Origin: Shigella phage CWP003
Strand: one strand, 5' to 3'
Sequence record: OL856099
Length of the DNA stretch: 64,000 nt
In this document: positions 1 through 64,000 of the stretch, in pieces
How positions within the stretch are numbered: the stretch's first letter is position 1
How the letters are laid out: each line of letters opens with the position of its first letter
Translations under genes and position numbers: made by a program
Notes under the pieces: model-generated
The model's input: only the letters and a program-made list of their open reading frames with translations
Database searches by the model: none
Told to the model about the DNA's origin: nothing

Positions 1-327
1 AGGAATATGACGGTTGCTGTCATTATTTGGTTTAATAATGAGCATAAAAACGATTAGAAAGATGATGGCTGATATACTTAATTCAATCAGCGCGGCCTGA
101 GATATGGATTGATCTTCATGATACTGCTTTTGCATTTCTGCTTTCTTCTGAGCGCAAACTTCAGGCGATATATAATCGCCTTTTGAGTTGCCATAATAAA
201 TCTCGCCATTCTCAGAAATAAGTCTGCCGCAAATATCCGTTTCAGCCTTTGCGCTTGACATCATAATAACGGTGCCGATGATAGCCGCAATGGTCCAGAT
301 TAGCAGTTGCGATAAAGTGTTGTTCAT
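1..327 (-). CDS. Partial CDS (N-terminus in window, 3' end beyond window start); small membrane or secreted protein
   Basis: ATG at complement 327..325 preceded by AAAGAGG; open for 109 codons to the window edge by manual translation; hydrophobic N-terminal segment (LLIWTIAAIIGTVIMM) and a second hydrophobic stretch (AIIFLIVFMLII). Not in the ORF track because it has no stop in the window. Confidence 0.4.
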   Translation of the reverse strand, partial: MNNTLSQLLIWTIAAIIGTVIMMSSAKAETDICGRLISENGEIYYGNSKGDYISPEVCAQKKAEMQKQYHEDQSISQAALIELSISAIIFLIVFMLIIKPNNDSNRHIP

Positions 328-523
328 GATAACCTCTTTAAATTCCCTTCCCGATGTGGGAAGGGTGAATATTATTTTACGCGAAAGAATAAGCGCGTGC
401 CACACAGCGAGTCCCAACGGCCTTCACCATCCCATACCGACCCAATGCCAGCGGTGATTACACCAGCAGAATTGGCGGCATTGGCCCAGGCAAGTCGTTT
501 AAGCTTCCAACTGCACCAACGAT

Positions 524-787
524 TCACAGTTCGCCTCCAGACTTCAAAATTAATCCCGCATATATTATTGCCAGAGCTAAAGGCGCACCGTCGCCAGCCT
601 CTCTATTCTCTTTGATTTGAAGAGTATCTTTTAGGAATTGAAGTTGAACGTTAAACTCATTTTCGATTCCAAGCACAACAGCAAGTTCTTTTACAGAATC
701 TGCATATGCCTTGTCTAGCACTTCTTTTGGTAATGTTAAAGTCAATTCATTCGCCATTTTCTTTCCACTCCACAAATGTACTGCCAC
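524..787 (-). CDS. Hypothetical protein
   Basis: Track ORF; true start may be the internal Met (MANELT...). No recognised motif. Confidence 0.3.
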   Translation of the reverse strand: MAVHLWSGKKMANELTLTLPKEVLDKAYADSVKELAVVLGIENEFNVQLQFLKDTLQIKENREAGDGAPLALAIIYAGLILKSGGEL

Positions 788-968
788 TTGTTTCTCTATT
801 TAGCAGGTATCTGCCGCGCATTCCACGAAGGCTGAACTCAACCGTCGATGGATTAGATTTTGAAAGCCACATCACTTGACCGTCGAACGGTCCGCCAACG
901 CATGTGTATTTGGCCTTTGGCTCACTCCTTTTGGGCCGCTTTGCCCGCTCTTTGATTGATAGTCTCAT
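747..968 (-). CDS. Hypothetical protein
   Basis: Track ORF in a leftward tandem with neighbours. Confidence 0.3.
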   Translation of the reverse strand: MRLSIKERAKRPKRSEPKAKYTCVGGPFDGQVMWLSKSNPSTVEFSLRGMRGRYLLNRETSGSTFVEWKENGE

Positions 969-1183
969 CAGTCTTCACCTTGAGATTCAAGACAAGTAAG
1001 AACAAGCCACGTCATCGGAAGAATCAAAACCAGAGAAATAAGTGACCAAATGGACCAACACAAGATGACAGACTTGAATGTGTGAACGTCGCCAAACGCA
1101 GCAGTGAAACAAAATCCCATTACGAAAGCAATCGCTGTGGAGTGATTATCAATGGCTTTGATGGCGCGGTCGATGAGTTTCAT
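968..1183 (-). CDS. Small membrane protein (two predicted TM helices)
   Basis: Track ORF; hydrophobic stretches AIAFVMGFCFTAAF and LISLVLILPMTWLVL. Confidence 0.4.
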   Translation of the reverse strand: MKLIDRAIKAIDNHSTAIAFVMGFCFTAAFGDVHTFKSVILCWSIWSLISLVLILPMTWLVLTCLESQGED

Positions 1184-1331
1184 ATTACCTCCGGTTTTGA
1201 GTTAATATGATTATAATGCAGAATTTCAGAAAGGCAAACTTTTTGTGAATTTAAATTAAAAAAATGGCCAGAAATAATCTGGCCAAAAAGATCACCCTTT
1301 ATCCACTACTAAGCTGGAATCATAATTTTAC

Positions 1332-1361
1332 TTGATATAGCTGTCTCAAGCAAACTATAAT
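1332..1361 (+). promoter_or_regulatory. Sigma70-like promoter (TTGATA, 18 nt spacer, TATAAT) abutting the annotated terL ATG
   Basis: Read directly from sequence; the -10 ends 1 nt before ATG 1362. Confidence 0.3.
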
Positions 1362-2822
1362 ATGAATAAAATATTAACACATAATTGGAAAGTCATGTAC
1401 CAGTTGAATCCTGCTTTAAGAGAAGTCTGGAAGACGAAAGCGCGATACAAAGTCATATACGGCGGTCGTGCATCTTCCAAATCGCACGATGCCGCTGGTT
1501 TTGCTATTTATTTAGCGGCAAACTTCAAATTAAAATTCCTTTGCGTTCGACAATTCCAGAACAAGATTTCTGAATCAGTATATACGCTATTAAAAGATAA
1601 AATAGAGATTTCTGATTTTAAAGACGAGTTCAACTTATTAAAGAACTCTATCGAACACAAAAGAACAAAATCTGAATTTTTATTTTACGGTATCGCACGC
1701 AACGTTGACGAAATCAAATCAACAGAAGGTGTTGATGTTCTTTGGCTTGAAGAAGCGCATGCACTGACTGAAGAGCAATGGGACATTATTGAGCCGACAA
1801 TTCGTAAGGAAGGGTCCGAAATATGGATCATATTTAACCCTGATGAAGAGGCTGATTTCGTCTACCAGAACTTTGTCATGCGACCGCCGAAAAATGCCAT
1901 CGTTAAGAAGATTAACTGGCAGGACAATCCATTCTTGTCGCAAACAATGCTGGATGTTATCGCTGGCATGTATGAGCGCGACCCGAAAAAGGCAGAACAC
2001 GTTTATGGCGGAGTGCCGAAGACAGGCGGCGATAAGTCGGTCATCAACCGTGCATTCGTCAAAGCCGCGCTAAACCTCCACAAACACCCTACGCTGGGAT
2101 GGAGCTTGTCAGGGTCTAACCGTATAGGCTTCGACGTGGCGGACGACGGCGACGACTTAAACGCCACAGCATTTGTCACAGGCAACGTATTACGTGGCAT
2201 CAAGACATGGGAAGGTCTGGAAGATGAATTGCTTAAGTCCGCAAGCGGAGTCTGGAAAGACGCATTGACATTCGGCGCATCAATCACCTATGACGCCATC
2301 GGTGTTGGTGCATTTGCTGGTTCAAAATTTGATGAGCTTAATGAGTATGCAATCCATGAAAATCCAACATTCCCAAGAATCGAATTTAATGCGTTCAACG
2401 CGCAAGGTGCTGTTGATGATCCTGATGACGTTTTCCTTGAGTTACCACACGTTGAAATACTCAATAAAGACCATTTCGCAAACATAAAAGCGCAAAAATG
2501 GACTGAGATTGCCGAACGATTCAGAAAGACATATGAGTATGCGACAGGGCAGGCCGTATATCCGACTGATGAGTTGATTTCCATTGACACAGACGGCATC
2601 CCAGAACTTGGGATTCCTGCTTGGACTGCGGAAGAGATTGAGACGTTTCTTTTTGAGATGTCAGCGCCGCGCAAAGATACGTCTGTTCTTGGTAAGTTCA
2701 AAGTTGAATCGAAAAAAGATATGGCAAAGCGTGGAGTCAAATCGCCTAACAAAGCGGACGCAGCAATTATGGCATTGATGAAACCAATTGTTGCAGCATC
2801 CGGCTTCTTCTCTAACCTTTAA
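1362..2822 (+). CDS. terL: Terminase large subunit
   Basis: 486 aa; Walker A-like GGRASSKSHDA near the N-terminus, acidic ATPase-coupling region and C-terminal nuclease-like region typical of TerL; sits at the head of the structural module. Start may instead be Met12 (1395). Confidence 0.85.
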   Translation: MNKILTHNWKVMYQLNPALREVWKTKARYKVIYGGRASSKSHDAAGFAIYLAANFKLKFLCVRQFQNKISESVYTLLKDKIEISDFKDEFNLLKNSIEHKRTKSEFLFYGIARNVDEIKSTEGVDVLWLEEAHALTEEQWDIIEPTIRKEGSEIWIIFNPDEEADFVYQNFVMRPPKNAIVKKINWQDNPFLSQTMLDVIAGMYERDPKKAEHVYGGVPKTGGDKSVINRAFVKAALNLHKHPTLGWSLSGSNRIGFDVADDGDDLNATAFVTGNVLRGIKTWEGLEDELLKSASGVWKDALTFGASITYDAIGVGAFAGSKFDELNEYAIHENPTFPRIEFNAFNAQGAVDDPDDVFLELPHVEILNKDHFANIKAQKWTEIAERFRKTYEYATGQAVYPTDELISIDTDGIPELGIPAWTAEEIETFLFEMSAPRKDTSVLGKFKVESKKDMAKRGVKSPNKADAAIMALMKPIVAASGFFSNL

Positions 2823-2825
2823 CAA

Positions 2826-3065
2826 TTAAAGCATTCCGTGCTGAAGGTCGAGCTTTCTTGCGGCAAACGACCTGGCACGGAATCGCTTACCCGCCCTTAC
2901 TGCCTGTCGAATTTTCTTTTGCAAACACTTACGGTCAAAATCGTTGCGGTCGACGGCTTCGAGTAAATCGCGACGCAGTGCACCCAGTGTCGACTTTTCG
3001 GAGACTTCAACGCCCAGCGCGGCTGCAACATCTTTCAAAACATCGAGTTCGGTTAAAGTTCTCAT
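2826..3065 (-). CDS. Small basic protein with SAP/Rho-N-like helix motif
   Basis: 79 aa; LTELDVLKDVAAALGVEVSEKSTLGALRRDLL resembles SAP/Rho_N; lysine/arginine-rich C-terminus; overlaps the upstream gene by 4 nt. Confidence 0.45.
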   Translation of the reverse strand: MRTLTELDVLKDVAAALGVEVSEKSTLGALRRDLLEAVDRNDFDRKCLQKKIRQAVRAGKRFRARSFAARKLDLQHGML

Positions 3066-3478
3066 TTGATAATCCCCTTGATGTCCGATTCTGCCATAAA
3101 GATTGGAGTGCTGCCGCCAGGAACAATCGAGCGCGTGACCTTGTCAAACATATCGTTTTCTTCAACTTGAATACGATAAAATTTATTTTTGGATGAAGAT
3201 GGGCACAATCCCATAAATTTGCCGATGCCGCGAACGCATTCATCTTCAAAGTATACTGTTTCACCTTGAATGGAGTCGATGTCGTCTACTGGATAGACCT
3301 TGCGACCCAATAGCCACTCATCCAAAGTCGCCTGCAAGACGTTGCGCGCATCTAAAATCCACGGGTCAATAGTAGCACCTTCATATCGCGCAGCAGTGGC
3401 CTTTGCCAGTTCTTCATATTCGCATACGTTAACGACTTCGCCGTTGTGCAAGACGACAAATACAATTGTTGTGCTCAT
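3062..3478 (-). CDS. Hypothetical protein, first gene of a convergent two-gene cassette
   Basis: 138 aa track ORF on the opposite strand to flanking terL and portal; no recognised motif. Confidence 0.45.
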   Translation of the reverse strand: MSTTIVFVVLHNGEVVNVCEYEELAKATAARYEGATIDPWILDARNVLQATLDEWLLGRKVYPVDDIDSIQGETVYFEDECVRGIGKFMGLCPSSSKNKFYRIQVEENDMFDKVTRSIVPGGSTPIFMAESDIKGIIK

Positions 3479-3573
3479 TTCAATCTCCTTTCGTTTGGTT
3501 AACTAAAATATAACTCAAAATGATACAAAAGCAAAATATTTTATGAACTATTTATGATCACCATACATATCAT

Positions 3574-3602
3574 TTGCTTACAAACACATGAATATTTATA
3601 AT
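3574..3602 (+). promoter_or_regulatory. Sigma70-like promoter upstream of portal (TTGCTT, 17 nt spacer, TATAAT)
   Basis: Read from sequence in the divergent intergenic region 3479-3640. Confidence 0.4.
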
Positions 3603-3607
3603 ATAGA

Positions 3608-6016
3608 TTGATTCCCTTTCACTGTCAGGTGGCGTTAACAATGAAAATTCTTGGCATAAAACTCTGGGAGAAGACGCAACCAGAAGCCGAACCAGCGGAG
3701 ATGCCGCCAGGCGACCCATTGGCACCGTTTGAACGCCTTGAAAGGCGCGGCAGCGGTCAACGCTGGGAAAAGACTGAAAGCAATCGACCGACCTTTAAAA
3801 CGGTTGATGACTTCCCTTTATATGAGCCTGATATTAATGGCGATGGTGTTGCAATCATAAAAGGTCGTTCAGTCGATTCCGCAACAGTATCCAAAAAGGT
3901 TATGGATAATGCCTTAAAGAACATCAGTTCAGAAGGGCAAGTAAACCCATACACAGTACCTATTCAACTTCAAAACTGGTATTTGTCACAGTCATTCATC
4001 GGCTATCAAGCTTGTGCCATCATCGCACAGCATTGGCTGGTGAACAAGGCGTGTTCCATGGTAGGCCGCGATGCGGTCCGTAAAGGTTGGGAAGTAAAAT
4101 CCAGTTCTGAGTCAGAATTGTCAGTACAGGCAAGCGAACGCCTAAAGCAAATTGATAAAGAATTTAATATCAAAGAGCACTTAGTTGAAGCCGAACGATT
4201 CAAAAATATTTTTGGTATCCGCGTCATCATATTTGATGTGCGTAGCGATGACCCAGAATATTACAGCAAGCCTTTTAACATTGATGGCGTGACAAAGGGG
4301 TCTTATAAGGGAATCATTCAGGTTGACCCTTATTGGATGATGCCGTTTCTGACGTCTGAAAACACAGCAGACCCTGCATCACAGCACTTCTATGACCCAG
4401 AATATTGGGTAATCAGCGGACAACGTTATCATCGCAGCCACCTCATAATCTTGCGCAACGATGAGCCAGCTGATATTCTCAAGCCGACTTATATTTACGG
4501 CGGCATTCCTCTGACTCAGCAGATTTATGAACGCATCTATGCCGCTGAACGTACCGCCAACGAAGCGCCATTGCTGGCGATGTCCAAGCGTACAACGACG
4601 CTGCGGACCGACGTTGACAAGGCTATTGCCAATGAGCGGTCTTTTGCAGAACGTCTGATGATGTGGATCAAGTACCGCGACAACTATGCAGTCAAAGTGC
4701 TTGGCCAAAAAGAAGAGATGGACCAGTTTGACATCAACTTGTCAGACTTCGACAGCATCATCATGAACCAGTACCAGCTTGTGGCCGCAATCGCAAAAGT
4801 TCCGTCGACCAAACTGCTTGGGACTTCGCCAAAAGGCTTTAACGCCACTGGTGAATTCGAGATGGTCAGCTATCACGAAGAGTTGGAAACGTGCCAGCAG
4901 CATGACCTGACAAAAATTCTCGACCGCCATTACAAAATCCTTCTCAAATCAGAAGGGGTGAATGTCGATGTTAAGGTTGCATGGGAACCAGTTGGCTCAC
5001 TTACTGCTACTCAACTTGCAGAAATCAATGATAAGCGAGCCAACACTGGCAAAACTCTTATTGATGCTGGCGTCATTTCTCCTGATGAAGAGCGCGACCG
5101 CATCAAAGACGACAAAAACAGCGGCTACAACCGTCTGCCGGAAGACGCAGCAGAAGAAACCCCAGGGATGTCTCCAGAGAATATGGCATTGCTTGGCAAG
5201 TCTGCTGGTGAAGTCCTGCAAGGTAAGGCCGATATTGAACAGGCGAAAGCTGATGTCGTTAAGATGGGCGGCCAGTTCTATAGCGAAACAGGTATTATGC
5301 CAGAGGGTGCCGCGCGTGGTGAGTTGGCGGAAAACCCTGACAAAGCGCCTGTCGAAATCAACATGGACGATACCGATGATGAATCAAGCCATCAGGTTGA
5401 TGTCCTAACGCAGTTGAAAGAAGGGCTGGAGGGTATTGCGGATTACTACCTGAAAGAAGGTCAGGATGTGGATTTTGACCCTCAAAAAGATTCACGGTCG
5501 GTGCAACCGTCTACCCTTCCAAGCGTTAAAGGACACGTCGTCAACTTACGCCACAACGTGGGTAAAATGGACGCAGCATCATTACCTAAGATGAAGTTGC
5601 ACGGAATGATTCTTGGCATTGAGAATCCGCGAAACAGCATTCGTAGAGGAAACAGCCTTGACGGTGAATGGGCCGTGAAGATGCCGCACCACTACGGATT
5701 CATCAAGGGCACCAAGGGCGCAGACGGTGATGAAGTCGACTGTTTTGTGGGTCCAAATCTTAAGTCGCCGAAAGTCTTTATCGTGAACCAAAACGATAAC
5801 TACTCTGGCGAGTTTGATGAACACAAGTGTATGCTTGGATTCGATTCAGCAGAAGAAGCGAAAGAAGCTTATCAAGCATCATTTGGTAACGGTTGGAACG
5901 GATTCGACTCAATCCACGAATTAGATGTGAACTCATTCAAGGAGTGGTTGAAGGGTGATTGCTCTCAAGCATACGGAGCACTCAATAATCCTACTAATTC
6001 ACCGAAGCAAGGTTGA
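3608..6016 (+). CDS. Portal protein
   Basis: About 790-800 aa; position directly after terL and before a Mu F-like gene. Track start is TTG; a likelier start is ATG 3641 (MKILG) with AGGTGG upstream. Confidence 0.7.
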   Translation: MIPFHCQVALTMKILGIKLWEKTQPEAEPAEMPPGDPLAPFERLERRGSGQRWEKTESNRPTFKTVDDFPLYEPDINGDGVAIIKGRSVDSATVSKKVMDNALKNISSEGQVNPYTVPIQLQNWYLSQSFIGYQACAIIAQHWLVNKACSMVGRDAVRKGWEVKSSSESELSVQASERLKQIDKEFNIKEHLVEAERFKNIFGIRVIIFDVRSDDPEYYSKPFNIDGVTKGSYKGIIQVDPYWMMPFLTSENTADPASQHFYDPEYWVISGQRYHRSHLIILRNDEPADILKPTYIYGGIPLTQQIYERIYAAERTANEAPLLAMSKRTTTLRTDVDKAIANERSFAERLMMWIKYRDNYAVKVLGQKEEMDQFDINLSDFDSIIMNQYQLVAAIAKVPSTKLLGTSPKGFNATGEFEMVSYHEELETCQQHDLTKILDRHYKILLKSEGVNVDVKVAWEPVGSLTATQLAEINDKRANTGKTLIDAGVISPDEERDRIKDDKNSGYNRLPEDAAEETPGMSPENMALLGKSAGEVLQGKADIEQAKADVVKMGGQFYSETGIMPEGAARGELAENPDKAPVEINMDDTDDESSHQVDVLTQLKEGLEGIADYYLKEGQDVDFDPQKDSRSVQPSTLPSVKGHVVNLRHNVGKMDAASLPKMKLHGMILGIENPRNSIRRGNSLDGEWAVKMPHHYGFIKGTKGADGDEVDCFVGPNLKSPKVFIVNQNDNYSGEFDEHKCMLGFDSAEEAKEAYQASFGNGWNGFDSIHELDVNSFKEWLKGDCSQAYGALNNPTNSPKQG

Positions 6017-6017
6017 T

Positions 6018-6869
6018 ATGGCTTTTAAAGCTTCGAAAAAACGTGAACGCCGCGCACCCGATAGAGTCGGGCGCGGCAGTCCGATAATCCCATCAAACGC
6101 TATTGCGATGGCCTACCGTCGTGAGATGAAAGGTCTTTGCTATGCGATGATTGATGACTATCAGGCAGGAATTTCAGAGTGGCTTGAAAAGAAGCAGGTG
6201 CAGAAGTTCTTTGCGCAAGACTCTGCTGATTCAACATTCCAAACTCTTATGAAACGTCTGCAGCTGAAATGGGCAAAGGCGTTTGCTCGTGTTGGGTCGA
6301 AGATTGCCGCTGATTTTATCAAGTCGGTTGAAAAGGGGGCTACTTCTGCTACATTCGCCAGCCTTAAGTCCGCAGGCATAGAAGCGCCAAAGGCCACATA
6401 TAACAAATTCGTTGAGAACACTCTTAGAACAAGCGAGACGTTTAACACGACTCTAGTGACTAAGGTCGGCGAGGATATTCACAACAGAGTGTACGAAGCA
6501 GTCATGCTTTCGCTGACTTCGCCCGACCCAGCCCAGCAAGGCACGTCAGGCATTCAGGCGGCGCTGCGAAACGTAAAACACTTCTCTGCAAAGAGAGTCG
6601 ACTTAATCGCTAAAGACCAGACAAGCAAATTGTATTGCGTTCTAAGCGATGAAAGGATGCGCCAGAATGGAGTTGAAGAATTTGAATGGGCGCACTCAGG
6701 AGCAGGAAAGGAGCCGCGAATCTCTCATGAACATGTCGACGGAATGAGATTCAAACTTGATGACAAGCGTCTATGGGAAGTGGGCGGAGAGTTGAAGTTC
6801 AAAAAGGGTGACATCGGTCCTCCTGGATGGGCGATACACTGCAAGTGCAGAAAAATACCAATCATTTGA
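6018..6869 (+). CDS. Head morphogenesis protein (Mu gpF / SPP1 gp7 family)
   Basis: Start taken at ATG 6018 just after the portal stop; C-terminal region (...GPPGWAIHCKCRKIPII) resembles the conserved F-like C-terminus; portal-adjacent position. Confidence 0.7.
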   Translation: MAFKASKKRERRAPDRVGRGSPIIPSNAIAMAYRREMKGLCYAMIDDYQAGISEWLEKKQVQKFFAQDSADSTFQTLMKRLQLKWAKAFARVGSKIAADFIKSVEKGATSATFASLKSAGIEAPKATYNKFVENTLRTSETFNTTLVTKVGEDIHNRVYEAVMLSLTSPDPAQQGTSGIQAALRNVKHFSAKRVDLIAKDQTSKLYCVLSDERMRQNGVEEFEWAHSGAGKEPRISHEHVDGMRFKLDDKRLWEVGGELKFKKGDIGPPGWAIHCKCRKIPII

Positions 6870-6876
6870 GGTCATT

Positions 6877-7797
6877 ATGACGATACCAATCAGCACGTTT
6901 CCTCTATCTGGACAAACGCCAGTATTGCCTGCTGTATATGCTAACGGTTTGGCGATTGTTTCGGAATTCACATCCGATAAAAACCTGATTGTTCCATTGA
7001 GTCCGCCATTGGCGTCTGGATACAATTCAGTTGGCCAGTTCTTTATGATCGGTAATGATGGCGATTCTACCAGCAAGCCGAATCTGACACTTTCAGTTCC
7101 CAAAATGAACATAACAGACGTGCAGACTGGTTTAACTGCATCTACGATCACCATCGCTTTTGGAGAAGCAGTGATTATAGGCATGGAGTCTGGAGGGTCC
7201 AAGAATGCTGTCGCCGTTAAGGTAGTCAAATCCAGCAGCAACCAATACACACTACCAGCGGCAACGGCTTCTGTTCTTGGCGGCGTCAAAATAGGAAGTG
7301 GCATAAGCGTTGCAGGTGACGGTACAATTAGTGTGACTCAATACTCATTACCGATTGCATCAGCATCAACCTTGGGTGGCATAAAGGTAGGAACGACACT
7401 ATCAATTGATGGTTCTGGCGTCCTTAATGCTGCTGCAAGCACTGTGCAGAACGCAAGCAACAGCGTAAGCAATCCTCCGACAACTCTGGTGAATCTGGCA
7501 ACCTTAAACCTGCCTGCAGGGAAATGGCTTGTGACAGCAAGTCAGTTGACTGTCGCGACAGCAGGAGTTCAAGCGAATACCGGAATTACAGTCAAGCTGT
7601 CAACAAGTAATTCAGATATTACGGATGATGCATTTACAATGTCAGCTGGCATTCGGGCTGCAGGTCGTTTCGGCGGCAATATCCCAACAAAGATAATTAC
7701 TCTTGCCGCGCCTGGCAACGTGTATCTAAACTATCAATGCACAGACGCATTGACATCTACCGTTTACGGACAGATCACCGCAATTAAGTTGAACTAA
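6877..7797 (+). CDS. Structural protein of unknown role
   Basis: Start ATG 6877 (MTIPIST) in frame with track ORF 6808..7797; Ser/Thr/Gly/Val-rich. Confidence 0.45.
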   Translation: MTIPISTFPLSGQTPVLPAVYANGLAIVSEFTSDKNLIVPLSPPLASGYNSVGQFFMIGNDGDSTSKPNLTLSVPKMNITDVQTGLTASTITIAFGEAVIIGMESGGSKNAVAVKVVKSSSNQYTLPAATASVLGGVKIGSGISVAGDGTISVTQYSLPIASASTLGGIKVGTTLSIDGSGVLNAAASTVQNASNSVSNPPTTLVNLATLNLPAGKWLVTASQLTVATAGVQANTGITVKLSTSNSDITDDAFTMSAGIRAAGRFGGNIPTKIITLAAPGNVYLNYQCTDALTSTVYGQITAIKLN

Positions 7798-7807
7798 AGA
7801 GGAAGTT

Positions 7808-7945
7808 ATGCAAAAGATTATTCAGTCACGTTACGTTAAAGTGCGAAATATTAATTGCAACTCTTTGCTTTCTTGGAAATGGGCTGTTTACGACTCGATG
7901 CTGATTGGCGTTTTAGTTGCTGGAGTGCTTTTTAATATTCACTGA
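7808..7945 (+). CDS. Possible small membrane ORF (45 aa)
   Basis: ATG with AGAGGAAG upstream; hydrophobic stretch LIGVLVAGVLF; below the track length cut-off. Confidence 0.2.
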   Translation: MQKIIQSRYVKVRNINCNSLLSWKWAVYDSMLIGVLVAGVLFNIH

Positions 7946-7952
7946 ATCGCCT

Positions 7953-7966
7953 GGCAATGGATTGCC
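7953..7966. other. Perfect palindrome GGCAATGGATTGCC
   Basis: Seen in sequence downstream of the 6877..7797 operon; possible terminator stem or protein-binding site. Confidence 0.35.
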
Positions 7967-7988
7967 GCAGGATTTTACGCGTATAATG

Positions 7989-8256
7989 ACGTATCATCCG
8001 TATCAAGTAAGTAGTTGTTTTCAAAAGAATCTTACGGATGATACGGATGATACGCGTTGCCGCGATACTTTATAGGAATTCAAATAAATTAATTTAAAAT
8101 TATATATCTAATTTAATTTTATTTTTTTATAAACTCTTATATATGAAAAGTATCCGTATCATCCGTATCATCCGTAGCACACCAGTGATAGCGCGGCTTA
8201 TACACTGATACGGATAAAAATACGCCTCATTTTATCCGTATCATCCGTATCACACT
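7989..8256. repeat. Iteron locus 1: tandem and inverted 9-mers ATCCGTATC/GATACGGAT flanking an AT-rich core
   Basis: Seen directly: TATCATCCGTATCA (7991), CTTACGGATGATACGGATGATACG (8031), AT-rich 8080-8150, GTATCCGTATCATCCGTATCATCCGTAGC (8151), TGATACGGATAAAAATACG (8206), TTATCCGTATCATCCGTATCAC (8232). Confidence 0.65.
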
Positions 8257-8309
8257 AATTAAGGCGCGGCTATATCGGTTGTTATACATATTCAAACCAT
8301 AATTATTGT

Positions 8310-8338
8310 TTGCCTAAGTTTTTTTCATTAGATATAAT
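8310..8338 (+). promoter_or_regulatory. Sigma70-like promoter (TTGCCT, 17 nt spacer, TATAAT) for the scaffold/capsid operon
   Basis: Read from sequence about 25 nt upstream of ATG 8362. Confidence 0.45.
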
Positions 8339-8361
8339 ACACAATACTTATTTGAGGGTGG

Positions 8362-9780
8362 ATGCGAATGCAAACGGCACGCGAAATTGACAAAAATGGA
8401 TTCTTGACGATTGTGGGTTGTCCCATTTCGTCATTTGGCATTTTTGATTATTCTGCAGGTCAGGTTGGACTTGATGGTGATCCGAATCGCATCGTAAAAG
8501 TTTATCGCCCAGAGTCAGCGGTGAAAGACCCCGAAGCGATAGATTCATTCAAAAATATCCCTTTCATCGACAATCACGAAATGCTTTCTGGATTCGAAGG
8601 TGATGAGGATAACACAGCACCCGAAGAGTATGGCGTTGATGGCGTTCTAACTGGCAATGTTTATTATGACAAGCCATGGATGCGCGGCGACCTTAAAGTT
8701 TTTAGCCGTCGTCTGAAGAAAGCCATCGATTCTGGAAAGGTTGACTTGTCTTTGGGCTATGACTGTGAATTCATCATACAGTCTGGAGAGTTTGACGGGC
8801 AGCCGTATGAAGTGGTACAGACAACTCTTCGCGGCAACCACATTGCTCTCGTGGACGTTGGTCGAGTACCAGGTGCACGGGTGCTGGATGGTCGTTGCTT
8901 TGACCATCTTTGTTTGACGACTGTAACACCATCCAACGAGGATTTAGACATGCCAAAACCGTTAAAAGGTAAAGCGCGTGATAATGCTGTTGAACAGCTG
9001 AAATCACTGATCCCTGCGCTCGAACAATTTCTGAATGAAGAGAGCACCGAAGCTGCTCATCAGGACGAAGTTGAAGTGAAAGCAGAAGAGAAGGATTCAA
9101 CCGAAGAACGTGAAGAAGTGATGGTTGATCCAGAAGTTAAAGCAGAAGCTGAAGAGACTCCAGAAGGTGAAGAGAAGTTTGAAGTTGAATCTGAATCTCA
9201 CGCTGGCGGCGAGCTTCCGCAACTGATCAGCCAAATCGAAGCACTTATTGCAAAACTGAAAGGTGGCGCGGTAGGTGATGAAGAAGAAGTTGAAGCCGAA
9301 GTCAAAGACGAAGAAGTTGAAGTCAAGGCTGAAGATGTATCACCTTGCGACAAAGCTGAAGATGTGGTTAGCGGCCTGCAAAACAGCAACGTAAAGGGGG
9401 CTTCGGTCGAAAAAGATGACAAACCGACAAAAGCGGCGAAAGCGTCGCCAGGTCCAGCAAAAGGGGAACACTCAATGGCATCTGATTCAGCAGTTGCTGC
9501 TTTCTACGCTGATTCTGCTCGTAAGAATAGCCTCTACCAGCGCCTGTCTAAAGTTGTTGGTGCCTTTGATCATGCAACTATGGACTCCAAGTCCGTAGCG
9601 AAATATGGCGCTAAAAAGTTAGGCTTGAAGTGCGTTGATGGTGCTGAGTTTGACGTGGTGGATAATTATCTGCGCGGCGTTGAACACGGTCAAAAACAGC
9701 GTGTAGTCGCAAAACAAAAGGCCGCTGCGGATTCTGCAGCAACTGACGAAGCATTTGAAGCTTGGTTGAAAGGGGAATAA
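8362..9780 (+). CDS. Head scaffolding protein, possibly fused to an N-terminal protease-like domain
   Basis: 472 aa; globular N-terminal domain of about 200 aa followed by a highly acidic Glu/Lys/Ala-rich helical region; position between the F-like gene and the capsid gene. Confidence 0.55.
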   Translation: MRMQTAREIDKNGFLTIVGCPISSFGIFDYSAGQVGLDGDPNRIVKVYRPESAVKDPEAIDSFKNIPFIDNHEMLSGFEGDEDNTAPEEYGVDGVLTGNVYYDKPWMRGDLKVFSRRLKKAIDSGKVDLSLGYDCEFIIQSGEFDGQPYEVVQTTLRGNHIALVDVGRVPGARVLDGRCFDHLCLTTVTPSNEDLDMPKPLKGKARDNAVEQLKSLIPALEQFLNEESTEAAHQDEVEVKAEEKDSTEEREEVMVDPEVKAEAEETPEGEEKFEVESESHAGGELPQLISQIEALIAKLKGGAVGDEEEVEAEVKDEEVEVKAEDVSPCDKAEDVVSGLQNSNVKGASVEKDDKPTKAAKASPGPAKGEHSMASDSAVAAFYADSARKNSLYQRLSKVVGAFDHATMDSKSVAKYGAKKLGLKCVDGAEFDVVDNYLRGVEHGQKQRVVAKQKAAADSAATDEAFEAWLKGE

Positions 9781-9782
9781 AT

Positions 9783-10400
9783 ATGACTTTCCAAACTAGT
9801 GTAGGCCGTCAATATACAACTGGCTTTCCTGGCGACATCGTTCGCGACGGCCCACAGCGTGGGAAGCCAGGTCGAATCGTTAGCGCCAACGACGGTGCAA
9901 ACGTAAACGCCATCAGCCGTGTGTTTGGTTTTAAAGCTGACGTATCTTTAATGGGTACTGGCCAAACCAAAACTTTGGGCGCGCAGGACTTTGAAGTTGA
10001 GCTGGGCGGCACCAACTACTACGGCATCCTCGGCAATAGCAAGCGTTATGCGCTGTATGGCAACTCTACTGGTCCTTTGGGCGCCAGCATGGTTCTGCCT
10101 CAATATAGCGAAGGCGAGTTCTACGATATGTGCACGGGCCTCGTAGTTGAAGTATTCAACCCTGGCACCAGTCCGCAGACGCTGAACTACGGCGACCTGC
10201 TCGCTTATGTACCTAAAGGCATCTCAAGCGTGAACAACCCGAACAACTTGCCTATCGGTGCAATTATCGCCTATACTGGCTCACTGCCAACTGGCATGGT
10301 TGCCATTCCAGGCGGTATCGTGATTGACCCGACTGCTATTGCCCTTTCCGGCCCAAGCGTCCAGTCTTCCACTTATACCATTGTACAATTGACTCGTTAA
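9783..10400 (+). CDS. Capsid accessory or decoration protein (putative)
   Basis: Start ATG 9783 (MTFQT) right after the scaffold stop; placement between scaffold and capsid. Confidence 0.4.
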   Translation: MTFQTSVGRQYTTGFPGDIVRDGPQRGKPGRIVSANDGANVNAISRVFGFKADVSLMGTGQTKTLGAQDFEVELGGTNYYGILGNSKRYALYGNSTGPLGASMVLPQYSEGEFYDMCTGLVVEVFNPGTSPQTLNYGDLLAYVPKGISSVNNPNNLPIGAIIAYTGSLPTGMVAIPGGIVIDPTAIALSGPSVQSSTYTIVQLTR

Positions 10401-10414
10401 TAGGCAGGTGAATA

Positions 10415-11554
10415 ATGACTCGCATTAGCCAAACACACTCTCGCCTCCCAGCGAGCAAGGTGCGCCCTTTTGATATGCAATCCGTTACCGACGCGGCTGT
10501 TTCCCAGCTTGCTCGTATCGGTATTGTGTTTGATTCCGCGATTGTGCGTGATCAGATTGAGCACTTAAACCGTGCAGGCGCTTTCCGCGTAGGTGACGCC
10601 GCGTTTACCGCGCCGCAGACCACGCCATCAATCCCGACCCCGCTGCAGTTCCTGCAACAGTGGCTGCCTGGCTTCGTCAAAATCATGACCGCTGCCCGTA
10701 AAATTGACGAGCTGGTTGGTATTGACACCGTTGGTCAGTGGGAAGATGCAGAAATCGTTCAGGGCATCGTTGAACCAGCTGGCACCGCAGTTGAATATGG
10801 TGATTTCACCTCTATTCCTCTGGCAAGTTGGAACGTGAACTTTGAACGTCGTTCCATCGTTCGCGGTGAAATGGGCATGGCAGTCGGCATGCTGGAAGAA
10901 GGCCGCGCGTCTGCGATGCGTCTGAACTCCGCAGAGACCAAGCGCCAGCAGGCTGCTGTATCTCTGGAAATCATGCGTAACGCAATCGGCTTCTATGGTT
11001 GGTACAACGGGAACAACCGCACGTTCGGCTTCCTGAATGATCCAAACCTGCCAGCGGCGATGACTTCAAACACCACTTCCGGCTGGGCTACTGCGACCTT
11101 CCAACAGGTGACTGCAGACATCCGTTTGATGGTCCGTCAAATTCGTGTAAACTCTCAGGATCAGATTGATCCAGAGAAGGTTGACATGACTCTGGCGTTG
11201 CCGACCAACTCTATTGATTGGCTGTCAAACACCACCGACTTCGGTATTTCTGTACGTGACTGGATCACCCAGACTTATCCGAAGATGAAGATCAAATCTG
11301 CACCGGAACTCAACGGCGCACTTGGCAGTGACCCGACTTTCCTGAACGTGGCATATCTGTATGCTGATCACATCGATTCCTCGATTGATGGCTCAAGCGA
11401 TGATGGTTCCGTATTCAGTCAGCTGGTCCAGACTAAGTTCATGACTCTGGGCGTTGAGAAACGTGCTAAGAGCTACGTTGAAGACTACGCAAACGCAACA
11501 GCAGGCGTTCTGCTCAAGCGTCCTTTCGCAGTCGTCCGTATGACTGGTATCTAA
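10415..11554 (+). CDS. Major capsid protein (putative)
   Basis: 379 aa; AGGTGA RBS; follows scaffold and accessory genes; stem-loop GGGGCG...CGCCCC follows the stop (11580-11610). Confidence 0.55.
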
Positions 11555-11669
11555 TTGCTGTGATTACACAGTAAAACACATGGGGCGTGGTCGAAAGGCT
11601 TCGCCCCATATCAATAGACCTCAAGGGCTGTAGGGGCTTATCTGAGGCTTATATAAATAGGACTACAAA

Positions 11670-12134
11670 ATGCCAAAATACATCGTTTCAACTATGTCTA
11701 TGTCAGTCAACTACACTTTCTATACGGAAGTGAAAGAAAACCCGAACGCAAAAGCTGGTTCAGGCGCGCTTCCAAATATTCGCAAACAGATTCTGATTAA
11801 GGGCGGCGCTGGTCTTACTTCGGCAACTTCCGGCTTTGGTGAAATGGCAAAAGGCGCTGATGGGGCACCTTTGTGGACTCCTGAAGGAATCGTCACCGTT
11901 GTAAGCGATGCTGATTTTGAACATCTAAAAGATCATCACGTATTCAAGCAGCACCTTGAAAAAGGTCTGGTTAAAGTGGTTAACCACGACATCGTTGGCA
12001 ATCACAAAGCTGTTGCTAAAGAAGTGCGCAGCATGTCAGATGACCCGTTCGCACCTATGACGCGTGAAACTGCTGACAAGCGCATCAAGGTTAAATTGAG
12101 CGGCGAACAAGAAAATGATTTGTTCCGCGTTTAA
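11670..12134 (+). CDS. Virion structural protein (hypothetical)
   Basis: Track ORF in the structural operon. Confidence 0.4.
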   Translation: MPKYIVSTMSMSVNYTFYTEVKENPNAKAGSGALPNIRKQILIKGGAGLTSATSGFGEMAKGADGAPLWTPEGIVTVVSDADFEHLKDHHVFKQHLEKGLVKVVNHDIVGNHKAVAKEVRSMSDDPFAPMTRETADKRIKVKLSGEQENDLFRV

Positions 12135-12139
12135 ATAAG

Positions 12140-12604
12140 GTGAATGCCATGTCATTAGATTACGAAAAGTTCAGAATAAAATTTCCACAGTTTGCTGATC
12201 AGGTAAAATTCCCTGACACAACGCTTCAAGTATTCTATGACATGGCATGTGAATTTATTGAATCACAAGACAGTCCTTGTCGTGTTTTAAATGGCAGTAA
12301 ATTGGAGCTGGCATTGGAATATATGACGGCTCATCTTTTATGCATAGCCACAGACCAACAGGTGTCTGTGTCTTCTGGTGACGGAGTTGAACAAGGCGGC
12401 TTCGTGACTGGTGCAACAATCGGTGACATCACCGTGAATAAGGTAGCGCCGCCAGCAAGTGATGGTTGGGAATACTGGCTTTCAAGCACTCCTTATGGCA
12501 TGGCGCTTTGGGCGTTTCTGCAAGCACTGGCTGTCGGCGGCTTGTCGTTTGGCGGTCTTCCAGAGCGCGAAGGATTTCGTAAAATTGGTGGGGTATTCTG
12601 GTGA
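12140..12604 (+). CDS. Head-tail joining or completion protein (hypothetical)
   Basis: Track ORF; position only. Confidence 0.35.
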   Translation: MNAMSLDYEKFRIKFPQFADQVKFPDTTLQVFYDMACEFIESQDSPCRVLNGSKLELALEYMTAHLLCIATDQQVSVSSGDGVEQGGFVTGATIGDITVNKVAPPASDGWEYWLSSTPYGMALWAFLQALAVGGLSFGGLPEREGFRKIGGVFW

Positions 12605-12987
12605 GGATTCCTGGCGTAAACTTATATCGAGTTGCGACAAAGGTCATCGGTCGCCAACCGATTCAATATTACATGTACAAGGGGCGCACTCTTGATAAAA
12701 TGCGCAACTACGTTACAACTTATGAAGAACCAATCACGCTACTTGCTTCGGTGCAGGCTGTTCTTCGAAATCAATACGTCGAGCTTGGATTAGAGCTTCA
12801 AAAGAACTATGTCAAAATCTGGGTAGACAAAGACATTGTTGACCTTGACCGCGATGCTTCCGGCGACTATTTTGTGTTTGGTGGGAAAACGTATAAAATG
12901 GAAGATGAAACGACATGGTTTGACCAAGATGGTTGGACGTCTTGCCTTGCCGTGGAAGTAAAACAAAGCTTTCCAGTGTCTACTTGA
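12601..12987 (+). CDS. Head-tail joining or completion protein (hypothetical)
   Basis: Track ORF; 4-nt overlap with the previous gene. Confidence 0.35.
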   Translation: MRIPGVNLYRVATKVIGRQPIQYYMYKGRTLDKMRNYVTTYEEPITLLASVQAVLRNQYVELGLELQKNYVKIWVDKDIVDLDRDASGDYFVFGGKTYKMEDETTWFDQDGWTSCLAVEVKQSFPVST

Positions 12988-12988
12988 G

Positions 12989-13570
12989 GTGCATATGACA
13001 GATGTCGACCTGATTGACATGCTGGCAACGAGAATTGAAGAAGGTCTGGCGGCGTATAGTCGTGCAGACCTTTCTGCTGTTCCGGTCCAGAAAAAGTATC
13101 AACCGACTCAACAGGGCATTCCGACTGGTGATCAAATTTGGTTTAACCTTTTATTCTCAGTTCCTTTTGGATGGTCCATGAGGAAAAGTGAATTTGTCAA
13201 TGATGAGTCTCAATTCGTAAACGGCAAATTTAAAGATATTGAAGATCAGATATACGCAACACGTTTTCAAATCAGCGGCTTATTTCCAGAAGTTCCTGGC
13301 AATCCAGAAAAGCCTACTGCTAATGACGTGTTGACTTATTTGGCAAGATTCATAACTCATAAAGCTAATCTGAGAGATTGGTTCAAAAAGCATCAGGCAT
13401 CAGTATATCGAATCGACATGAATAATAATGAAAAGTTTTATGATGACATGTCACAATTCGAATCATTCCCTTCTTTTGATTTAGTAATACTTCACAGAAA
13501 CGCAATTTCAATTGATACTCCTGCAGTGGCAAGAGCTGTTAATAATGATTTGGGTGACGTTCCGGTGTAA
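12989..13570 (+). CDS. Structural protein (hypothetical)
   Basis: Track ORF. Confidence 0.35.
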   Translation: MHMTDVDLIDMLATRIEEGLAAYSRADLSAVPVQKKYQPTQQGIPTGDQIWFNLLFSVPFGWSMRKSEFVNDESQFVNGKFKDIEDQIYATRFQISGLFPEVPGNPEKPTANDVLTYLARFITHKANLRDWFKKHQASVYRIDMNNNEKFYDDMSQFESFPSFDLVILHRNAISIDTPAVARAVNNDLGDVPV

Positions 13571-13571
13571 T

Positions 13572-14057
13572 ATGACAAAATCAAAAATGATAGAAAAACA
13601 GATTAAGGCACTTCAATCTATGAAGGGTCTTACTGTTGAGGCAGGATGGTTTGATTCTACCAGATACCCTTCAGAAACTGGTGGAGAAGGCATGCTGGTG
13701 TCAGAAGTCGCGCGGCTTAACGAGTTTGGTCACATAGCCGTTTTGAACTTTGGACAAGGCCCAGTCAGGGTAGAAGTGCCACCCAGACCATTCATGAGAT
13801 ATGCCTATGAATTATTCGTTAGTGAGCGCAGTGAAATAGAGAATAAAATTGCTAAAAAGATTTTTTCCGGTAAAATAGACGCTAGACAGGCATTGGGTCA
13901 AATTGGGCTTGCGATGGAAGCAAAGATTGTCGAATCAATTAAAAACGGACCGTGGCAACCAAACGCCAGATATACTGTACGTGTGAAGGGATTCGACAAG
14001 CCTTTGATTCACACTAGCCTCATGTGGCAATCTGTCAGCAGCCAAGTCATTAAATAA
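13572..14057 (+). CDS. Structural protein (hypothetical)
   Basis: Start ATG 13572 (MTKSK) after the previous stop; in frame with track ORF 13512..14057. Confidence 0.35.
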   Translation: MTKSKMIEKQIKALQSMKGLTVEAGWFDSTRYPSETGGEGMLVSEVARLNEFGHIAVLNFGQGPVRVEVPPRPFMRYAYELFVSERSEIENKIAKKIFSGKIDARQALGQIGLAMEAKIVESIKNGPWQPNARYTVRVKGFDKPLIHTSLMWQSVSSQVIK

Positions 14058-14069
14058 GAGGACACCGAC

Positions 14070-15608
14070 GTGATCAGTCAATCTCGTTATATTAAAATTG
14101 TATCAGGGGTCGGAGCAGGCGCGGCTGTTGCAGTTCGCAAACTGTCGCTTCGCGTCATGACTTCTAATACAGTTCTGCCGCCAGGCATTGTAGCAGAATT
14201 TTCAACGGCTGATGCTGTTGGATCATATTTCGGTTATTCTTCCGAAGAATATAAGCGCGCAGCATTATATTTTGGATTCATCAGCAAGCAAATTAACTCG
14301 CCTGATTCAATCAGCTTCTCGCGTATTGTTTCAACTGCGATTCCAGCAATGGTCATCGGTGATACTGAGCCTAAAGTGCTTGCTACGTTCCAAGCATTCA
14401 CTGGCGCTATTTTAAGCATCACTTATGATGGCACAGACTACCTGACTGACGCAATTAACCTTTCAGCAGCAACAAGTCTGGCGAATGTGGCTGAACTTCT
14501 GGAAACGGCAATCAATACTAAATTTGCAGCAGAAGGGGGCACGTCGGTGCCTGCACTTGCTGATGCAGAAGTGTATTGGAACGCTAATACTCAGCAGTTC
14601 ACGCTGGAAGCAGCGCCGTCGACCGCTGGCGCAGGCAATCTGTCTATCAACGTCACAGGCCAACCGACCGACCCGTCTCAAGCATTAGGTTGGACCACCA
14701 CTGGCACCGTAACCGTTGCAGGCCAGGGCGTTTCAAGTCCGGTAGAAGCCATCGCGGCATCTGTGGAAATCTCCAACAACTTTGGCTCATTCCTTTTTGC
14801 TGGGGCTGACCGAACTCTGGAAGAAATTACCGCTGTGGCAGCGTGGACTCATTCGCAGAATAATATGTACATGTATTTATTCTCGACTTCGTTCGCTAAT
14901 ATCGGGTCATACTACACCGCTCTGAAAGGGTACTCAGGCGTTGGCATGATGATTCGCGCAACTAACCTTGCAAACGATTACATCGACCAAGCACCTGCTG
15001 AAATCCTCGCGGCGACAAACTATAATACTGTGAATGCGACTCAAAACTACATGTATTATCAGTTTGATACTCGCAACGTGACTGTTTCAACTGACTCTCG
15101 TGCAGACACTGCTGATCAAAACCGTGCTAACTACATCGGTGCAACTCAGCAGGCCGGACAAACCTTGGCATTCTTCCAGCGCGGCGTATTGATGGGCGGG
15201 TCTACCGCAGCAGTTGACATGAATACTTATGCCAACGAGATGTGGCTTAAATCTGCTATCACTTCTCAGCTGTTCAGCATGTTCTTGAATCTTGGTCGCG
15301 TGCCTGCAAACGAAGAAGGTAAAGCGACTGTACAAGCAATGATTCAAGTTGCTGTTGACAATGCGAAGGTTAACGGCACCATCTCTGTTGGCAAGGCGCT
15401 GACTGAGATTCAGAAACAATACATCACGCAAACTTCCGGTGACAGCACTGCTTGGCGGCAGGTTGAAACTATCGGTTACTGGCTGACTGTAGATTTTGAT
15501 ACTGAAACCACTTCCGATGGGCGCACCGAATACTATGCAACATACACGCTAATCTACTCTAAAGATGATGCTGTGCGTCGCGTTGAAGGTCGTGACGTCC
15601 TTATCTAA
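14070..15608 (+). CDS. Putative tail sheath protein
   Basis: 512 aa; GTG start with AAGAGGA RBS; immediately followed by a tube-like gene. Inference from size and order only. Confidence 0.4.
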   Translation: MISQSRYIKIVSGVGAGAAVAVRKLSLRVMTSNTVLPPGIVAEFSTADAVGSYFGYSSEEYKRAALYFGFISKQINSPDSISFSRIVSTAIPAMVIGDTEPKVLATFQAFTGAILSITYDGTDYLTDAINLSAATSLANVAELLETAINTKFAAEGGTSVPALADAEVYWNANTQQFTLEAAPSTAGAGNLSINVTGQPTDPSQALGWTTTGTVTVAGQGVSSPVEAIAASVEISNNFGSFLFAGADRTLEEITAVAAWTHSQNNMYMYLFSTSFANIGSYYTALKGYSGVGMMIRATNLANDYIDQAPAEILAATNYNTVNATQNYMYYQFDTRNVTVSTDSRADTADQNRANYIGATQQAGQTLAFFQRGVLMGGSTAAVDMNTYANEMWLKSAITSQLFSMFLNLGRVPANEEGKATVQAMIQVAVDNAKVNGTISVGKALTEIQKQYITQTSGDSTAWRQVETIGYWLTVDFDTETTSDGRTEYYATYTLIYSKDDAVRRVEGRDVLI

Positions 15609-15655
15609 ATAATTGCCGCCGTAACTGGCGGCCATCTCTCTGAGAGGAATCTGTA

Positions 15656-16123
15656 ATGATTAACGTTTCCGGTTTTGGCGCTTCGATTCGTTTAGTGGCA
15701 TCAAACACTTTTCCAAATGGTGTAACTCTTTCTGATTTCGCAGATGATGCTGATCCGATTGACGCGCCTGATCTTCAAATCTCTGAAGCGGCAATGGGAT
15801 TGAACGGTGACTTGGTAGTCTGGAACCGTGCCAACCCTCTTGAAGTAGGCGTCAACATCATCCCTACTTCTGAAAGCGATGTAAACTTAGATGTTCTGGC
15901 AGCGGCTAACCGTGTAGGCAAGCGCAAGAACTCTGCGAAAGACGTGATCACCCTTATTCTGACCTACCCTTCTGGCATGGTCATCACACTGAACAAGGGA
16001 ACTTTGACTACTGGTTCAGTGATTCCTGGCATCCAGTCTCAGGGTCGTGTAAAAACACGTCAATATCGCTTTAAGTTTGAGAACGTAGTCAAAACTGGCG
16101 TGAGCAACCAAGAGATTTTATAA
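15656..16123 (+). CDS. Putative tail tube protein
   Basis: 155 aa; follows the putative sheath; paralogous to 17074..17571 (shared MxNxSGFGxSIRxVA N-terminus and LITYPxG motif). Confidence 0.45.
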   Translation: MINVSGFGASIRLVASNTFPNGVTLSDFADDADPIDAPDLQISEAAMGLNGDLVVWNRANPLEVGVNIIPTSESDVNLDVLAAANRVGKRKNSAKDVITLILTYPSGMVITLNKGTLTTGSVIPGIQSQGRVKTRQYRFKFENVVKTGVSNQEIL

Positions 16124-16452
16124 TGTATCAAATACCACTTGACAGCGTACCTAACCAGAATATCAGCTTTAACGTTGACGGTGCTTATTGGCAGCTGCAC
16201 ATATTCGCCGCAATTGAGCACATGTGCGCAGATGTTTACCGCAATGGCGAATTGTTGATTCAGGGGGTACGTTGTTTTGGTGGTATACCAATGGTGCCTT
16301 ATAAATATCTCATGATTGGGTACGGCAACTTTATTTTTGACAGCGTACCCGATTATGAGCATTTTAACTCTGGCGGCTGTAATTTATATTACATGTCAGA
16401 ATCTGAGTTGGCTGAATTCCAGAAAACTGCTGAAGCGGAGTTTGCAATTTGA
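16123..16452 (+). CDS. Hypothetical tail protein
   Basis: Track ORF. Confidence 0.35.
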   Translation: MYQIPLDSVPNQNISFNVDGAYWQLHIFAAIEHMCADVYRNGELLIQGVRCFGGIPMVPYKYLMIGYGNFIFDSVPDYEHFNSGGCNLYYMSESELAEFQKTAEAEFAI

Positions 16453-16805
16453 CAACTCTAACGATTGAAGTTAATGATAACAATGACCTTTTTCTGCCTG
16501 ATGGAAGAAATTTGAATATTCTGTCAGGAGAAAAGGCCATGGTACAAGTTATCAAGGCGGCGCATCAAATGCGACTTGGTGAAGACTTGTACGATGTTGA
16601 AAACGGAGTCGATTATTTAGGCACTGTTTTCAAATCGCCCGTTGATGAAGACGGTGCGAGAAAGTCGATTGCAGATGCTATTCTGAAGAAAGCAGACGTT
16701 GCCGGAATCGACTCATTGACTGTCACCATCCAAAACGGTATTCTTGGATTCACCGCTGAAGTGGTGACTATTTATGGCGAACGTATAAAGGTGAGTAATC
16801 AATAA
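16449..16805 (+). CDS. Hypothetical tail protein
   Basis: Track ORF. Confidence 0.35.
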   Translation: MTTLTIEVNDNNDLFLPDGRNLNILSGEKAMVQVIKAAHQMRLGEDLYDVENGVDYLGTVFKSPVDEDGARKSIADAILKKADVAGIDSLTVTIQNGILGFTAEVVTIYGERIKVSNQ

Positions 16806-17071
16806 TGGCACAAGTAATTCATTTTGCTAATGGCGTCATGAAATTTGGCGAAAAATTTGAAGACGCATCGGAATTATTCAAAAAGACTTCAAACCCTGTT
16901 GCGGAGAAGAAAGAACAGGTTGAAGAGAAGGCAGTAGAATCGAAAGTTGATTTCGATTCAATGAGCGTCTCTGAATTGAAGGCTTATGCAAAGGAACATG
17001 AGATTGACATTAAAGGTCTTTCTTATAAGGATGAAATTCTTGCAGCAGTTAAATCTGCATCTGCGGAGTAA
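16805..17071 (+). CDS. Small protein with SAP/Rho_N-like motif
   Basis: 88 aa; MSVSELKAYAKEHEIDIKGLSYKDEILAAV matches the SAP/Rho-N helix-extended-helix pattern. Confidence 0.4.
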   Translation: MAQVIHFANGVMKFGEKFEDASELFKKTSNPVAEKKEQVEEKAVESKVDFDSMSVSELKAYAKEHEIDIKGLSYKDEILAAVKSASAE

Positions 17072-17073
17072 AC

Positions 17074-17571
17074 ATGGTCAATATTAGTGGATTTGGCACA
17101 AGCATTAGAATTGTCGCTCTCCAATCTTTTCCTGTTGGGCTGAATATCAGTTCTTTGTCTGATGACCAGGATTCGCTAATTATTGAGGAAGTTGAATCAG
17201 TAGGCTATCAACTTACTTATGACGGCGGCATTTGTATTTATGACAAGGCCGCCGTCGTTCGCGTATCCATTGCAGTGATCCCAAACACTGAAGACGACAT
17301 AAACCTAAAGCTTTTGCTTTCCGCTCGTAAAGGCGGATTCAAGTGGCTTCCTATACAGGATGTCACATCAATGCTTATTACATATCCTGATGGCGGCAGA
17401 GTAGCATTTTCGAACGGGACCATCATCAGCGGTCCGCTTGGCGACTCCATTGAGCAATCAGGTCGTCGCAAGACAAACAGATACACATTCGTGTTTGCCA
17501 GCTACGGCGGCGCACAGAGTACATCGCAAATTGCAAAAGGCGTGGTGCAGAGCATATTGGGGTCAATTTAA
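17074..17571 (+). CDS. Tail tube-like paralog (possible tube initiator)
   Basis: 165 aa; clear paralogy to 15656..16123. Confidence 0.45.
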   Translation: MVNISGFGTSIRIVALQSFPVGLNISSLSDDQDSLIIEEVESVGYQLTYDGGICIYDKAAVVRVSIAVIPNTEDDINLKLLLSARKGGFKWLPIQDVTSMLITYPDGGRVAFSNGTIISGPLGDSIEQSGRRKTNRYTFVFASYGGAQSTSQIAKGVVQSILGSI

Positions 17572-18104
17572 TGGCTATCGATTTATTGTCATATAGTCTT
17601 TCAAACAGAAGCTTCAAAATAAGAAGCTTCAACCTTGGGGAAGTGTCAACGCTTGGTTGGGCTATTGTTAACGTAAAAATAAGACTCCAAGCAAAGATAT
17701 TCAAAAACCAAAGGGAAGACGGAAGCTATATCGTCGATGGCAGAGTCAAAATGCCTAGAATATTGACTGTGACTGTAATAGCACAGACAAAAAGCGCGTC
17801 CGACGCAATCACAAAGATGTTGCAGAACAGGTCCACGATATACACAATAAATTCTCGTGGGCTAATATTTGAACGTATGGTGCTGCAAAATAACAATTTC
17901 AGCCAAGATGCTGACAATATAACTTCACAACCCATACAACTGGTATTCCACGAAATATTAACACAGCAGGATGTGTCTATTCAAACAGCGCAAGCAGCCG
18001 ACTCAACTGTCATCGAGCGCGGCATAGCTTATATAAAAGAAACCACTGCCAGCGTCACTGGCGTTGCAACAAAGGTGATGAATGGCATCAAGGGGATGTT
18101 CTGA
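17571..18104 (+). CDS. Hypothetical tail protein
   Basis: Track ORF. Confidence 0.35.
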   Translation: MAIDLLSYSLSNRSFKIRSFNLGEVSTLGWAIVNVKIRLQAKIFKNQREDGSYIVDGRVKMPRILTVTVIAQTKSASDAITKMLQNRSTIYTINSRGLIFERMVLQNNNFSQDADNITSQPIQLVFHEILTQQDVSIQTAQAADSTVIERGIAYIKETTASVTGVATKVMNGIKGMF

Positions 18105-18664
18105 TGGACTTTGTTTCGATTCTGCTCTCTGGTCAATCTTTGACCATAACGAATGAGTCAACAGGGATTTCTGTATGGACAAAGCTTTCTCCAGTATCTG
18201 CAGAAATAACATCACCAGCAGAAACCACTCAATTTCCACTTGCTGGAACGGCAATGCAGGTGGTGGAAGTATCAAGCACATCCTCAGTAAGCAATCTACA
18301 GGCGGCAAAAGTAATAATGCCAGCGCACATGGCGCTAAACGTAATTTGCAACGACCAATCGACTATTGAAAACATAATTAATACATTCGACAATGATGAA
18401 GTTACATTTTCAATAACTTCTCGAAGCATAATTGCAAGCAAAATGTCGATGTCTGATGTTGAAATAACTCAGTCAGAAGAAAACCTGAATGGAGTCTCAA
18501 TTGTAATAACATTTGAACAGACGTCATTTAGTATTCAAGGAAGCTTTGACCCTAAACAGTCCGCAGATGAATCGTCAAATGGCGTTGCCATTAAAGAGCC
18601 AGTCAGTTTGACTACAACTGTGAGTTCGTTATATAATAAAATAAAATCAACAGTAGGAATATAA
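18104..18664 (+). CDS. Hypothetical tail protein (possible assembly chaperone)
   Basis: Track ORF; position upstream of tape measure. Confidence 0.35.
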   Translation: MDFVSILLSGQSLTITNESTGISVWTKLSPVSAEITSPAETTQFPLAGTAMQVVEVSSTSSVSNLQAAKVIMPAHMALNVICNDQSTIENIINTFDNDEVTFSITSRSIIASKMSMSDVEITQSEENLNGVSIVITFEQTSFSIQGSFDPKQSADESSNGVAIKEPVSLTTTVSSLYNKIKSTVGI

Positions 18665-18665
18665 A

Positions 18666-19082
18666 ATGAAGATCACCAATAAACAAACTGGTCGTAAAGT
18701 AGAAATTAAAATCAGCAAAATGACTGCGATGGAAGGTTGGAACATACAGCGCCGATTCATCGAATTTGCAATGTCAAAAGACCCTGCATTTCGTTCAGAA
18801 TACACAATGGAAGTATTAAGCTTTGCAAAGGTTGAACTTGATGTAGGGCAAGAAATTCCTCTGAGCACTGGCGCACTTATTGACAACCATCTTGGCGACT
18901 GGGAAAACTTGAAATTGGTTTTCGAAGCGGTGTTGATGGAAAACGGAATAAACCCAGAGACTCATGCTGAACGTGAAGGATACTGGGAACAAGCTGGCGG
19001 CGAAATGGCTGCAGCATTCATTGGCGAATCGATGCGATTAATCGCGCCATTCCTCAGCGGCGAGACTCCAAACAAGGGGTAA
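18666..19082 (+). CDS. Hypothetical tail protein (possible assembly chaperone)
   Basis: Track ORF immediately upstream of tape measure. Confidence 0.35.
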   Translation: MKITNKQTGRKVEIKISKMTAMEGWNIQRRFIEFAMSKDPAFRSEYTMEVLSFAKVELDVGQEIPLSTGALIDNHLGDWENLKLVFEAVLMENGINPETHAEREGYWEQAGGEMAAAFIGESMRLIAPFLSGETPNKG

Positions 19083-19085
19083 ACT

Positions 19086-21266
19086 GTGTCTGACTCATTA
19101 GAAAAATTTGTTCTTCAATATACGGTGGACTTGAAAGAGTCCATCAATCGTCTTGAGCAATTGCAAGATAAGGTTGATCAGACAAATAAAAAGGCAAAGT
19201 CCGCTGGCAAAGACTTCACCGGAGCATTCAAAGATGTGTTCGGTGAGCTGAAGCCTCTCACAGCTGAACTGGGGTCTATTGACGGAATCCTTGCGCGGCT
19301 TACTTATCGCTTTGCCGCGCTCGTCCCTGTTGTCGCAGGATTGGCTGTCGTAGTCAAATCTATCGTTGATGTTCGAAAAGAATACGAAGCGCAAAGGAAG
19401 CTTGGATTTGAAGCAGGTCTTTCACCAATTGGCGTAGAGCAATTACAGCGGCAATTGAATGAAAGTTCAGGCGGAGTTCTTGGTGCGCAAGGGTCAAGGG
19501 ATTTAATCAGCAAGGCTTCTAATCTCGCATTCAATGCATACACCAACCCCGATGTGATGAACAAGGATAACTTGCTGCTGAACAAGATGGGGACCAGTCC
19601 TTTCAACAGTAACGGCGGCATCAAAGACACAAACCAGCTGCTTGATGAAATTGGCACAAAGCTGAGAAGTGTGAATGAGCAAACCGCTCGTGCTATTGGT
19701 GCTCTGGCAGGTTTTACCGCCGATGAAGTCCGTGCGCTTCGTGAGCGAAATCAATCAGTCAAAGAAAGCACCCGTATAAGCGACGAAGAAACGGCGAAGC
19801 TGCAAAGACAGCAGGCTGCGCTTGAAACGATACGAAACAGCATGGGCCAAATTCAAGAAGACTGGCGACGCATTGAACTGGTAATCGGCGAGAACGTGAT
19901 GCCAGCATTCTCGACGCTTGTCAGCAAGACTGCCGATACAGTCGAAGGATTCCAGATGATGTTCCAAAGAATGTCTGATGGATGGTCTGAATTTGTCGAC
20001 AATTTCATCGCTGACTTGAAGCACCCGTTTGATAAACAGGCGGCTGTCAACGAGCGCCACGAGCGTGCCGTTGACAGATGGATCACACAGATGGCAGACG
20101 GCGATGTGAAACGTCAGAGGAACCAGGAGCAAAACGCGGCTGAACAACGCTCTGCGCAAGCACTTTTCACTCGCGACATCAACCTGTTTTCAAGCGCCGT
20201 TTCAACCTTTGCTGGTGTTATTGATGAGCGACAAGCGTGGGCTGCATGGGCTGGTGAGATAGGACGAAGCGCAGGCCAATCCGCAATGCCTGGAACGCCA
20301 GCACTAAGCACTGGTGCGACCGTAGGTAACAACTTGGGGTCAGGCAATCCGACTGCATATGACTCAATCTATGAGGAAGCATCCAAGCGTTATGGAATCC
20401 CTGTTGCGATGATGAAGGCCGTAACAGAAGTCGAATCTGGATTCAACCCAAATGCCGTAAGCGGAGCAGGCGCGACCGGACTGATGCAAATAATGCCTTC
20501 CAACTTCAAGGGTCTTGGCATCACAGACGGTAACGACCCAAGACAAAACATTATGGGCGGCGCTCAACTTCTCAAGGAATATTTAACTGCTGCCAATGGC
20601 GATTGGAATCTTGCTCTGACGATGTATCACGGCGGATACGACCGCAGCGGATGGGGAAAGAACACCCGTGCATATCCTGGCAAGGTCATGGCTGCTCTCG
20701 AACGACAGGCGAATGGAGAATACGCCACGGGAGCGCCGCAAGGTGCACCAGTTACTCCAGTGCTTAGCGGTAGCGGAGCAGAAGCGCCGAAAGGAAGCTA
20801 TGCACCAGTACAAGGCCAATCCCGCCAAACGGTGCAATACAGACAGTTGCAAGAAGCCATTGCAGGATACCTAAACGTGCCAGTTGAGCAGCTGATGCAA
20901 GGGCAAGTTAACAAAGGTGATATTGACTTTGCTCAAACTTACCTTAAACTTGGAACGCAAAGGGATTATATTAAAAACATGCAGCTGGCTTCAACTCCAG
21001 GTGTAAGACCGAACATTCAGGCCGAAGCGATGAAGAATGCTCGTCTTGCGGCATTCCAGCTTGAGGCGTTCCAGAAATACGGCGGCGACCTCTCCGCGAA
21101 TAGTCGACCTGGTGGGCGTGATATTACTATGGGTCAGAAAAACGTTGTCATCAACGTCAACGGCGCTCAAGACCCACGAAGCACGGCTATTGAGACTAAG
21201 CGCGTGCTTGAACAAGATGATATCAACGACATAAACAACCTTACTGCTACACCTTTGAAGTGGTGA
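19086..21266 (+). CDS. Tail tape measure protein with C-terminal lytic transglycosylase (SLT) domain
   Basis: 726 aa; helical N-terminal part with a hydrophobic segment (ALVPVVAGLAVVV); C-terminal region contains SLT-type motifs (EVESGFNPNAVS...GLMQIMPSNF...YHGGY). Confidence 0.6.
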   Translation: MSDSLEKFVLQYTVDLKESINRLEQLQDKVDQTNKKAKSAGKDFTGAFKDVFGELKPLTAELGSIDGILARLTYRFAALVPVVAGLAVVVKSIVDVRKEYEAQRKLGFEAGLSPIGVEQLQRQLNESSGGVLGAQGSRDLISKASNLAFNAYTNPDVMNKDNLLLNKMGTSPFNSNGGIKDTNQLLDEIGTKLRSVNEQTARAIGALAGFTADEVRALRERNQSVKESTRISDEETAKLQRQQAALETIRNSMGQIQEDWRRIELVIGENVMPAFSTLVSKTADTVEGFQMMFQRMSDGWSEFVDNFIADLKHPFDKQAAVNERHERAVDRWITQMADGDVKRQRNQEQNAAEQRSAQALFTRDINLFSSAVSTFAGVIDERQAWAAWAGEIGRSAGQSAMPGTPALSTGATVGNNLGSGNPTAYDSIYEEASKRYGIPVAMMKAVTEVESGFNPNAVSGAGATGLMQIMPSNFKGLGITDGNDPRQNIMGGAQLLKEYLTAANGDWNLALTMYHGGYDRSGWGKNTRAYPGKVMAALERQANGEYATGAPQGAPVTPVLSGSGAEAPKGSYAPVQGQSRQTVQYRQLQEAIAGYLNVPVEQLMQGQVNKGDIDFAQTYLKLGTQRDYIKNMQLASTPGVRPNIQAEAMKNARLAAFQLEAFQKYGGDLSANSRPGGRDITMGQKNVVINVNGAQDPRSTAIETKRVLEQDDINDINNLTATPLKW

Positions 21267-21270
21267 TCAT

Positions 21271-22143
21271 TTGAAAAAGAGAATCCTTAAAGTCACCTTA
21301 TCCATGCCGGATGGCACAAGCCAAGTTCTTGATGAAGGATTGATGCTCAGATGCCGAATCAAAAAGGCAGCACTTTCCGTTCAGAATAAGGCCACGATTG
21401 AAGTCGCAGGATTGACAGGGTACTTGAGAGAGTACCTGCTTTCCAACTTCACGGCATTCAACAAACGTCTGCGTGATCAAGGTCAGTTGGCGGCGAACTA
21501 TGTTAACGTGACTATTGAAGCTGGATACAGAGAGGGGAGCGTAATCAGCAGCAACTTGGTATACAAGGGACAGGTGACGACGGTGGAGATAACAGCGCCG
21601 CCGCCGAATATCGTCATCAGAATCACGTGTTACACAAACCAAATAAACAGAACGAAGTTCATAACTCAAGCCGCGCCATCCAACCCGACTTTCAAAGAGT
21701 TTGTGGAATGGTCTGCAAAACAAATGGACATCGATACTGTTATTTGTGATACGTCGATTAACAATCAGCGACTTGTGAATCCAGGAAGGACGACATATGT
21801 TGCTGCTGCGCTGCTGCTTGAGATCCAGAACTATCAACGCAACTCCATCGCGGCATACATTGATGACGATACGTTAATTGTTAAGGATAAAGACAAAATT
21901 CTAAATCCAGACCAGATTACAGTCATTGAGGAATTTGTCGGAATACCGATGTGGAACGAGTGGGGTGCAGACTTCACTTGTATGTATAACGCAGATTTGA
22001 AGCTTGCACAAGGTGTTAAATTCAAATCAGTCTTAAACCCAAGCTTGAACGACACCACATTTGTCATCATGCAACTTGAATATGATTTAGCAAGTCGTGA
22101 TGATATATTTACGGTGACGGGCGGCGTTGCACCATCGGCATAA
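21271..22143 (+). CDS. Baseplate or tail-tip protein (hypothetical)
   Basis: Track ORF (TTG start per track); position after tape measure. Confidence 0.35.
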   Translation: MKKRILKVTLSMPDGTSQVLDEGLMLRCRIKKAALSVQNKATIEVAGLTGYLREYLLSNFTAFNKRLRDQGQLAANYVNVTIEAGYREGSVISSNLVYKGQVTTVEITAPPPNIVIRITCYTNQINRTKFITQAAPSNPTFKEFVEWSAKQMDIDTVICDTSINNQRLVNPGRTTYVAAALLLEIQNYQRNSIAAYIDDDTLIVKDKDKILNPDQITVIEEFVGIPMWNEWGADFTCMYNADLKLAQGVKFKSVLNPSLNDTTFVIMQLEYDLASRDDIFTVTGGVAPSA

Positions 22144-22145
22144 AT

Positions 22146-22667
22146 ATGAGAAAGAATAAAGTAATTGACTTGTTTGGCGTTACTTATGAAATTCATCAAT
22201 TCAGCGCAATAGATGCATTCGAAATGGTGGACGACATAAGCATATTAACTCCACTTGAATTATTGAGTGAATGTTATGTCATCAAATATGACGGGTCCAA
22301 AGTAAGGCTTAATTCTGAAAAAGTAATTAGTGAGGAAGTGAAAAGCATACCTAATCACTTGCCGCCTAATCTTGTGTTGAAAGTATTAATGGAAGCCGTT
22401 AAAAAGCACAACTTTGGATTCCTTAGCGATTGGAAAGGCACCAAGATTCCAAATAGATTCTTGGCGGATGCACCGACAGTAGAGCCTAATTATCTTGAGC
22501 CAATGGTTGCAAGTCTAATAAATAACGGCCTTGCCTCTTTAAAGGAGTTGGAAGAATACTATTCATTGCGTGATGCATTTGCCATGTTTGATGGTTTAAT
22601 AGCAAAATCACTTAATGAAGCCTACTCAAACGAAGCTGCCATTAAAGAATCAAAGTCAAATCGCTAA
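22146..22667 (+). CDS. Baseplate-associated protein (hypothetical)
   Basis: Track ORF. Confidence 0.35.
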   Translation: MRKNKVIDLFGVTYEIHQFSAIDAFEMVDDISILTPLELLSECYVIKYDGSKVRLNSEKVISEEVKSIPNHLPPNLVLKVLMEAVKKHNFGFLSDWKGTKIPNRFLADAPTVEPNYLEPMVASLINNGLASLKELEEYYSLRDAFAMFDGLIAKSLNEAYSNEAAIKESKSNR

Positions 22668-22724
22668 AATATTGCTTATAGACTCCTTATAGATTATAAT
22701 TTGTTGATCAGATATAAGGAGTCT

Positions 22725-23453
22725 ATGATGGCAGAAAAGTTAACCCAACTTACAAGCCCCAACCAAACTGACAAATCAAGTATGTTTGCCGCGCTTCAGG
22801 GAATGCTGGACCGTGGCAAGTATACCACTGATGGTATGATTCCTGCGCAAGTAATATCTTATGACCGCAAGAAAAATTTAGCAGTCATAAAACCTGTTAT
22901 TCATTTCGTAAGTCTTGATGATAAGCCAGTGGAGCGTCAACCTTTGGTGTCAATTCCGGTACTGGCAATCGGCGGCGGCGGATTCGTGATCAACTTCCCT
23001 TTGAAGGAAGGGGACTTGGGCTGGATATTCGCTGGCGACCGCGAGTTGTCGACATTCCTTGAAGAATTGAAGCCGACTGCGCCTACCAATGGCCGTGTAA
23101 AAACTTTCGCTGATGGACTGTTCATACCGGATGTATTCCGAAAATACACCATAAGCGGAGAGGATGCAGGGTCAATGGTAATTCAATCCCTCAGCGGCGC
23201 TGTGAGAATTGCACTAAGCGATGACTCAATAAACATAACTGCGTCTGCTGGAGTAAACGTCAAGACCCCGATAACCACTATCGATCAACAATTGATAGTA
23301 AATGGAAAGGCAACATTCAATGGTGGGATAGAAGGCAAAGAAGGAACGACGGCAACGCTTCCGACTGGTACAACGGTCGGCGGCATTGATGTATCCACTC
23401 ACGGGCATATCGGTAACGGGCCTGGAAACAGAACTGGGAATATGATAGAATGA
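22725..23453 (+). CDS. Baseplate central spike protein (gpV-like)
   Basis: Start ATG 22725 after an AAGGA RBS; C-terminal ...GIDVSTHGHIGNGPG is an HxH-type spike-tip motif. Confidence 0.45.
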   Translation: MMAEKLTQLTSPNQTDKSSMFAALQGMLDRGKYTTDGMIPAQVISYDRKKNLAVIKPVIHFVSLDDKPVERQPLVSIPVLAIGGGGFVINFPLKEGDLGWIFAGDRELSTFLEELKPTAPTNGRVKTFADGLFIPDVFRKYTISGEDAGSMVIQSLSGAVRIALSDDSINITASAGVNVKTPITTIDQQLIVNGKATFNGGIEGKEGTTATLPTGTTVGGIDVSTHGHIGNGPGNRTGNMIE

Positions 23454-24721
23454 GTGCACAATATTCTTACATAGTAAGCACTGGTGTGATCACCATTGAC
23501 ACGGCAGATTTATTGGCTGATGTTCAAGGTGAATGGATTGAGTCTTTAGGGGTCGGGCTTGATGTTGATGCTTCGACGCCGCAAGGCACGCTAATCGCAA
23601 CAGAAACGTTGGCAAGAACTTCAGTGATGAAGAACAATGCCGAATTGGGAAGTCTCATCAACCCTAACTACTCATATGGAGTATATCTTGATGCAATCGC
23701 GGCGCTTCTTGGTATCGAGCGCACAAAGAACGTAAGCACGATGTTGAAAGGTGTGACTGCAGAGGGAACGCCGCTGCTGGAAATTCCTGCTGGAAGTCTT
23801 CTTACTGATTCAAATGGTACATACTGGTATGTTCTGGAAGACGTTCAAATCACTTCGACTGGCAAGACAAGCAATATGACTCTTGCGTCAAAAGATTATG
23901 GATCATTCACTGTTACGCCTGATGAAGAGTTTACAGTGGTGCAAGGTTATGATGTCATCGGATGGTCAAGAACTTATTCAACGTCGGCAACAACGACCGT
24001 GCCAGGAACACAATACATGAGCGACGGAGCATTAAAGGCCGCTCGTGTTAAGCGTCTTTACCAGCAGGGCATTGCATCGCTTGGTGCCATTCGCGCTCGC
24101 GCCATGTCGGTCGACGGTGTAGAATCTGTGATGGTCGTTGAGAACGACACAGGAGCGCCTGGAACGGTGCGCGGCATCACCTTCTCAACGCCTAACGGTG
24201 TTTGGGTGTGCGCAAGCGGAACATTTGACAAGCAAGTGTTTGCGGAGACGATATTCAAGGCGAAGATGGGCGGTCAACCTTGGGACTTTGGCGCTGCTAA
24301 TCAAGGTGATCCGGTAAACTCGCCTGATGGAATCGAAGTGGTCGATGCAGAATCACAACTGTCTTATTTCGTCAAATTCAACACTGCAGTGATATATGAT
24401 TTGTATGTTGATATAACCGTTTCAAGAGGAACGGCTACCGCTGATGCTGAGTCTATTATTGCCGCTGTACTGAATTACGGCAATGGCAATTTTAACGGTG
24501 AGCAGGGGTATACAGTAGGGCAATCTCAATCTTCTTTTGAAATTGCTTCAGCAGTATCCTGCGAATATCCAGGACTTTACATCAAAGATTGCAAAATTGC
24601 AGCAGTCAAAAGCGGACAGGCAGCGCCAACTTATCCTTCCGATTATGGCAGCGAGTGGATTGCCAATCCATGGGATAAGGCCAATACCATGCGCGGCTTC
24701 ATCAACGTTAAATTTGTGTGA
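23450..24721 (+). CDS. Baseplate wedge protein (J-like, putative)
   Basis: 423 aa; follows the spike gene with a 4-nt overlap; position-based. Confidence 0.4.
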   Translation: MSAQYSYIVSTGVITIDTADLLADVQGEWIESLGVGLDVDASTPQGTLIATETLARTSVMKNNAELGSLINPNYSYGVYLDAIAALLGIERTKNVSTMLKGVTAEGTPLLEIPAGSLLTDSNGTYWYVLEDVQITSTGKTSNMTLASKDYGSFTVTPDEEFTVVQGYDVIGWSRTYSTSATTTVPGTQYMSDGALKAARVKRLYQQGIASLGAIRARAMSVDGVESVMVVENDTGAPGTVRGITFSTPNGVWVCASGTFDKQVFAETIFKAKMGGQPWDFGAANQGDPVNSPDGIEVVDAESQLSYFVKFNTAVIYDLYVDITVSRGTATADAESIIAAVLNYGNGNFNGEQGYTVGQSQSSFEIASAVSCEYPGLYIKDCKIAAVKSGQAAPTYPSDYGSEWIANPWDKANTMRGFINVKFV

Positions 24722-24727
24722 GGAACT

Positions 24728-27466
24728 ATGCAAAAGTTTGACACAAACCTGTTGCAAAACCTTAAGTGGATGCAGAACAACGCGCCAAACATCACATCTT
24801 TGGTTCAGAAGAAGAGTGACTGGTATGAGCGATATCAAGATCAGTTTTGGATTGACTGGTACAAGAACATATTCAACATTGATACTTGTGATGCAATGGG
24901 CATCTATATTTGGTGTGACATCCTATGCATACCAAGGGATTTTGTTGACTTAAGCAACTATGAGCACAACTGGGCGTTTGGACCCACACGCGACAACTTC
25001 GAAGGGCCGGACAATATCGGCGGCAACTTCTTTGGTGCTGGCGGAAAGGTTGTGAAAAACATCGAAGAAGCCCGCATCCTTCTGAAGCTTCGTTATCTGA
25101 CGCTTACAAGTGATGGCCGCATAGAAAGCATCAACCGTATGCTTAAGTGGATTTTCAACCGTGGAGAAGATTGGGATTACTCTTCATCGCGCTACGCATA
25201 TGTGACAGATAATACTCAAGGCGCGGTGTCTTCTTCTGAAGCAACAAACGGCTCATTCCTTCTGTACGACTGGCAGGGGTCAACTGAGATTCAGCACGAT
25301 TATAAACAAGTTCTTTTGAGCCACGGCAACAACGCAGGACTTACCATAAGTGGGGTGGCAGGGACCGTTTCGCGAATGGCACACCCAGACTGGTATTCAT
25401 GGGGCAATGGTTCCGGCGCTGGTATTGTCGGCGGCGATACACGACAATATGGCGGCCCTGACTATTACGGCCAACTGTGCGGTGACTACCCAGGAGAGGC
25501 CATAGAGAATTTCGCCAACGCAGTACGGGTCATCAAGACCGCTTCCAGCGGCGAGCCTGTGTATTCTTTGGCCAATAATCCAAGCGCCCAATCTATTGCG
25601 CTTCCTTCTCAGGCTGGTGTCAACGTTTGCTATAGCTTCTACATAAAAGTGCTTTCTGAAAACGTGGCTTCTGTTTCCGTAACAGAGAACAGTGATGCAT
25701 CGAGTAATGGAAAACTTTTCGACCCAGTGACTGGGCAGTTCAATCTTGACTCTTCTTTGAGTTATTTCATCACAGGCAAGTTCGACGGTGTGAGAAGGGA
25801 ATCAAACCGTGGTGGCATCAAGGCAATCGGCGGCGATTGGTACAGAATCTGGATTGTAGAGCAAACTGCAAACGCTACGGCTGGGGTGAAAACAAGCTTT
25901 TCAATTGAGTTGAAAGCAACTGCCGCTGGATCAACCCAGACTCGCGAATTGCCTGAAGGGTCTGATGCGCTTCTTTTTGGATACTCCATTTGTGTTTGCG
26001 ACCCTGTTCAAAATCCTAATGGGCCTGAGCCTTATTTCTATGGGACTCAAAATCCTCCTGCAGATGGAACGGCAATCCTGTCTGTTACGGCAGGAACGCT
26101 CAACAACATATCTTGCGCAAACGGTCCGTTGACCACAAGGGATGGCGTGGTAGGTGAATCATTCATGCAGCCTGGTTCATCGCTTGCATACTCTGGTTCA
26201 ATCGGCGGCTACCCGTACCCAGGAAACGCAACATTGATTGCAGAGACAGATGGAATCAGACGCTCATGGAACGTTAGCCGACTGGACGGCGTACCGCCGC
26301 CGCCGACCGCTGACTATTACATGGAATATGTCATCGGGCCTTATTTCGCCAACAACTTATCCGACAACTTTAAGACGCTAGTTGGCGACAGGAATGAAGG
26401 ATTCTTGCCAGCAAATGCCGGAATACGTTGGCAGCTTTACCAAGAAGTCGCAGACTTATCTGATATTGATTTGACCGTCAGCAACATAACAGACACGCGA
26501 GTAGGATTCGAAACGGAAGGTGTCGCATGGATTAACACTGACGGCATCATCAGAGTTGGCGGCATAAACGAGTGGCCGTTGAACAACTTCAAAGGTGTTA
26601 TACGACAGCTTGAATCTTTGAAAGGTGTGAACCAAGTTATCGACGGCGCACTTGTCAACGACTATTCAATCTCAAAAGCATCAAGAGATGACTTTGGTCG
26701 TGAAATCCCACGTGCTGCGATCACAAACTACTGGCGATACACACAGCCCAATGACGGCACATCTTTTGGAAATATCGTCAAGGACGGAGATAACACGGTA
26801 ACGGCGACGCCAATCAGCGGTGTGCCCAACCAGTTCCCATCATTCAAGCTTTCCGCTACAATAGGGACTGTGCCAGCGTCCGGCTATGCACGTGCTGTAC
26901 TTGCTACTAAATACACTGGCAACCTGACTGGTCCTTTGTCATTTATCGCAATAGTTAAAAACAACACGGTAAACGGTCAAAAACTTTTCGTAACCGTACC
27001 GGATGGTATGGGCGGCTATATCCCTAAATTCTACAGCATAGGCGCAGGTGATTTGCAACGCATCGAAATTGACCTTGCCGCTGAGATTGTTGCAGGAACG
27101 ACTTGGGATGGTTCGACAGGTGGAATCAGCATTGGTTTGATATCAGGGAAAGACTTGCCGACCGAAGTCGGTACGACTCTTGAACTTGATATTTTAAGCT
27201 TGATGCTTGTTTCTGGTAATACGATGAATGCGCTTGCGATTTCAACAAGCGAAGACTTTGCAAAGAAAACTGCAACTTCTATATACATCAAAAACCCAGG
27301 GTCACTGGCGACTGGAGTTCAATTGATAGCTTCGAATGGGGATGTTGTAGCGACAGTAAACTTTCCAAGAAGTGCTGCTGGCGGTTATGTTTCAAGCATG
27401 AATATAACTGACTCAACTGGTGATTGGGCATCAACCCTTTTATCAAAAATTAAATACATCGTGTAG
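24728..27466 (+). CDS. Large tail fibre or baseplate protein
   Basis: 912 aa; Gly/Ser/Thr-rich; precedes the distal tail fibre gene. Confidence 0.45.
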   Translation: MQKFDTNLLQNLKWMQNNAPNITSLVQKKSDWYERYQDQFWIDWYKNIFNIDTCDAMGIYIWCDILCIPRDFVDLSNYEHNWAFGPTRDNFEGPDNIGGNFFGAGGKVVKNIEEARILLKLRYLTLTSDGRIESINRMLKWIFNRGEDWDYSSSRYAYVTDNTQGAVSSSEATNGSFLLYDWQGSTEIQHDYKQVLLSHGNNAGLTISGVAGTVSRMAHPDWYSWGNGSGAGIVGGDTRQYGGPDYYGQLCGDYPGEAIENFANAVRVIKTASSGEPVYSLANNPSAQSIALPSQAGVNVCYSFYIKVLSENVASVSVTENSDASSNGKLFDPVTGQFNLDSSLSYFITGKFDGVRRESNRGGIKAIGGDWYRIWIVEQTANATAGVKTSFSIELKATAAGSTQTRELPEGSDALLFGYSICVCDPVQNPNGPEPYFYGTQNPPADGTAILSVTAGTLNNISCANGPLTTRDGVVGESFMQPGSSLAYSGSIGGYPYPGNATLIAETDGIRRSWNVSRLDGVPPPPTADYYMEYVIGPYFANNLSDNFKTLVGDRNEGFLPANAGIRWQLYQEVADLSDIDLTVSNITDTRVGFETEGVAWINTDGIIRVGGINEWPLNNFKGVIRQLESLKGVNQVIDGALVNDYSISKASRDDFGREIPRAAITNYWRYTQPNDGTSFGNIVKDGDNTVTATPISGVPNQFPSFKLSATIGTVPASGYARAVLATKYTGNLTGPLSFIAIVKNNTVNGQKLFVTVPDGMGGYIPKFYSIGAGDLQRIEIDLAAEIVAGTTWDGSTGGISIGLISGKDLPTEVGTTLELDILSLMLVSGNTMNALAISTSEDFAKKTATSIYIKNPGSLATGVQLIASNGDVVATVNFPRSAAGGYVSSMNITDSTGDWASTLLSKIKYIV

Positions 27467-27476
27467 AGGAACGGCA

Positions 27477-29261
27477 ATGCCAACACTTATTAACAGACCT
27501 TTCGCGCAAAGCGGTGATGTATCCGTGGTGCCGGATGCAAGCCCAAGCGGTTACGTGAACTTCCAGCGCGGCTACACACCTGACTATGCGCTTGCCCTGG
27601 AGGCTGGAAACGTCGCCGCGAAAGCTGTTGAGCGCGAATCCATGAACTGGTTGCTGAATTTGATTACAGACAACCTTATGTTTATTCAAGATCATGGCGC
27701 TCAACAATATTTCTCTTCTGACTTGAAGCCGGATGGATACCCGAAAAACGCCATCGTAGTAAGCAACTCTGGAACGCCTTCAGCGCCTGAGTGGCGCATC
27801 TTTCAAAGCGTGGTCGACGGCAACACAAGCGCCGTACCAGCCAACGGAGAAACGGAATCTTGGCAGGAATTAACGCTGCCCAGCGAAGCGCGAAAATACA
27901 TTCCGATGCCTGCTGGCGGCGATGCGCAAAACCCGTACTTTGTTCGTGGATTGATTTCAAGTTTTGTGGACTTCGATAATATCACGACTTCCACAACTAT
28001 CGTGATTCAATCCGATTCCGTCGCCGCTCTGTGCTCTAACATCCCGAATGCGGTTGGCGCAACGAAGGTTGCAGGTCGGCTGCAGGTCTGCGCTTGGCAG
28101 GTCGATGCGCAGACCTTTGCCTTGCAGCAATATACATCAATGAATGGCTATTTGTTTACTCGCTCTTATGCTTCTGGTGCTTGGAGTGCTTGGATTCAAA
28201 ATGCCACTGTTCAAGACGTGCAAATTGGAACGCCGAATCTTGCATCAGGTAAAGGAGCGCAAGACATAATCCTTACCGTCCCAGCAGGTTATTCATGGCC
28301 TCCGTCAGCAGGTAGTCGCCTGACAATCGTCAATGATGTAACGACTACCGGACCTGTCACAGTGACCATTGGTGTAAACAAAGTTGCCGTTCTTGGATTC
28401 GACGGCAGCGAGTTGCCAGCTGGCGCTATCGTAGGCCTGTTGCCATTCACCATCATCTATGACGGCACTGTTTGGCGTCTTCTTCAGGCATTCGGCGCGG
28501 CGCAAATCGGCGTTGATGCTACGGAGCCGCAGCAGTTTGTTACCAAAAGGCAACTTGACGCGCTTGCCGCGAAGTTGATTACCATGGGCGACGTATTCGA
28601 AGTTGGTGAGACTCGATTCCTTACCAACGGTACTAACCCAAACACTAAACTGGGCGCTTACGGTCAGGTATGGACAAGGTTGCCTGATAACATGGTGATT
28701 CGCACGTCTGGCACGGCGCGAAACGGTCTTGATACAGGCGGTGCAGACTCTGTTACTCTTACCGCTGCAATGCTTCCACTCCACAATCACAGTGTGAACA
28801 TTACCACGCGACAAAGTGGTCCATGGTCAAATACCACTGGAGACGCAGGCAACCATAACCATATAGGTGATACAAGCCAAAACGGTGCTCACTCTCACGG
28901 TATGGATGCGGCTGGCAACCACCATCACGACAGTGGATGGGGCGAGGCGTTTGCCGACCAAGCTCGATACGGAGTTTATGATGGAACAAACAACAACATT
29001 GGAAGCAGAAAGACGGATTATGATAACTACAAGTTCAACACTTCAACTAACGGCAACCATGTCCACAATATTCAATCTTCTGGTTCACACACCCATGGCT
29101 TGAATATTCAATTTTCCGGCAATCACAGCCACAGCTATACACTTCCCGCTCACACTCACGATGTGGTCGGTAACACTGGCGATGCAGGACAGTCCGTGCC
29201 GACGGCTGTTGCTACTTTGCCGCGATACGTTGTTTTGAATGGCTGGTACAGAAGCGCATAA
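27477..29261 (+). CDS. Tail fibre protein with His-rich HxH repeat tip
   Basis: Start ATG 27477 (AGAGGA RBS) after the previous stop; C-terminus carries repeated HxH motifs (HNHS, GNHNHIG, AHSHG, NHHHD, NHVHN, SHTHG, NHSHS, AHTHD) like metal-binding fibre tips. Confidence 0.6.
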   Translation: MPTLINRPFAQSGDVSVVPDASPSGYVNFQRGYTPDYALALEAGNVAAKAVERESMNWLLNLITDNLMFIQDHGAQQYFSSDLKPDGYPKNAIVVSNSGTPSAPEWRIFQSVVDGNTSAVPANGETESWQELTLPSEARKYIPMPAGGDAQNPYFVRGLISSFVDFDNITTSTTIVIQSDSVAALCSNIPNAVGATKVAGRLQVCAWQVDAQTFALQQYTSMNGYLFTRSYASGAWSAWIQNATVQDVQIGTPNLASGKGAQDIILTVPAGYSWPPSAGSRLTIVNDVTTTGPVTVTIGVNKVAVLGFDGSELPAGAIVGLLPFTIIYDGTVWRLLQAFGAAQIGVDATEPQQFVTKRQLDALAAKLITMGDVFEVGETRFLTNGTNPNTKLGAYGQVWTRLPDNMVIRTSGTARNGLDTGGADSVTLTAAMLPLHNHSVNITTRQSGPWSNTTGDAGNHNHIGDTSQNGAHSHGMDAAGNHHHDSGWGEAFADQARYGVYDGTNNNIGSRKTDYDNYKFNTSTNGNHVHNIQSSGSHTHGLNIQFSGNHSHSYTLPAHTHDVVGNTGDAGQSVPTAVATLPRYVVLNGWYRSA

Positions 29262-29269
29262 GGTGATTT

Positions 29270-29914
29270 ATGATTAATGCAAACGTAATATCTAAAGGGA
29301 CCGGATGCAGCATGGATGTTGCAGAGAAATGGGTGGACCATTTCAAGCAGGCTTGTGAGCACTACGGAATCAAAAGCAAGAATGCCATCGCGGCATTCCT
29401 TGCAAACGTAGGAGTAGAGACGGGCAGCTTGAAGACCTTTGTGGAAAATCTCAACTACTCTGCTCAAGGTCTTGCCAATACATGGCCTAGTCGTTACAGC
29501 GTCAACGGTCGCTCTGGAAGTGCCCCGAACTCATTGGCCCTGTCGATTGCCCGTAAACCTGTGGAAATCGCCAATAATACATATGCAAACCGCATGGGCA
29601 ACGGTTCAGTAGCATCTGGCGACGGTTGGAAGTACCGTGGCCGTGGTGCCATTCAGCTGACTGGAAAGGCCAACTATGCGGAATATACGCGTCAATCAGG
29701 CTATGATGCATTGAACAATCCTGATATTCTGACTGAACCAAAATACATTGCTGACAGCGCGGCATGGTTCTTTAAGAATAGCGGCTGTATTCCTCTTGCG
29801 GATGCAGGAAATTTTGATTCAACCGTTAAGCGGATTAACGGGGCCGCGCCGAACGCAGCAAACCACGGCGAGTTGCGAAGAAAGCGTTACAAGGATGCAT
29901 TAGCAGTTATGTAA
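29270..29914 (+). CDS. Endolysin, glycoside hydrolase family 19-like lysozyme
   Basis: 214 aa; motifs FLANVGVETGSL, NLNYSAQGL, DGWKYRGRGAIQLTGKANY, SAAWFF match GH19 phage endolysins as recalled from memory (no search run). Confidence 0.8.
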   Translation: MINANVISKGTGCSMDVAEKWVDHFKQACEHYGIKSKNAIAAFLANVGVETGSLKTFVENLNYSAQGLANTWPSRYSVNGRSGSAPNSLALSIARKPVEIANNTYANRMGNGSVASGDGWKYRGRGAIQLTGKANYAEYTRQSGYDALNNPDILTEPKYIADSAAWFFKNSGCIPLADAGNFDSTVKRINGAAPNAANHGELRRKRYKDALAVM

Positions 29915-29915
29915 G

Positions 29916-29946
29916 AAAAAGGCCCATATGGGCCTTTGTTTATTTT
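29916..29946. terminator. Bidirectional intrinsic terminator (AAAAAGGCCCATATGGGCCTTTGTTTATTTT)
   Basis: Perfect 6-bp GC stem with 2-nt loop flanked by an A-run and a T-run; lies between convergent genes. Confidence 0.55.
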
Positions 29947-30170
29947 ACGGCTTCAACTTGGACGGGCGGAGCGGAACTTGTATCAATGTCTGGCAAGTCG
30001 AAGTAATACCCCGCCATACCAATTGCACCCACAATCGCGGCCCGTGCCACCTTGTTGCTAATTGACTCCCCAATAAGCTTTACCAACAGGGATAAGATTT
30101 GAGACGTCAAAGCCTTTTTCAGCCTTTTGTTTTCTTCCAAATCTTTCTGCATAACTACCACCCATGTCAA
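29940..30170 (-). CDS. Small membrane protein, holin-like candidate
   Basis: 76 aa; hydrophobic segment AAIVGAIGMAGYYF; convergent with the endolysin. Confidence 0.3.
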   Translation of the reverse strand: MTWVVVMQKDLEENKRLKKALTSQILSLLVKLIGESISNKVARAAIVGAIGMAGYYFDLPDIDTSSAPPVQVEAVK

Positions 30171-30709
30171 CGCACTTCCTGTGTCTTAACATTACCTGAA
30201 GCATCTCTCAAGGGCAGTGGATAGTAGGCCATTTGGTAGTCTGATACGCCTTCAATGTGATAAAACACGATTACGTCTTTGCTGTTGATGAGCATGTTAA
30301 CGACATCTGATTTATCTTCTGGAGTGAGTATTAGTGCGCCGCCTGTCCTGCTGTCTACTGCAACAGGGTATGTCTTGTCGACAAGGCCGCTGTCCAATGT
30401 ATTATACCTGACAACGATTTCAGGGGCATCAACTTTTGCCATTGACATTCCGAACACAAACGACACGACCTGCCGACCGCGATCATTCATTACGCACATC
30501 TTTTCTTTGTCAAATCTTTCTTTTATTACGTCGTATTTATTCCAGCAAAACTCAAATGACTGCCCATTGTTAAAATATCTTGTCAAAACTTTTGCACTTC
30601 CATTCGGCGGCGTAAACATATTTTCAGCCGATGCAGTCTTGGTGAAGAATATAACTGTCAGCATAGCCATGATGATGATCAAAACAATCTTTAATTTGTT
30701 CGCTTTCAT
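30167..30709 (-). CDS. Secreted or periplasmic protein with N-terminal signal peptide
   Basis: 180 aa; N-terminus MKANKLKIVLIIIMAMLTVIFFTKTASAEN fits a signal peptide with an A-x-A cleavage site. Confidence 0.5.
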   Translation of the reverse strand: MKANKLKIVLIIIMAMLTVIFFTKTASAENMFTPPNGSAKVLTRYFNNGQSFEFCWNKYDVIKERFDKEKMCVMNDRGRQVVSFVFGMSMAKVDAPEIVVRYNTLDSGLVDKTYPVAVDSRTGGALILTPEDKSDVVNMLINSKDVIVFYHIEGVSDYQMAYYPLPLRDASGNVKTQEVR

Positions 30710-30780
30710 TATAATTCACCTTTTGATTATGAATATTAATAGTATAGGCTTAAGGTTTTGAAAGTAAATACGCCGAAAGT

Positions 30781-30813
30781 AAATAAAAGAAAAGCCGGAA
30801 ATTTCCGGCTTTA
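30781..30813 (-). terminator. Intrinsic terminator after the ligase gene (AGCCGGAAATTTCCGGCT hairpin)
   Basis: Perfect hairpin; on the minus strand it is followed by a U-rich tract. Confidence 0.5.
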
Positions 30814-30884
30814 TGTATACACTGTATATTAAATTCTAGAAAACGGCGCGATAGATTATACGCAACAATTATTTATCCAGTGTG

Positions 30885-31862
30885 TTAAAAATACTCCATA
30901 TCGGTAATATCACGGAAGCACTTATACAAGGCAGAGCGCGGCACGTCAACTATGCCAAAGTTAAAGAATTTATATGTCAAATACTTGTTTCGATAATTCT
31001 CGCGATTCTCCCAAAGCATTTTTCTCTCTGCCATAGGCATTGAACCAGCGGAGACGCGGAAGGGAATCATTTCACCTTTCTCATCAACATATTTTGGATT
31101 GACAACCACAAATGATCCAAGGTATCCTTTTGCAACTAAGCCTTCAGCCTCTTTCGAACGCTTAGTGCGACCCAACTCATCAATGAATGCTTCGTTGTTA
31201 TTCTCCATCATCTCAACGAAGTCTATGATCAGTCCTTCTTCATCGGTCCACGGCTTGTCCTTCCACACATCACGTGACTTTGGCGTCGCGCGGCCATGCT
31301 TGTATTTGCCCGTCCAAGACTTGCCATACAAGCCTTCATAGCCAAGCTGGTCTGCTTCGATTTGCATCGCCGCGTACTGTTCCATATTTTCGATGTTTCG
31401 ATATTCGAGAGCGCGAAGGAATGGGCGTCGACCATGGTTGATGAGGTGCTGATTGACTTCAGCAACTCTAGCGCGATAGTTTGCATAACGCTTTTCAAAA
31501 GGCAAATCAGGGTCGCTGAAGTCATCAAACACCCACCATGTAAAGTTAGTGATTGCATCAGTGTTCATGCATGCAGTATAGGCCTGTTGCATGACGTTCT
31601 TGTCATTCGGATTACCGTCAATTAGCTCTCCATCAAGTCCGTGAATCAATTCACCCAAGAATAGGAACTCTTTTTTGATTTGAATGTTGCGCAGTGCCAT
31701 GCCGGATGTGCCCATTGGCAAGTTGTCATACGCCATCGCGCGTATTCCATCGACCTTGAAGGATAATCCGCAAGGCAGCGGCACATCTTCGCCGCGCTCG
31801 ATGATTTGTTTACGCTGGCAACCTTTCATTGGTTTTAATGCTTTGATTTCTCCTGCCATCAC
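30885..31862 (-). CDS. ATP-dependent DNA ligase
   Basis: 325 aa; nucleotidyltransferase motif I KVDGIRA (KxDGxR); size typical of phage ligases. Confidence 0.75.
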   Translation of the reverse strand: MMAGEIKALKPMKGCQRKQIIERGEDVPLPCGLSFKVDGIRAMAYDNLPMGTSGMALRNIQIKKEFLFLGELIHGLDGELIDGNPNDKNVMQQAYTACMNTDAITNFTWWVFDDFSDPDLPFEKRYANYRARVAEVNQHLINHGRRPFLRALEYRNIENMEQYAAMQIEADQLGYEGLYGKSWTGKYKHGRATPKSRDVWKDKPWTDEEGLIIDFVEMMENNNEAFIDELGRTKRSKEAEGLVAKGYLGSFVVVNPKYVDEKGEMIPFRVSAGSMPMAERKMLWENRENYRNKYLTYKFFNFGIVDVPRSALYKCFRDITDMEYF

Positions 31863-32452
31863 TCAAACTCCTTATTCATCACTTGTTCCAGCGCATAGGC
31901 ATAAGCCTGATCAGTCGATTTAATAAACGTTCCGTTGTACATCACACCTTTACGGTCCTTGATGTCTTCATAGGCGGCTTGAGCGCAATCAGACAGTCGA
32001 AGTCCATAATCATGCGCTACGCCGGAAAGATAATCGACTGCGGCCATGATAGTGACATCAATATCCATGCTTTGATTTTTAGCAATGGCGTCACCAAGCC
32101 GTCCGAGAGTCTTCGCCAAGCGAAGGATAAAGGAATGAGGGTGAGCGCCTTTGTCAGCGCAACCGCCTCCGTTGATGTCTTCGATTTTTGCACCATTTTG
32201 CGCGGCAAGAATAGTTAACACAACAAGGCAATCACCGATGTCGTCCTTGATTGCGGCTTGCAAATCACAAATGGCCTGCTCTGTATATCCGATTTCAGGG
32301 TCAAAGAACACAAGGTCATGGAGTTGATCCACGTGGTCGGTCAACTCCCCAAACTCGCTAATAAGCTTCGGGTATTGGTCTTTAAGGCCGCAACCTTTGA
32401 TGATGTTACGGTCAGAAGCCCATTGGCGAATGTTTGCATAAATCTGGTTCAT
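31859..32452 (-). CDS. mazG: MazG-like nucleotide pyrophosphohydrolase
   Basis: 197 aa all-helical protein; recalled similarity to phage MazG-family proteins; adjacent to ligase. Confidence 0.6.
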   Translation of the reverse strand: MNQIYANIRQWASDRNIIKGCGLKDQYPKLISEFGELTDHVDQLHDLVFFDPEIGYTEQAICDLQAAIKDDIGDCLVVLTILAAQNGAKIEDINGGGCADKGAHPHSFILRLAKTLGRLGDAIAKNQSMDIDVTIMAAVDYLSGVAHDYGLRLSDCAQAAYEDIKDRKGVMYNGTFIKSTDQAYAYALEQVMNKEFE

Positions 32453-32967
32453 TTATTTTCCTTTGATGCGTTGAATTGGTCGATTTTAATTTTAGCCTGA
32501 TTATAAGTATCAATCAAGCTATTAACTTTCTCTTTTAATCGGTTCGTTTCTGCGGCGAACTGAACAAGAAATCGGACATCCTCTTCTGATAGTCCACAGT
32601 TTCCTTCTGGGATAGAGAGGCGTCCAGTGGTCGCAGAGTAGGGCACACTCCTGAGTAATTCACGGGAACAGCTGAGTTGCTCGCGCAGCTTGATATTCCC
32701 AGACTTGTAACGAGCAATAGTGTCATCAGCAACCAGTTGCGCTTCCTGGCGACCCTTCTCATATGCCGATGCCGATTCAACCTGTAAAGATGCAATTTGC
32801 TCTTCGAGTGCATTTATCTTGTCCTTACGCTCATTAAGCGATGTCAGATATTGATTGTCCTTGGCCAGTGATGCGTTGGTTTGCTGAAGGTCTTCAACGT
32901 ATGATCCAGCGGCGAACGCGCCAACAAGGGCCAGAATCTTCAGTAGCGGTACAATTCTTTCTATCAT
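32449..32967 (-). CDS. i-spanin (Rz-like)
   Basis: 172 aa; N-terminal TM helix (IVPLLKILALVGAFAAGSYV) followed by coiled-coil; fully contains an out-of-frame lipoprotein ORF. Confidence 0.55.
   Translation of the reverse strand: MIERIVPLLKILALVGAFAAGSYVEDLQQTNASLAKDNQYLTSLNERKDKINALEEQIASLQVESASAYEKGRQEAQLVADDTIARYKSGNIKLREQLSCSRELLRSVPYSATTGRLSIPEGNCGLSEEDVRFLVQFAAETNRLKEKVNSLIDTYNQAKIKIDQFNASKENK
32535..32762 (-). CDS. o-spanin (Rz1-like) embedded in the +1 frame of the i-spanin
   Basis: Within track ORF 32535..32813; from internal Met: MRRVARKRNWLLMTLLLVTSLGISSC with a lipobox-like ISSC, then a short proline-containing mature region. Confidence 0.45.
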   Translation of the reverse strand: MRRVARKRNWLLMTLLLVTSLGISSCASNSAVPVNYSGVCPTLRPLDASLSQKETVDYQKRMSDFLFSSPQKRTD

Positions 32968-33024
32968 GATGCACCAGATAAATAAAAGGCCGCCAATCGG
33001 CAGCCTTGTTGATTTGATTGTCGA

Positions 33025-33885
33025 TTAAAACTCTTCTGCGTCGGTCGGAGTTTCATTGACAGGACCAGCGGCACCACTTGCTTCTTCCTGCTTGCTGCGG
33101 TCAATGTTAACGTTGCCGCCAACCACGTCGTTGTGGAATGCTTTGGCGACTTCGTACAGGCCTTTGTCCTGCACCAGACCTTCCAGCTCAAACTTCAGGA
33201 CGGACCAGGTGTTGCCGTCTTTGGACTGAGACGCAGTACCCATGCGAACGATGTTCATGAAGGTCGGCGGCGTTTTCAGGCCCTGCGGAGTCTGAACTTT
33301 CTTCTGCTGCAGAGCGGTCATCAGCATGCGAGACGGCTTGATCATGGAAGAAGTCAGAGACAGCATTGCACTACCAAATTCACCAGTTTCTTCGTTCAAC
33401 AGAATCACGAAGTGGTTACGTGTATCTGCGTAGTAAGGTGATTTCTTCTCGTGCACCTTGCCGTTTTCGTCTGGCACAAACACCTTACCGTTGATCTCAA
33501 CAGCGCGGCCTGCCGCGACTTCTGCATCAACGTGCTCTTTGGTGAATTCACCTTTAAAGCCTTTATCGTCGGACTCGCGACCGCCCCAAAGGATGAAGGT
33601 GCGTTTGAATGCGCAAGGGATGATCTGCACGCCCTTCTTGCCGTCATACAATTCACCAGTAACGGTGTTGTACAGCATACCAGCTTTTGCGCCAGGAACG
33701 TGTTTTGGATCATCTTCGTCGACCATCGGAGACATCTTTTGCAGTACGACGATAAAAGGAATGGCATAAGCGTCGGCATCGGCACCTTCAAAACCAGCGC
33801 CAAAATCGGTCATATCGACAAAATCAGCCATAGCGGACATCTGGGTGTTTTTTGCTGCAACTTCGGTAGTTTCTTTCTTAGACAT
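33025..33885 (-). CDS. Putative ssDNA-binding protein (T7 gp2.5-like architecture)
   Basis: 286 aa; acidic C-terminal tail ending in Phe (...ETPTDAEEF); sits in the replication operon. Architecture-based inference only. Confidence 0.35.
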   Translation of the reverse strand: MSKKETTEVAAKNTQMSAMADFVDMTDFGAGFEGADADAYAIPFIVVLQKMSPMVDEDDPKHVPGAKAGMLYNTVTGELYDGKKGVQIIPCAFKRTFILWGGRESDDKGFKGEFTKEHVDAEVAAGRAVEINGKVFVPDENGKVHEKKSPYYADTRNHFVILLNEETGEFGSAMLSLTSSMIKPSRMLMTALQQKKVQTPQGLKTPPTFMNIVRMGTASQSKDGNTWSVLKFELEGLVQDKGLYEVAKAFHNDVVGGNVNIDRSKQEEASGAAGPVNETPTDAEEF

Positions 33886-33944
33886 TTGGTGTTTTCCTAT
33901 AGTATCAAGTTTCGTGGCAACCTGATTTCAAGATAAAGGTTAAA

Positions 33945-34502
33945 TTACTTTTTGCTTTTAGGCAAGGTTATTTTAGCTTCTTTATACTCAAAAACGCTAA
34001 TATCTTCACTAACTGGATTACCCGCTTCCAGCTGTTCTTTAACAAATGACTTCAGTGTAGCAGAATGAACGCCTTGTTTCAACGTGGCTTCAACACCGTC
34101 TTCACGCAGCGCGGCAACAATCTCTTGCGCTTGCTCGATTTCTTCGCGACCGAACTCAGCCGTGACGCTGGACTTGATCAAGCCGCCGTAACCGTTGTTG
34201 ACGAGCCAATCGAATACCTTCAATTCATTTTCTTTCTTGATTGAAGCATTTACTTTTGACTCGACCTTGATTTTGGTCTTGTCTTCAAGCTTGATTTCGG
34301 ACACGCCAAGCTCATCCATGACGCCAGGAAGCAGAACAGTTTTGATTTCACTGATGCGCTGCTTTTGCATATCAGCTTCATCTTCAAGCTCTGTCAAAGC
34401 TTCTTGGCGTTCTGCCAATTCCGATACTAAGCGCGCAAGGCGCTCTTGAATGCTCTCAGGAGCGACCTGCGGCAAATCATCTTCCCAATTAATATTGCTC
34501 AT
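33945..34502 (-). CDS. Hypothetical acidic protein
   Basis: Track ORF; position in the replication/recombination block. Confidence 0.4.
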   Translation of the reverse strand: MSNINWEDDLPQVAPESIQERLARLVSELAERQEALTELEDEADMQKQRISEIKTVLLPGVMDELGVSEIKLEDKTKIKVESKVNASIKKENELKVFDWLVNNGYGGLIKSSVTAEFGREEIEQAQEIVAALREDGVEATLKQGVHSATLKSFVKEQLEAGNPVSEDISVFEYKEAKITLPKSKK

Positions 34503-34762
34503 ATTTTACCTTCTTGCATTAGCCCTTCAACACGGGTCATTTGATAACGTTCAGGTTTCCAAGCCGCCAAAGCCTTCTCAGCGCCTTTTAAAGTCTTATA
34601 TGCCTTGATGCCAGGCATAATTACGGTATTCACCCCAGCACCGTTGCCATAATCAAACTCTTTTACAACGCGGAACATGCCGTCAATTTCTTTGACCAAA
34701 AGACGTTTGAACGCGATTGCGCCAGTAGCTTCATTTTTGTAACGTTCAAGGATGCGTACCAT
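34499..34762 (-). CDS. Hypothetical protein
   Basis: Track ORF, overlapping the downstream gene by 4 nt. Confidence 0.4.
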   Translation of the reverse strand: MVRILERYKNEATGAIAFKRLLVKEIDGMFRVVKEFDYGNGAGVNTVIMPGIKAYKTLKGAEKALAAWKPERYQMTRVEGLMQEGKI

Positions 34763-34836
34763 TTTGTATTCCTCTATTTCGTTTCGATGAAGTAATTATG
34801 ACTCATCTTCCGTGACAAGTCAAATTATTTTTGATA

Positions 34837-36360
34837 TTAATTCATCTTTTTGCCGTCGAGGATGTGATCAGCAAGCATTGACTTCATACTGAGTGAACGC
34901 TGAATTTCTTCGTCGATGGTATCAACACCAATAAAATCAACATACAACACGCTTGATTTGGTGCCGATGCGGTGATTTCGGTCTTCGGATTGTTTGCGCA
35001 GCTCGTTGTCGTAGTTGCAAGAATAATAAATTGCCAAGTCAGCGGCGGTAAGCGTGATGCCGATGCCTGCCGCTGCAGCGTGGCAAACCAATACCTGTGT
35101 TCCACCATTCGCGACTGTGTTCTTCTGGAAGTCATCAATTAAGAACTCGCGCTGCTCTTTGGACGTTTCACCGTTGTATACACCAGTGACCACGCCTTCA
35201 GACTCAAGCCAGTCCTTAATCTGGTTCATCTCTTCCTTAAAGATGGCCCAAACGATGAATTTGCGCTCTGGGTCGTCTTCCAGCACCCCTTCCACATAAT
35301 CCTTAAAGGCCGTGAATCGTGGGTTGTCTTCCATGTAGACCATCTCATCATACACCTTAACAAAACCGGATGTCACCTGCTTCATCTTAGTGCGCGACGC
35401 GATCATCTCAAACTTGACGTTTTCTTCTTCGCCCTTGTATTCCATCAAATAGTTGTACTCATTCTTGAGTTCATCGTAAACATCGCGTTGTTTAGGCGAC
35501 AACTCGAAGTCAATAAACTTGTACACCTTCTCTGGAAGGTCAGGCAAGTATTCTGCTTTTGTTGCACGAAAATAGTGCGGTTCCATCAGCCGGATAAGCT
35601 TGTCAAGGTTCTTGTACATCGGTCGGCCAAACTGGTCTTTGCGCGGCACTTGCGGAATCCCATAGCCATTGCCGCCGATTTTCTTGAGGATGGCTTGCAT
35701 CTCTGGGTCGTGCGCTTCAAGCAGCACAGTGAATTCAGAGTTAAAGGCACGGAATGATTTGGTGCCGAGCAATCCTGCTTCAAGGAAGTGGTATTGCATG
35801 TAAATATCCGCAGGCGAGCGCGGCAACGGCGTGCCAGAAAGGATTCGACGGGCCTTTGCCAGCCGTCCCAATTCCACAACCTTGATGGAGCGTTTGGCTG
35901 TGTTATTCTTGATGCGCGTTGATTCGTCGATGATCATCAGGCAGCGGTACTTCTTCAAGACCGACTCGATGTGTTGATAACCGACTGGTGTGTTGACAGT
36001 ATCGATGTTGAATGAGAAGATGCGCGCAGGCACTTCGCCTTCGGGGTAGTGATCAGCAAACATCTTCTCCCAAAGCGCCTTGCCCTTTTTAGTTTTCATC
36101 TTGTCGTTGCCGCGCCAGTAGTGCCCAATCCACTTGATGGAAAGGTGCTCTGGCGCTTCACGACGAATCCAGTTTGAGTGGACACCGTTTGGAGCGATGA
36201 CTACCATGGCATCGAACGCGCCAGCGGTGAAGTGCTTTTCAAACTCTGCCAAAGCGGTCCAAGTTTTACCAAGACCCTGTTCCATGAAATAGGCAAAGTA
36301 TTTTCTGCGGCCTGCTTTATCAAGCGCCAGAAGCTGGTGGCGCATCCCTTGTGTTTTCAT
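34837..36360 (-). CDS. SNF2-family helicase / DNA-dependent ATPase
   Basis: 507 aa; Walker A-like GLGKT, DExx-like MIIDESTRIKN, SNF2-type ILSGTPLPRSPADIY. Confidence 0.8.
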   Translation of the reverse strand: MKTQGMRHQLLALDKAGRRKYFAYFMEQGLGKTWTALAEFEKHFTAGAFDAMVVIAPNGVHSNWIRREAPEHLSIKWIGHYWRGNDKMKTKKGKALWEKMFADHYPEGEVPARIFSFNIDTVNTPVGYQHIESVLKKYRCLMIIDESTRIKNNTAKRSIKVVELGRLAKARRILSGTPLPRSPADIYMQYHFLEAGLLGTKSFRAFNSEFTVLLEAHDPEMQAILKKIGGNGYGIPQVPRKDQFGRPMYKNLDKLIRLMEPHYFRATKAEYLPDLPEKVYKFIDFELSPKQRDVYDELKNEYNYLMEYKGEEENVKFEMIASRTKMKQVTSGFVKVYDEMVYMEDNPRFTAFKDYVEGVLEDDPERKFIVWAIFKEEMNQIKDWLESEGVVTGVYNGETSKEQREFLIDDFQKNTVANGGTQVLVCHAAAAGIGITLTAADLAIYYSCNYDNELRKQSEDRNHRIGTKSSVLYVDFIGVDTIDEEIQRSLSMKSMLADHILDGKKMN

Positions 36361-36779
36361 GACAATTCCTCTAAATACTTGATGATGTGATGAATAGTGC
36401 CCTTCACGATTATCTCACGTTGAACGTCTGCAATATTATAACGCTTTAATTCAATCGAAGGGTGGACTAAATAAAACATCTTCTCAGAATCGACTTTAAG
36501 CAAAACAAATGATGGGTATTTCCAATCATTCCACGAAGAAAGAAAGCTGCACTGACCTTTCTCAAATGCATTTCTGAAAGGTGCAGTGGTGGCCCTTGCA
36601 GGCCACGATTCAAAGAACTTCATTTCAAGCCAAAAGCCGCGCCCTTTCCGGTTGGTGCCGATTACGTCCGGCACACCATCACCCGTCATTGATTCGATTC
36701 TTTGAAGCTTCAAGATTGATTCTGAATGCTTCTTCAAAGGCACGAATATGTATTTCTGTTCACGGTTATTTGTTGCCAT
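36357..36779 (-). CDS. VRR-NUC domain nuclease
   Basis: 140 aa; GVPDVIG...GFWLEMKF matches the PD-(D/E)xK-like VRR-NUC core; coupled to SNF2 as is typical. Confidence 0.65.
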   Translation of the reverse strand: MATNNREQKYIFVPLKKHSESILKLQRIESMTGDGVPDVIGTNRKGRGFWLEMKFFESWPARATTAPFRNAFEKGQCSFLSSWNDWKYPSFVLLKVDSEKMFYLVHPSIELKRYNIADVQREIIVKGTIHHIIKYLEELS

Positions 36780-39663
36780 CTGGATACACCTGTTTGATCA
36801 CGTCGACGATAAACATGTCAATACCTTCAAGCTTGCGGCCTTTCATCAGAAAGAATGCGCCGTTCCCGACGTTCTCTGCAATGTACTTACCGTATTTCTG
36901 GAACTTCTCTGGGCGAATCCTGAAGCGCATTGGCGAGTCGGTCGAATCGTCCTTGCACATAAGGTCAATGAACTGAGTCTCAAGCTTGTTTCCATACTGG
37001 TCAAACTCTGCGTAGCGGCCATCAGCTTGAAGACCCTTTTTAAGTTTGCCGTGCTTTGTATAAATGCCGCGCTCAAGACGTTTACGGATGCGTGTCGCTT
37101 CGTTCTCGTCAGCCAGCACTTTCTTGGTCAACTTGCCGATTACTATTGCACGCTCGTCATCGCCGACTTCCTTCATCTGGCGTATTGAAGCACCGGAAGT
37201 AACGCCAATCAGATAGGGGTCATTATACGCCCAGCCAAACTTGGTGTGCATCTCTGTAAGGTCGCCGTATTTGACTTCAGCATTGGCCAATGCATCCTTT
37301 TGTTTTTGCGTTAAGGTTCCGGCTTCACGCGCTTCGATGTACTTCATCGCCTTCACCATTCCGTACCCTTTGGCATTCATTATGCCGCCGATTAGCTTTC
37401 CGTTAGCGATGGTCCAGTTCATTGAAGAGTGATCAGGGTCGATTGGCACATAATCCACGCCTTCCTTTGCAAGTTCACGTAATATCGCAATCGTCTGGTC
37501 TTCGTCCTTAGCAGCGCGTAAGCAAGCAGCGGCAAATTCCAACGGGTAGTGTCGTTTAAGCCACAAGGTCCAGTAAGTCACGACCGCGTATGACACGGAG
37601 TGTGACTTGTTAAAGCCCCATGACCCGAACGTCGCCATCGCCTGCCAAAGCTTTCTTGCATCCGCTTCCGGTACGCCGTTATTTATTGCGCCTGCAACGA
37701 AGTCTTCGCCAAGCTTGTTAAAGTATTCCTCACCCTTACGACCTGACATCGCCTTACGCACAGCTGACGTTTTCGCCCAGTCGAATGAACCAATCTCTTT
37801 AACCACGGCCATGATTTGCTCTTGGTAAAGAAACACGCCATAAGTCTCTTTTAAGTACGGCTCAAGCTGCGGCACGTCGTACTCAATCGGCGCACGTCCT
37901 GCCGCGCGTTCAATGTATTTCTGGGCCATACCGGACGACAACGGGCCAGGTCGGCCAAGTGCTGTCAGGTTATCGATTTTGTTAAAGTTATCAACGTGCA
38001 CAAAGTTGGTCACTGAGCGTACAGCGTCGCCTTCAAACTGGAAGATGCCTGACATCTTGTTTTCGTTAAGGATGTCAAGGACGCTTTGGTCATCAAGCTT
38101 GATTCCGTACAGCGTTTCAGCATCTATCACGCCAGTATCAGAAATGATTCCGAGGGTGCGAAGACCCAATGCATCAAGCTTCAAAAGGTTAAGGTATTCG
38201 CTGTCAGGCTTATCAATTTGTGCAATCCCTTCCGCCGTTACCGTACAGTAATCAGAGATTGGGTCATTACAAACGATGATTCCCGCTGCGTGAACGCCAG
38301 TGTGGGAAGGGTGAATCTCAAGGTCACCCATGCATCGCGCGGCATCGGGATATTTAGCCACAAACTCTTGGCCCGTGGTCGTTGTTGCAAAGGTGTCCTC
38401 CAGGCCGTGGCCATAACGGGCGTCACCGGATGAGTATTCAAGCAATGCGTTTTTAATGTTGGCCGTTTCGTGATATCCAATGTTGAATTTCTTACCAACC
38501 TGAGCCATTACTGAGTTGGCCTTAAGCGTGTTGATGTTGCCAAGTTTTGCAACGTTCATTTCGCCGTATTTTTCTTTAAGGTAATCAAACACCATATAGC
38601 GTTTGGTATCCTCAAAGTCAATATCAATATCAGGAAGGTCTGCGCGGCTTACGTCAATGAATCGGGCAAACAGTAGCTTATACGGGATTGGGTCGACCTC
38701 CGTGATGCCGAGGCAATAACAAACCAGTGAACCAGCCGATGAGCCGCGAGCGGGTCCGACGAGCATTTTTGTTTTTGCGAATCGTACAAGGTCCGCTACC
38801 ACCAGAAAGTATGAGTCGAAATCTTTCAGCTGAATCTGGTGAATCTCTTCGTTGAATCGGTCCTCATATTCCTGAGTCCATTCTTTGATGTGACCTGCCT
38901 TAAGGCGGTACTCCATCCCCTCACGAGCAAGCTTTACCATGTCACCAGCAAGGTGGATAATCGGTGCCTTGCGCAGCTTCAGGTCAAGCCCAACGATTCC
39001 ATTTGCAATATCAACCGCATTGGCCGTTGCTTGATTCAACTCGTCTTCGGTCAGGATTCCTTTAAGCTGTTTGCGCAAGTCTTCCGCGTCAACGATGCAG
39101 TGCGGCTTAACCGTGTCTCGAACTTCCCATGCATAAGCAAAGTCAACGTGCTCAGGTGAAGGCATGTGGTTGTATCCGGTTAAAACCAGCGGCCTTCCGT
39201 TGCTGCGGTGAGCCAATACCTGGCGCTTGGCCAAAAGGAACGATGATGGGTTGACGTCTATATAATCATAGTCCTCTGGCCGCAGCAGCTCCACGGCCCC
39301 GCCACAGAATTTAACGACGCCATCGAGCGCCCCGAACTCTGCACGGGTCAGTCCGCCGCGCTGTGTTGCAAGCGTGGTCGCGTTGTAAAAGGATTTCAGG
39401 TCAAGCGCCAATATCCAAGCCTTCGGTTTGAATCCCTTTTTCGGGTCCGCATCAGGGTCAATGATTGGAATCTCCATACCGAACATAGGCTTGATATCAT
39501 TCTTCTGACATTCCTTTTCCCATCGAACGTGACCCCATGTATTGTTATCAACTAATGCCGCGACTTCGCAGCCCAACTCTTTGAGCCGTGCTATAATTTC
39601 AGGATGCCGTCCATATACTTCTTTGAACGTGTAACCGCTGCGAACTCTCAATTGTGGAAACAT
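36766..39663 (-). CDS. dnaE: DNA polymerase III alpha-like replicative polymerase (DnaE family, PHP domain)
   Basis: 965 aa; N-terminal PHP-like region (VRSGYTFKEVYGRH) and overall DnaE-like core. Confidence 0.8.
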   Translation of the reverse strand: MFPQLRVRSGYTFKEVYGRHPEIIARLKELGCEVAALVDNNTWGHVRWEKECQKNDIKPMFGMEIPIIDPDADPKKGFKPKAWILALDLKSFYNATTLATQRGGLTRAEFGALDGVVKFCGGAVELLRPEDYDYIDVNPSSFLLAKRQVLAHRSNGRPLVLTGYNHMPSPEHVDFAYAWEVRDTVKPHCIVDAEDLRKQLKGILTEDELNQATANAVDIANGIVGLDLKLRKAPIIHLAGDMVKLAREGMEYRLKAGHIKEWTQEYEDRFNEEIHQIQLKDFDSYFLVVADLVRFAKTKMLVGPARGSSAGSLVCYCLGITEVDPIPYKLLFARFIDVSRADLPDIDIDFEDTKRYMVFDYLKEKYGEMNVAKLGNINTLKANSVMAQVGKKFNIGYHETANIKNALLEYSSGDARYGHGLEDTFATTTTGQEFVAKYPDAARCMGDLEIHPSHTGVHAAGIIVCNDPISDYCTVTAEGIAQIDKPDSEYLNLLKLDALGLRTLGIISDTGVIDAETLYGIKLDDQSVLDILNENKMSGIFQFEGDAVRSVTNFVHVDNFNKIDNLTALGRPGPLSSGMAQKYIERAAGRAPIEYDVPQLEPYLKETYGVFLYQEQIMAVVKEIGSFDWAKTSAVRKAMSGRKGEEYFNKLGEDFVAGAINNGVPEADARKLWQAMATFGSWGFNKSHSVSYAVVTYWTLWLKRHYPLEFAAACLRAAKDEDQTIAILRELAKEGVDYVPIDPDHSSMNWTIANGKLIGGIMNAKGYGMVKAMKYIEAREAGTLTQKQKDALANAEVKYGDLTEMHTKFGWAYNDPYLIGVTSGASIRQMKEVGDDERAIVIGKLTKKVLADENEATRIRKRLERGIYTKHGKLKKGLQADGRYAEFDQYGNKLETQFIDLMCKDDSTDSPMRFRIRPEKFQKYGKYIAENVGNGAFFLMKGRKLEGIDMFIVDVIKQVYPDGNK

Positions 39664-40205
39664 TATTTACTCCAGATGTCATATACGCCAATTTGTTGGC
39701 AGACTTTGTGCAGTAATATTACGTCGTCTAATGCACGGTGTTTCTGTTCATATTTTCCGAAATATAATTCATACAGCTCTTGAAGCTTAACTCTTCGGCC
39801 AAAAATAGGCAAGGTTTGCTCGACTGTACAAATGTTTATTTCTGGAAAATTAACATCACCAAGTGTAAGACCTTCGCGCTGTAGTGCATAATCAAGAATG
39901 TTCTTATCGAACGCATGGTTGTGCGCGATAGTTGCATCAGTCTTCTTGAAGATTTCTTTTAGCTGCGGAACGAAATGGATGAATGGTGGATTGCACTCAA
40001 GGTCTTCATTTGTTAATCCGGTAATCTTTGTGATGATTTCTTCAATCACAATTTCAGGATTAATTATGAACTCGAAAGTTTCAAGAATCTCTTTTCCATC
40101 CGTCAACAGGCCTGCAAATTCAATAGGGCGCGGCTGCATCCCAAGCGGCGCTTTCGGGTGCACGGTTAATCCGGTTGTTTCGAAGTCATAAGGGAGAAAT
40201 AACAC
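39663..40205 (-). CDS. DnaQ-like 3'-5' exonuclease (epsilon-like proofreader)
   Basis: 180 aa; Exo I motif LPYDFETTGL, later ...HNHAFDKNILD and ...HRALDDV; stop overlaps the dnaE start by 1 nt. Confidence 0.75.
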   Translation of the reverse strand: MLFLPYDFETTGLTVHPKAPLGMQPRPIEFAGLLTDGKEILETFEFIINPEIVIEEIITKITGLTNEDLECNPPFIHFVPQLKEIFKKTDATIAHNHAFDKNILDYALQREGLTLGDVNFPEINICTVEQTLPIFGRRVKLQELYELYFGKYEQKHRALDDVILLHKVCQQIGVYDIWSK

Positions 40206-40259
40206 ATTAGCCTCCTACAAAAAGGCCGCCCATTAGGACGGCCACAGATTCACGATTCG

Positions 40260-40811
40260 TTATACAGTGTACGGAGTACCGTCTTGATTCAACCGCACGA
40301 TGAACTTAAGGTCGACACCAATGATTTCACGCGTATCAAAGATCACATAGTTGTAACGACGCTGACCAGCAATGTTTGGGTTGGTGTGAGAGTCGGTCAC
40401 AACTTCCTGCGCAACCTGAATGCCTTCTTCTTTAAAGAACTTGCGCCATTCAGCAAGTTCAGCGGCAGTCACGTGCATACCAAGATGGCTAACCTGATTG
40501 TCGTGCGCATCGATGTATTCGATGTTTTCGTGAATCCAGTTGCAACCTTTTGTATAGTCAAGAATTTCAAGCTCAAGAGGCTTACCAGCTCCGCCATCGG
40601 TGCCGTTGCCAGCCTGATAGTTGAAGCGCAAGTCAGCTTCGTTGGTGCAATCGCCGCGCTGACCCTTAAAGACATCAGCTTCAAATACGCGACCAGTAGC
40701 AACAACGTGATCATGGAACCATTCTGTCAGGCCGATTTTAGCCAGGAAATTCTGTGCGCGCTGAGCACCTGGAATTGACAGGGCGATTTGTTCAATTTTA
40801 AAATGTGGCAT
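40260..40811 (-). CDS. Hypothetical protein (possible small-molecule-binding enzyme)
   Basis: 183 aa track ORF at the edge of the enzyme cluster; no confident motif. Confidence 0.4.
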   Translation of the reverse strand: MPHFKIEQIALSIPGAQRAQNFLAKIGLTEWFHDHVVATGRVFEADVFKGQRGDCTNEADLRFNYQAGNGTDGGAGKPLELEILDYTKGCNWIHENIEYIDAHDNQVSHLGMHVTAAELAEWRKFFKEEGIQVAQEVVTDSHTNPNIAGQRRYNYVIFDTREIIGVDLKFIVRLNQDGTPYTV

Positions 40812-40901
40812 TTTGTTTCCTTAATTAAATATTATTGATTAATTACTGTGTTGTCTTCGTCCTGTTTTTCAGGAGCAGCGACAACTTCAAATGTTCTTGA
40901 T

Positions 40902-41585
40902 TTATTTACCAAATGGAATATCAGTACCAGACATAAAGCGCCATGCGCCCGTAATTAAGATATGGCGAATGAAGTCAGCAATTACTTGCGGCTCAGTCTC
41001 CAATCCATTCATCAGCGCCTTTTTCTGGTATTCAGCAGCATACTCAGGAGTCCAGCCGCGAGTCGCGCAAACAGCATCTTCAATCTGTTTGGACATGCCA
41101 GTACCACGTAGCTTGTTAGGACTAATAGAGAATACCGTGATCCCGTATTTAGGCGTAAGCTCGTGAGCCATCTGCTTGCTAATCATGAGCGCAGCAGCCT
41201 TGGAAGCATTATAACACAAGCTGGACGTCATAGGAATATGCGCAGCGTTGGAAACGATGTTGATCACAAAACCTTTGTTGTCAATAAGACTTTTCAGCGC
41301 GGCCTGAGTCGTGTTGACGAAAGAGAAGGCGTTGGTGTGCATAACGCGATTGAACTCTTCGTAGTTAACATCTTCGAACCAGTTGTTGGAGTTGACGCCA
41401 GCGCAGTTGATCAAGCCTTCTACGTCGTATTGAGAGAGAAGCTCTTTCATCTGTTTCGCGTTACGGATGTCATAGCCGTTCTCCAAATCAATACCGACAA
41501 CTTCATGACCGTAAGCGCCAAGGGTGTCAAAAATGGATTTACCAAGACCGGAATTGCAGCCAGTTACAACAATTACTTTTTTCAT
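40902..41585 (-). CDS. Short-chain dehydrogenase/reductase (SDR)
   Basis: 227 aa; cofactor-binding TGCNSGLGKSI (TGxxxGxG) and catalytic YNASKAA (YxxxK). Confidence 0.75.
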   Translation of the reverse strand: MKKVIVVTGCNSGLGKSIFDTLGAYGHEVVGIDLENGYDIRNAKQMKELLSQYDVEGLINCAGVNSNNWFEDVNYEEFNRVMHTNAFSFVNTTQAALKSLIDNKGFVINIVSNAAHIPMTSSLCYNASKAAALMISKQMAHELTPKYGITVFSISPNKLRGTGMSKQIEDAVCATRGWTPEYAAEYQKKALMNGLETEPQVIADFIRHILITGAWRFMSGTDIPFGK

Positions 41586-41650
41586 TTATTTATCCTTTTT
41601 GGACTTCGTTTCGATGAGATAAATATAACTCATCGAAACGCACAAGTAAA

Positions 41651-42523
41651 CTATTTATTGAAATTAATATTATGGGTGTTGACAAGACGTTCACACATGG
41701 CGCTGTAAACACCATCATCGTGTATTGAGTCTTCGTGCTTCAGGCCGCTGATTGCGAAGCGTGTAAGCTTGACAATCTTAAGCTCGAACAGATGCCACAT
41801 GTGGTAGTCTTCCGGCGTTTTCAACGTCACGCCATTAGGGAAAAGCACCTGCATAACCTGACCTACCATCACAGCGTTATCGCCATAGACCGCGTTGCGC
41901 TCACGGAAGGTTGCTGCCATCGCATCAAGAATATCGGCGGCAGTTGCCGGAGATTGTTCAACTTCCACAGCCTTAGTCTCTTCTTGCCCTGTTGCACTTG
42001 GATCAATTGCTAATTGTTGCACCACTTCACCTGCCTTGCAAAGATTAAATGTAAAAGCGATTTTATTTTGAGCAACGGAATTATAATACAATGCTTCATC
42101 TTGCATCCGCGCGAGTACGTCTTGTCGGTCGTCGAATACATTGATGATTCGATAATCGCCGTGCCGCAATGCGTGCGACAGCCATGCAGATTTCATAATA
42201 GTTGATGGACGTTTGTCGCCATAGTCTCTCATCTTGATTGTAAATTCATCAAAAGGGAAAACATTGTCCAGACGTTCAAAAGTCACTTGTCTGTATTTTT
42301 CTGGCCTTGCAGTCCAATATTCAACCGCCTCACCGCGAAGAGAGGCCGACTCTACTGCTGATGCAATGTGAGGATAGAACTGATCATAACCAATACCGCT
42401 GTGATAATCATCATAGTCTGACAACGGACCTGCCACCTTGATGCGGTCTAAGCGCCAACGGTCATCAAACAGCGTTCCGTCAAGGTCGAATACGTTTAAG
42501 ATTTCGCTGTTTTTAATGCTCAT
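41651..42523 (-). CDS. HAD-superfamily phosphatase
   Basis: 290 aa; motif I VFDLDGTLFDD (DxDGT) near the N-terminus. Confidence 0.6.
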   Translation of the reverse strand: MSIKNSEILNVFDLDGTLFDDRWRLDRIKVAGPLSDYDDYHSGIGYDQFYPHIASAVESASLRGEAVEYWTARPEKYRQVTFERLDNVFPFDEFTIKMRDYGDKRPSTIMKSAWLSHALRHGDYRIINVFDDRQDVLARMQDEALYYNSVAQNKIAFTFNLCKAGEVVQQLAIDPSATGQEETKAVEVEQSPATAADILDAMAATFRERNAVYGDNAVMVGQVMQVLFPNGVTLKTPEDYHMWHLFELKIVKLTRFAISGLKHEDSIHDDGVYSAMCERLVNTHNINFNK

Positions 42524-43323
42524 CCTTTTGATACTCCATCTTTAGCAACTGGATTGTTGGTGATTGGCATCGCACTCCAAAACTGGATGCGCAACTCTTC
42601 TTGCTGTGCCGTGGTATCCATCCAATCACGATACCAAGGGCAATGGGCTTTACCGTGACGAGGAAATGCGCACTTACCCATACCAATGCATTGCGGCTGC
42701 AGTAATGGATTCGCCCAAGGGTGCACCTTGAGGACTTCCGCAACCATTGCGCGGAATACTTCTTGATACTCTCCTTGCGTGCGCGTGCACAAGCGGTTTG
42801 ACGCCATCTGCTGCAGCGTGCGCAAGTTGAACTTTGCCATGATATGCGTTTGCATATTAGAAGGCAACACGGCACGTGCATCTTGAATCTCTGCGCCAGC
42901 CGCGCGAAGCTCTTGATACAAAGCGTCGATAGTCGCCATCGCATCATCCCACTTCTCTGCCAGTTCAGCTGCCTTCTCGTCATGGCGAGTCCATCCCTTT
43001 GGATCATCCTCTGGGTAAGTGAATTTAGCAGGACGAATCGCATCAAATGCAGACGACTCCTGAGCGCGGCTGGTGCGTTCTTGATATGCGCCTGTGCGTG
43101 TGCGTACCATCTGATGGGTCATGTTCTTTGATACAGCTGTGATATCAAAGATATAGTCCACAAAGTCAAAAGGCGACTTGATTGTATCAAGCATGTAGCG
43201 CCAATGCTCTTGCTTCTCTGATTCCGTCATCTCAGAGACAGGCTTACCAGTCATGCGCGTGTTCTTTGTTTCCAGCAAAAGGTCAAGTGCATCTTGGGTG
43301 TATCGAATTAATTCAACTTTCAT
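42520..43323 (-). CDS. ThyX-like flavin-dependent thymidylate synthase homolog with divergent signature
   Basis: 267 aa; VRTRTGAYQERTSRAQ aligns to the ThyX signature RHR-x7-S-x-R with His-to-Thr and Ser-to-Thr changes; a second ThyX-like stretch LRTLQQMASNRLCTRTQGEYQEVFRAM. From memory of the family, not a search. Confidence 0.55.
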   Translation of the reverse strand: MKVELIRYTQDALDLLLETKNTRMTGKPVSEMTESEKQEHWRYMLDTIKSPFDFVDYIFDITAVSKNMTHQMVRTRTGAYQERTSRAQESSAFDAIRPAKFTYPEDDPKGWTRHDEKAAELAEKWDDAMATIDALYQELRAAGAEIQDARAVLPSNMQTHIMAKFNLRTLQQMASNRLCTRTQGEYQEVFRAMVAEVLKVHPWANPLLQPQCIGMGKCAFPRHGKAHCPWYRDWMDTTAQQEELRIQFWSAMPITNNPVAKDGVSKG

Positions 43324-43336
43324 TTTAATTGTCCTA

Positions 43337-43783
43337 TTAACGGTAATTCACTAGTTGCTGATCACCAGAGAAGGTGCAATGATAAACGAATTGTGCGTTA
43401 TAAAGCAACTGAAAACTTTTCTTTGGTTCATTATTAGAACTCATTGATGTAAAGATTTCTGCACCAGAACGGTTTTCACCAATCAGATTGATAAAGCCGC
43501 CAGTTGAACGAGGTTGAACGAAAGTGAAACGTTGCATCCACGGAGTCCGGTTGACACCTTTTCCGGTGAATCCTTGAATCTGAATATTCAGACCTTCTTG
43601 CTCATTCACACCGATGTAAGTGGTAATCTTCGCACCAGTCGTTGCTGCGGTCTTACCGTCCATCGCTTCGCAATCGTAAACAGCGATTGAATCGGAAGTA
43701 CGGATGGCGGCTTCAGTCGCTTCCATATACATGGTGCCGAGAATAGCAGTTGCGGCAAGCGCGATTCCAGTGATTCGTTTCAT
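43337..43783 (-). CDS. Secreted protein with signal peptide (function unknown)
   Basis: 148 aa; N-terminus MKRITGIALAATAILGTMYMEA; no enzyme motif recognised. Confidence 0.5.
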   Translation of the reverse strand: MKRITGIALAATAILGTMYMEATEAAIRTSDSIAVYDCEAMDGKTAATTGAKITTYIGVNEQEGLNIQIQGFTGKGVNRTPWMQRFTFVQPRSTGGFINLIGENRSGAEIFTSMSSNNEPKKSFQLLYNAQFVYHCTFSGDQQLVNYR

Positions 43784-43848
43784 TTTCGTTTCCTCTATGA
43801 GTTCTGCTTCAATGATTAAAGTATACGCCCATTGAAGCAGAAAGCAAA

Positions 43849-44844
43849 TTATTTATTAGCAATATAAGCAAATTTTTGATAGTTATTTGCTTTGATGAGT
43901 TTTTCGACTTCAACAAGGTCATGAGCGACGTCATCAAGCAAGATATTGCGCCAGGTCGCGAATCGACCGACACTAAACACGTTTAAATCCATAGTCAGCT
44001 GCAGGAGTAGGGCGTGTCGCAAGTCTTTCGGAATGTCGACAATCTTGCCATATTTCTGGTCGACCTTTTCAACTTCTTCAAGAGCAATGTCACTCCATGA
44101 AAGGCCAAAGGCCGTCAACACTTCGTCGACTTCTGCGCGCAGCTTCATGTCACGGTAACGAGTGATGCCGCCTGCGGCTTCAACTGCAGCTTCACTCACG
44201 CTGACCAAAGGAATTGTTTCAATGATAAGCGTGTCACCAGTAATTGATGCGCGGTAAGTTCTGACGGAGTAGTCAGGGAAGTAAATTGTCTGATACAAAT
44301 CACACTTACGTTTAATCTTAAAGCGGTAAACGCGAATGTTTGCTTTATCAAATGAGAAATCAAGCTTTTGATCAATTCCAGCAAGCTTCATCATGACTGG
44401 CAGCGGCGACGTGTTGATGATTGGCGTCTCGCTATAGCCGCAAAGAGTATCAACCGGAGTATTAAAGAATATGCGGTCACCCAGTTTGTCGACAAGCTGA
44501 TCATAAAAGTCATCAGGCGCAATATAACGCGTTGCAGTCTTAAGCTTCATGATTGAACGGCTGCCAAATTGATTGGTGACCTTCATGGAATACATATTGG
44601 CAAGGTTGATTGGGCAATGGTCGTGATAGTAGTTGCCGCGAAAATACACAGCCTTGTCAACTGTCACGGCCTTAAAAGGGATTCCGGTAATACGGCTTAC
44701 TTCTTCGCCGCGAAAGCGTAGCAGCGCCTTGTGCTGTTGCGCTCGTTCCCCTGCTTCGTACACAATAGAGTTCGGGAAGTGACACGCGGTGATAAGTCCT
44801 GCCAATCCGCCGCCGATAATCATTACAGGTTGTTTCATGTTCAT
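43849..44844 (-). CDS. FAD/NAD(P)-binding Rossmann-fold oxidoreductase
   Basis: 331 aa; N-terminal dinucleotide-binding motif VMIIGGGLAGL (GxGxxG). Confidence 0.6.
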   Translation of the reverse strand: MNMKQPVMIIGGGLAGLITACHFPNSIVYEAGERAQQHKALLRFRGEEVSRITGIPFKAVTVDKAVYFRGNYYHDHCPINLANMYSMKVTNQFGSRSIMKLKTATRYIAPDDFYDQLVDKLGDRIFFNTPVDTLCGYSETPIINTSPLPVMMKLAGIDQKLDFSFDKANIRVYRFKIKRKCDLYQTIYFPDYSVRTYRASITGDTLIIETIPLVSVSEAAVEAAGGITRYRDMKLRAEVDEVLTAFGLSWSDIALEEVEKVDQKYGKIVDIPKDLRHALLLQLTMDLNVFSVGRFATWRNILLDDVAHDLVEVEKLIKANNYQKFAYIANK

Positions 44845-44976
44845 TTGTCCTTTGTGGGTGATATGAGAAGTATAATAGCTAAATTATTTTACAGCAACAA
44901 GTCATTTTATTTAGTACAGATGAAAAAAGACCCACAACAAGTGTGGGTCAATTACCGCTGCATAACCGTCCTAAGG

Positions 44977-45822
44977 TTATTCCGCTTGATCACCGTCTTC
45001 GGCATCTTCGTTGGGTTCAACATCGACAAACTCGATGTGGCCCATCTCTTCCAGCTTGCTCAGGTAGGAGCGAACGGAAGCGCCAAACAGTTGATCTTTA
45101 ACTTTTTCGCCCAGCTCATCGATAGACTGCGCCACGCCAACTTCGCCTTCTTTGATCGCCGCCAGAACGCGTCCACGGGTGGAATGCTCTTGCGGCTGGC
45201 TCAGGCCATTGCCAGTGTAGATGAAGTGAGTAGCTTTTGCACGACGTTGACCGTTTGCCTTTTTAGCGGCCTTACGTTCTGCGATGGCTTTGCGACGTTC
45301 TTCAGCTTCTTTCTTACGCTGTTCTTTCTGTTGTTCTGCAGCTTCTTTCGCCGCAATCTTAGCAGCTTCACGCTCTGCCTTGCGTTTCGCTTTAGCTTCT
45401 TCTTTGGCCTTCTCTTTTTCGGCCTTCGCTGCAGCACGGGCTTGATCACGCTCTGCTTTCTTAGCAGCAGCTTGTTCAGCTTTCAGGCGCTTGGCTTCTT
45501 CTTTAGCCTTTGCCTTTTCGATTTCTTTTGCTGCTTTAGCGGCTTCACGCTCTGCTTTCTTAGCAGCAGCCTTTTCTGCACGCTCTTTAGCTTTCTTAGC
45601 TGCTTCTTCAGCACGCTTCTGAGCCTTCTCATCAGCAGCCTGCTTGCGTTTCAGGGCAGCTTCTTCACGCTTGGCTTGTTTTTCCTGCTCACGCTTCTGG
45701 CGTTTTTCTTCGGCTTCTTTCTTTTTAGCCAGACGTTTTTCTTCAGCCACGCGACGGCGTTCTGCTGCAGCTGCTTGCTTTTCTTCTTTAGATAATACTT
45801 TGATTGCTTCGGCCATATTCAC
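44977..45822 (-). CDS. Lys/Ala/Glu-rich histone H1-like protein with globular C-terminal domain
   Basis: 281 aa; about 180 residues of KAAE/KAKE-type repeats, then a globular C-terminal region and an acidic tail (EDAEDGDQAE). Confidence 0.55.
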   Translation of the reverse strand: MNMAEAIKVLSKEEKQAAAAERRRVAEEKRLAKKKEAEEKRQKREQEKQAKREEAALKRKQAADEKAQKRAEEAAKKAKERAEKAAAKKAEREAAKAAKEIEKAKAKEEAKRLKAEQAAAKKAERDQARAAAKAEKEKAKEEAKAKRKAEREAAKIAAKEAAEQQKEQRKKEAEERRKAIAERKAAKKANGQRRAKATHFIYTGNGLSQPQEHSTRGRVLAAIKEGEVGVAQSIDELGEKVKDQLFGASVRSYLSKLEEMGHIEFVDVEPNEDAEDGDQAE

Positions 45823-45975
45823 AGTCCTTAAATAAATTAGTTTATTTTATATTCCCCGTTTGGGATAACTTAATTATGCCTTCAGTCGCCGCCAGTAGCA
45901 ACTAAAAACTCTGGCGGCAATGCCACTTTAATTAAACTGATTTTCAGTTTTATTTTTCGTAAATTTACGTCAACA

Positions 45976-47160
45976 TTAACGCGCTTTCAAATCACGGTAC
46001 ACGGTCAGATTCTTCTTAGCGCGGGTGATGGCTGTGTACATCATCTTGGCATACGGAACGCCGCGCAAGATTTCTTCTAGCACGCACACATTGTCCCACT
46101 CGCTGCCTTGCGATTTGTGCACCGTTATGACATAGCCATAGTCCATGCCTCCAACAGCGCGTTGAGCCTCTTTGCGCACTTCCTGATCAGTAGAGAAGGA
46201 AAGAGGATTTATCTTCACCTTTATATCTTTGCCATCGGTAAGCGAGCGCAAATTGACATACATGATTTCATTAGACTCGTCTTCATCCCTTTCAAAGTCC
46301 GGTACTGGCTCATAACTAATAACAATCCCTTGCTCGCCATTACAGAATCCTGGACCGTGTTGATTGAATGTGCAAATAACTTTCTCGCCGATTCCTGGCA
46401 TTGGCGTTATACGTCCGCTCACTTGGCGCAATAATGAATTCCATTTATCTTTGGTGCTATTATAAGAGCAAATAATTTGATCATCTTCGCCCATGAATTT
46501 CTTCAGTGCGGTAACGCGCGGCGATTCAGCCAACACCTTTACGTCATCGTATTCACGCGGAGGAAGTCGGTTGCCCTGTCGCACGAAGAAGGAAGCGCGG
46601 ATTATGTTTGACTCTTTCCCCTGCCGCATGATTTCGGTTAACAGTACGTCAACGGCATCTTCAGTGAAGTAGGCGGCGGCTTTTACCGGAGGGACTTGTC
46701 CAATGTCGCCTAATGCCAGGACAGGGATGCGGTGATCAAGAAGGCGCTCTGTGTCCCACTCACCGACCATTGAAGCTTCATCAAGGACGACAAGGTGCGG
46801 CCTTTCATCAAGCGTTGACTTTCTTGCGAAGATTGGTTCATTGTCATCGTTAACGCCGCGCACGTTATAGATGAACTGGTGAAGGGTCTTAGCGCCACGA
46901 CAACCTTTTTGCTTTAATCGGCTGGCGGCCTTTCCGGTCGGCGCAATATAAATGGCACCGTACTCACCGACACAACGGCGCACAATCTCACGCGCAATAG
47001 AGGTTTTACCTGTTCCTGCATAGCCAGCGATGAAAAACACGCGCTTCGTCGTTTTACCGTCCTGCAATCGCTTGTACCATGCAACGGCCTTTTCGATGGC
47101 ATCAATCTGTTGCGCGTTGAACTGAATCACTGGCTCATTATTAAATTCTGGAATGTTCAT
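45976..47160 (-). CDS. SF1 DNA helicase (RecD/Dda/Pif1-like)
   Basis: 394 aa; Walker A GYAGTGKTS, Walker B-like VVLDEASMV. Confidence 0.75.
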   Translation of the reverse strand: MNIPEFNNEPVIQFNAQQIDAIEKAVAWYKRLQDGKTTKRVFFIAGYAGTGKTSIAREIVRRCVGEYGAIYIAPTGKAASRLKQKGCRGAKTLHQFIYNVRGVNDDNEPIFARKSTLDERPHLVVLDEASMVGEWDTERLLDHRIPVLALGDIGQVPPVKAAAYFTEDAVDVLLTEIMRQGKESNIIRASFFVRQGNRLPPREYDDVKVLAESPRVTALKKFMGEDDQIICSYNSTKDKWNSLLRQVSGRITPMPGIGEKVICTFNQHGPGFCNGEQGIVISYEPVPDFERDEDESNEIMYVNLRSLTDGKDIKVKINPLSFSTDQEVRKEAQRAVGGMDYGYVITVHKSQGSEWDNVCVLEEILRGVPYAKMMYTAITRAKKNLTVYRDLKAR

Positions 47161-47486
47161 TATAACTCCACTACGCTTTCAAGGTCCAGATATACTGGAA
47201 TAAAATGGCAATCTTCTTTTCGTTCAAACATCTCACCGTCAACGTGACTGAAGAAAACAGTCGTGTTTGGTATCTTCCACCCTTTCTCGTCGCGCACCAG
47301 GTACGCCATGGATTCAACAGGGATGTAAAGCGATACCGGATTTGCGGCAAAGATGAATTTGATTCTGTCTGGTTGACCCAGGAATCGCATAATTGTAAGA
47401 CTTGAATTCAGTCTTGTATTAAGGAAGGACTCAACGATTCCGACGTGTGTCGCACGTTCGCGTTGCTTCGTATCTTTTTCGTTCAT
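47160..47486 (-). CDS. Hypothetical protein, first gene of the leftward replication operon
   Basis: 108 aa track ORF directly downstream of a leftward promoter. Confidence 0.45.
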   Translation of the reverse strand: MNEKDTKQRERATHVGIVESFLNTRLNSSLTIMRFLGQPDRIKFIFAANPVSLYIPVESMAYLVRDEKGWKIPNTTVFFSHVDGEMFERKEDCHFIPVYLDLESVVEL

Positions 47487-47524
47487 TTCAGGCGACCTTT
47501 GTTAGTGCGGAAATATTTTCTGAT

Positions 47525-47553
47525 AGTATAATTGCAGATATAGTATAAAGCAA
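47525..47553 (-). promoter_or_regulatory. Leftward sigma70-like promoter (TTGCTT, 17 nt spacer, TATACT on the minus strand)
   Basis: Read from the reverse complement of the divergent intergenic region. Confidence 0.4.
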
Positions 47554-47589
47554 AGTAAATCGAAATTGTGAACTAAATGGTAAATATTG

Positions 47590-47617
47590 TTGACTTTGTA
47601 TCACTCAATATTATACT
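47590..47617 (+). promoter_or_regulatory. Rightward sigma70-like promoter (TTGACT, 16 nt spacer, TATACT)
   Basis: Read from sequence about 30 nt upstream of ATG 47647, with AAGGAAAG RBS. Confidence 0.45.
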
Positions 47618-47646
47618 GCAGGTATTGATCACCGAAGGAAAGAAAG

Positions 47647-48729
47647 ATGGCTAGTTTAAGAGAAGAAGCAAAAATAATCGAAGAGTTTTTGACGGAACTC
47701 CAAAGAGGCATTCCAGAAGATGAACGCGTCATGACCGTGTTTGCTCCTGAAGCAACAGTGCAGACTGACGAGCGCGGCAAAAAGATTAACAGCAGCTTCT
47801 GGCCTAAGCCTTGGAAGCTTGGCAAGCCGCTGATGCAACATCAGAACGGTTACGCCTGCATAAGTTCAATGCGTAAGTCTCCCAACCCAAAGACAGGCGA
47901 GATGCGATACTGGCGCACGGAATCGGCTTTCGGTCATGGCATGGCGATGATGGTCGACGACATCGGACACGGTAAAGGGTCCAAAGGCGATTTGGATTTG
48001 GAGTTCTTTTTCGAGCGCCTAAAACCAACCGTCATTGTCGAGACTTCGCCGAACAACCACCAGCTGTGGTACTTCTTTAAAGACCCGATTGACCATCTTA
48101 TCCAGTTCAAGGCATTTCTTGGGTCTTTCGTAAACATGGTACTCAAGAAGGGCGGCGACAACACGATTAAAGATGTGACGCGCGTTGGCCGTGTTCCTGG
48201 GTGTATCAACAACAAACGTGTGACTCACGACGGACCTTACAAATATGTCGATGAGAACGGCGACCCGTTCCGCTGCCGACTTGTTCATGCAGACTACTCT
48301 TTGCGCTACACAATCGAAGAGATTTGCCAAGCCTTCGGTTTCCACGTCGTTATGCCGCAAAAGCGTGAAATTCAAATCGACGTTGACGAATACAAATATG
48401 ACGCTGTTTGGTATAAGATAGCCCAGCAAATCCTTGCGCGCAATAAGATGGGCGAAGGGTCCGATGGCGATGTGGTTGAAAACATGTCAGGTAAATGCCG
48501 CATCATCTGTCCTTGGGGTGAAGAGCACACCAACGGCGACCCATACGGCGCTTATTTTCGCGGCCCAATCCCTGGCGCTGAACATGAATTCGTTTTCGGT
48601 TGCGCTCACGACTGCCACCGGAAAGGGGAAGGCAAGAAAGGATGGACCGCTTTTGTTGAAGCAGTAGTTATGCCTTATATTGAGAATCAACTTGATATGA
48701 TAAATCGTCGCGCAGGTGGCATAAAATAG
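47647..48729 (+). CDS. Primase-polymerase (archaeo-eukaryotic primase-like) with C-terminal zinc-binding region
   Basis: 360 aa; MMVDDIGHG (hhhDxD-like), SPNNHQLWYFF (sxH-like), C-terminal Cys/His cluster (CRIICPWGEEH...CAHDCH). From memory of AEP motifs. Confidence 0.5.
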   Translation: MASLREEAKIIEEFLTELQRGIPEDERVMTVFAPEATVQTDERGKKINSSFWPKPWKLGKPLMQHQNGYACISSMRKSPNPKTGEMRYWRTESAFGHGMAMMVDDIGHGKGSKGDLDLEFFFERLKPTVIVETSPNNHQLWYFFKDPIDHLIQFKAFLGSFVNMVLKKGGDNTIKDVTRVGRVPGCINNKRVTHDGPYKYVDENGDPFRCRLVHADYSLRYTIEEICQAFGFHVVMPQKREIQIDVDEYKYDAVWYKIAQQILARNKMGEGSDGDVVENMSGKCRIICPWGEEHTNGDPYGAYFRGPIPGAEHEFVFGCAHDCHRKGEGKKGWTAFVEAVVMPYIENQLDMINRRAGGIK

Positions 48730-48787
48730 TTTGCTTTTATTTTTCTAGCAACTATAATCATTTTATGAACTGAAGCAGAGGTGATTT

Positions 48788-48934
48788 ATGCAAAGCGAAG
48801 AATTGAACATCGAGCTTGAAGGTCTGTTAAATTCGTTAGAACCTAAGCACGTAGAGCTTCCCACCCTTGAAGGTGTCATGGCTCACCACCAATCGGCTGC
48901 GGCCAAACACTACTCTGAATTTGTTAAGGAATAA
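48788..48934 (+). CDS. Small hypothetical protein (48 aa)
   Basis: ATG with GAGGTGA RBS; below the track cut-off. Confidence 0.3.
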   Translation: MQSEELNIELEGLLNSLEPKHVELPTLEGVMAHHQSAAAKHYSEFVKE

Positions 48935-48936
48935 AA

Positions 48937-49227
48937 ATGAACGAACCAAAAATGATGACCACTGAAGAAGCACAAAAACTTCGCGTGGAGAACGAGCTGA
49001 AGCTTGTCAATGAAATTCTTCCTCTGTTTAAAGGCTATGCGGTTGAAGAAGTCGTTGGCGCAATCCTTAATGTGTCGACTCACGTGGCGATGAATCTGAA
49101 TGCAGAGCGTTTCAATACTTTGCTGACGATCAACAACTTTACTGTCAGTGCGACATTTACCGTTGAGCCAGTCAATTTTGAAGAGGCTGCAGCCGCGATT
49201 CAACAACAGAGAAATCAAGAGGTGTAG
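48937..49227 (+). CDS. Hypothetical early protein
   Basis: Track ORF. Confidence 0.45.
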   Translation: MNEPKMMTTEEAQKLRVENELKLVNEILPLFKGYAVEEVVGAILNVSTHVAMNLNAERFNTLLTINNFTVSATFTVEPVNFEEAAAAIQQQRNQEV

Positions 49228-49492
49228 CATGGGCGCTTTCCGCAACGAGTTCATTTGGAACGTTACAAGCAGTCTTTCGACTTGTCCTAACTGTACGAGC
49301 GATGTTATCAAGGTGCGGCAGCATCGCAATGCAGAGGAAGGTGCCTGGGAGGACGGCGACCTTGTAGAGTGCCAGTGCTGCTCTCACGAAGGCGTGGTGG
49401 AGCTTTACGCCGGAGAAGGTTGCCCACCAGCAGACCGTTCAGCACGCGTTGAATGGGATGCGACAGACTCCATCGGTGATACTCAACAGTAA
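49228..49492 (+). CDS. Small zinc-ribbon protein
   Basis: Start ATG 49228 (MGAFRNE) in frame with track ORF 49148..49492; CPNC...CQCC cysteine pairs. Confidence 0.4.
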
Positions 49493-49611
49493 ATTTAGGT
49501 ATAGATACATATGAAAGCCGTAAAGAAATACACATTAATCATTTCCCTTGTAATCATCCTGGGGCTATTATATGTATTGGATATGGCATATTATTTGGCA
49601 GGGGTGAGTAA

Positions 49612-49902
49612 ATGAATATTGTAATTCTTTATGGTGAGAATATCAGCGATGACGACATCGAAGTTGCCGTTGATGTTTACGGTATCGATGAGGTGAAACG
49701 TGTTGAAGAAATTAATGGCTCAAATCTTAATGAGATTGCCAAAGAAGCTGGTTGCCCTTCTGAAGAGATTCTGGTGGTTACTAACGATGACCTGTCTTCT
49801 ATGGATTGTTTGCGTCGCATCTTCACCGATTGCCAATACCTTCATTCTGTTCAGTCAGTAAACAAATTGAGAAAGGCATACGCTGACCAATTTCCTTGCT
49901 GA
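49612..49902 (+). CDS. Hypothetical early protein
   Basis: Track ORF with GGGGTGAG upstream. Confidence 0.45.
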   Translation: MNIVILYGENISDDDIEVAVDVYGIDEVKRVEEINGSNLNEIAKEAGCPSEEILVVTNDDLSSMDCLRRIFTDCQYLHSVQSVNKLRKAYADQFPC

Positions 49903-50038
49903 TAGTTCACCAGTTATATTGCTTTAAACTGAGTTTTACTATATTAATATACAACGCCAGATTTCTGGCGTTTATTTACCGCACCCTGAAAGGATATATC
50001 CATGCAACAATATAACAAAGCCGTATCAGGAGGATTAA

Positions 50039-51709
50039 ATGTCAATTGAACATGACAATCTTCCAGAGGATACAGGTGATGAATTTGGTGCAATCTTTGA
50101 CGAAATTCAAGACGCTGGTGTTTCAGAAGAAATGCAAGCGGCAGAGCAGCAAGGCACCAGAGCTAAAATCAGCCTACAGCACAAGGCTGTTGAGAAAGAT
50201 GCAGAGCGCATGGAATGCTACGGTGAAGAAGACTTGGTTGAAAGAGCACGTTTGCTCGCCTCACTTCAGGTAATCAAGTTCCCTCATTATAAACCGACGA
50301 AAGATGATTTTGTTCTTCAGGCGGACCGGACGAGTGACATGAACCGTTATGCGGTTTTCGACGCGTTGTTTGATAAGGGAAGCGGCATCGTCCCATTCCC
50401 TCACAAAGATACTTTTCGTGGACGCTTAGTCGACCATCGCGGCGAAACATTCACCGACCGGACGTTGGAAGTCACAGAGATAGTTGCCGCTGTCGATGCA
50501 GCAGGCCTGTCCAACCCAAACTCACGTCAGGTCGCTCAATCCTATAAGGAATGGGCCATGCGTTATCAGCGCGACGACCTGATGGACTTCTTCTACAAGA
50601 AGCTTCCTGAATGGGACGGTACTGCGCGCATTGAGAAATACCTTATCGAGCTATTCCGACCGTTCGATACAGAGTTAAACCGACAAATCGGTGTGTATTT
50701 TTGGCTATCGCTCTATAACCGCCTGACCAACCCTGGCTGTCAAGCGCCAATCTCCATCGCGCTCATCGGCGGCCAGAACGCAGGGAAGAGTTATTTTAGT
50801 AAGCTGCTTTGCGAAGCTATTATGAACGACCGCCACGCAACACCGATTCCGTTGAACTTGGCCGCGCAGAACTTCAACCCGTTCTTGCGAGCTATTACGG
50901 GTCGCTCAATTATCGCGAACGTTGGCGAGATGACGGGCTTTAAAAAGGCCGACATCGAAAACATGAAGGCATTCCTGACTAAGACGGAAGATGACCTGGA
51001 CTTCAAATTTGAAGACACGCAGGTCAAACCACGCCAGTGGATTGCTATCATGGACGGCAACGAATACGCAGGCATGCAGCGTGACGATACGGGCAACCGT
51101 CGTGTGTATCCTATCTTTGTTGGCCAACTCGCCGACAAGGACGGGCAACCGAACTGGTCAAAAGACTTCCAAGCTGACCTTTCCACTTTGAAAGAAGACG
51201 TTTGGCAACTGATGGCTGAGTGTGCTGCGTGGATGGAGAAGCACGGCGAAGCAGGTTACAACGCGTTTGTCGGTGAAACGTCTCGCATGCTTACTGAGTT
51301 CAGTAAGAACGAAATGGAACGCGCTCGCGGCGTTATCCGTGATGAGATGGTCGACAACGACCTTGTTGAAGTCGTCATTACCGCGCCTTATGACCGACAT
51401 CACAGCGGACGCTGGCACATCACCAGTGGTGCAATCGCTATGGGATTCAGAGCTAAGTGCGGCAAGTCGCCTTTCTCACGTACCCTTGCGCCGCACATGT
51501 CGAAGCTTGGATTTGAGCCTGCAACCTATCGCAACCAGCGCGGCTACTTTACGCCGCTGATTAAGAATGAAGCAGGGGAATACATTTCTGACTTGATGAC
51601 TATCTTAGCGTATCTTATTCGCGACGAGTCTGACCCTGAAGATATTGAATTCTTGAAGAAGGTTATTGAACGCAAACGTTCTTTAGGAAGAGATAAGGAT
51701 GAATTCTGA
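50039..51709 (+). CDS. VirE/D5-like P-loop NTPase (primase-associated helicase)
   Basis: 556 aa; central Walker A IGGQNAGKS with a downstream acidic Walker B-like stretch. Confidence 0.65.
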   Translation: MSIEHDNLPEDTGDEFGAIFDEIQDAGVSEEMQAAEQQGTRAKISLQHKAVEKDAERMECYGEEDLVERARLLASLQVIKFPHYKPTKDDFVLQADRTSDMNRYAVFDALFDKGSGIVPFPHKDTFRGRLVDHRGETFTDRTLEVTEIVAAVDAAGLSNPNSRQVAQSYKEWAMRYQRDDLMDFFYKKLPEWDGTARIEKYLIELFRPFDTELNRQIGVYFWLSLYNRLTNPGCQAPISIALIGGQNAGKSYFSKLLCEAIMNDRHATPIPLNLAAQNFNPFLRAITGRSIIANVGEMTGFKKADIENMKAFLTKTEDDLDFKFEDTQVKPRQWIAIMDGNEYAGMQRDDTGNRRVYPIFVGQLADKDGQPNWSKDFQADLSTLKEDVWQLMAECAAWMEKHGEAGYNAFVGETSRMLTEFSKNEMERARGVIRDEMVDNDLVEVVITAPYDRHHSGRWHITSGAIAMGFRAKCGKSPFSRTLAPHMSKLGFEPATYRNQRGYFTPLIKNEAGEYISDLMTILAYLIRDESDPEDIEFLKKVIERKRSLGRDKDEF

Positions 51710-52356
51710 TGAATAAAGCAATCAACATCGCTAAATTCTTTCAACATCTCGGTGAACTGAACAAAGAGAGTGACGTTCACGGAGAAGAAATGAACCGGAT
51801 GATTTCAACCGTGTTGCGTGGTTTTGGTTACGATAAGGACTCAATCACCTGTAAGCGCACGAAGCTTGTCGATGAGACATACCTTTACTACGTTGAATTG
51901 CGCGTAGGCAAAGATTTGATGATCATCGACCCTAAATTGGAAGGGGCGCACTGTTTTGGCGCTCACCCTCGTGCGAGTGAATTCAAGGGTCGCGGTCGCA
52001 ACCGACTCCAGAAGCTTGATGATGCAGGCGACCTGAACATCTCGATGTTCCTCAAAGAGTTCCTTGCTCTGCCGAAGGTTGCATCTTCAACGGGCCGTGA
52101 TGACCTGTGCAAGATTGGATTCAGAACTAAAGATTTGCGCAATGCGCTACGCAAGAAGGGATTTGTGCCTTCTTATGATAACGTCGCCGCGCTGATGGCT
52201 TCCATGGAGGAAGCTGAAGCAATGGACAAGGTGCGCGGCTATTTCCTGAATACAGGCTACACAATGTATGAGTGGCACACCAAAGGATTGACGGTCGCCG
52301 ACTTCATCTATTCATTAGAGCAGAAGTATGTACGCAATATGCAGGCCACAGGATAA
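51709..52356 (+). CDS. Hypothetical early protein
   Basis: Track ORF, overlapping the upstream stop. Confidence 0.45.
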   Translation: MNKAINIAKFFQHLGELNKESDVHGEEMNRMISTVLRGFGYDKDSITCKRTKLVDETYLYYVELRVGKDLMIIDPKLEGAHCFGAHPRASEFKGRGRNRLQKLDDAGDLNISMFLKEFLALPKVASSTGRDDLCKIGFRTKDLRNALRKKGFVPSYDNVAALMASMEEAEAMDKVRGYFLNTGYTMYEWHTKGLTVADFIYSLEQKYVRNMQATG

Positions 52357-52395
52357 TTATCATCAAAATATTTGCTTTTCTGACGAGGTGATATT

Positions 52396-52620
52396 ATGAT
52401 TAATTTAGACAGGATTGAGTTAGCACTTAGTACCTTAATCAAATATTACCAGTTTGCTTTTAAGGCTAGTTTATTTGGCTTGTTCAATCCTCATCAAGCA
52501 GCAAAGGCGCGAAGCAATGCCAACCGCCTGCGCTGCACTGGTATAGTCATCCACGACCGGATATTGACAGAGGGTAGATTCAGCCATGAATACACAAGGG
52601 AGAATAACAAAGCAACGTAG
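52396..52620 (+). CDS. Hypothetical small protein
   Basis: Track ORF; GAGGTGA RBS. Confidence 0.4.
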   Translation: MINLDRIELALSTLIKYYQFAFKASLFGLFNPHQAAKARSNANRLRCTGIVIHDRILTEGRFSHEYTRENNKAT

Positions 52621-52791
52621 AGCTTTACAAGTCCTCATCCACTACCTGACACGCCTTTATCCAACGGCGCACGAGCAGAATCCATCAACTGGTCACCTGT
52701 TTAAGCGCCGTAACCTTTCGTTGAAAACATTCGCTTTAATCCAATACGACCGCTACCTGGACGGGCGCTACTGTGGCCCGAAGGACTCACT

Positions 52792-53070
52792 ATGATTACT
52801 ACATACAAAGTGTTCTTTGTCAAGTGCACATCATCGATTGATGACCAGTTTACTGCTGGAAAGAATTATCCCGTGATTTCTGAGTCAAGACTAGATATAA
52901 TCTTGAACGATCATGAAATCTATGAGCCGATGCCAGCAACTGCGTTTGATGTTATCGGTCACGTTCGGATTAAGACGAATATTGAAACGATGCATGACCC
53001 GTTGTTCAAGAAGCAGATTAAGAATGCCATGCAAGACTTTTGCGCAGCAATGTTTAAATACTATAAGTGA
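52792..53070 (+). CDS. Hypothetical small protein
   Basis: Track ORF. Confidence 0.4.
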   Translation: MITTYKVFFVKCTSSIDDQFTAGKNYPVISESRLDIILNDHEIYEPMPATAFDVIGHVRIKTNIETMHDPLFKKQIKNAMQDFCAAMFKYYK

Positions 53071-53447
53071 GTTGAAGATGAGAAAGAAAACTCTTAAGGC
53101 TGGGGACCGCATCCGTTGGATGTCAGGACAGAATATGCGCGCAGGCACCATCCTTGAGCTGGATCAATACCTTACTGATTCGCGTGGTCGCAATCACTAT
53201 CGCGTTCGAATCGATACGGTAAAAGAAGATGACAAGTCACTGGTTGGTGAAGTGGTCATCGTTACTCCACGTCAAATTAAGGCGGCTTGCGAAGCATGAA
53301 TAAATTTCAGTTCAAAGATAACAAGATCAGTAAAGCAGACGCAATCAAGCAGCTTCGCCGCGTACTTGAAGCCAGCGGCCATACAAAAGAGCGTGCACGC
53401 GTCTTAGCCAAAGAACATTATAAACGTTTTGTGTCACAAATCAGAGG

Positions 53448-53801
53448 TTGACCATGGCTCATGTTAAAGATGAAACGCTGTATGGCGCAGAGATTAAGAA
53501 GCGCGTGCGTGAGATGGCTGAAGGCGGTACGTTGATACCGTCGCGAGTCCGCTGCGACCACGTGATTGGCGTGTCCGGTACGAAGGAGATGGGCGTGTTG
53601 GTAAAAGACATTCGCGTTGGCGATGTCATGGTCATCGACCGACAAGCGCGAGTTGTTATCCAGGTGCAACCGAACGATGATGAAGGATGTGTCCTATTGA
53701 AGCTGAAGAAGCTTTCATCCAGCCCAGCAAAGGCCGTCATCAAGAAGGTCTGGCCCGAAGGATTACGCAAACTCATTCGTCGACCAGTGGAGAATGCATA
53801 A
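53448..53801 (+). CDS. Hypothetical small protein
   Basis: Track ORF; the real start may be an internal ATG. Confidence 0.4.
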   Translation: MTMAHVKDETLYGAEIKKRVREMAEGGTLIPSRVRCDHVIGVSGTKEMGVLVKDIRVGDVMVIDRQARVVIQVQPNDDEGCVLLKLKKLSSSPAKAVIKKVWPEGLRKLIRRPVENA

Positions 53802-54079
53802 TGAATAAAGATACCTTCAACGAAAGATTGGCGAAATTTGAAAAAGAGCAAGGTGAAAGGCCGTTAAAAGTACGTTTGAATGTTGATAGAAATTACGGTT
53901 TGGACATTCAGACTTATAGCTTGTGGCTGGTAGGTCGTTCGAGCTTTGACGATGCATTAATAATGGGAGTTGACACGCTTTTCTTAGAAAGATTTAAAAG
54001 CAATAAAAAGGCTATCGATTGCTTATCACGATATGAAAAATGGCTTGTTAAGTATTATAAAGAACGGGAGAATGTATAA
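53801..54079 (+). CDS. Hypothetical small protein
   Basis: In frame with track ORF 53687..54079; start placed at the ATG overlapping the upstream stop. Confidence 0.4.
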   Translation: MNKDTFNERLAKFEKEQGERPLKVRLNVDRNYGLDIQTYSLWLVGRSSFDDALIMGVDTLFLERFKSNKKAIDCLSRYEKWLVKYYKERENV

Positions 54080-54315
54080 TGGAAGATTATATTAATTCTA
54101 TGTACATGGCATTCTATGTCGTGCAACTTCCCAATGGCGCGGTATTTTATGGCGAGTATACCTTTGACGTTCAATATGACGTCTCAGAGCGTACAGTGTT
54201 AACAAGGGAGTTGATTGCGGACCTTAAGGACGACATCAAGCGCGTCGCGCGGCAGCAGTTCAATTTGGATGACACCGTCATCGTTCGAATTACCGGAATA
54301 ACAGAGGTGCAGTGA
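54079..54315 (+). CDS. Hypothetical small protein
   Basis: Track ORF. Confidence 0.4.
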   Translation: MEDYINSMYMAFYVVQLPNGAVFYGEYTFDVQYDVSERTVLTRELIADLKDDIKRVARQQFNLDDTVIVRITGITEVQ

Positions 54316-54644
54316 TGACCCGTGATCAGATACTCGCCGCGCATGAGCGTGGGTTGATAAAGGAAGTGTGGAAGAAGGCCAATGCCTTTGCTGATTCTTA
54401 TTACTTCTTAAAGAAGTGCATCAAGCAAAACGCAAAGATGGATAACACTGTATTGACATTCAACCTTTTGTCTAACGGAGCGAAGCTTGATGCAATATGC
54501 GGTTGCAGAATTGCCAGTGTGATGTTTGAACGAGGTGCTCACAAAGACTCTTTCTTCTATCAATTCTCTCACCGGACGGGTGATACAAAGATAACAAGGA
54601 CGCGTGAAGAGCTGGAGATTGACCTACTCCACTATGTAAAATGA
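54312..54644 (+). CDS. Hypothetical small protein
   Basis: Track ORF, followed by a terminator. Confidence 0.45.
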   Translation: MMTRDQILAAHERGLIKEVWKKANAFADSYYFLKKCIKQNAKMDNTVLTFNLLSNGAKLDAICGCRIASVMFERGAHKDSFFYQFSHRTGDTKITRTREELEIDLLHYVK

Positions 54645-54650
54645 ATATCA

Positions 54651-54683
54651 AAAAGGTGAGCTAAATGCTTGCCTTTTCTTTTA
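54651..54683 (+). terminator. Intrinsic terminator (AAGGUGAGC stem, UAAAU loop, U-run), copy 1 of a repeated terminator-promoter cassette
   Basis: 9-bp stem with two G-U wobbles followed by TTTTCTTTT; near-identical copy at 56164. Confidence 0.55.
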
Positions 54684-54697
54684 TCAATACTTATACT
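54669..54697 (+). promoter_or_regulatory. Promoter overlapping the terminator (TTGCCT, 17 nt spacer, TATACT)
   Basis: -35 lies inside the terminator 3' stem; same TTGCCT -35 as the scaffold promoter at 8310. Confidence 0.4.
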
Positions 54698-54729
54698 CTT
54701 TTCATCAAGACTAACAAGCGAGGTGAATT

Positions 54730-54978
54730 ATGGAACGTTATATAGATGCAGAGTGCTTGATAAGTGCAGGTTTGAATGAGGCTGTAGAAGGAAGTAAATA
54801 TGCCATCTGTCAATCTGATTATCCGTACAAAGATACTTTTTGGATTGAATTTGGATCAAAAGGGAGTAAGCACCACGTCACTTATGACGTTTGGAAAGCA
54901 CCAAGCGGACTTTTTTACATTTTAAAACGTCATTGCCAGCCAGAGTCAGGCGCATTGGCCATATTCAAGGAGGTGTGA
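54730..54978 (+). CDS. Hypothetical small protein
   Basis: Track ORF with GAGGTGA RBS. Confidence 0.45.
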   Translation: MERYIDAECLISAGLNEAVEGSKYAICQSDYPYKDTFWIEFGSKGSKHHVTYDVWKAPSGLFYILKRHCQPESGALAIFKEV

Positions 54979-54980
54979 TT

Positions 54981-55298
54981 ATGATTTACTTAGGCATCGA
55001 CAAGGAACAAGACGAGCGGTTAGGAAGCGTATTAAACGTGGACTTAAACACATCTGTACACATCAAGCCTTGGCCAGAGGCGCACCCCGACGTAGTTGTA
55101 CCCGTTGCGCCTTGGGCGCGTTACGTTGCCATTGACAATGATGGACTTGTCCATTGTTACTCAGAAAAGCCGACATACTTCGAAAAGTATCACCAATGGC
55201 TTATGACTGGATGGGCATTGGTGCGCTGTTGCGGCGAAGTCGGTCTGGAAGGCTGGAGCTTCGAGGCCAGTGAATCGTGTGTCGAGGTGCAATTATGA
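54981..55298 (+). CDS. Hypothetical small protein
   Basis: Start ATG 54981 (AAGGAGGTG RBS) in frame with track ORF 54891..55298. Confidence 0.45.
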   Translation: MIYLGIDKEQDERLGSVLNVDLNTSVHIKPWPEAHPDVVVPVAPWARYVAIDNDGLVHCYSEKPTYFEKYHQWLMTGWALVRCCGEVGLEGWSFEASESCVEVQL

Positions 55299-55513
55299 AT
55301 GCCGCGCTGGGTAAGTTGTCTTTTAACAAGCGCAATGAGCTGCGCATGGTATCGCGCTTTCAACAAACGCATTTATCACTAATCAAGATTGCAAACAAGG
55401 CCTACTCTCTAAATTGTCCTGAAGAAGAATGGAAAGAATTGAATGAGCGTCGTAAACAATTACAAAAGGCTGCATTCAAGCTGCAGCAATATGCTATGGA
55501 GTATGCAAAATGA
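55295..55513 (+). CDS. Hypothetical small protein
   Basis: Start ATG 55295 in frame with track ORF 55277..55513. Confidence 0.4.
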   Translation: MNAALGKLSFNKRNELRMVSRFQQTHLSLIKIANKAYSLNCPEEEWKELNERRKQLQKAAFKLQQYAMEYAK

Positions 55514-55902
55514 GAATGAAACGTTGCCCGTATTGCCACGATGTGATGCGTCTATCACACGAAGGATTTGTTAATCACATGAATGGCTGTGATAAGAATC
55601 CTAGAAATGAAAGCAACCTTGAAGAAAGAATGTTTCTGGTGTCATTCAAGTATTCAGCTTATGACGCGCAACTGGCTTACGGTGCGAGCGGTGCACCAAG
55701 TGCTATTAACTGCCCAACGACATTGAGAAGTGACATCGACTCAATCCAACTTGCGGCTTGGATTAACGTTAAGGAAGGAATCACGCCGCACTTTATCGCG
55801 CGCATCCAATCCCAGATTCTACAAATCAAGCGCGAATACAACCGTGACATCACTGAAGTGAAGGTGCTTTCCATTACGCCGATGAATAAGGAGTTGCCGT
55901 GA
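55510..55902 (+). CDS. Small protein with N-terminal zinc-finger-like motif
   Basis: CPYCHDV...HMNGC near the N-terminus. Confidence 0.4.
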   Translation: MRMKRCPYCHDVMRLSHEGFVNHMNGCDKNPRNESNLEERMFLVSFKYSAYDAQLAYGASGAPSAINCPTTLRSDIDSIQLAAWINVKEGITPHFIARIQSQILQIKREYNRDITEVKVLSITPMNKELP

Positions 55903-56159
55903 ACAAGGGTCCGATGACTAAGTTAGCCGTTGCCGCGCGGAAGCTTCGACAAGCCGTTAATGGGTCGCGGCCCGTGGTGTTAACACTCGACGATGCAAAG
56001 GCACTGGTAGAGCTACTCGACGAGCACAACCGACGCAAGAATCTGGAGAACACATTACGCTGGCGCGTCACTCCAGCCGGGCGGGAGAGCGAGAAGAAAG
56101 CTTACTTGCGACGCAAACTAAGGTCAGTCGGCCTCCACGAAGAGGCGAAGAAGATTTGA
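55899..56159 (+). CDS. Hypothetical small basic protein
   Basis: Track ORF followed by terminator copy 2. Confidence 0.4.
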   Translation: MNKGPMTKLAVAARKLRQAVNGSRPVVLTLDDAKALVELLDEHNRRKNLENTLRWRVTPAGRESEKKAYLRRKLRSVGLHEEAKKI

Positions 56160-56163
56160 TTCA

Positions 56164-56196
56164 AAAAGGTGAGCTAAATGCTTGCCTTTTTATTTA
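56164..56196 (+). terminator. Intrinsic terminator, copy 2 of the repeated cassette
   Basis: Same stem-loop as 54651..54683 followed by TTTTTATTT. Confidence 0.55.
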
Positions 56197-56209
56197 CCTG
56201 TATTATACT
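56182..56209 (+). promoter_or_regulatory. Promoter overlapping terminator copy 2 (TTGCCT, 16 nt spacer, TATACT)
   Basis: Read from sequence. Confidence 0.4.
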
Positions 56210-56237
56210 TATTTCATCAAGCAAAGGAGAATTGATT

Positions 56238-56543
56238 ATGAGTTATGACGAAAGGTTTGGCAGAAGCGGATTATTTCATGACGCTGTACACAAAGACAGC
56301 CAAGATGTTGTCTGCGTAGCATTTAATGAATCTTATTACGGCGTGTTCAAGCCGTTTAAGGTCGGTGAGACATACGAATTGTTTCACGGCTGGTTGACGC
56401 GTCGCAACAACTTGCCTGATATGGAAGTATGGTGGATAGAATACAAGGGTCAGGCTCATCGGTGCAAAGTTGTAGAGATGCACGGCGTCAAATACTATCA
56501 ATCTATTATCAGCGGCTTTGTTTTTAAAGAGGGTGAGCTATGA
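56238..56543 (+). CDS. Hypothetical small protein
   Basis: Start ATG 56238 (AAGGAGA RBS); track ORF 56178..56543 begins inside the terminator loop and is probably too long. Confidence 0.45.
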   Translation: MSYDERFGRSGLFHDAVHKDSQDVVCVAFNESYYGVFKPFKVGETYELFHGWLTRRNNLPDMEVWWIEYKGQAHRCKVVEMHGVKYYQSIISGFVFKEGEL

Positions 56544-56845
56544 GTACAGAAGCAATGAAGAAAAAGGTTTTGAACGCTTTGCAAGAAGCCGTGAACTGTG
56601 GTGCCATTAAAACGTTCACAGAAAGGAACGTCGGTGAAGTGACGGTGCACGGATTTAACAATAACAAAAATGGAATTGCAGCCATCATGCTTTTAAAGAA
56701 TAGCGATGACACATTCATCCTTTACGTTGGCGGATATGAGCTTATCGTTGATGATTTGTTTATCACTTGCGCTGACGGCCTTAACCCGATGTTAACGTTC
56801 GAGCGTCGCGGCATCCGTGTTGCAACATTTGGAGGGAAGTTATGA
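56540..56845 (+). CDS. Hypothetical small protein
   Basis: Track ORF. Confidence 0.4.
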   Translation: MSTEAMKKKVLNALQEAVNCGAIKTFTERNVGEVTVHGFNNNKNGIAAIMLLKNSDDTFILYVGGYELIVDDLFITCADGLNPMLTFERRGIRVATFGGKL

Positions 56846-57027
56846 GTACCGAAGTCCACAACGCATCAGCCTTGGTAAGCTTTTACCGTAACAAAGGCGT
56901 GTCGCTCGTTAAAACGCCGCAAGGGATGTTGTTCTTTGGCACGCGATTCCTGAAAGCATCGGAGCGTGAAACGCTGTCCAAGTTCGACCAGAAAACATTA
57001 CACGCAGTTTGGAGAAGACAACAATGA
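56842..57027 (+). CDS. Hypothetical small protein
   Basis: Track ORF. Confidence 0.35.
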   Translation: MSTEVHNASALVSFYRNKGVSLVKTPQGMLFFGTRFLKASERETLSKFDQKTLHAVWRRQQ

Positions 57028-57317
57028 GACTAAGCCTAGCGCAAATTCAAACATTGTACCGAATGGAAGATGGAACGCCATACATGCTGCGCGGCGACCG
57101 CAAGAAGGCTTATGAAAAGCGGCCATCACTGTTCCACGACATCAATGCGCCGTCAATCCCTGTCTTATTCCGGTTGGGCCTTGTTGATTGGGCAGCGCCA
57201 GGAGAGAAAGACCCGACGCGCTATTCATCCGTGGTGATGACAAAAGCAGGTCGCGCGGCATTAAAAGAAATTAAAGAGAGTATGGCTGGAGGTAAATATT
57301 ATGGCATCAAATCTTAA
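57024..57317 (+). CDS. Hypothetical small protein
   Basis: In frame with track ORF 57009..57317. Confidence 0.4.
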   Translation: MRLSLAQIQTLYRMEDGTPYMLRGDRKKAYEKRPSLFHDINAPSIPVLFRLGLVDWAAPGEKDPTRYSSVVMTKAGRAALKEIKESMAGGKYYGIKS

Positions 57318-57537
57318 AGCCCGTTTATTATTCATCAAGCCGCATGTGCCGTATAAGATTAGCAAACGCACCTGGCTTAATATTTACAACCGCAGCGGCG
57401 ACCGTTGCTTGTACAAGGCGAAGCGACGCAAGAAGGTATATTTAAAAGCGGTGATGTCGAAGCCCGTCGATGCATTCACCATCGGCGAAAATGAATTGTC
57501 AATCGGCTATCAAATTGAACTCGGAGTAAAGAAATGA
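57301..57537 (+). CDS. Hypothetical small basic protein
   Basis: Track ORF. Confidence 0.35.
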   Translation: MASNLKARLLFIKPHVPYKISKRTWLNIYNRSGDRCLYKAKRRKKVYLKAVMSKPVDAFTIGENELSIGYQIELGVKK

Positions 57538-58043
57538 AAATCGAACAACTCGAAGCAGTATTGGAAATGGCCGTAAAGGCAGGCGCAATCAAAAGCTATC
57601 GTCGCGAGAAGTCAGATAGCGACAGGGTGTTTTGTCGCAACTTCTATATCGTCGGCAACCTTAACGACCACTACGCCATCGAGTGGTATATTAACATAAT
57701 GACCCTTAAGTCGCGCACAATGGAGCTTTGGTGCGATGACATCTGTCTTTCGAATACTCACCCAAGCTATGATGTCGCCCTGGCATTCTATCACGGAAGC
57801 CGTCAACCTGTCGCCCACATCGGTGAGAAGCATGAGCATCTTAAGGCGCAACCAGAGGAATCAATGGAAGGCTGGATTGAATGGGCTGGCGGCGAGAATC
57901 CGGTGCCTGGTAAGAAGGTCAAGTATAAGTTGCGCGACGGCGATGAATCAAGAAAGCCTGTTCTTTCAGATGATTTGAGATGGGAGATGGTTGACGATTC
58001 TTATGCAGCTGACATCATCGCTTATCGCGTCGTGGAGGAATGA
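57534..58043 (+). CDS. Early protein with conserved C-terminal W-x2-W-GGENPVPG...DIIAYRVV module
   Basis: Shares a C-terminal module of about 55 aa with 58927..59502. Confidence 0.5.
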   Translation: MKIEQLEAVLEMAVKAGAIKSYRREKSDSDRVFCRNFYIVGNLNDHYAIEWYINIMTLKSRTMELWCDDICLSNTHPSYDVALAFYHGSRQPVAHIGEKHEHLKAQPEESMEGWIEWAGGENPVPGKKVKYKLRDGDESRKPVLSDDLRWEMVDDSYAADIIAYRVVEE

Positions 58044-58384
58044 TGGAAGAGCAAGAAGGCCGTGAACTAACGTTCGACGAGCAAATGAAAGAGCTTCAGC
58101 GCACATCGCCTCTGCGCGGTAAGGTTGTTGACATTGAGGCGAGCGAATCCAATCTCACCAAGTGGCGGCTCAAGTGCACCAGCACAAGCAAGGATATGTT
58201 AAGCTTCAAAGTCGGTCAGACTTATTTGCTTTATGAGGCAAAAGGACTTATTATTGATGGAAGGCAAATTGTCTTCACGGTCGTCAACGGGATGCGTTGG
58301 TTCGTGAAGCGTGATGTCGAGGGTCGTGACATGTTTGTCGCAGGCTTTCCAGAAGCAAGATTCCAATTGGAGAAGATTAAATGA
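58040..58384 (+). CDS. Hypothetical small protein
   Basis: Track ORF. Confidence 0.4.
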   Translation: MMEEQEGRELTFDEQMKELQRTSPLRGKVVDIEASESNLTKWRLKCTSTSKDMLSFKVGQTYLLYEAKGLIIDGRQIVFTVVNGMRWFVKRDVEGRDMFVAGFPEARFQLEKIK

Positions 58385-58713
58385 AATTGAAATGGTATGT
58401 GGACCCTGAGCCAACAGGCCAATACAGGTCATTCCAACGTCGCGGCTGGCCGACTTGTTACAACGGTAATCCCGATAAAGAAGATTGCGAGCTGCTTGCC
58501 GCCATCGTAAGCCTCGACCATCACGGCTATGAAGGCCACTACGCGAGAGCAACCAACCTTCGGCTCAAGGTGCGCATCCATTTCAAGGTCGCAGGCGAGG
58601 ACCGCACCGGACTCTCCAAGGAAGAGTTCAGCAGCATCGCTGAAGCAAAGGCATGGCTCAAGGCATTCTATAAGAACAACCCTAAATTCTATCCAACTAA
58701 GGATGCGTCATGA
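58381..58713 (+). CDS. Hypothetical small protein
   Basis: Track ORF. Confidence 0.4.
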   Translation: MKLKWYVDPEPTGQYRSFQRRGWPTCYNGNPDKEDCELLAAIVSLDHHGYEGHYARATNLRLKVRIHFKVAGEDRTGLSKEEFSSIAEAKAWLKAFYKNNPKFYPTKDAS

Positions 58714-58943
58714 CCGATAAACAATACGCAGTCGGGCAGCGTGACATCGAGCAACTCGACGAGGGCGGCTATTATACGCGCCACATCTATGCCATGACGC
58801 ATGAAGGACTTTACAGCAAGTCTGACATCGCTGCTGAACTGGCCCATCGTGACTTGCAAATTGACATGTTGCGTCTTGCTCTTGAGAAGCAAACACAAAT
58901 CGCCATCGAAATTTTGGAGAAGTTAAATGATACAACGTTATGA
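58710..58943 (+). CDS. Hypothetical small protein
   Basis: Track ORF. Confidence 0.4.
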   Translation: MTDKQYAVGQRDIEQLDEGGYYTRHIYAMTHEGLYSKSDIAAELAHRDLQIDMLRLALEKQTQIAIEILEKLNDTTL

Positions 58944-59502
58944 TGTTGATTATTGCACGCAGCACGCTTGCACATGCGAAGTTGTAAAGGATGATGAAGG
59001 CGGCTATGTTGAATATGAGGACTATGCCGCGTTGGAAGCGAAATACAGTGAAGTAAAAAGTCGCGTCGAGCTGGAAGCGAAACATAGTGAAGTTAAAACG
59101 TATGCAGTAAACTGCAACGACGCGTGGCTTAATACAAAGGGTGATGACACCTCTGGTTCATATGTCAAGTTTTCTGATTATGCCGCGCTGGAAGCGAAAT
59201 ATAGTGAAGCGCAACGCGAGTTGGTTGCATTACGCTCACAGGTCCGTGATGCATCGGCGCTCGTTAAGCAGTTGCACGATGTTGTTGCTACTATAGTCGT
59301 GGATGTTGATGCGCCGAAGGAAGAAGCGTGGACCGTGTGGCACGGTGGAGAGAATCCGGTGCCTGGGGAAATGGTTGAATACAAGCTGCGCAATGGAGAA
59401 GATAAAGTGCTGTCAAGACTCTCTGACCATCTTCACTGGGGTCATATAGGCGCGTTAAAGGGCAGCGACATCATCGCTTATCGGGTCGTTAAGGAGGGGT
59501 GA
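58927..59502 (+). CDS. Early protein with internal DYAALEAKYSE repeats and the shared C-terminal module
   Basis: Three copies of (E/S)DYAALEAKYSE-like repeats; C-terminus WTVWHGGENPVPGEMVEYKLRNGED...DIIAYRVVKEG. Confidence 0.5.
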   Translation: MIQRYDVDYCTQHACTCEVVKDDEGGYVEYEDYAALEAKYSEVKSRVELEAKHSEVKTYAVNCNDAWLNTKGDDTSGSYVKFSDYAALEAKYSEAQRELVALRSQVRDASALVKQLHDVVATIVVDVDAPKEEAWTVWHGGENPVPGEMVEYKLRNGEDKVLSRLSDHLHWGHIGALKGSDIIAYRVVKEG

Positions 59503-60035
59503 TGGGTAACAATGCAGGATGGGGCAAGCCGCGATACTCCAAACTTGCCCACTACTTTGACAATGGCGAACAAATCAGCTTGTGCGGCAAATTCAATAAG
59601 GGCAATACGGAGTTGACCGACTCTCAAGAAATGGAGTCAAGTTTAACAATTGGTGATTGCGCGAAGTGTCGCAAGGCATTATATGAATTATTAACTCTAA
59701 AGGGATTGAAAGTTGCAAAATCAAGGGATGAATGGGTCATGAACGTCTGTGAAGGGAATACAGAATTAATGGATGAATGGCTAAAGACGGATGCGGTCAA
59801 TGCCATATTCAAAAGGAATTATAAGACCTGTATGCGTTACAAGATGAAAGATGATATTATTTTTATGGTATTATCTTATTCAAGGAACACAACGGACGTC
59901 AAAAAGCTTCGACAATATCGCCACAAGGTCATGTGTGAATTGCGCCGTTTAGGAGTGATTGTTGATAATAATGTCATTAAAACGGAGTTGGAGAAGCGGG
60001 ATAAAAGGAATGGTGACTGGAAGGTCAGCGGATAA
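59499..60035 (+). CDS. Hypothetical protein with N-terminal Cys pairs (possible zinc ribbon)
   Basis: Track ORF; ...LCGKF...DCAKCRKA. Confidence 0.4.
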   Translation: MMGNNAGWGKPRYSKLAHYFDNGEQISLCGKFNKGNTELTDSQEMESSLTIGDCAKCRKALYELLTLKGLKVAKSRDEWVMNVCEGNTELMDEWLKTDAVNAIFKRNYKTCMRYKMKDDIIFMVLSYSRNTTDVKKLRQYRHKVMCELRRLGVIVDNNVIKTELEKRDKRNGDWKVSG

Positions 60036-60300
60036 AGAACACTGTATTGCGTGTTTTGAATAATGGGATGTGTACAATTGGTCGCTTTACGCGGCCTTTT
60101 GTTGTTGTTTGGGTCGTGTTTCGTGATTGAATAATTATGAGGCGATGTTTTATTTATTAATTGTGCGGAAATATTTAGAAATATATATAGACAGGATTGT
60201 TAATATTTTAATAGTGTATGGCTATCGGTCCGTGGTGTTTGTTAGGAATTATCTATGGATTGAAATTTTAGTGTCGTGAAACGTGGTGTTTGAACATATT

Positions 60301-60660
60301 TGATACGCGTAAAATACGGCTAAAAATTAAGCGTATCATGGCTGCAGGCCGCGCCGTTCCTGGATTCCTCTTTTCCAAATTGGTACACCCTTACGTCATG
60401 ATACGTCATGGTTTTTTATCCGTATCAGTGTACAGCCCTTGCCGCGCCTGGCTTGTACATTAATCTTACGGATGATACGGATAAAACTGGGCATCGTTAT
60501 ATATATAATTTGAAAAATTAATTAACTCCATTTTGAATTAATTTAAATTAATTTTTTTCTACATCCTCATACTTATGTTAATTTATATATAACGTATTAT
60601 CCGTAAGATATAAGTAAAAACAAAGACTTGCGGCAATACGGATGATACGTCATGATACGC
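60301..60660. repeat. Iteron locus 2: GATACGGAT/ATCCGTATC and GATACGTCATG repeats around an AT-rich core; shares a 21-mer with locus 1
   Basis: Seen directly: ACGTCATGATACGTCATGG, TTTTATCCGTATCAG, AATCTTACGGATGATACGGAT (identical to 8029-8049), AT-rich 60490-60590, TTATCCGTAAGAT, CAATACGGATGATACGTCATGATACGC. Confidence 0.65.
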
Positions 60661-60806
60661 TTCAACCAGCCAGTAGCGGCTAAGTCATTGATTTGCATAA
60701 CAAGCGGCGAAAGGGATGGACTTCTTTTATACGTATCAAACAGTACACCACGCACCACGGTCCGATATTCATTCAGCACTATGATTTATGTACGTTTACA
60801 GCCAAT

Positions 60807-60835
60807 TTGAACATCAATCTGCACTTGAATATAAT
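60807..60835 (+). promoter_or_regulatory. Sigma70-like promoter (TTGAAC, 17 nt spacer, TATAAT)
   Basis: Read from sequence; followed by two tandem TTGCACTAT motifs overlapping the RBS and ATG of the downstream gene. Confidence 0.45.
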
Positions 60836-60887
60836 GTTCAATCATTATATAATTCACACTATTAATTTGCACTATGGGATTTGCACT

Positions 60888-61361
60888 ATGAGTCAAGATT
60901 ATGTAGCAATGCCTGAAGACTTTGAAGACCCGCGATTTGCAGAGCATAATCAGGCATTATTCGATGAGTTCATCGACCTTGTTATTCAGGGCCATGACAT
61001 GCGCGCAGCTTTTGCACTAGTATTTGGCATGGAGGTTGCGACCGATAACTACACTGGCCAGCGAATCCTGTGCACTCAGCGCAATCCGTACTACAAGATG
61101 CGCTACAAAAAGCGTATGGAAGAGATGCCATTGAAGGAATTGTGGAGCGTAAAGAGTTCCATTCACAATTTAGTGAAGCTTGTGCGTGATCCAGAAGTCG
61201 CAGCATCAGCCAAGCTTAATGCCATTCGTGAACTGAATATCATCTACGGCATTACGATGATTGATGAAAACGGCAATAGTAAAATGGGCCGTTCCATGGA
61301 TGATTTCTACAAGGATTTTGGAGAGGCGGCCAAAGAGGGTGAGCAATTCTCCCGCCACTAG
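60888..61361 (+). CDS. Small helical DNA-binding-like protein (possible regulator or small terminase-like protein)
   Basis: 157 aa from ATG 60888 in frame with track ORF 60693..61361; central stretch IDLVIQGHDMRAAFALVFGMEVATDNYTGQRIL reads as an HTH-like segment. Functional call speculative. Confidence 0.4.
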   Translation: MSQDYVAMPEDFEDPRFAEHNQALFDEFIDLVIQGHDMRAAFALVFGMEVATDNYTGQRILCTQRNPYYKMRYKKRMEEMPLKELWSVKSSIHNLVKLVRDPEVAASAKLNAIRELNIIYGITMIDENGNSKMGRSMDDFYKDFGEAAKEGEQFSRH

Positions 61362-61380
61362 CCAATTTGCACTATAAAAC

Positions 61381-61414
61381 GGCCCTAGAACACATTTTCT
61401 CCACTTCTAGGGCC
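61381..61414. other. Perfect 10-bp hairpin (GGCCCTAGAA...TTCTAGGGCC, 14-nt loop) just after a motif copy
   Basis: Seen in sequence; no U-run follows on the plus strand. Confidence 0.4.
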
Positions 61415-61475
61415 ATCGGTAATACGACGGGGAAGGCTGCAACCATAAACGCGTTAGAAAGTGTATTATTATAAG

Positions 61476-61739
61476 TCATCTTTTAGTCACTTTACGTAAC
61501 AATTTACGACCTTCCGCCGTCCAGTCGAACGACTCCACCAGCAAATTTGCACTATAACCTAAGACGATGCGCCCTTTCTCGTTATCTACCCGCCAACAAG
61601 TCTCAAATAGCATTCGATTTGCACTATTAACTATCGCCGCAACGCGCGTTGGGTAAGCGCAATTTGCACTATGGTCATAAAGGGATAAGGTGCGACCACT
61701 TCCGATGGACAACGTAGCGATGAGAATAAGCGTATTCAT
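61476..61739 (-). CDS. Possible small ORF overlapping three motif copies (each read as Ser-Ala-Asn)
   Basis: Track ORF; GGTGG RBS before the ATG; coding status uncertain because the repeated motif dominates. Confidence 0.3.
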   Translation of the reverse strand: MNTLILIATLSIGSGRTLSLYDHSANCAYPTRVAAIVNSANRMLFETCWRVDNEKGRIVLGYSANLLVESFDWTAEGRKLLRKVTKR

Positions 61740-61789
61740 AAGCCACCAATTTGCACTATGAAAAGCGACCCCGAAGGGCCGCCATTCGA

Positions 61790-62416
61790 TTAGATAATCT
61801 GGAAGGTGTAGGACTTGTTGCCGAACTCGAAGTTCAAGCGTCCCGCTTCTTTAAGCTTCATGCGGAAGCGAATGTGCTTGCTATCCGGTAAGCCCAGCGC
61901 GGCGAACGCTACGCGGACTGATTTGAACTCGCCTACACCCTCGACCATAACGGCGTTACGGGTGAGACGCTTTTGCGCCACTTCCTTGTTATCCCAACTT
62001 TTTGCAATACCTTCGCTATTCGAACGGCGATGGGAAGGAGTTCCATTTTGCACTACGCAACTTGCACTATCGTTTAGGCCGCTTTTAACGAAGGCTTCAT
62101 ACTCTTCGTCGGTCATCGCGTCGAGTTCTTCCTGGGTCGGCTCGGCCTTTTTGACGACCGCACGCGCCTTATGCGTTTTTACATCGCTGGACACTTCCTC
62201 GCGCGGCTTCGCGTCTGGGATGGGCGATTCGTTGGACGGCTCATCGAGCGCGTTTAAGGACTCGATTAACGCGATTACGCGAGTCTCGGCGGTCCGGCGG
62301 TCCGCAAACTTCTTAATCGGTTTTGAGCCGGAATTTGCATTATAGAATGCAACGAGGTCGGCGGTCTTAGTTGCGATAACGTCGCCGCTAGTAGAAAAGC
62401 GATTTAAGCTAACCAT
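61790..62416 (-). CDS. Hypothetical protein (basic/acidic mixed), CpG-rich codon usage
   Basis: 208 aa track ORF; TAGGAG RBS 7 nt before the ATG; contains motif copies at 62048, 62062 and 62335. Confidence 0.5.
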   Translation of the reverse strand: MVSLNRFSTSGDVIATKTADLVAFYNANSGSKPIKKFADRRTAETRVIALIESLNALDEPSNESPIPDAKPREEVSSDVKTHKARAVVKKAEPTQEELDAMTDEEYEAFVKSGLNDSASCVVQNGTPSHRRSNSEGIAKSWDNKEVAQKRLTRNAVMVEGVGEFKSVRVAFAALGLPDSKHIRFRMKLKEAGRLNFEFGNKSYTFQII

Positions 62417-62496
62417 AATAAACTCCTATTTGTTAGGGCGCTAGGCGCGAAAGAATTTTATTAAAGCGCCGCGCACGACGCTCTAAAAATCCTCTC

Positions 62497-62811
62497 TTAC
62501 TCTTCGTCGTCTTCGATTAATTCGAGGGCGAAGGCGTAAGCTTTGCTATCGTAATTAACTAAAACGGCGAGTTCGAACTCGTTAATAAACGCCGTTTTAC
62601 CGCATAAATTTAATTCCGCATCGACTTCGAAGAATCCGTTTTCGTCGCGCTCTAAGCGAGAAGCAGCGAGTTGCTCGATTACCGTCGCGTCGTTAATTTC
62701 TTCGCCTAAGCGAACGCCGGAGAATTTCGCGAGAATTTCGCCGTAAGTAAGCGTAACGCCCTGGACTTCGGCGGTTGCGTTTTCGAGGGTAAAGCGGGTA
62801 ACGATAGCCAT
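62497..62811 (-). CDS. Small acidic protein
   Basis: 104 aa; TAGGAG RBS; acidic C-terminus (ELIEDDEE). Confidence 0.5.
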   Translation of the reverse strand: MAIVTRFTLENATAEVQGVTLTYGEILAKFSGVRLGEEINDATVIEQLAASRLERDENGFFEVDAELNLCGKTAFINEFELAVLVNYDSKAYAFALELIEDDEE

Positions 62812-62951
62812 AACAAACTCCTAGTTGGGAGAGGCGTTAACGACCTATTCGTTAACTCATCCCGTCCCGATATGAGTACATTATAATATAGTGTAGAAAA
62901 AAGTAAAGCACTTTTTCGATAAAAATGCGATAAATTATTTTATCTTTTTTC

Positions 62952-62979
62952 TTTACTTCTTCGTACACTCGCGTATACT
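62952..62979 (+). promoter_or_regulatory. Promoter A (TTTACT, 16 nt spacer, TATACT) followed by conserved box GTTTATATCGAGACGGG
   Basis: Read from sequence; paralogous to promoter B. Confidence 0.45.
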
Positions 62980-63035
62980 TGTTTATATCGAGACGGGCGA
63001 TGGCCCTTTCTTCTACTAGCATCGGGAGCTTTATT

Positions 63036-63338
63036 ATGACTACTTTAATCTCTTCCATCCTTACTTACGACGAAGACCGCTTAACCGTTCGCTCTCTTAT
63101 CGCCGCCGTTAACGCGGAACTCGAAACTAGCATTATTAAAGCGCGCGCCGTCGCCTTCGTCGGCCTTTCCTTCGACGATATTAAGTATGCAGAGTATAGC
63201 GCCATTCGCGTCGTTACTACCGACGATAACGCCGTTACCCTTATCGAGACGGTTACGCCTCGCGGCGAAGCGTTAATTATCGTCGAGTATATCGACGTAG
63301 AAGGCGATAAAGCTTATAAATATTTTATCGCAGAATAA
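63036..63338 (+). CDS. Small hypothetical protein
   Basis: 100 aa from ATG 63036 in frame with track ORF 62979..63338; CpG-rich codons. Confidence 0.45.
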   Translation: MTTLISSILTYDEDRLTVRSLIAAVNAELETSIIKARAVAFVGLSFDDIKYAEYSAIRVVTTDDNAVTLIETVTPRGEALIIVEYIDVEGDKAYKYFIAE

Positions 63339-63350
63339 CGAAAAAAGTGC

Positions 63351-63379
63351 TTTACTTCTTCGTACACTAAGACTATAAT
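63351..63379 (+). promoter_or_regulatory. Promoter B (TTTACT, 17 nt spacer, TATAAT) followed by conserved box GTTTTATATCGAGAGGGG and a 5'-UTR hairpin
   Basis: Read from sequence; hairpin GGTAGCGA-ATAGG-TCGCTACC at 63412-63432. Confidence 0.45.
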
Positions 63380-63446
63380 GTTTTATATCGAGAGGGGATG
63401 AGGTAGCGAATAGGTCGCTACCCTCCCGACTAACTAGGAGAATATT

Positions 63447-63737
63447 ATGATTACTTTAGCCGCTATCCGTTCCGCTCGCGTCGAAACTTCCGAAAACTCT
63501 AACGTATTTGGCGAAAAACTTAAAAACGTTTATCTCTTTAACGTAGATGCGACTATCGAAGAGCTTCATAGTCCTATCGATTTTAGCGAATTTACGGAAC
63601 TCGAAGAGGAAGATATTACTACCTTCCGCGTTACTATCGAAGGTAAGGTTTATTTTGCTACGGAGTTCGGCGGCGAATATCTCGCGGTATCCGAAGGCGA
63701 AGGCCGTTACTCTTTCTTTAAAATCGTCTCCTTATAA
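63447..63737 (+). CDS. Small acidic hypothetical protein
   Basis: 96 aa track ORF with AGGAGAA RBS. Confidence 0.45.
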   Translation: MITLAAIRSARVETSENSNVFGEKLKNVYLFNVDATIEELHSPIDFSEFTELEEEDITTFRVTIEGKVYFATEFGGEYLAVSEGEGRYSFFKIVSL

Positions 63738-63901
63738 TACCCTTCCGTTACTAATAGGCCGCGCTTAGTCGCGGCTTTTCTTCGTCCCTATCTCGATGCG
63801 CTTCTCCGCGAAAACTCCTTTATCCTTCCCTTCTTCGTCGCATAATCTTCGTCGAGATGCGCCTTAGTTCGCATAACAGGTATTACGTTAAATGGAGAAC
63901 A

Positions 63902-63975
63902 TCGCGTAAGTCCTTGTTTTATATAGACACCTATATCGGACCGTTAGGGAGGGTCGCGTAAGTCGTTGTTTTATA
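63902..63975. repeat. Two direct 22-bp repeats TCGCGTAAGTC(C/G)TTGTTTTATA
   Basis: Seen directly at 63902-63923 and 63954-63975; contain the same GTTTTATA core as the boxes downstream of promoters A and B. Confidence 0.5.
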
Positions 63976-64000
63976 AAGGCGCAAAACTTTCCCTTCGTTC

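Follow-up and report, generated by a model that had tools for sequence, protein, structure and literature searches.

A co-oriented repeat array around the small terminase gene at the left genome end of a Wifcevirus, a candidate signal for DNA packaging

Packaging signals of described phages

Recognition of viral DNA by the small terminase subunit (TerS) has long been one of the weaker areas of phage biology. The pacL and pacR boxes of SPP1 and the hexamers of P1 are multiple short repeated boxes. In the cosB region of lambda, the gpNu1 sites R3-R2-R1 lie between cosN and the Nu1 gene and set the direction of packaging; the three sites fall within about 120 bp in mixed orientation, together with an IHF site, and the ends produced are cohesive. 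To our knowledge, most TerS proteins, the structurally solved E217 TerS among them, have no demonstrated specific DNA target, and hardly any signal for recognition or for defining the repeat has been described in phages with long direct terminal repeats (DTRs). For the pac sites of SPP1/SF6, P22 and P1, a passage of PMC9611059 places the recognition sequence in or beside terS.

In this study, we investigated the terS region of the window, namely, the whole stretch of 64,000 nt analysed (OL856099, Shigella phage CWP003), which is a Wifcevirus, a PB1-related myophage of E. coli. The region carries an array of the 11-mer ATTTGCACTAT that appears to be previously undescribed: a literature search for the motif sequence returned only unrelated primer matches, and the Wifcevirus, Mansfield and BASEL papers make no mention of the array. 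Similar to the pac sites of SPP1/SF6, P22 and P1, the array consists of short repeated boxes in and near terS at a site unique in the genome. However, packaging in those phages is of the headful type and starts from one compact site of 20-260 bp, whereas the array in the window is dispersed and strictly direct and accompanies a precise terminal repeat. The likeness to lambda cosB lies in repeated elements on the gene-proximal side of the cleavage site, continuing as far as the 5' end of the small terminase gene; in contrast to cosB, the window has about 12 co-oriented candidate sites over 1.5 kb, running through and past terS, and long DTRs.

E217 provides a homologous system. Its TerS (7UXE) shares the HTH, the helical oligomerisation core and the beta-hairpin; its terS is also separated from terL and adjoins the packaging start; and the order from the primase module through terS to an opposed early-gene block with a gp004 homologue is syntenic. 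Unlike the window, E217 and the other Pbunavirus-like lineages examined are without the ATTTGCACTAT array, and their TerS proteins keep the helix-1 Arg and have Glu at the end of helix 3, where the window has Gln-Arg. The Pbunavirus JG024 is probably headful and permuted (PMC10913387), whereas Wifcevirus genomes have exact 3.7-kb direct terminal repeats (PMC6753283, PMC6563267).

The small terminase gene and the left genome end

The gene at the centre of the locus and the elements around the genome end are as follows:

60888..61361, + strand: terS, small terminase subunit of the E217/PB1-like family, ATG start, 157 aa
60495..60594, no strand: AT-rich, internally palindromic core with the DTR left boundary, the physical left genome end, at about 60528-60530
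60301..60740, no strand: about ten TGATACG(G/C)-type repeats in both orientations (families D1-D6 and I1-I16) that flank the terminus

The 157-aa protein is the small terminase of this phage, a known protein already annotated in Mansfield, in which CPT_002 ('terminase small subunit') is 100% identical. A phmmer search retrieved E217 TerS (7uxe_A, E=9e-33, 39% identity over 145 residues, residues 3-147), and among PHROGs the protein matched phrog_4783, whose function is unnamed (E=1.8e-75), in addition to a weak TerS match. The AF2 model, built from a 7-row alignment (mean pLDDT 72.7, with 83-90 for residues 11-80), shows a helical HTH at the N-terminus, followed by two long helices and a beta-hairpin (helices 22-33, 38-46, 56-65, 67-79, 88-100 and 106-119; strands 123-125 and 131-133). 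Foldseek placed 7uxe_A first for this model (E=7.9e-6), followed by weak matches to the PaP3 and NV1 TerS proteins. A sequence-only reading had favoured an autoregulated, repressor-type DNA-binding protein with an HTH fold and had offered a small terminase as the alternative. The N-terminal HTH is present in the model; no Pfam family was found at E<=1, and the repressor families gave no match. Homology with the solved E217 TerS and the lack of a repressor match therefore make a TerS with a pac-like array the better reading.

The Mansfield, WFC and Kyle records start 356-360 nt 5' of the terS ATG, and in Mansfield, WFC, Kyle and MTx, four genomes determined independently, 356-377 nt separate the ATG from the DTR left boundary. 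Measured from the left end, terS starts 360 bp into the 3.7-kb direct terminal repeat. In JG024, long reads begin at the putative pac site (PMC10913387), which is about 600 bp upstream of terS as located here. The same reading had counted the distance to terL, about 59 kb in the window (terL at 1362-2822), against a terminase role; this apparent separation arises because the window is a permuted assembly, and in the physical genome of Mansfield terS (361-834) and terL (9484-10911) are 8.6 kb apart.

The inverted repeats CGTTATATATA/TATATATAACG stand at 60495-60505 and 60584-60594 in the AT-rich core. The TGATACG repeats are candidate cleavage-site or origin elements, separate from the ATTTGCACTAT array; Kyle and PCSE1 have other, lineage-specific repeats at this place. 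A related element, AGTACACTAATCA / AAATTTGCAGTACACT, is found just past the right boundary of the terminal repeat.

Two elements precede the gene:

60807..60853, + strand: two overlapping sigma70-like promoters of terS (promoter scan, 10/12 matches each)
60852..60889, + strand: operator-like tandem triple with 13-14 bp spacing, ATTCACACTAT at 60852, ATTTGCACTAT at 60865 and ATTTGCACTAT at 60879

The promoters read TTGAAC-17-TATAAT (60807-60835) and TTGAAT-17-TATAAT (60825-60853), and strong sigma70-like promoters likewise stand 5' of terS in L014, L015, Kyle and PA1. The triple extends from the second -10 element (60848-60853), which the degenerate ATTCACACTAT (60852-60862) overlaps, to the ATG (60888-60890). 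Within it, the 9-mer TTGCACTAT occurs at 60867-60875 and 60881-60889, and the ATG shares two bases with the 3' end of the second copy. GGGA (60876-60879), the sole Shine-Dalgarno-like sequence, occupies the space between the two 9-mers; the RBS is therefore bracketed by the 9-mer rather than overlapped, and the overlap with the 11-mer amounts to 1 nt. The unit of promoter, tandem motifs and gene that had been proposed was thereby retained in its promoters, the overlap with the ATG, the HTH gene and the downstream array, and corrected with regard to the RBS. Folding of the terS 5'UTR was no better than that of shuffles (z=+0.8).

Distribution and conservation of the array

The exact 11-mer ATTTGCACTAT occurs seven times in the window against 0.04 expected, and none of 100 shuffles reached seven. 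The eight exact TTGCACTAT 9-mers are all on the + strand between 60867 and 62070, with none in the remaining 62 kb. When up to two mismatches were allowed, 12 copies were found at 60852-62343 (324-1815 bp right of the terminus), 12/12 on the + strand, and none elsewhere in the window; in the complete Kyle genome the motif is likewise confined to the terS/terminus region. Successive copies are spaced by 13, 14, 131, 355, 180, 72, 45, 87, 297, 14 and 273 bp. They are located in the 5'UTR, a + strand gene, two minus-strand genes in differing frames and intergenic DNA, and the array is a DNA-level signal. Beyond the triple, the copies are as follows:

61010..61020, + strand: internal near-copy TTTTGCACTAG in terS, in the codons for AFALV of HTH helix 2
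61365..61375, + strand: exact copy 3 nt past the terS stop, invariant in eight Wifcevirus genomes
61545..61759, + strand: four exact copies (61545, 61617, 61662 and 61749), three within the minus-strand gp003 and one intergenic
62046..62343, + strand: three distal degenerate copies (62046, 62060 and 62333) within the minus-strand gp004

Among the eight Wifcevirus genomes, 3/99 motif positions are variable compared with 107/912 flanking positions (p=0.003), a difference that points to purifying selection on the motif. The triple is unchanged in these genomes except for a 1-nt indel or an A/T change, and the TTTTGCACTAG copy is invariant. The distal copies, gone in the three of eight genomes that have a divergent gp004 allele, are the dispensable fringe of the array.

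Nine lineages, with TerS proteins 40-70% identical, have 4-12 co-oriented copies each, which fall between about -115 and +1450 when counted from the terS ATG. Apart from the copies, the neighbouring DNA cannot be aligned, and about 12 bp alone are conserved over 56 copies, giving the cross-lineage consensus R-A-TTTGCACTA-Y. Copies at +123, +443, +730, +775 and +862 are positionally conserved between lineages. L014 (TerS 68% identical) has a copy at the offset of TTTTGCACTAG (+123), copies at +731, +776 and +865 homologous to those at 61545..61759, and the same triple, ending on the ATG. Copies between promoter and ATG are present in the window and L014, partly present in L016, and missing in Kyle, PA1 and L015; autoregulation is therefore unlikely to be the conserved function.

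The presence of the array is closely related to the sequence of the TerS HTH. The motif-bearing TerS proteins form one clade with two shared changes: helix 1 is without the R/K of x[RK][IV]xG, and the end of helix 3 (residues 64-65 in the window) is [Q/K/R]-R instead of E/D-x. Thirteen sister lineages are without a ATTTGCACTAT array, and the acidic helix 3 residue is kept in 13/13 of them, so the match between array (nine verified lineages) and signature is exact. One of the motif-less lineages, L171, has a TerS 49% identical to that of the window, which is nearer than that of Kyle. All motif-bearing lineages belong to one clade, and the association of HTH and motif thus represents a single evolutionary event, however consistently retained.

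Arrays of other motifs were sought in E217, tabernarius, FoX7, BcepF1, Gekk3-15, PCSE1, L149, L150 and L155, and none was convincing; the motif-less MTx, with an equally long DTR, has three 25-bp repeats after terS and nothing more. Since motif-less relatives, some with equally long DTRs, have no comparable array, the array is no general requirement of E217/PB1-like TerS proteins. A scan of IMG/VR for tandem motif pairs returned mostly chance matches or in-frame coding repeats in unrelated contigs, and the contigs with both array and TerS were Wifcevirus contigs only.

The array extends over the following neighbouring elements:

61381..61413, no strand: hairpin with a 10-bp stem, located where terS and gp003 converge (dG -18.9 kcal/mol, z -3.8)
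61476..61739, - strand: gp003, 87 aa, clade-specific, with an N-terminus resembling a signal peptide and two conserved cysteines
61535..61542, - strand: single E. coli Chi site, GCTGGTGG, abutting a motif copy
61790..62416, - strand: gp004, 208 aa, conserved beside terS throughout the PB1-like superfamily

The hairpin is probably a bidirectional terminator, and the WFC record annotates a terminator at this place. The conserved neighbours gp003 and gp004 were examined as alternative readers of the motif, and both were rejected: gp003 looks secreted, and the C-terminal domain of gp004 is near-identical in lineages with and without the motif. For gp004, a protein-database search found near-identical sequences only, and the PDB search gave no homologue; one sub-threshold NUMOD-like match was obtained (E=0.039). 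A promoter at each copy was also rejected, as no consistent partner hexamer of the sigma70, extended -10, sigma54 or MotA-box type occurs at the needed spacing. The promoter scan places promoters only upstream of terS; as the remainder of the genome has no copies, the motif is not a general phage promoter. Rfam gave no structured RNA match in 60000-64000.

Candidate functions of the array

The array is the leading candidate for the DNA sequence read by E217/PB1-like TerS proteins to start packaging. We give even chances to a pac/cosB-like TerS recognition array in which the promoter triple would also serve as an autoregulatory operator. This reading is strengthened by the location at the genome end and in the DTR, the conservation of the array across genera and its co-variation with the HTH. 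We infer the following course, including TerS as the binder of the sites, the positioning of the cut and the autoregulation. Host RNA polymerase would transcribe terS from the sigma70-type promoters, which lie about 300 bp in from the left end of the 3.7-kb DTR. The HTH domains of TerS would then read the co-oriented ATTTGCACTAT copies from the promoter through terS to about 0.9-1.4 kb beyond, and the TerS rings on the array would mark phage DNA within the concatemer. With TerS loaded on the array, TerL would be placed for cutting at the AT-rich palindrome about 330 bp leftward, and the shared orientation of the sites would direct packaging to the right.

By occupying the three copies with 13-14 bp spacing between the -10 element and the ATG, TerS could shut off its own promoter and stay low, as the family needs. 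Overexpression of E217 TerS lowers phage yield according to a passage of PMC9611059, so tight control of the TerS level is plausible. Autoregulation through the three copies is plausible as a secondary function, and their arrangement occurs in the Wifcevirus-proximal lineages only.

Several features speak against a recognition array. E217 TerS, the sole characterised member of the family, gave no appreciable DNA binding in vitro according to the review PMC9611059, although E217 belongs to the motif-less lineages with an acidic HTH. The spacing is irregular beyond the triple and the span reaches 1.5 kb, which differs from compact pac or cosB sites and is hard to fit to a single TerS ring; the E217 homologue is a decamer, as a passage of PMC9611059 states. 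In addition, the TGATACG family flanking the terminus could be the true terminase site.

A bolder form of the TerS reading, which we consider unlikely, takes the array as the first readable TerS recognition code for a long-DTR myophage. Sequence-specific binding would have been gained in this clade through the E-to-Q/K/R change and the loss of the helix-1 Arg, along with about 12 co-oriented sites; the array together with AGTACACTAATCA / AAATTTGCAGTACACT would delimit the repeat on either side, and interleaved Chi sites would manage the exposed end. If this form were true, the apparent non-binding of E217 TerS would be due to its lineage, and packaging specificity could be transplanted via two residues and a 12-bp motif.

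The locus offers a 12-bp candidate site, nine lineages with the array against thirteen without, and a two-residue HTH signature predicting which TerS should bind. Culturable hosts are available, as Bas98-101 grow on engineered E. coli K-12. Therefore, the question of TerS recognition becomes directly testable, with practical use in engineering and rebooting therapeutic PB1 relatives and in predicting transduction. If TerS proved not to bind, a strongly selected, strictly polar and Chi-interleaved signal at a phage genome end would still call for explanation.

Apart from TerS recognition, the array may be bound by another sequence-specific protein, either a phage protein from outside the region or a host factor, for transcriptional control with terS as the regulated gene; we hold this to be improbable. 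Such a protein might switch off the strong terS promoter and roadblock the convergent early transcripts gp005-gp004-gp003 running toward terS and the genome end. The classical operator position of three copies is consistent with this, as are the coverage of a convergent-transcription zone with a terminator hairpin and the non-binding reported for E217 TerS. However, the conserved neighbours gp003 and gp004 are unsuited as readers. The motif is by inspection unlike the DnaA box, the IHF site, the marbox and the NtrC half-site, and it is not known to match the site of any E. coli factor. It is missing in related Salmonella and Serratia phages, which argues against a conserved enterobacterial factor. 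Moreover, Kylevirus keeps the downstream array and not the promoter-proximal copies, and there would be no explanation for the exact match between the array and the HTH signature of TerS.

It is decidedly unlikely that the copies are orientation-dependent signals for a machine translocating from the left end, whether as a Chi-like modulator of an exonuclease or helicase or as a signal for DNA ejection or entry. The motif resembles Chi clusters in several respects: it is short and asymmetric, strictly in one orientation relative to the nearby physical end, and irregular and tolerant in position with a dispensable fringe, as expected of density-selected motifs. It is also interleaved with genuine Chi clusters in relatives. 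The Chi site of the window is oriented to be active for RecBCD coming in from the left genome end, and same-orientation clusters number nine in Kyle (first 2 kb), seven in PA1, seven in L015 and four in MTx, compared with one site in the window. Nevertheless, neither ATTTGCACTAT nor its complement is related to GCTGGTGG, and the motif is no known Chi variant. We know of no enzyme that reads it and of no second Chi-reading enzyme in E. coli. The number of motif copies does not compensate for the number of Chi sites across lineages, the copies at the five shared offsets are fixed in position, and the placement of the tandem triple over promoter and ATG resembles protein-binding architecture.

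We regard it as very improbable that the copies are iterons of a replication origin bound by a primase-helicase or initiator encoded just upstream of the terminus. Direct repeats do lie near an AT-rich, palindrome-rich region, the primase genes are immediately upstream in relatives, and some origins are inside genes, such as the lambda origin within gene O. However, copies of about 12 bp scattered irregularly over 1.5 kb, mostly in genes and starting about 260-320 bp from the AT-rich core, are unlike phased iteron arrays, and the TGATACG repeats flanking that core are the better origin candidates.

Finally, an origin of the array as a by-product of repeated coding sequence or by chance is effectively refuted: the three gp003 copies share one frame (x-S-A-N, read as [H/N/Y]-S-A-N), and multi-copy TGCACTA runs in unrelated IMG/VR contigs are all in-frame coding repeats, but the copies in the window also occupy non-coding DNA, both coding strands and differing frames, at a count far above chance expectation, and the array is kept in all nine lineages.

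The small terminase gene and its promoter

The 157-aa protein is of a known kind, and its annotation is already present in one relative: it is 100% identical to gp002 of phage Mansfield, annotated as terminase small subunit (TerS), and it matches the structurally determined E217 small terminase, from a Pseudomonas phage (PDB 7UXE; E=9e-33, 39% identity, residues 3-147). The AlphaFold2 model (mean pLDDT 72.7; 83-90 over residues 11-80) contains a helix-turn-helix (HTH) region with helices at 22-33, 38-46 and 56-65, followed by a helix at 67-79, a pair of long helices spanning 88-119, and finally a beta-hairpin. The structural search with this model returned 7UXE as the only significant match, with the PaP3 and NV1 small terminases following weakly, and no repressor family match was found for the protein. 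The E217 TerS is a decamer encoded distant from terL; phage yield falls when it is overexpressed, and in vitro it did not bind DNA to any appreciable extent (PMC9611059).

The features of the promoter region are as follows.

Features of the terS promoter region (window coordinates)
60807-60835, + strand: sigma70-like promoter 1, TTGAAC-17-TATAAT, overlapping promoter 2
60825-60853, + strand: sigma70-like promoter 2, TTGAAT-17-TATAAT, overlapping promoter 1
60852, + strand: direct-repeat copy ATTCACACTAT, first of the triple
60865, + strand: direct-repeat copy ATTTGCACTAT, second of the triple
60879, + strand: direct-repeat copy ATTTGCACTAT, third of the triple
60888-61361, + strand: terS, 157 aa

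The triple, spaced at 13-14 bp, extends from the second -10 element to the start codon; the GGGA ribosome-binding bases (60876-60879) lie between its second and third copies, and the terS ATG overlaps the end of the third. The promoter-operator-gene anatomy that the sequence-only reading had described at 60807-61361 is thus accurate, with the promoters, the tandem copies at the RBS and ATG and the 157-aa ORF all present. Its main proposal, an autoregulated DNA-binding protein with the motif as operator, is partly supported, by the operator-like triple and the predicted HTH but not by any repressor family match; its alternative, a small terminase, is favoured. Because the triple is missing in phages Kyle and PA1 and in metagenomic lineage L015, autoregulation would be at most a lineage-specific addition. 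By sequence comparison, the conserved portion is the array of motif copies from the terS 3' end onward.

The motif array in the window and in relatives

Seven exact copies of the 11-mer are present in the window where 0.04 would be expected; none of the shuffles reached seven, and no exact copy was found in the remaining 62 kb. When up to two mismatches were allowed, 12 copies were obtained (60852-62343), all on the + strand. They occupy the 5'UTR, the interior of the + strand terS ORF, intergenic DNA and, in different reading frames, two minus-strand ORFs, gp003 (61476-61739) and gp004 (61790-62416). The signal therefore works at the DNA level and is not a repeated-peptide by-product; chance or a coding artefact as the origin of the array is excluded. 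Within gp003, three motif copies encode [H/N/Y]-S-A-N, and every gp003 homologue keeps N-S-A unchanged; this protein appears to be shaped by constraint at the DNA level.

Across eight Wifcevirus genomes, 3 of 99 positions vary in the nine proximal copies (60852-61759) versus 107 of 912 flanking positions (Fisher p=0.003), and three of the eight have lost the three distal copies, which lie in gp004. Beyond the genus, the core motif was detected in lineages whose TerS is 40-70% identical to that of the window and whose surrounding DNA is unalignable; there it is confined to the strand of terS and falls between about -115 and +1450, counted from the terS ATG.

Motif copies in lineages beyond the genus
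Pantoea phage PA1: 12
Pantoea phage Kyle: 10 (none in its 66-kb unique part)
Metagenomic lineage L014: 11
Metagenomic lineage L015: 9
Metagenomic lineage L016: 4
Metagenomic lineage L167: 10
Metagenomic lineage L168: 8
Metagenomic lineage L169: 12

R-A-TTTGCACTA-Y is the sole conservation across 56 copies, and certain copies occupy homologous positions in different lineages (+123, +443, +730, +775 and +862). The motif was absent from the 13 same-family TerS lineages examined (MTx, PCSE1, E217, tabernarius, FoX7, Gekk3-15, L149, L150, L155, L171, L172, L173 and L174).

Motif-bearing TerS proteins formed one clade in a neighbour-joining tree. In this clade, unlike all others, the basic residue of HTH helix 1 (x[R/K][I/V]xG) is aliphatic, and the acidic E/D before N-P at the end of helix 3 is replaced by Q/K/R followed by R (Q64-R65 in the window). 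The L171 TerS is 49% identical to that of the window, closer than Kyle's, yet has E at the helix 3 position, and L171 carries no motif copy. This pattern is as expected if the clade's TerS had gained motif specificity, although it represents a single evolutionary event and not proof. Directly downstream of terS, Serratia phage MTx has three ~25-bp direct repeats (AAAAAATAAGCATGCTTTGTATAGG; MTx 951-1093), which may be a lineage-specific counterpart of the array.

The opposed neighbours were also considered as motif readers. The motif-bearing-clade-specific gp003 is not a plausible DNA binder because of its signal-peptide-like N-terminus and two invariant cysteines. The 208-aa gp004 (phrog_4730) is a conserved neighbour of terS in the whole PB1-like superfamily (gp79 in E217), and conservation is very strong over its last ~70 residues (…EFKSVRAAFAALGLPDSKHIRFRMKLK…). 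Since this C-terminal domain (LPDSKHIRFRMKLK) is nearly the same in motif-bearing and motif-less lineages, gp004 cannot account for a clade-specific site. A PDB homologue search with gp004 found none, and a NUMOD-like match was sub-threshold and in one homologue only; gp004 may act as an accessory protein in DNA binding or packaging.

The left genome end and Chi sites

The region is 93-98% identical to the Wifcevirus E. coli myophages WFC, WFH, Mansfield, ECML-117 and Bas98-101, which are distantly related to the PB1-like Pbunavirus group of Pseudomonas phages (bioRxiv 10.1101/2024.09.12.612763). Mansfield and WFC were deposited with physical ends and direct terminal repeats (DTRs) of ~3.7 kb each (PMC6753283; PMC6563267). 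Their records begin 360 nt before the terS ATG; in two other genera, the records of Kyle, which has an exact 3603-bp DTR, and MTx begin 356 and 376 nt before it. By these record starts, the left physical end maps to about 60528-60530 in the window. In Pbunavirus JG024, 59,376 is the preferred starting point of long reads and the authors' proposed pac site (PMC10913387), which is ~600 bp upstream of the terS homologue. Given this site and the relatives' ends, packaging appears to begin a short way upstream of terS in the whole superfamily. The ~59-kb distance between terS and terL (1362-2822; Terminase_3, E=3e-37), which had been held against a terminase role, is an effect of the permuted assembly: Mansfield has terS at 361-834 and terL at 9484-10911.

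Features around the left end
60301-60740, both orientations: ~10 TGATACG(G/C) repeats flanking the AT-rich core
60495-60594: AT-rich palindromic core (CGTTATATATA...TATATATAACG), centred on the left end

The repeats flanking the core could be a cleavage site or an origin. Repeats in the same place differ by phage, being AATATCCGA and GGTTATT in Kyle and AATATCGCC in Salmonella phage PCSE1.

Beyond the right DTR boundary, AGTACACTAATCA is conserved at 30-45 nt in Wifcevirus and Kylevirus (Kyle 3635-3647). In Wifcevirus this element takes the motif-like form AAATTTGCAGTACACT and is present twice (Mansfield 3697-3716 and 3794-3810). At a comparable distance (~3611-3625) MTx carries GGACACTAAAT, and its left end begins with TAGTGTGCGTACACTAAC. 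This element may be a right-boundary signal. Mansfield further has CGACCCA six times in tandem (3843-3884), ~170 bp past the boundary. Many metagenomic contigs with terS and gp004 are ~3.4-4.4 kb, near DTR size (L016, 3983 bp; P0006 contig, 3755 bp; several others of 3.3-4.4 kb), as expected if assemblers split the double-coverage repeat into its own contig.

E. coli Chi sites (GCTGGTGG) near the left end
Window 61535-61542, - strand: single copy, abutting a motif copy
Kyle 262-1979, - strand: 9 in the first 2 kb, versus ~2 expected in the whole genome
PA1 4861-6433, - strand: 7 copies
L015 330-1831, - strand: 7 copies
MTx 179-1276, - strand: 4 copies

In related phages Chi thus clusters within ~2 kb of the left end, invariably on the minus strand, and in Kyle and L015 one Chi site falls inside the terS promoter spacer. 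Minus-strand Chi is here in the orientation active for RecBCD entry at the left end.

Candidate function of the array

We would give an even chance to the array being a set of TerS recognition sites that mark the DNA, position the cut, set the packaging direction and, through the triple, limit TerS itself. TerS rings would occupy the co-oriented candidate sites right of the terminus, thereby labelling the concatemer as phage DNA and placing TerL for a cut in the AT-rich palindrome ~330 bp leftward, and the shared orientation would set rightward packaging. From what is generally known of TerS rings, direct rather than inverted repeats would fit a cyclic oligomer, and the 13-14 bp spacing would fit adjacent HTHs on a DNA-wrapped ring. 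The triple covers the promoter, the start of transcription and the ATG and would let TerS limit its own expression, consistent with the toxicity of excess E217 TerS (PMC9611059).

It is unlikely that another sequence-specific protein reads the array to switch or block transcription. Such a role would suit the operator geometry and the zone of convergent transcription, with its hairpin terminator (61381-61413), but it lacks a known candidate protein and would make the HTH association a coincidence. Less probable still is that the copies are a polar, Chi-like signal to a translocating enzyme: their strict orientation and their interleaving with real Chi sites suggest it, but the motif has no known enzyme that reads it and some copies are fixed in position. 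Origin iterons are less probable again, given irregular spacing, intragenic copies and better origin or cleavage candidates in the TGATACG repeats that flank the AT-rich core.

As TerS sites, the copies would be closest in function and layout to lambda cosB, with R sites between cosN and Nu1, and to the SPP1, P22 and P1 pac sites embedded in terS genes. The array differs from these in having ~12 sites over 1.5 kb, in strictly one orientation, running past terS into opposed genes, in a phage whose terminal repeats are long and exact. No description of it was found in the Wifcevirus, Mansfield or BASEL papers or in a literature search by sequence. The locus turns the question of what E217/PB1-like TerS recognises into a simple experiment.

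Elsewhere in the window, two + strand ORFs upstream of the terminus (57534-58043 and 58927-59502) are paralogues, since they share a ~50-residue C-terminal module (…W.GGENPVPG..V.YKLR.G…DIIAYRVV), and the portal protein (Phage_portal_3; 3608-6016, + strand) ends in an inorganic-pyrophosphatase domain (PF18823, E=3e-46).

Follow-up and report, generated by a model that had tools for sequence, protein, structure and literature searches.

The DNA analysed here (64,000 nucleotides, referred to below as the window) comes from a Wifcevirus, a PB1-like E. coli myovirus with a genome of about 68 kb. Positions 59500–64000 of the window are 98% identical to phage WFH and 95% identical to phage WFC. Wifcevirus genomes have a direct terminal repeat (DTR) of approximately 3.7 kb (Korf et al.), which is included in the 72,472-bp sequence of WFC and was located by PhageTerm at 1–3673 (3,673 bp) in phage Mansfield. 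Alignment with these two genomes places the left DTR boundary inside the window (Table 1); the right boundary lies approximately 200–310 bp past the window end. The stretch 60530–60640 is AT-rich.

ORF 60888–61361 encodes a small terminase subunit (TerS) of the E217/PB1 type, as indicated by both sequence and fold homology to the solved TerS of E217 (E = 1e-45). In the physical genome, terS and terL are about 10 kb apart. The TATAAT element upstream of terS is found in the same place in 9/9 lineages. A divergent promoter pair near 62880–62980 serves a second, minus-strand unit composed of p104, p208, p87 and a 35-codon ORF, and this unit converges on the terS unit. The sequence-only reading of this DNA had noted hairpins after several motif copies; two such hairpins are present, and they are the intrinsic terminators of the convergent units (61381–61414 and 61765–61782). 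An Rfam scan of 59500–64000 gave no match. One GenBank record already had annotations for terS and the terminal repeat.

Table 1. Features of the left part of the terminal repeat (window coordinates)
Feature	Position	Strand	Remark
Left DTR boundary, physical left end of virion DNA	60530		Position 1 of WFC and of Mansfield both align here
terS promoters of sigma-70 type, two overlapping consensus sequences (TTGAAC-17-TATAAT, TTGAAT-17-TATAAT)	60807..60853	+	Sequence
Motif copy ATTCACACTAT, two mismatches	60852	+	Overlaps terS -10
Motif copy, exact	60865	+	Between -10 and terS start codon
Motif copy, exact	60879..60889	+	Includes terS ATG at 60888
terS, small terminase subunit	60888..61361	+	157 aa
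Degenerate motif copy	61010-61020	+	Inside terS
Motif copy, exact	61365..61375	+	Between terS stop codon and bidirectional terminator hairpin (61381-61414); invariant across 10 Wifcevirus genomes
Gene p87, conserved small protein	61476-61739	-	
Chi site GCTGGTGG	61535..61542	-	Abuts motif copy 61545
Three motif copies, exact (61545, 61617, 61662)	61545..61672	+	Antisense in p87
Motif copy, exact	61749..61759	+	Between p87 and p208
Gene p208	61790-62416	-	
Three weaker motif copies: 62046 (two mismatches), 62060 (one), 62333 (one)	62046..62343	+	Antisense in p208; copy 62060 is exact in most relatives

The left 1.8 kb of the repeat holds an array of a short motif. Counted against the 11-mer ATTTGCACTAT, which served as the reference for mismatches, the array comprises seven exact copies, ten with at most one mismatch and 12 with at most two, all on the plus strand between 60852 and 62343. 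It thus starts 322 bp inside the left DTR boundary and occupies positions 0.3–1.8 kb from the genome terminus. The 64-kb window has no exact copy beyond the array on either strand; outside the array we found one copy with a single mismatch, at 39001, and scattered two-mismatch matches as chance gives. The genome of the relative Bas100 has no extra copies with up to one mismatch away from the array. Longer and shorter versions of the motif behave in the same way: the 12-mer AATTTGCACTAT has five exact copies in the window compared with 0.02 expected from shuffled sequence, and the 9-mer TTTGCACTA has nine, all on the plus strand between 60866 and 62055 and none elsewhere in the 64 kb. This confirms that the dense same-orientation cluster proposed earlier is real, statistically extreme and strictly one-stranded, well beyond chance.

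The spacing of the copies is irregular, ranging from 14 to 353 bp. The copies lie in sense orientation in the terS unit and in antisense orientation in the minus-strand unit, with 8/12 lying antisense either within minus-strand genes or immediately after them; orientation therefore tracks the genome and not the genes. The copy at 61749 directly follows the p208 terminator (in minus-strand reading) and precedes the p87 ribosome-binding site, an arrangement that is kept in relatives.

A repeat-containing coding region had been listed among the alternatives. The spacings of 180, 72, 45 and 87 nt noted earlier are correct for this genome, but the corresponding spacings in relatives are not multiples of 3. 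Each of the three copies in the minus-strand ORF 61476–61739 does encode Ser-Ala-Asn; this weighs little, however, because one of the three minus-strand frames reads TAG, which leaves two frames for copies inside genes. The ORF itself is a genuine conserved gene, but only its NSAN peptide is kept, and further copies are intergenic or located in other genes. The coding-repeat explanation is thus wrong.

The core CACTAT(A/G) resembles positions -7 to +1 of promoters for T7/SP6-class single-subunit RNA polymerases, and the copies could in principle serve as promoters for such an enzyme or for another phage RNA polymerase. The resemblance goes no further than the hexamer CACTAT. The earlier statement that no such polymerase is encoded in the window is borne out, and we found none in the annotation of the relative Bas100 or the published gene list of vB_Eco4M-7, nor when large unknown ORFs were scanned with Pfam. 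The eight antisense copies would drive antisense transcription, and no other operon in the approximately 68-kb genome has a copy upstream. When 46 copies from five lineages are aligned, conservation ends at 11–12 bp, whereas T7-class promoters are conserved over some 23 bp (-17 to +6); neither an AT-rich block at -17 nor an initiation region is present. Lacking the polymerase, the 23-bp conservation and the placement upstream of genes, the array is extremely improbable as a set of phage promoters, and we reject this assignment. A sigma-54 reading was also considered and rejected, and CRP, MarA and TrpR sites were rejected on comparison by eye with their consensus sequences.

Within the genus, the copies are conserved in position. 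However, phylogenetic footprinting at this distance had no power: at 92–96% nucleotide identity over the aligned 2 kb, 13.6% of motif columns are variable compared with 17% of flanking columns (p = 0.4). More diverged phages provide the deciding evidence. Searches with TerS (45–70% identity) and p208 homologs yielded eight diverged lineages, namely metagenomic contigs L011–L014 and L022–L024 and Pantoea phage PA1 (genus Kylevirus, TerS 40% identical). Their TerS proteins are 40–70% identical to that of Wifcevirus, and the surrounding DNA is past alignment. In all eight, RAT[T/C]TGCACTA[T/C/G] recurs 7–10 times around and just downstream of terS. Counts of TGCACTA on the terS strand and the opposite strand are 8 vs 0 in PA1 and, in 20 kb each, 9 vs 1 in L022, 7 vs 0 in L023 and 10 vs 0 in L024; all counted copies but one are on the terS strand, and their positions mostly differ between lineages. 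That the copies sit at different positions in different lineages indicates that the motif itself is under selection.

More distant relatives with TerS and p208 homologs (Serratia phage MTx, Salmonella phage PCSE1, Pseudomonas phage E217, phage tabernarius and Aeromonas phage Gekk3-15) have no match to the motif. Presence in the diverged lineages together with absence from these distant relatives indicates, on comparative grounds, that the array is a DNA signal under selection and specific to certain lineages. All lineages whose TerS is at least 40% identical have the motif, and those at 37% or below lack it; the whole module is syntenic, so that other proteins track the motif as well. At TerS residues 64 and 65, all motif-bearing phages have [Q/K]64-R65 and all motif-less relatives have [E/D]-[S/A]. 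Complete E. coli genomes and PLSDB plasmids contain no copy of the array, and there is thus no evidence in these sets of satellites borrowing it. A scan of genome contigs for paired motifs gave approximately 100 scattered matches in unrelated taxa and none in Enterobacterales. IMG/VR contigs with arrays of ATTTGCAC at a 15-bp period were discarded since they can be read as pentapeptide-repeat coding sequence (GCA-AAT-CTN, Ala-Asn-Leu), and those with 9-bp tandem repeats were discarded as most likely due to chance.

The location of the array is that expected for a signal of the pac/cosB type: it spans terS and lies close to the terminus. In P22, SPP1, P1 and lambda, the recognition sites are as a rule embedded in terS or adjacent to it (reviewed in PMC9611059). 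Like lambda cosB (R1–R3, bound by gpNu1) and the pac sites of SPP1, P22, Sf6 and P1, the array would provide repeated short TerS sites beside or in terS near the cut, and an asymmetric signal that could give direction. In lambda the order is cosN–cosB–Nu1, which is matched by the order of terminus, sites and terS in the array. The pac-site or operator-array alternative raised by the sequence-only reading is therefore the one we favour, the array being centred on terS, near the terminus and overlapping the terS promoter. Specifically, we tentatively propose, as a quite possible but by no means assured reading, that TerS recognises the RATTTGCACTAY array as a signal of the pac/cosB type and that the array also serves to repress the terS promoter. 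As a candidate reader TerS is the most economical, given that sites beside terS are the norm, that the order of terminus, sites and terS agrees, that the array is unique in the genome, that it overlaps the promoter and that residues 64–65 follow the motif.

According to this proposal, RATTTGCACTAY would be a cis-acting protein-binding site, repeated in one orientation over about 1.5 kb centred on terS just inside the left DTR boundary. The phage's own TerS ring would bind the array and thereby mark concatemeric phage DNA for packaging. Bound there, TerS would position the large terminase for cleavage at the repeat boundary close by (about 60530), and the uniform orientation of the motif would set the direction of translocation, making the array a functional equivalent of lambda cosB or of the pac sites of SPP1, P22 and P1. 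Of these elements, the one-strand array with its confinement to this location and its conservation in diverged lineages, the identity of terS, the terminus position and the overlap with the promoter are observed; the role of TerS as reader, the directing of cutting and packaging by its binding, and the direction of packaging are inferred.

The second part of the proposal concerns the terS promoter. In the window, the stretch from the -10 element to the ATG is occupied by three copies, and a copy directly follows the -10 TATAAT of terS in 5/9 lineages. With copies placed over the -10 element, the transcript start and the start codon, TerS would be able to switch off its own strong sigma-70 promoter as it accumulates. 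TerS overdose is harmful in the relative E217 (PMC9611059), and together with the copies on the promoter in five of the nine lineages this makes autoregulation plausible.

Several observations count against TerS as the reader. Purified E217 TerS shows no appreciable DNA binding in vitro (PMC9611059), and binding of TerS to pac is generally weak. Known cosB and pac sites are compact (22–200 bp), consist of 1–7 elements and belong to cos or headful packagers, whereas the array has 12 direct copies irregularly distributed over 1.5 kb within a 3.7-kb exact terminal repeat, and its copies are candidate sites. Within the genus, motif columns are also no more conserved than their flanks. The E217 (Pbunavirus) TerS (PDB 7UXE) is homologous to that of Wifcevirus, and the two phages also agree in gene order, with terS remote from terL and a p208 homolog after it; however, the genomes of E217 and other Pbunavirus members lack the motif. 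The wide and irregular spacing, and the proposed nature of TerS binding, are the reasons why we put this reading forward tentatively. Furthermore, a second one-strand array, (G)AATCATT with a period of approximately 15 bp, lies near the right repeat boundary, outside the window, in Wifcevirus, L013 and L022, and this array could be the true terminase signal instead.

Other proteins encoded in the repeat were considered as readers. Pfam and PHROGs scans assigned no function to them. The p87 protein has a signal-peptide-like N-terminus and looks secreted. A first homolog search with p208 returned near-identical proteins only; its structure weakly resembles the Rho N-terminal domain, the Ku70 C-terminal DNA-binding domain and I-HmuI. 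These DNA-binding folds (SAP/Rho_N-like and homing-endonuclease-like) would suit a model in which the copies are operators of a transcription regulator such as p208, which would repress the two convergent early units or act as a roadblock in them and would have no part in packaging. Yet the C-terminal domain of p208 is equally conserved (52–64% identity) in phages without the motif, making p208 a poor reader candidate. Few copies are close to a promoter, none accompanies the other strong promoters of the repeat (62880–63380), and the sites are asymmetric and unpaired. We thus judge the operator model quite unlikely.

The copies are also directly oriented short repeats, as are replication-origin iterons; satellite phage P4 has iterons of sequence TGTTCACC in ori and crr, which an iteron array in Wifcevirus would resemble. 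The phage encodes RepB-type and VapE-like primases, so that a VapE/D5-like primase-helicase or a RepB-like primase could act as the initiator, and the AT-rich stretch lies nearby. Nevertheless, the copies are widely spaced without regular phasing, most of them are inside genes, and the array is centred on terS near the terminus rather than near replication genes. The repeat has no consensus DnaA boxes, and nothing links the presence or absence of the motif to the primases. An origin function is therefore very unlikely. The motif is not a DnaA box array either: when it is aligned to TTWTNCACA as ATTTGCACT, its position 9, which must be A in a DnaA box, is always T, and the free position is always G.

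A different line of evidence comes from Chi sites. In seven motif-bearing relatives, Chi on the strand carrying 5'-TAGTGCAAAT-3' is interspersed with the motif, with 5–10 copies each and none in the opposite orientation. PA1 and L012 have seven Chi sites each and L014 has five; the clusters of L022, L023 and L024 contain five, nine and six (six, ten and seven in the whole locus). The array in the window has a single Chi, at 61535, which is the only one in this part of the DTR. RecBCD coming in from the left end of the genome meets the sites in their active orientation. Clustering of the motif with co-oriented Chi suggests a role in DNA-end processing.

An IMG/VR scan for paired motif copies additionally recovered T5-like genomes. 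In T5, the annotated 'direct repeat D' (DRD, in Repeat Region 3 of the terminal repeat) consists of nine copies of TGTGCAAATCCGACA, the reverse complement of TGTCGGATTTGCACA, on one strand with irregular spacing of 25–330 bp. The array is divided by the inner boundary of the terminal repeat (10,139 bp), with six copies on the repeat side and three beyond it, and DRD lies within approximately 470 bp of this boundary. DRD and the Wifcevirus motif have the core GATTTGCAC in common. Some T5-like phages carry the full GATTTGCACTA[T/G]; TCGGATTTGCACTA[T/G] itself is found in the T5-like contig L126 and in L151, the pre-early region of a very distant T5-like phage. L151 has genes for A1-like and A2-like proteins and for a TerS, and DnaA boxes are numerous in it. 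Both phage groups orient the motif inwards, from the closest repeat boundary towards the interior of the repeat, and T5 has two co-oriented Chi sites 1–1.6 kb further in.

The two arrays are thus alike in their E. coli host, their association with a long exact DTR and their irregular one-strand arrangement near a boundary. They differ in several respects. T5, a siphovirus, is unrelated to Wifcevirus; the flank conserved in DRD lies upstream of the core (TGTCGG) rather than downstream (TAY), and the T5 array is non-coding and straddles the boundary, whereas the Wifcevirus array lies mostly in genes and inside the repeat. The resemblance may reflect a shared host factor, convergence or chance. 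We detected no homology between the TerS proteins of the T5-like and Wifcevirus groups (hhalign probability 0.4%) and no homologous repeat-encoded protein linking the groups. A common GATTTGCAC core without detectable TerS homology argues for a different, possibly host-encoded, reader.

We therefore considered a model in which another factor, not TerS, reads the array and acts at the DNA end close by, and in which DRD is the same kind of element. Such a factor could be a host protein or an early or virion phage protein, working with co-oriented Chi in end protection, in recombination or concatemer formation, or in the control of DNA entry. The interspersed Chi sites, the position of DRD across a repeat boundary with the shared core, and the failure to detect any phage protein common to the two groups are consistent with this model. 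However, the conserved flanks differ, with TCG upstream in T5-like phages and TAY downstream in Wifcevirus, so that the readers may differ as well. The chance probability of the shared 8-mer is about 1e-3 by our estimate, and T5 was found by searching with this very motif. Serratia phage MTx keeps a Chi cluster without the motif (four co-oriented sites, none opposite within the cluster), which is easier to reconcile with a reader specific to the phage than with a conserved one of the host. The reader is not DnaA, given the invariant T at box position 9 and the lack of a consensus box in the repeat. We know of no E. coli factor with this motif specificity. Overall, an end-acting reader is a doubtful though serious alternative to TerS. 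It is unlikely that the polar GATTTGCAC-core arrays of Wifcevirus-like myoviruses and the DRD of T5-like siphoviruses form one class of cis-element that marks one boundary of a long DTR in enterobacterial phages, is read by a common host factor or by convergent terminases, and works with co-oriented Chi to define and process that end.

Davison traces the sequencing of the T5 DRD region to 1987, and the literature we searched assigns no function to DRD. In the same literature we found no description of the array or its polarity, nor of the cross-genus conservation, the overlap with the terS promoter, the association with Chi or the similarity to DRD. How phages with long exact repeats (PB1-like, T5-like and SPO1-like) recognise their DNA and cut it at two precise boundaries is essentially unexplained; for the PB1 group, to which some widely used therapeutic Pseudomonas phages belong, no packaging site is known. 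The array offers a concrete candidate ligand of 11–12 bp, conserved across genera, for purified TerS; it would also aid the engineering and rebooting of Wifcevirus genomes and the prediction of transduction. The core in common with DRD gives a starting point for work on an element which, though catalogued for decades, has no assigned function.

Finally, short repeats of other sequence occur near terS in some of the motif-less relatives: AAAAAATAAGCATGC three times in MTx, GTAATTTGG four to five times in E217 and AATATCGGC five times in PCSE1, which is suggestive of lineage-specific arrays in these phages.

The 87-aa ORF on the minus strand downstream of terS, p87, is a real, conserved gene. 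Homologs are present in every lineage that bears the 11-12-bp repeat motif surrounding terS. The N-terminus of p87 resembles a signal peptide, and Cys residues as well as a D-W pair are conserved in the protein. The second gene, p208, belongs to phrog_4730 and always sits in the block of minus-strand genes downstream of terS. It consists of two conserved domains separated by a variable acidic linker, and its C-terminal domain (EFKSVRAAFAALxLPDSKHIRFRMKLK) retains 52-64% identity even in Pseudomonas and Aeromonas phages. The predicted fold of p208 hints at nucleic-acid binding.

In relatives of Wifcevirus, the part of the terminal repeat nearest terS has a strong cluster of Chi sites (GCTGGTGG), all on a single strand: 4-10 copies fall within ~1.5-2 kb, and the cluster has none in the opposite orientation. 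The clustered orientation is the one active for RecBCD entry from the left genome end. Wifcevirus proper has a single Chi left in this part of the repeat.

The 'direct repeat D' of phage T5 comprises nine copies of TGTCGGATTTGCACA, all on one strand, and the array straddles the terminal-repeat boundary. It has the core GATTTGCAC in common with the Wifcevirus motif, and TCGGATTTGCACTA[T/G] is present in distant T5-like contigs.

Coordinates of genes, repeats and promoters (window, CWP003 stretch; L-numbers, metagenomic contigs)
Feature	Genome	Coordinates	Remark
p87	window	61476-61739	minus strand
p208	window	61790-62416	minus strand
Chi cluster	L012	323-1824	
Chi cluster	L014	411-1836	
Chi cluster	Pantoea phage PA1	4861-6433	
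Chi cluster	Serratia phage MTx	179-1276	
Chi cluster	L022-L024		
Single Chi	window	61535-61542	
Direct repeat D	T5 (AY587007)	9672-10409	
TCGGATTTGCACTA[T/G]	L126/L127		
TCGGATTTGCACTA[T/G]	L151	835-950	
(G)AATCATT array	Mansfield	3535-3595	beyond window
(G)AATCATT array	L013	3400-3581	beyond window
(G)AATCATT array	L022	12105-12120	reverse-complemented; beyond window
TCGCGTAAGTC(C/G)TTGTTTTATA	window	63901-63922, 63953-63974	
AAAAAATAAGCATGCTTTGTA(T)AGG	MTx	960-1095	
Sigma-70-like promoters	window	62880-62980, 63351-63379	
Portal gene	Bas100	2247-4622	homologous to ~window 3640-6020

Other repeats were seen in the terminal repeats. In a second array confined to one strand, (G)AATCATT recurs about every 15 bp, each lineage having 2-5 exact copies; the array is placed ~100-200 bp inward of the repeat's right boundary and is conserved in three lineages or more. 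The non-coding right part of the repeat holds TCGCGTAAGTC(C/G)TTGTTTTATA twice, in direct orientation. In the motif-less relative MTx, AAAAAATAAGCATGCTTTGTA(T)AGG occurs three times in direct orientation just 3' of the terS homolog, within the 3,566-bp terminal repeat predicted by PhageTerm; these copies could be the counterpart of the motif in this lineage.

Three strong sigma-70-like promoters, nearly identical to one another (TTTACT-16/17-TATAAT or TATACT, with GCACTTTTT / AAAGTGCTTTACTTCTTCGTACAC 5' of it), are predicted to drive small early genes in the right half of the repeat; none of them carries a copy of the motif. Outside the repeat, the Bas100 portal protein has an inorganic pyrophosphatase domain at its C-terminus (PF18823, E=4e-46).

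Follow-up and report, generated by a model that had tools for sequence, protein, structure and literature searches.

What sets the last ~2 kb of this phage DNA apart from everything before it, and what keeps it that way? The window analysed here, 64,000 nt of Shigella phage CWP003 (OL856099), comes from a Wifcevirus, an E. coli myophage, and a sequence-only reading had singled out a CpG-rich module at 61790-63740, suggesting that it was horizontally acquired or specially regulated. Comparison with equal-sized windows elsewhere bears out the compositional shift itself: the CpG observed/expected ratio of 61790-64000 is 2.00 versus 1.10±0.09 (maximum 1.33; z=10), and its dinucleotide distance delta* is 0.245 versus 0.048±0.019. 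The CpG richness is therefore real (about 2.0-2.2 in the island versus 1.10 elsewhere), but it is only one by-product of the main compositional signal, a depletion of CA/TG, whose rho drops to 0.25-0.36 from 1.18 elsewhere, a 4-5-fold loss. Across 400-bp windows from 62201 to 64000, every rho(CA/TG) lies within 0.12-0.38, compared with a background of 1.19±0.12 that has its minimum at 0.82. TpA is enriched (about 1.2-1.25 versus 0.65 elsewhere) and GC content is the same as elsewhere; CA/TG has given way, through mutation, to its transition neighbours CG and TA, so that the tract looks CpG-rich. Its proposed limits also shift: the island occupies 62100..64000 (unstranded, with a core from ~62200 and rho(CA/TG) of 0.12-0.44 versus 1.19±0.12 in the background), beginning at a sharp break at ~62.1-62.2 kb within the gene for a 208-aa protein, with a weak gradient starting at 61.4 kb, and running beyond 63740 up to the window end. 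A second word is missing as well. GATC is absent from the Wifcevirus island (0 observed versus 4.9-6.6 expected) and nearly so from the pooled islands of three genera (1 versus 13-20), and outside the islands it also falls below Markov expectation (92/247, 29/39 and 6/20 in the respective backgrounds, 0.30-0.74 of expectation).

The position of this tract in the genome is as distinctive as its composition. It forms the final ~2 kb of the window, inside a direct terminal repeat (DTR) of ~3.7 kb, of which the portion within the window covers 60528..64000 (unstranded) and the remainder continues ~230-310 bp past the window end. By comparison of records, window position 61302 equals position 775 in WFH, WFC and Mansfield; the Mansfield DTR is 1..3673 (PhageTerm), and that of WFC is 3784 bp when both record ends are compared. 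In relatives the island ends ~170 bp beyond the end of our window, ~150-220 bp short of the physical genome terminus. The outer part of the repeat is not depleted, and is marked by a small terminase subunit homologue (terS; 60888..61361, + strand; phrog_4783; annotated as terminase small subunit in Mansfield) of ordinary composition, with 0.08/0.17/0.24 CA/TG per codon. The repeat also holds a cluster of AATTTGCACTAT-type motifs, 11 copies at 60866..62343, all on the + strand, among 13 matches in the whole window, a count reached by no shuffle.

The distribution of the missing steps reveals the level at which the constraint acts. Whichever way a gene points, its sense strand has lost CA to the same degree as TG. 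The loss is 6-7.5-fold in each of the three codon phases, codon junctions contain 20 CA/TG versus 129.6±8.4 expected from codon-order shuffling, and neither the non-coding DNA around the promoters nor the tail past the terminator is spared. The constraint therefore sits at the level of DNA, on both strands, in non-coding DNA and in three codon phases. Proteins bear the consequences: Met, Trp, Cys, His and Gln make up ~1.4% of island codons versus 10.2% in the background and are nearly absent from the small proteins, and the island avoids CTG and CAG, codons preferred in E. coli. Selection on highly expressed early transcripts, acting on internal NTG starts, RNase sites (ACA) or particular tRNAs, would draw on the fact that losing TG removes all start codons in every frame, and on strong promoters and Shine-Dalgarno (SD) sites that suggest very high expression. 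We nevertheless consider selection at the RNA or translation level very improbable, given that sense strands have lost CA and TG alike in genes of either orientation, that the loss reaches into non-transcribed, non-coding DNA beyond the terminator, and that junctions are depleted like codon-internal positions, which explanations based on tRNAs or amino acids cannot yield. A tRNA-supply explanation was likewise set aside, as the window has no tRNA genes and the avoided codons include CTG and CAG.

Sequence variation among alleles further separates selection from mutation. Every divergent allele and paralogue of the island genes is CA/TG-depleted. Singleton mutations introduce a new CA/TG in 26 of 99 cases, close to the 34% expected, whereas the proportion falls to 24/256 among older variants (Fisher P=1e-4), and deep allelic differences involve CA/TG in 33 of 204 cases (P=1e-8). 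Taken together, these age classes indicate that new CA/TG mutations arise at a near-neutral rate but seldom persist, pointing to long-term selection against CpA/TpG. In our preferred explanation this selection is directed against GATC as well. A mutational bias of the terminal repeat, whether RIP-like or due to errors made as the repeat is copied during packaging, would have in its favour that the tract lies in duplicated sequence and that CpA/TpG loss with TpA gain resembles the signature of fungal RIP. Recent mutations, however, create CA/TG almost neutrally (65 observed versus 69 expected) and destroy only 14, so that mutational input opposes the pattern. Moreover, RIP is mutational, lowers GC and brings no rise in CpG, whereas the island has unchanged GC and doubled CpG, and only ~2 kb of a 3.6-3.8-kb repeat is affected while its terS part is normal. 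To our knowledge, no RIP mechanism exists in bacteria or phages, and we assign a mutational origin only a slim chance.

Comparison with relatives shows that the island travels with the genome end. The same CA/TG-poor island recurs in Serratia phage MyoSmar and Pantoea phage Kyle, ~0.2-2.0 kb from the physical end of their genomes, and the island sequences of the three genera are diverged: past the terS and 208-aa homologues, one marginal tblastn match was found, that of g96 in Kyle (E=0.07). No such island is present in Pseudomonas PB1 (52-65.7 kb scanned) or Xanthomonas FoX7 (56-61 kb scanned). The 208-aa protein is encoded by a backbone gene common to PB1 (gp80), MyoSmar (gp001), Kyle (gp4) and FoX7, and its homologue counts 15 CA/TG over 167 codons in MyoSmar, where it lies within the island, versus 65 over 204 codons in PB1; in our window the gene is CA/TG-poor in its 5' half only. 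These comparisons lead us to conclude that composition is set by position and not by gene. A horizontally acquired island retaining the composition of an exotic donor, one of the origins offered by the sequence-only reading, would agree with the sharp break, with a composition unlike the rest of the genome and with small proteins that are orphans limited to a genus or clade. As the cause of the composition it is not supported: three genera share this composition at one and the same terminal location, the 208-aa family, a backbone gene passed on vertically, gains it by location, divergent alleles all retain it, and older polymorphisms have been purged of CA/TG. We also know of no organism with a genome-wide CA/TG rho near 0.25, and give such an acquisition scarcely any credence.

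Within the island, genes and signals are arranged as a compact divergent cassette, with genes 61790-62416 and 62497-62811 on the minus strand and genes 63036-63338 and 63447-63737 on the plus strand. Three near-identical sigma70-type promoters are predicted in divergent arrangement from consensus matches only (9-10/12), all invariant in 13 genomes. Two of them, P_R1 (TTTACT-N16-TATACT, 62952..62979, + strand) and P_R2 (TTTACT-N17-TATAAT, 63351..63379, + strand), are the twin promoters noted earlier and were recovered by the consensus scan; a third paralogous copy had been missed, the 10/12 match P_L on the minus strand (TTTACT-N16-TATAAT, 62880..62907), which faces the leftward genes (62907->62880). 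The conserved box described after the -10 element is likewise present in the sequence. Promoters of the TTTACT-N17-TATAAT type also occur in Kyle (4 copies) and MyoSmar, and an IMG/VR search with the promoter word returned matches only in Wifcevirus contigs. The TAGGAG ribosome-binding site ascribed to all four genes is found at three, each as TAGGAG-N6-ATG: on the minus strand at 62423..62428 for the 208-aa gene (TAGGAG-TTTATT-ATG) and at 62818..62823 for the 104-aa gene, and on the plus strand at 63435..63440 for the 96-aa gene. The 100-aa gene at 63036 has GGGAG instead (63024-63028, + strand). TAGGAG occurs at 7 sites in the window, and only those three precede a start codon. An intrinsic terminator closes the rightward unit (63756..63787, + strand; 8-bp stem, 6 of its pairs GC, followed by a T tail; annotated in WFH, WFC and Mansfield). 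It is followed by a CA/TG-poor non-coding tail (63788..64000, unstranded) that is nearly invariant in 13 genomes and carries the direct repeat TCGCGTAAGTCNTTGTTTTATA at 63902-63923 and 63954-63975; the non-coding DNA beyond the terminator has 18 CA/TG in 366 aligned nt.

The proteins encoded by this cassette fall into two kinds. The 208-aa product (61790..62416, minus strand) is basic and combines two domains, helical or alpha/beta, with a disordered linker; it probably binds nucleic acid, and its sole family match in Pfam and PHROGs searches is phrog_4730, of unknown function. The others are small and acidic: a 104-aa protein of pI 4.1 with the tail ...IEDDEE (62497..62811, minus strand), a 100-aa protein of pI 4.4 (63036..63338, plus strand) whose middle part is allelic, and a 96-aa protein of pI 4.4 (63447..63737, plus strand) whose C-terminal two thirds are allelic. 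The 62497..62811 slot is itself allelic, being occupied by the 104-aa form or by a 94-aa paralogue, or else deleted, and the 94-, 96-, 100- and 104-aa proteins are paralogues of one another. No genes of the region vary more than these, whereas their promoters and UTRs are invariant. Apart from weak pairwise homologues of the 104-aa protein, Kyle gp6 and MyoSmar gp003, distant relatives are scarce: word-indexed searches with a single sequence and with a profile of all paralogues matched Wifcevirus contigs only, Pfam and PHROGs gave no match to the three small proteins, and a BFVD search with the 96-aa protein returned itself alone, its AF2 model being poor (pLDDT 64). DNA mimics such as Ocr and ArdA are small, strongly acidic and expressed early; the island proteins have 96-104 aa and a pI of 4.1-4.4, and may be early. 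Similarity to these mimics was sought in Pfam, where there was no match, and in a PDB profile search, which gave nothing below E=0.07; across Pfam, PHROGs, the PDB profile search and BFVD, no known anti-restriction protein showed detectable similarity. By analogy, we infer that these acidic, fast-diversifying paralogues are anti-defence or host-takeover factors. The suggestion of a specially regulated module, possibly for anti-defence or host takeover, thus gains from the DTR location, the three promoters, the SD sites, the terminator, the variable acidic proteins and the published resistance of Wifceviruses to restriction-modification systems, evidence of context and analogy.

How might such a purge be maintained at a genome end? 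The same loss at the same distance from the end in relatives points to an activity that reads CA/TG on incoming DNA. Our preferred explanation, to which we give about even chances, is that the island is an immediate-early leader, ~0.2-2 kb from the genome end, kept free of a DNA word read by the host or the phage. The cassette would be transcribed immediate-early by the host sigma70 RNA polymerase, and the leader would be exposed in the cell ahead of all other phage DNA, at a time when no phage protein has yet been made; for this reason, we propose, it must go unseen by a DNA-reading activity from which the remaining genome would escape later. In its more specific form, which we hold tentatively and at somewhat less than even odds, the enterobacterial PB1-like phages of Wifcevirus, Kylevirus and Myosmarvirus keep ~2 kb of stealth DNA without CpA/TpG and GATC against a novel reader of a 2-bp step. 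Candidates for the reader could be an Enterobacterales-wide host nuclease or defence system, or the phage's own host-DNA-destroying enzyme. Weighing against the leader, we know of no E. coli nuclease, restriction or defence system whose target is a bare CA/TG step. Loss of a single dinucleotide would also remove only about half of possible restriction specificities, at a high protein cost, which likewise speaks against it. No description of CA/TG depletion, whether in Wifcevirus or in the terminal repeats of phages, emerged from literature searches. If a DNA-reading activity is the cause, it has so far escaped description, and the island offers a direct way to get at it; such DNA would naturally report on a new class of very-low-specificity DNA recognition in phage-host conflict.

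Coliphage T5 offers a close organizational parallel to this leader. In established T5 genetics, reportedly reviewed by Davison (2015), first-step-transfer (FST) DNA is unprotected, and the remaining genome is protected by a pre-early function. The T5 'ris' mutants belong to this picture. As in the Wifcevirus cassette, the T5 early genes lie within a long direct terminal repeat that is compositionally distinct (CpG 1.34 versus 0.79 in T5), their operons diverge from central host-type promoters, and a non-coding repeat-rich stretch ends the cassette. The Wifcevirus repeat differs in being 3.7 kb versus 10 kb in T5 and in also holding the small-terminase gene, and searches of Pfam and PHROGs found no homologues of T5 A1, A2 or dmp among the island proteins. 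Two-step DNA transfer, a T5 feature, would extend to Wifcevirus by analogy. As a general precedent for CA/TG loss T5 was rejected, since its terminal repeat is CpG- and GpC-rich and not CA/TG-poor (0.93 versus 0.99), a point that also counts against the leader. This parallel frames an explanation by two-step self-immunity, whereby a phage-encoded or virion-delivered nuclease needing CA/TG breaks down host DNA at a stage when the leader alone has entered, the leader surviving because it lacks the nuclease target, and the remaining genome enters once the nuclease is switched off, as in a T5-like scheme. In three genera it is indeed the distance from the terminus (~0.2-2 kb) that defines the island, the repeat-rich stretch after the cassette recalls the T5 injection stop signal after the pre-early genes, and Wifcevirus replication, reported as very fast, would gain from rapid host DNA breakdown. 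We judge this scheme unlikely all the same: Pfam and PHROGs found no nuclease domain in the island proteins, the small proteins are not conserved from one genus to the next, the T5 repeat shows no such loss of CA/TG, and the added avoidance of GATC suggests a host-specific word and not a phage nuclease.

The reported restriction phenotypes form part of the case for the leader and also bear on a further alternative. According to these published phenotypes, Wifceviruses resist EcoKI, EcoCFT_I, EcoRI, EcoRV and EcoCFT_II through no known mechanism of protection, and are very sensitive to EcoP1I. EcoP1I sites occur at 60926, 62363 and 63074 in the DTR part of the window; EcoKI, EcoAI-like, EcoRI and EcoRV sites number 0 in the same 3.5 kb, where only 1.6 are expected, a deficit not significant alone, and the EcoRI site count for Bas98 is 36 with both orientations counted. 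Resistance of this kind could reflect virion DNA that is modified at CA/TG, on T or A, and so blocks restriction; the immediate-early region would then have lost the target step because it must stay unmodified for the host polymerase. A strand-symmetric pattern at the dinucleotide level suits such a short modification motif. We find a modification-free zone quite improbable, since no modification enzymes occur in the neighbourhood examined and annotated genomes list none, and since other presumably early genes on the + strand at 47-60 kb show no CA/TG depletion. Thymidine hypermodification was considered for a cluster of thymidylate synthase, kinase and reductase and rejected, the synthase being ThyX and the kinase PNKP-type.

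Other phages illuminate single facets of the proposed leader. The leading end of T7 carries promoters A1-A3 and gene 0.3, encoding Ocr. Wifcevirus likewise has strong host-polymerase promoters within ~1.5 kb of the genome end, some pointing inward, and these drive small acidic proteins that are presumably early, in a phage that, like T7, is reported to be insensitive to restriction. Unlike in T7, two of the island genes point outward to the terminus, a point against the leader, and no Ocr-like sequence or fold was detected in the small proteins. T7 is not known to lack a dinucleotide. The terminal redundancy of the Bacillus phage SPO1 holds a host-takeover module of many small early genes with strong promoters and ribosome-binding sites, although its host and promoter type differ and it has no sequence relation to the Wifcevirus cassette. 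Avoidance of restriction sites and counterselection of GATC in enterobacteriophages are reportedly described by McClelland (1985), by Deschavanne and Radman (1991) and by Rusinov et al. (2018). That selection resembles the present case in acting on DNA words and not on proteins, and GATC is nearly gone in the islands; the known cases, though, concern specific 4-8-bp sites genome-wide, whereas here a 2-bp step is affected in a 2-kb tract. What sets the present case apart is the purging of a single dinucleotide step from a 2-kb tract, at a fixed terminal distance in three genera and to an extent that reshapes amino-acid usage. An immediate-early leader of this kind would explain how the fast-replicating, restriction-resistant Wifceviruses survive the first minute of infection.

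To those who engineer phages, the island presents itself as DNA in which synonymous changes cannot be treated as neutral, and as a source of compact, strong early promoters and UTRs. Among the latter, the perfect 8-bp hairpin that had been noticed in the rightward 5' UTR (63402..63422, + strand; GGUAGCGA-AUAGG-UCGCUACC) does fold, at -21.3 kcal/mol (z=-2.7), and a search of 60400-64000 with the covariance models of Rfam 15 gave 0 matches at E<=1. The leftward transcript from P_L has its own 5' UTR hairpin, GTTAACGA-AUAGG-UCGUUAAC (62836..62856, minus strand). MyoSmar and the P_L UTR both keep the top of the structure, CGA-AUAGG-UCG, whereas its lower stem covaries, with compensatory changes at 5/8 stem pairs between the 63402..63422 hairpin and that of the P_L UTR.

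Measured against windows of equal size from the first 60 kb, the stretch 61790-64000 is, as the sequence-only reading had proposed, a CpG-rich module distinct from the rest of the window: its CpG observed/expected ratio is 2.00 vs 1.10±0.09 (maximum 1.33; z=10) and its dinucleotide distance 0.245 vs 0.048±0.019. This CpG richness is secondary, and the real signature is loss of the CA/TG dinucleotide step. The symmetrised odds ratio of that step, rho(CA/TG), is 0.25 over 62420-64000 and 1.18 elsewhere; it stays at 0.12-0.38 in every 400-bp window of 62201-64000, with a minimum of 0.82 in the remaining 60 kb. Over 62420-64000 CG rises to 2.16 (vs 1.10) and TA to 1.25 (vs 0.65), an excess expected from CA/TG replacement because both are single-transition neighbours of CA/TG, and the remaining dinucleotides are unchanged. 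All eight CA/TG-containing trinucleotides are reduced, TCA/TGA and CAG/CTG most strongly and ATG/CAT and GCA/TGC most weakly. The sole further word clearly avoided is GATC, observed once vs 13-20 expected in the pooled CA/TG-poor tracts, or islands, of three genera (here ~62100-64000); its depletion genome-wide is milder. Elsewhere in the window, ~7800-8400 (corresponding to a non-coding gap that in Bas99 precedes the head maturation protease gene) and ~30700 show CpG ratios of ~2.0 and ~1.6, raised TpA and mildly reduced CA/TG (0.83-0.87).

What is constrained is the DNA itself rather than codons or proteins. Sense-strand CA and TG are equally scarce in genes of both orientations, and the divergent promoter region and the non-coding tail past the terminator carry 0.049 CA/TG per nt vs ~0.13-0.15. 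Across six alleles (596 codons) of the 104-aa (62497..62811, minus strand), 100-aa (63036..63338, plus) and 96-aa (63447..63737, plus) genes, CA/TG per codon in phases 1-2, 2-3 and 3-1 is 0.012, 0.020 and 0.034, vs 0.078, 0.150 and 0.218 in 29 long ORFs of the same phage; codon junctions hold 20 CA/TG, vs 129.6±8.4 when codon order is shuffled within genes. Selection at the level of RNA or translation is contradicted by the strand symmetry and by the depletion of both non-coding DNA and codon junctions. Protein composition is itself overridden by the DNA rule: the small genes never use CTG, TTG, TCA, CCA or ACA and nearly never GTG, and Met, Trp, Cys, His and Gln make up ~1.4% of their residues vs 10.2%.

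In a 13-genome Wifcevirus alignment, promoters and 5'UTRs are near-invariant and coding regions allelic, the 104-aa slot holding the 104-aa form, a 94-aa paralogue or nothing, and the 100-aa and 96-aa genes each existing in two divergent forms; every allelic form of the small genes is CA/TG-poor. Recent mutations do not respect the rule. With changes polarised by the majority allele, CA/TG is gained in 65 of the 205 minor-allele changes in the island, where the mutation spectrum predicts 69, and lost in 14. New CA/TG is found in 26/99 singletons vs 24/256 older variants (Fisher P=1e-4), and 33/204 deep allelic differences have CA/TG on either allele vs 34% expected (P=1e-8). The island composition is kept by selection, the frequency spectrum being one of purging, the pattern of many weakly selected sites. 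This pattern argues against mutational bias as the source of the composition, an explanation that the direction of current mutation contradicts. In some Wifceviruses (ECML-117, SP13, Eco4M-7; alignment columns 2396-2623) the 96-aa gene is followed by an additional 69-aa gene, with several Met codons and, by eye, less CA/TG depletion than its neighbours.

From 50 kb to its end the window is 92-99% identical to Wifcevirus genomes, the E. coli myophages WFH, WFC, Bas98-101, Mansfield, ECML-117 and others. Records opening at the physical left end place window 61302 at their position 775, the Mansfield direct terminal repeat (DTR) is 1..3673 (PhageTerm prediction) and that of WFC is 3784 bp (both record ends compared); the DTR therefore starts at about window 60528 and ends ~230-310 bp beyond the window. 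With termini based on PhageTerm predictions and record ends, the CpG-rich module thus lies entirely within the DTR. MyoSmar (Serratia phage, Myosmarvirus), with ~17% genome-wide nucleotide identity to ECML-117 according to its announcement, has a 3559-bp DTR in which rho(CA/TG) is 0.14-0.29 over ~150 to ~2000 and normal beyond, and Kyle (Pantoea phage, Kylevirus) a 3603-bp DTR (both record ends) with 0.20-0.57 over ~1600 to ~3450. With all three phages oriented so that the small-terminase gene is on the plus strand, counts taken inwards from the right physical terminus are 14-16 CA+TG per 100 bp in the first 200 bp, 0-8 in the next ~1.8-2.0 kb and 10-22 thereafter. Island gene content varies among them. 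The MyoSmar island opens with a homologue of the 208-aa gene (61790..62416, minus strand) that has 15 CA/TG in 167 codons; the homologue in Pseudomonas phage PB1, gp80, syntenic beside a terminase-like gene, has 65 in 204, and the Wifcevirus and Kyle copies, lying across the island edge, are intermediate. No island was found in PB1 (52-65.7 kb scanned) or Xanthomonas phage FoX7 (56-61 kb scanned). The same terminal island in three genera with differing gene content, together with its absence from the scanned PB1 and FoX7 regions, therefore means that among the enterobacterial members of this phage group composition is set by position relative to the genome end, not by gene ancestry. Such position-dependent recoding and the conservation across genera contradict horizontal acquisition, one of the readings first proposed for the module. 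The DTR and the hypothetical genes are already annotated in public records; in the literature we found neither the CA/TG-free tract nor the third promoter described, nor the covariation of the hairpin or the conservation between genera. A further paralogue of the 208-aa protein, lying outside the DTR, is present in the Serratia phages (MyoSmar MN062189 65029-65661; MTx NC_048759 6489-7121), a potential within-genome control for position-dependent recoding. The last ~200 bp from island to physical terminus (WFC right end; Kyle 3304-3603; MyoSmar 1-300) have a 3'-ending strand rich in G+T and in TG (TG:CA 15:8 in WFC, 19:3 in Kyle, 17:2 in MyoSmar), with AATCATTAGCCTTC(G/T)AATT common to WFC and Kyle, and are possibly a terminase or end-processing signal or a Chi-like sequence.

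Both rightward promoters recognised by the sequence-only reading are present, as are its 8-bp hairpin and the box that follows the -10, but the promoters are not merely twins: a third paralogous copy lies on the minus strand, where two of the four genes are encoded. Likewise, the TAGGAG ribosome-binding site assigned to all four genes holds for three (TAGGAG-N6-ATG), the fourth having GGGAG; the other TAGGAG copies in the window are not followed by a start codon. The three predicted promoters (TTTACT-N16/17-TATAAT or TATACT) stand back to back and in tandem. P_L (62907->62880, minus) would read the 104-aa and 208-aa genes, between which no terminator was detected and which are probably co-transcribed; P_R1 (62952..62979, plus) would read the 100-aa gene, and P_R2 (63351..63379, plus) the 96-aa gene, its unit stopping at a strong intrinsic terminator (63756-63787). 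The Kyle island has four copies of the TTTACT-N17-TATAAT design, which is also present at the first gene of MyoSmar. At the start of each predicted transcript stands a related A/T-rich box, and after it a hairpin; the CGA-AUAGG-UCG top is invariant across the hairpins of P_R2, P_L and one in MyoSmar, and their lower stems show compensatory changes at 5/8 pairs. The hairpin, which matches no Rfam family, could serve in 5'-end stabilisation, as a processing site or in regulator binding. Two further occurrences of the box, at 63902-63923 and 63954-63975 in the non-coding tail, make up a conserved direct repeat, TCGCGTAAGTCNTTGTTTTATA; it resembles the box found beyond the -10 in all three promoters and retains its TG within an otherwise TG-free tract. 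The 104-, 100- and 96-aa proteins are paralogues of one another and of the 94-aa allele (pI 4.1-4.4); this family was detected on Wifcevirus contigs only, has weak pairwise relatives in Kyle gp6 (E=1e-3) and MyoSmar gp003 (E=2e-6), and resembles no known family, viral model or solved structure. The 208-aa protein is a member of a large family of uncharacterised proteins (829 cluster representatives).

This architecture, a terminal repeat that carries divergent host-type promoters and genes for small acidic fast-evolving proteins, followed by a non-coding repeat-rich stretch, parallels the T5 pre-early region; the T7 leading end is a partial parallel. Within T5 1-30000, the left terminal repeat has CpG 1.34 and GpC 1.58 vs 0.79 and 1.07 over the 20 kb that follow, switching at the repeat edge, with AG/CT and GA/TC lower in the repeat and CA/TG unchanged. 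According to published phenotypes, Wifceviruses are highly sensitive to one restriction-modification system only, EcoP1I, the sole such system reported to restrict them. The DTR part of the window has EcoP1I sites (AGACC/GGTCT) in both orientations, at 60926, 62363 and 63074, and none for EcoKI, EcoAI-like, EcoRI or EcoRV, each absence being individually not significant; EcoP15I CAGCAG sites number 0 in the DTR vs 3.8 expected. Given the T5/T7-like architecture and the fitting restriction phenotypes, we favour a model in which the island acts as a leader, exposed ahead of all phage protein synthesis and kept devoid of a DNA word read by some activity, the rest of the genome being shielded later by island-encoded functions; we infer its timing, entry polarity, protein function and selective agent. 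No known system with CA/TG specificity was found. The reader may be a host activity, as suggested by GATC avoidance beyond the genome-wide level; GATC is a word linked to the Dam/MutH biology of Enterobacterales. Islands were detected only in phages of Enterobacterales, the regions examined in Pseudomonas and Xanthomonas relatives being free of them. Alternatively, the reader could be a phage nuclease with the leader as self-immune substrate, or the tract could be a modification-free zone, against which stands that no modification genes were found in the neighbourhood examined or in annotated genomes.

Within the DTR, eleven AATTTGCACTAT-type motifs, all on the plus strand, span 60866-62343, from just upstream of the small-terminase gene (60888..61361, plus), with two copies abutting its ATG, into the 208-aa gene; relatives have related AATTTGCAGTACACT motifs at or past the inner DTR edge, and these elements could be binding sites or phage-specific promoters. 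Words of the type (ATG)ATACG(T) are repeated in the AT-rich non-coding stretch 60100-60700, which surrounds the outer DTR edge (~60528). A Chi sequence lies on the minus strand at 61535 (CCACCAGC on the plus strand), ~1 kb from the left genome end, in an orientation suited to recognition by RecBCD entering from that end.
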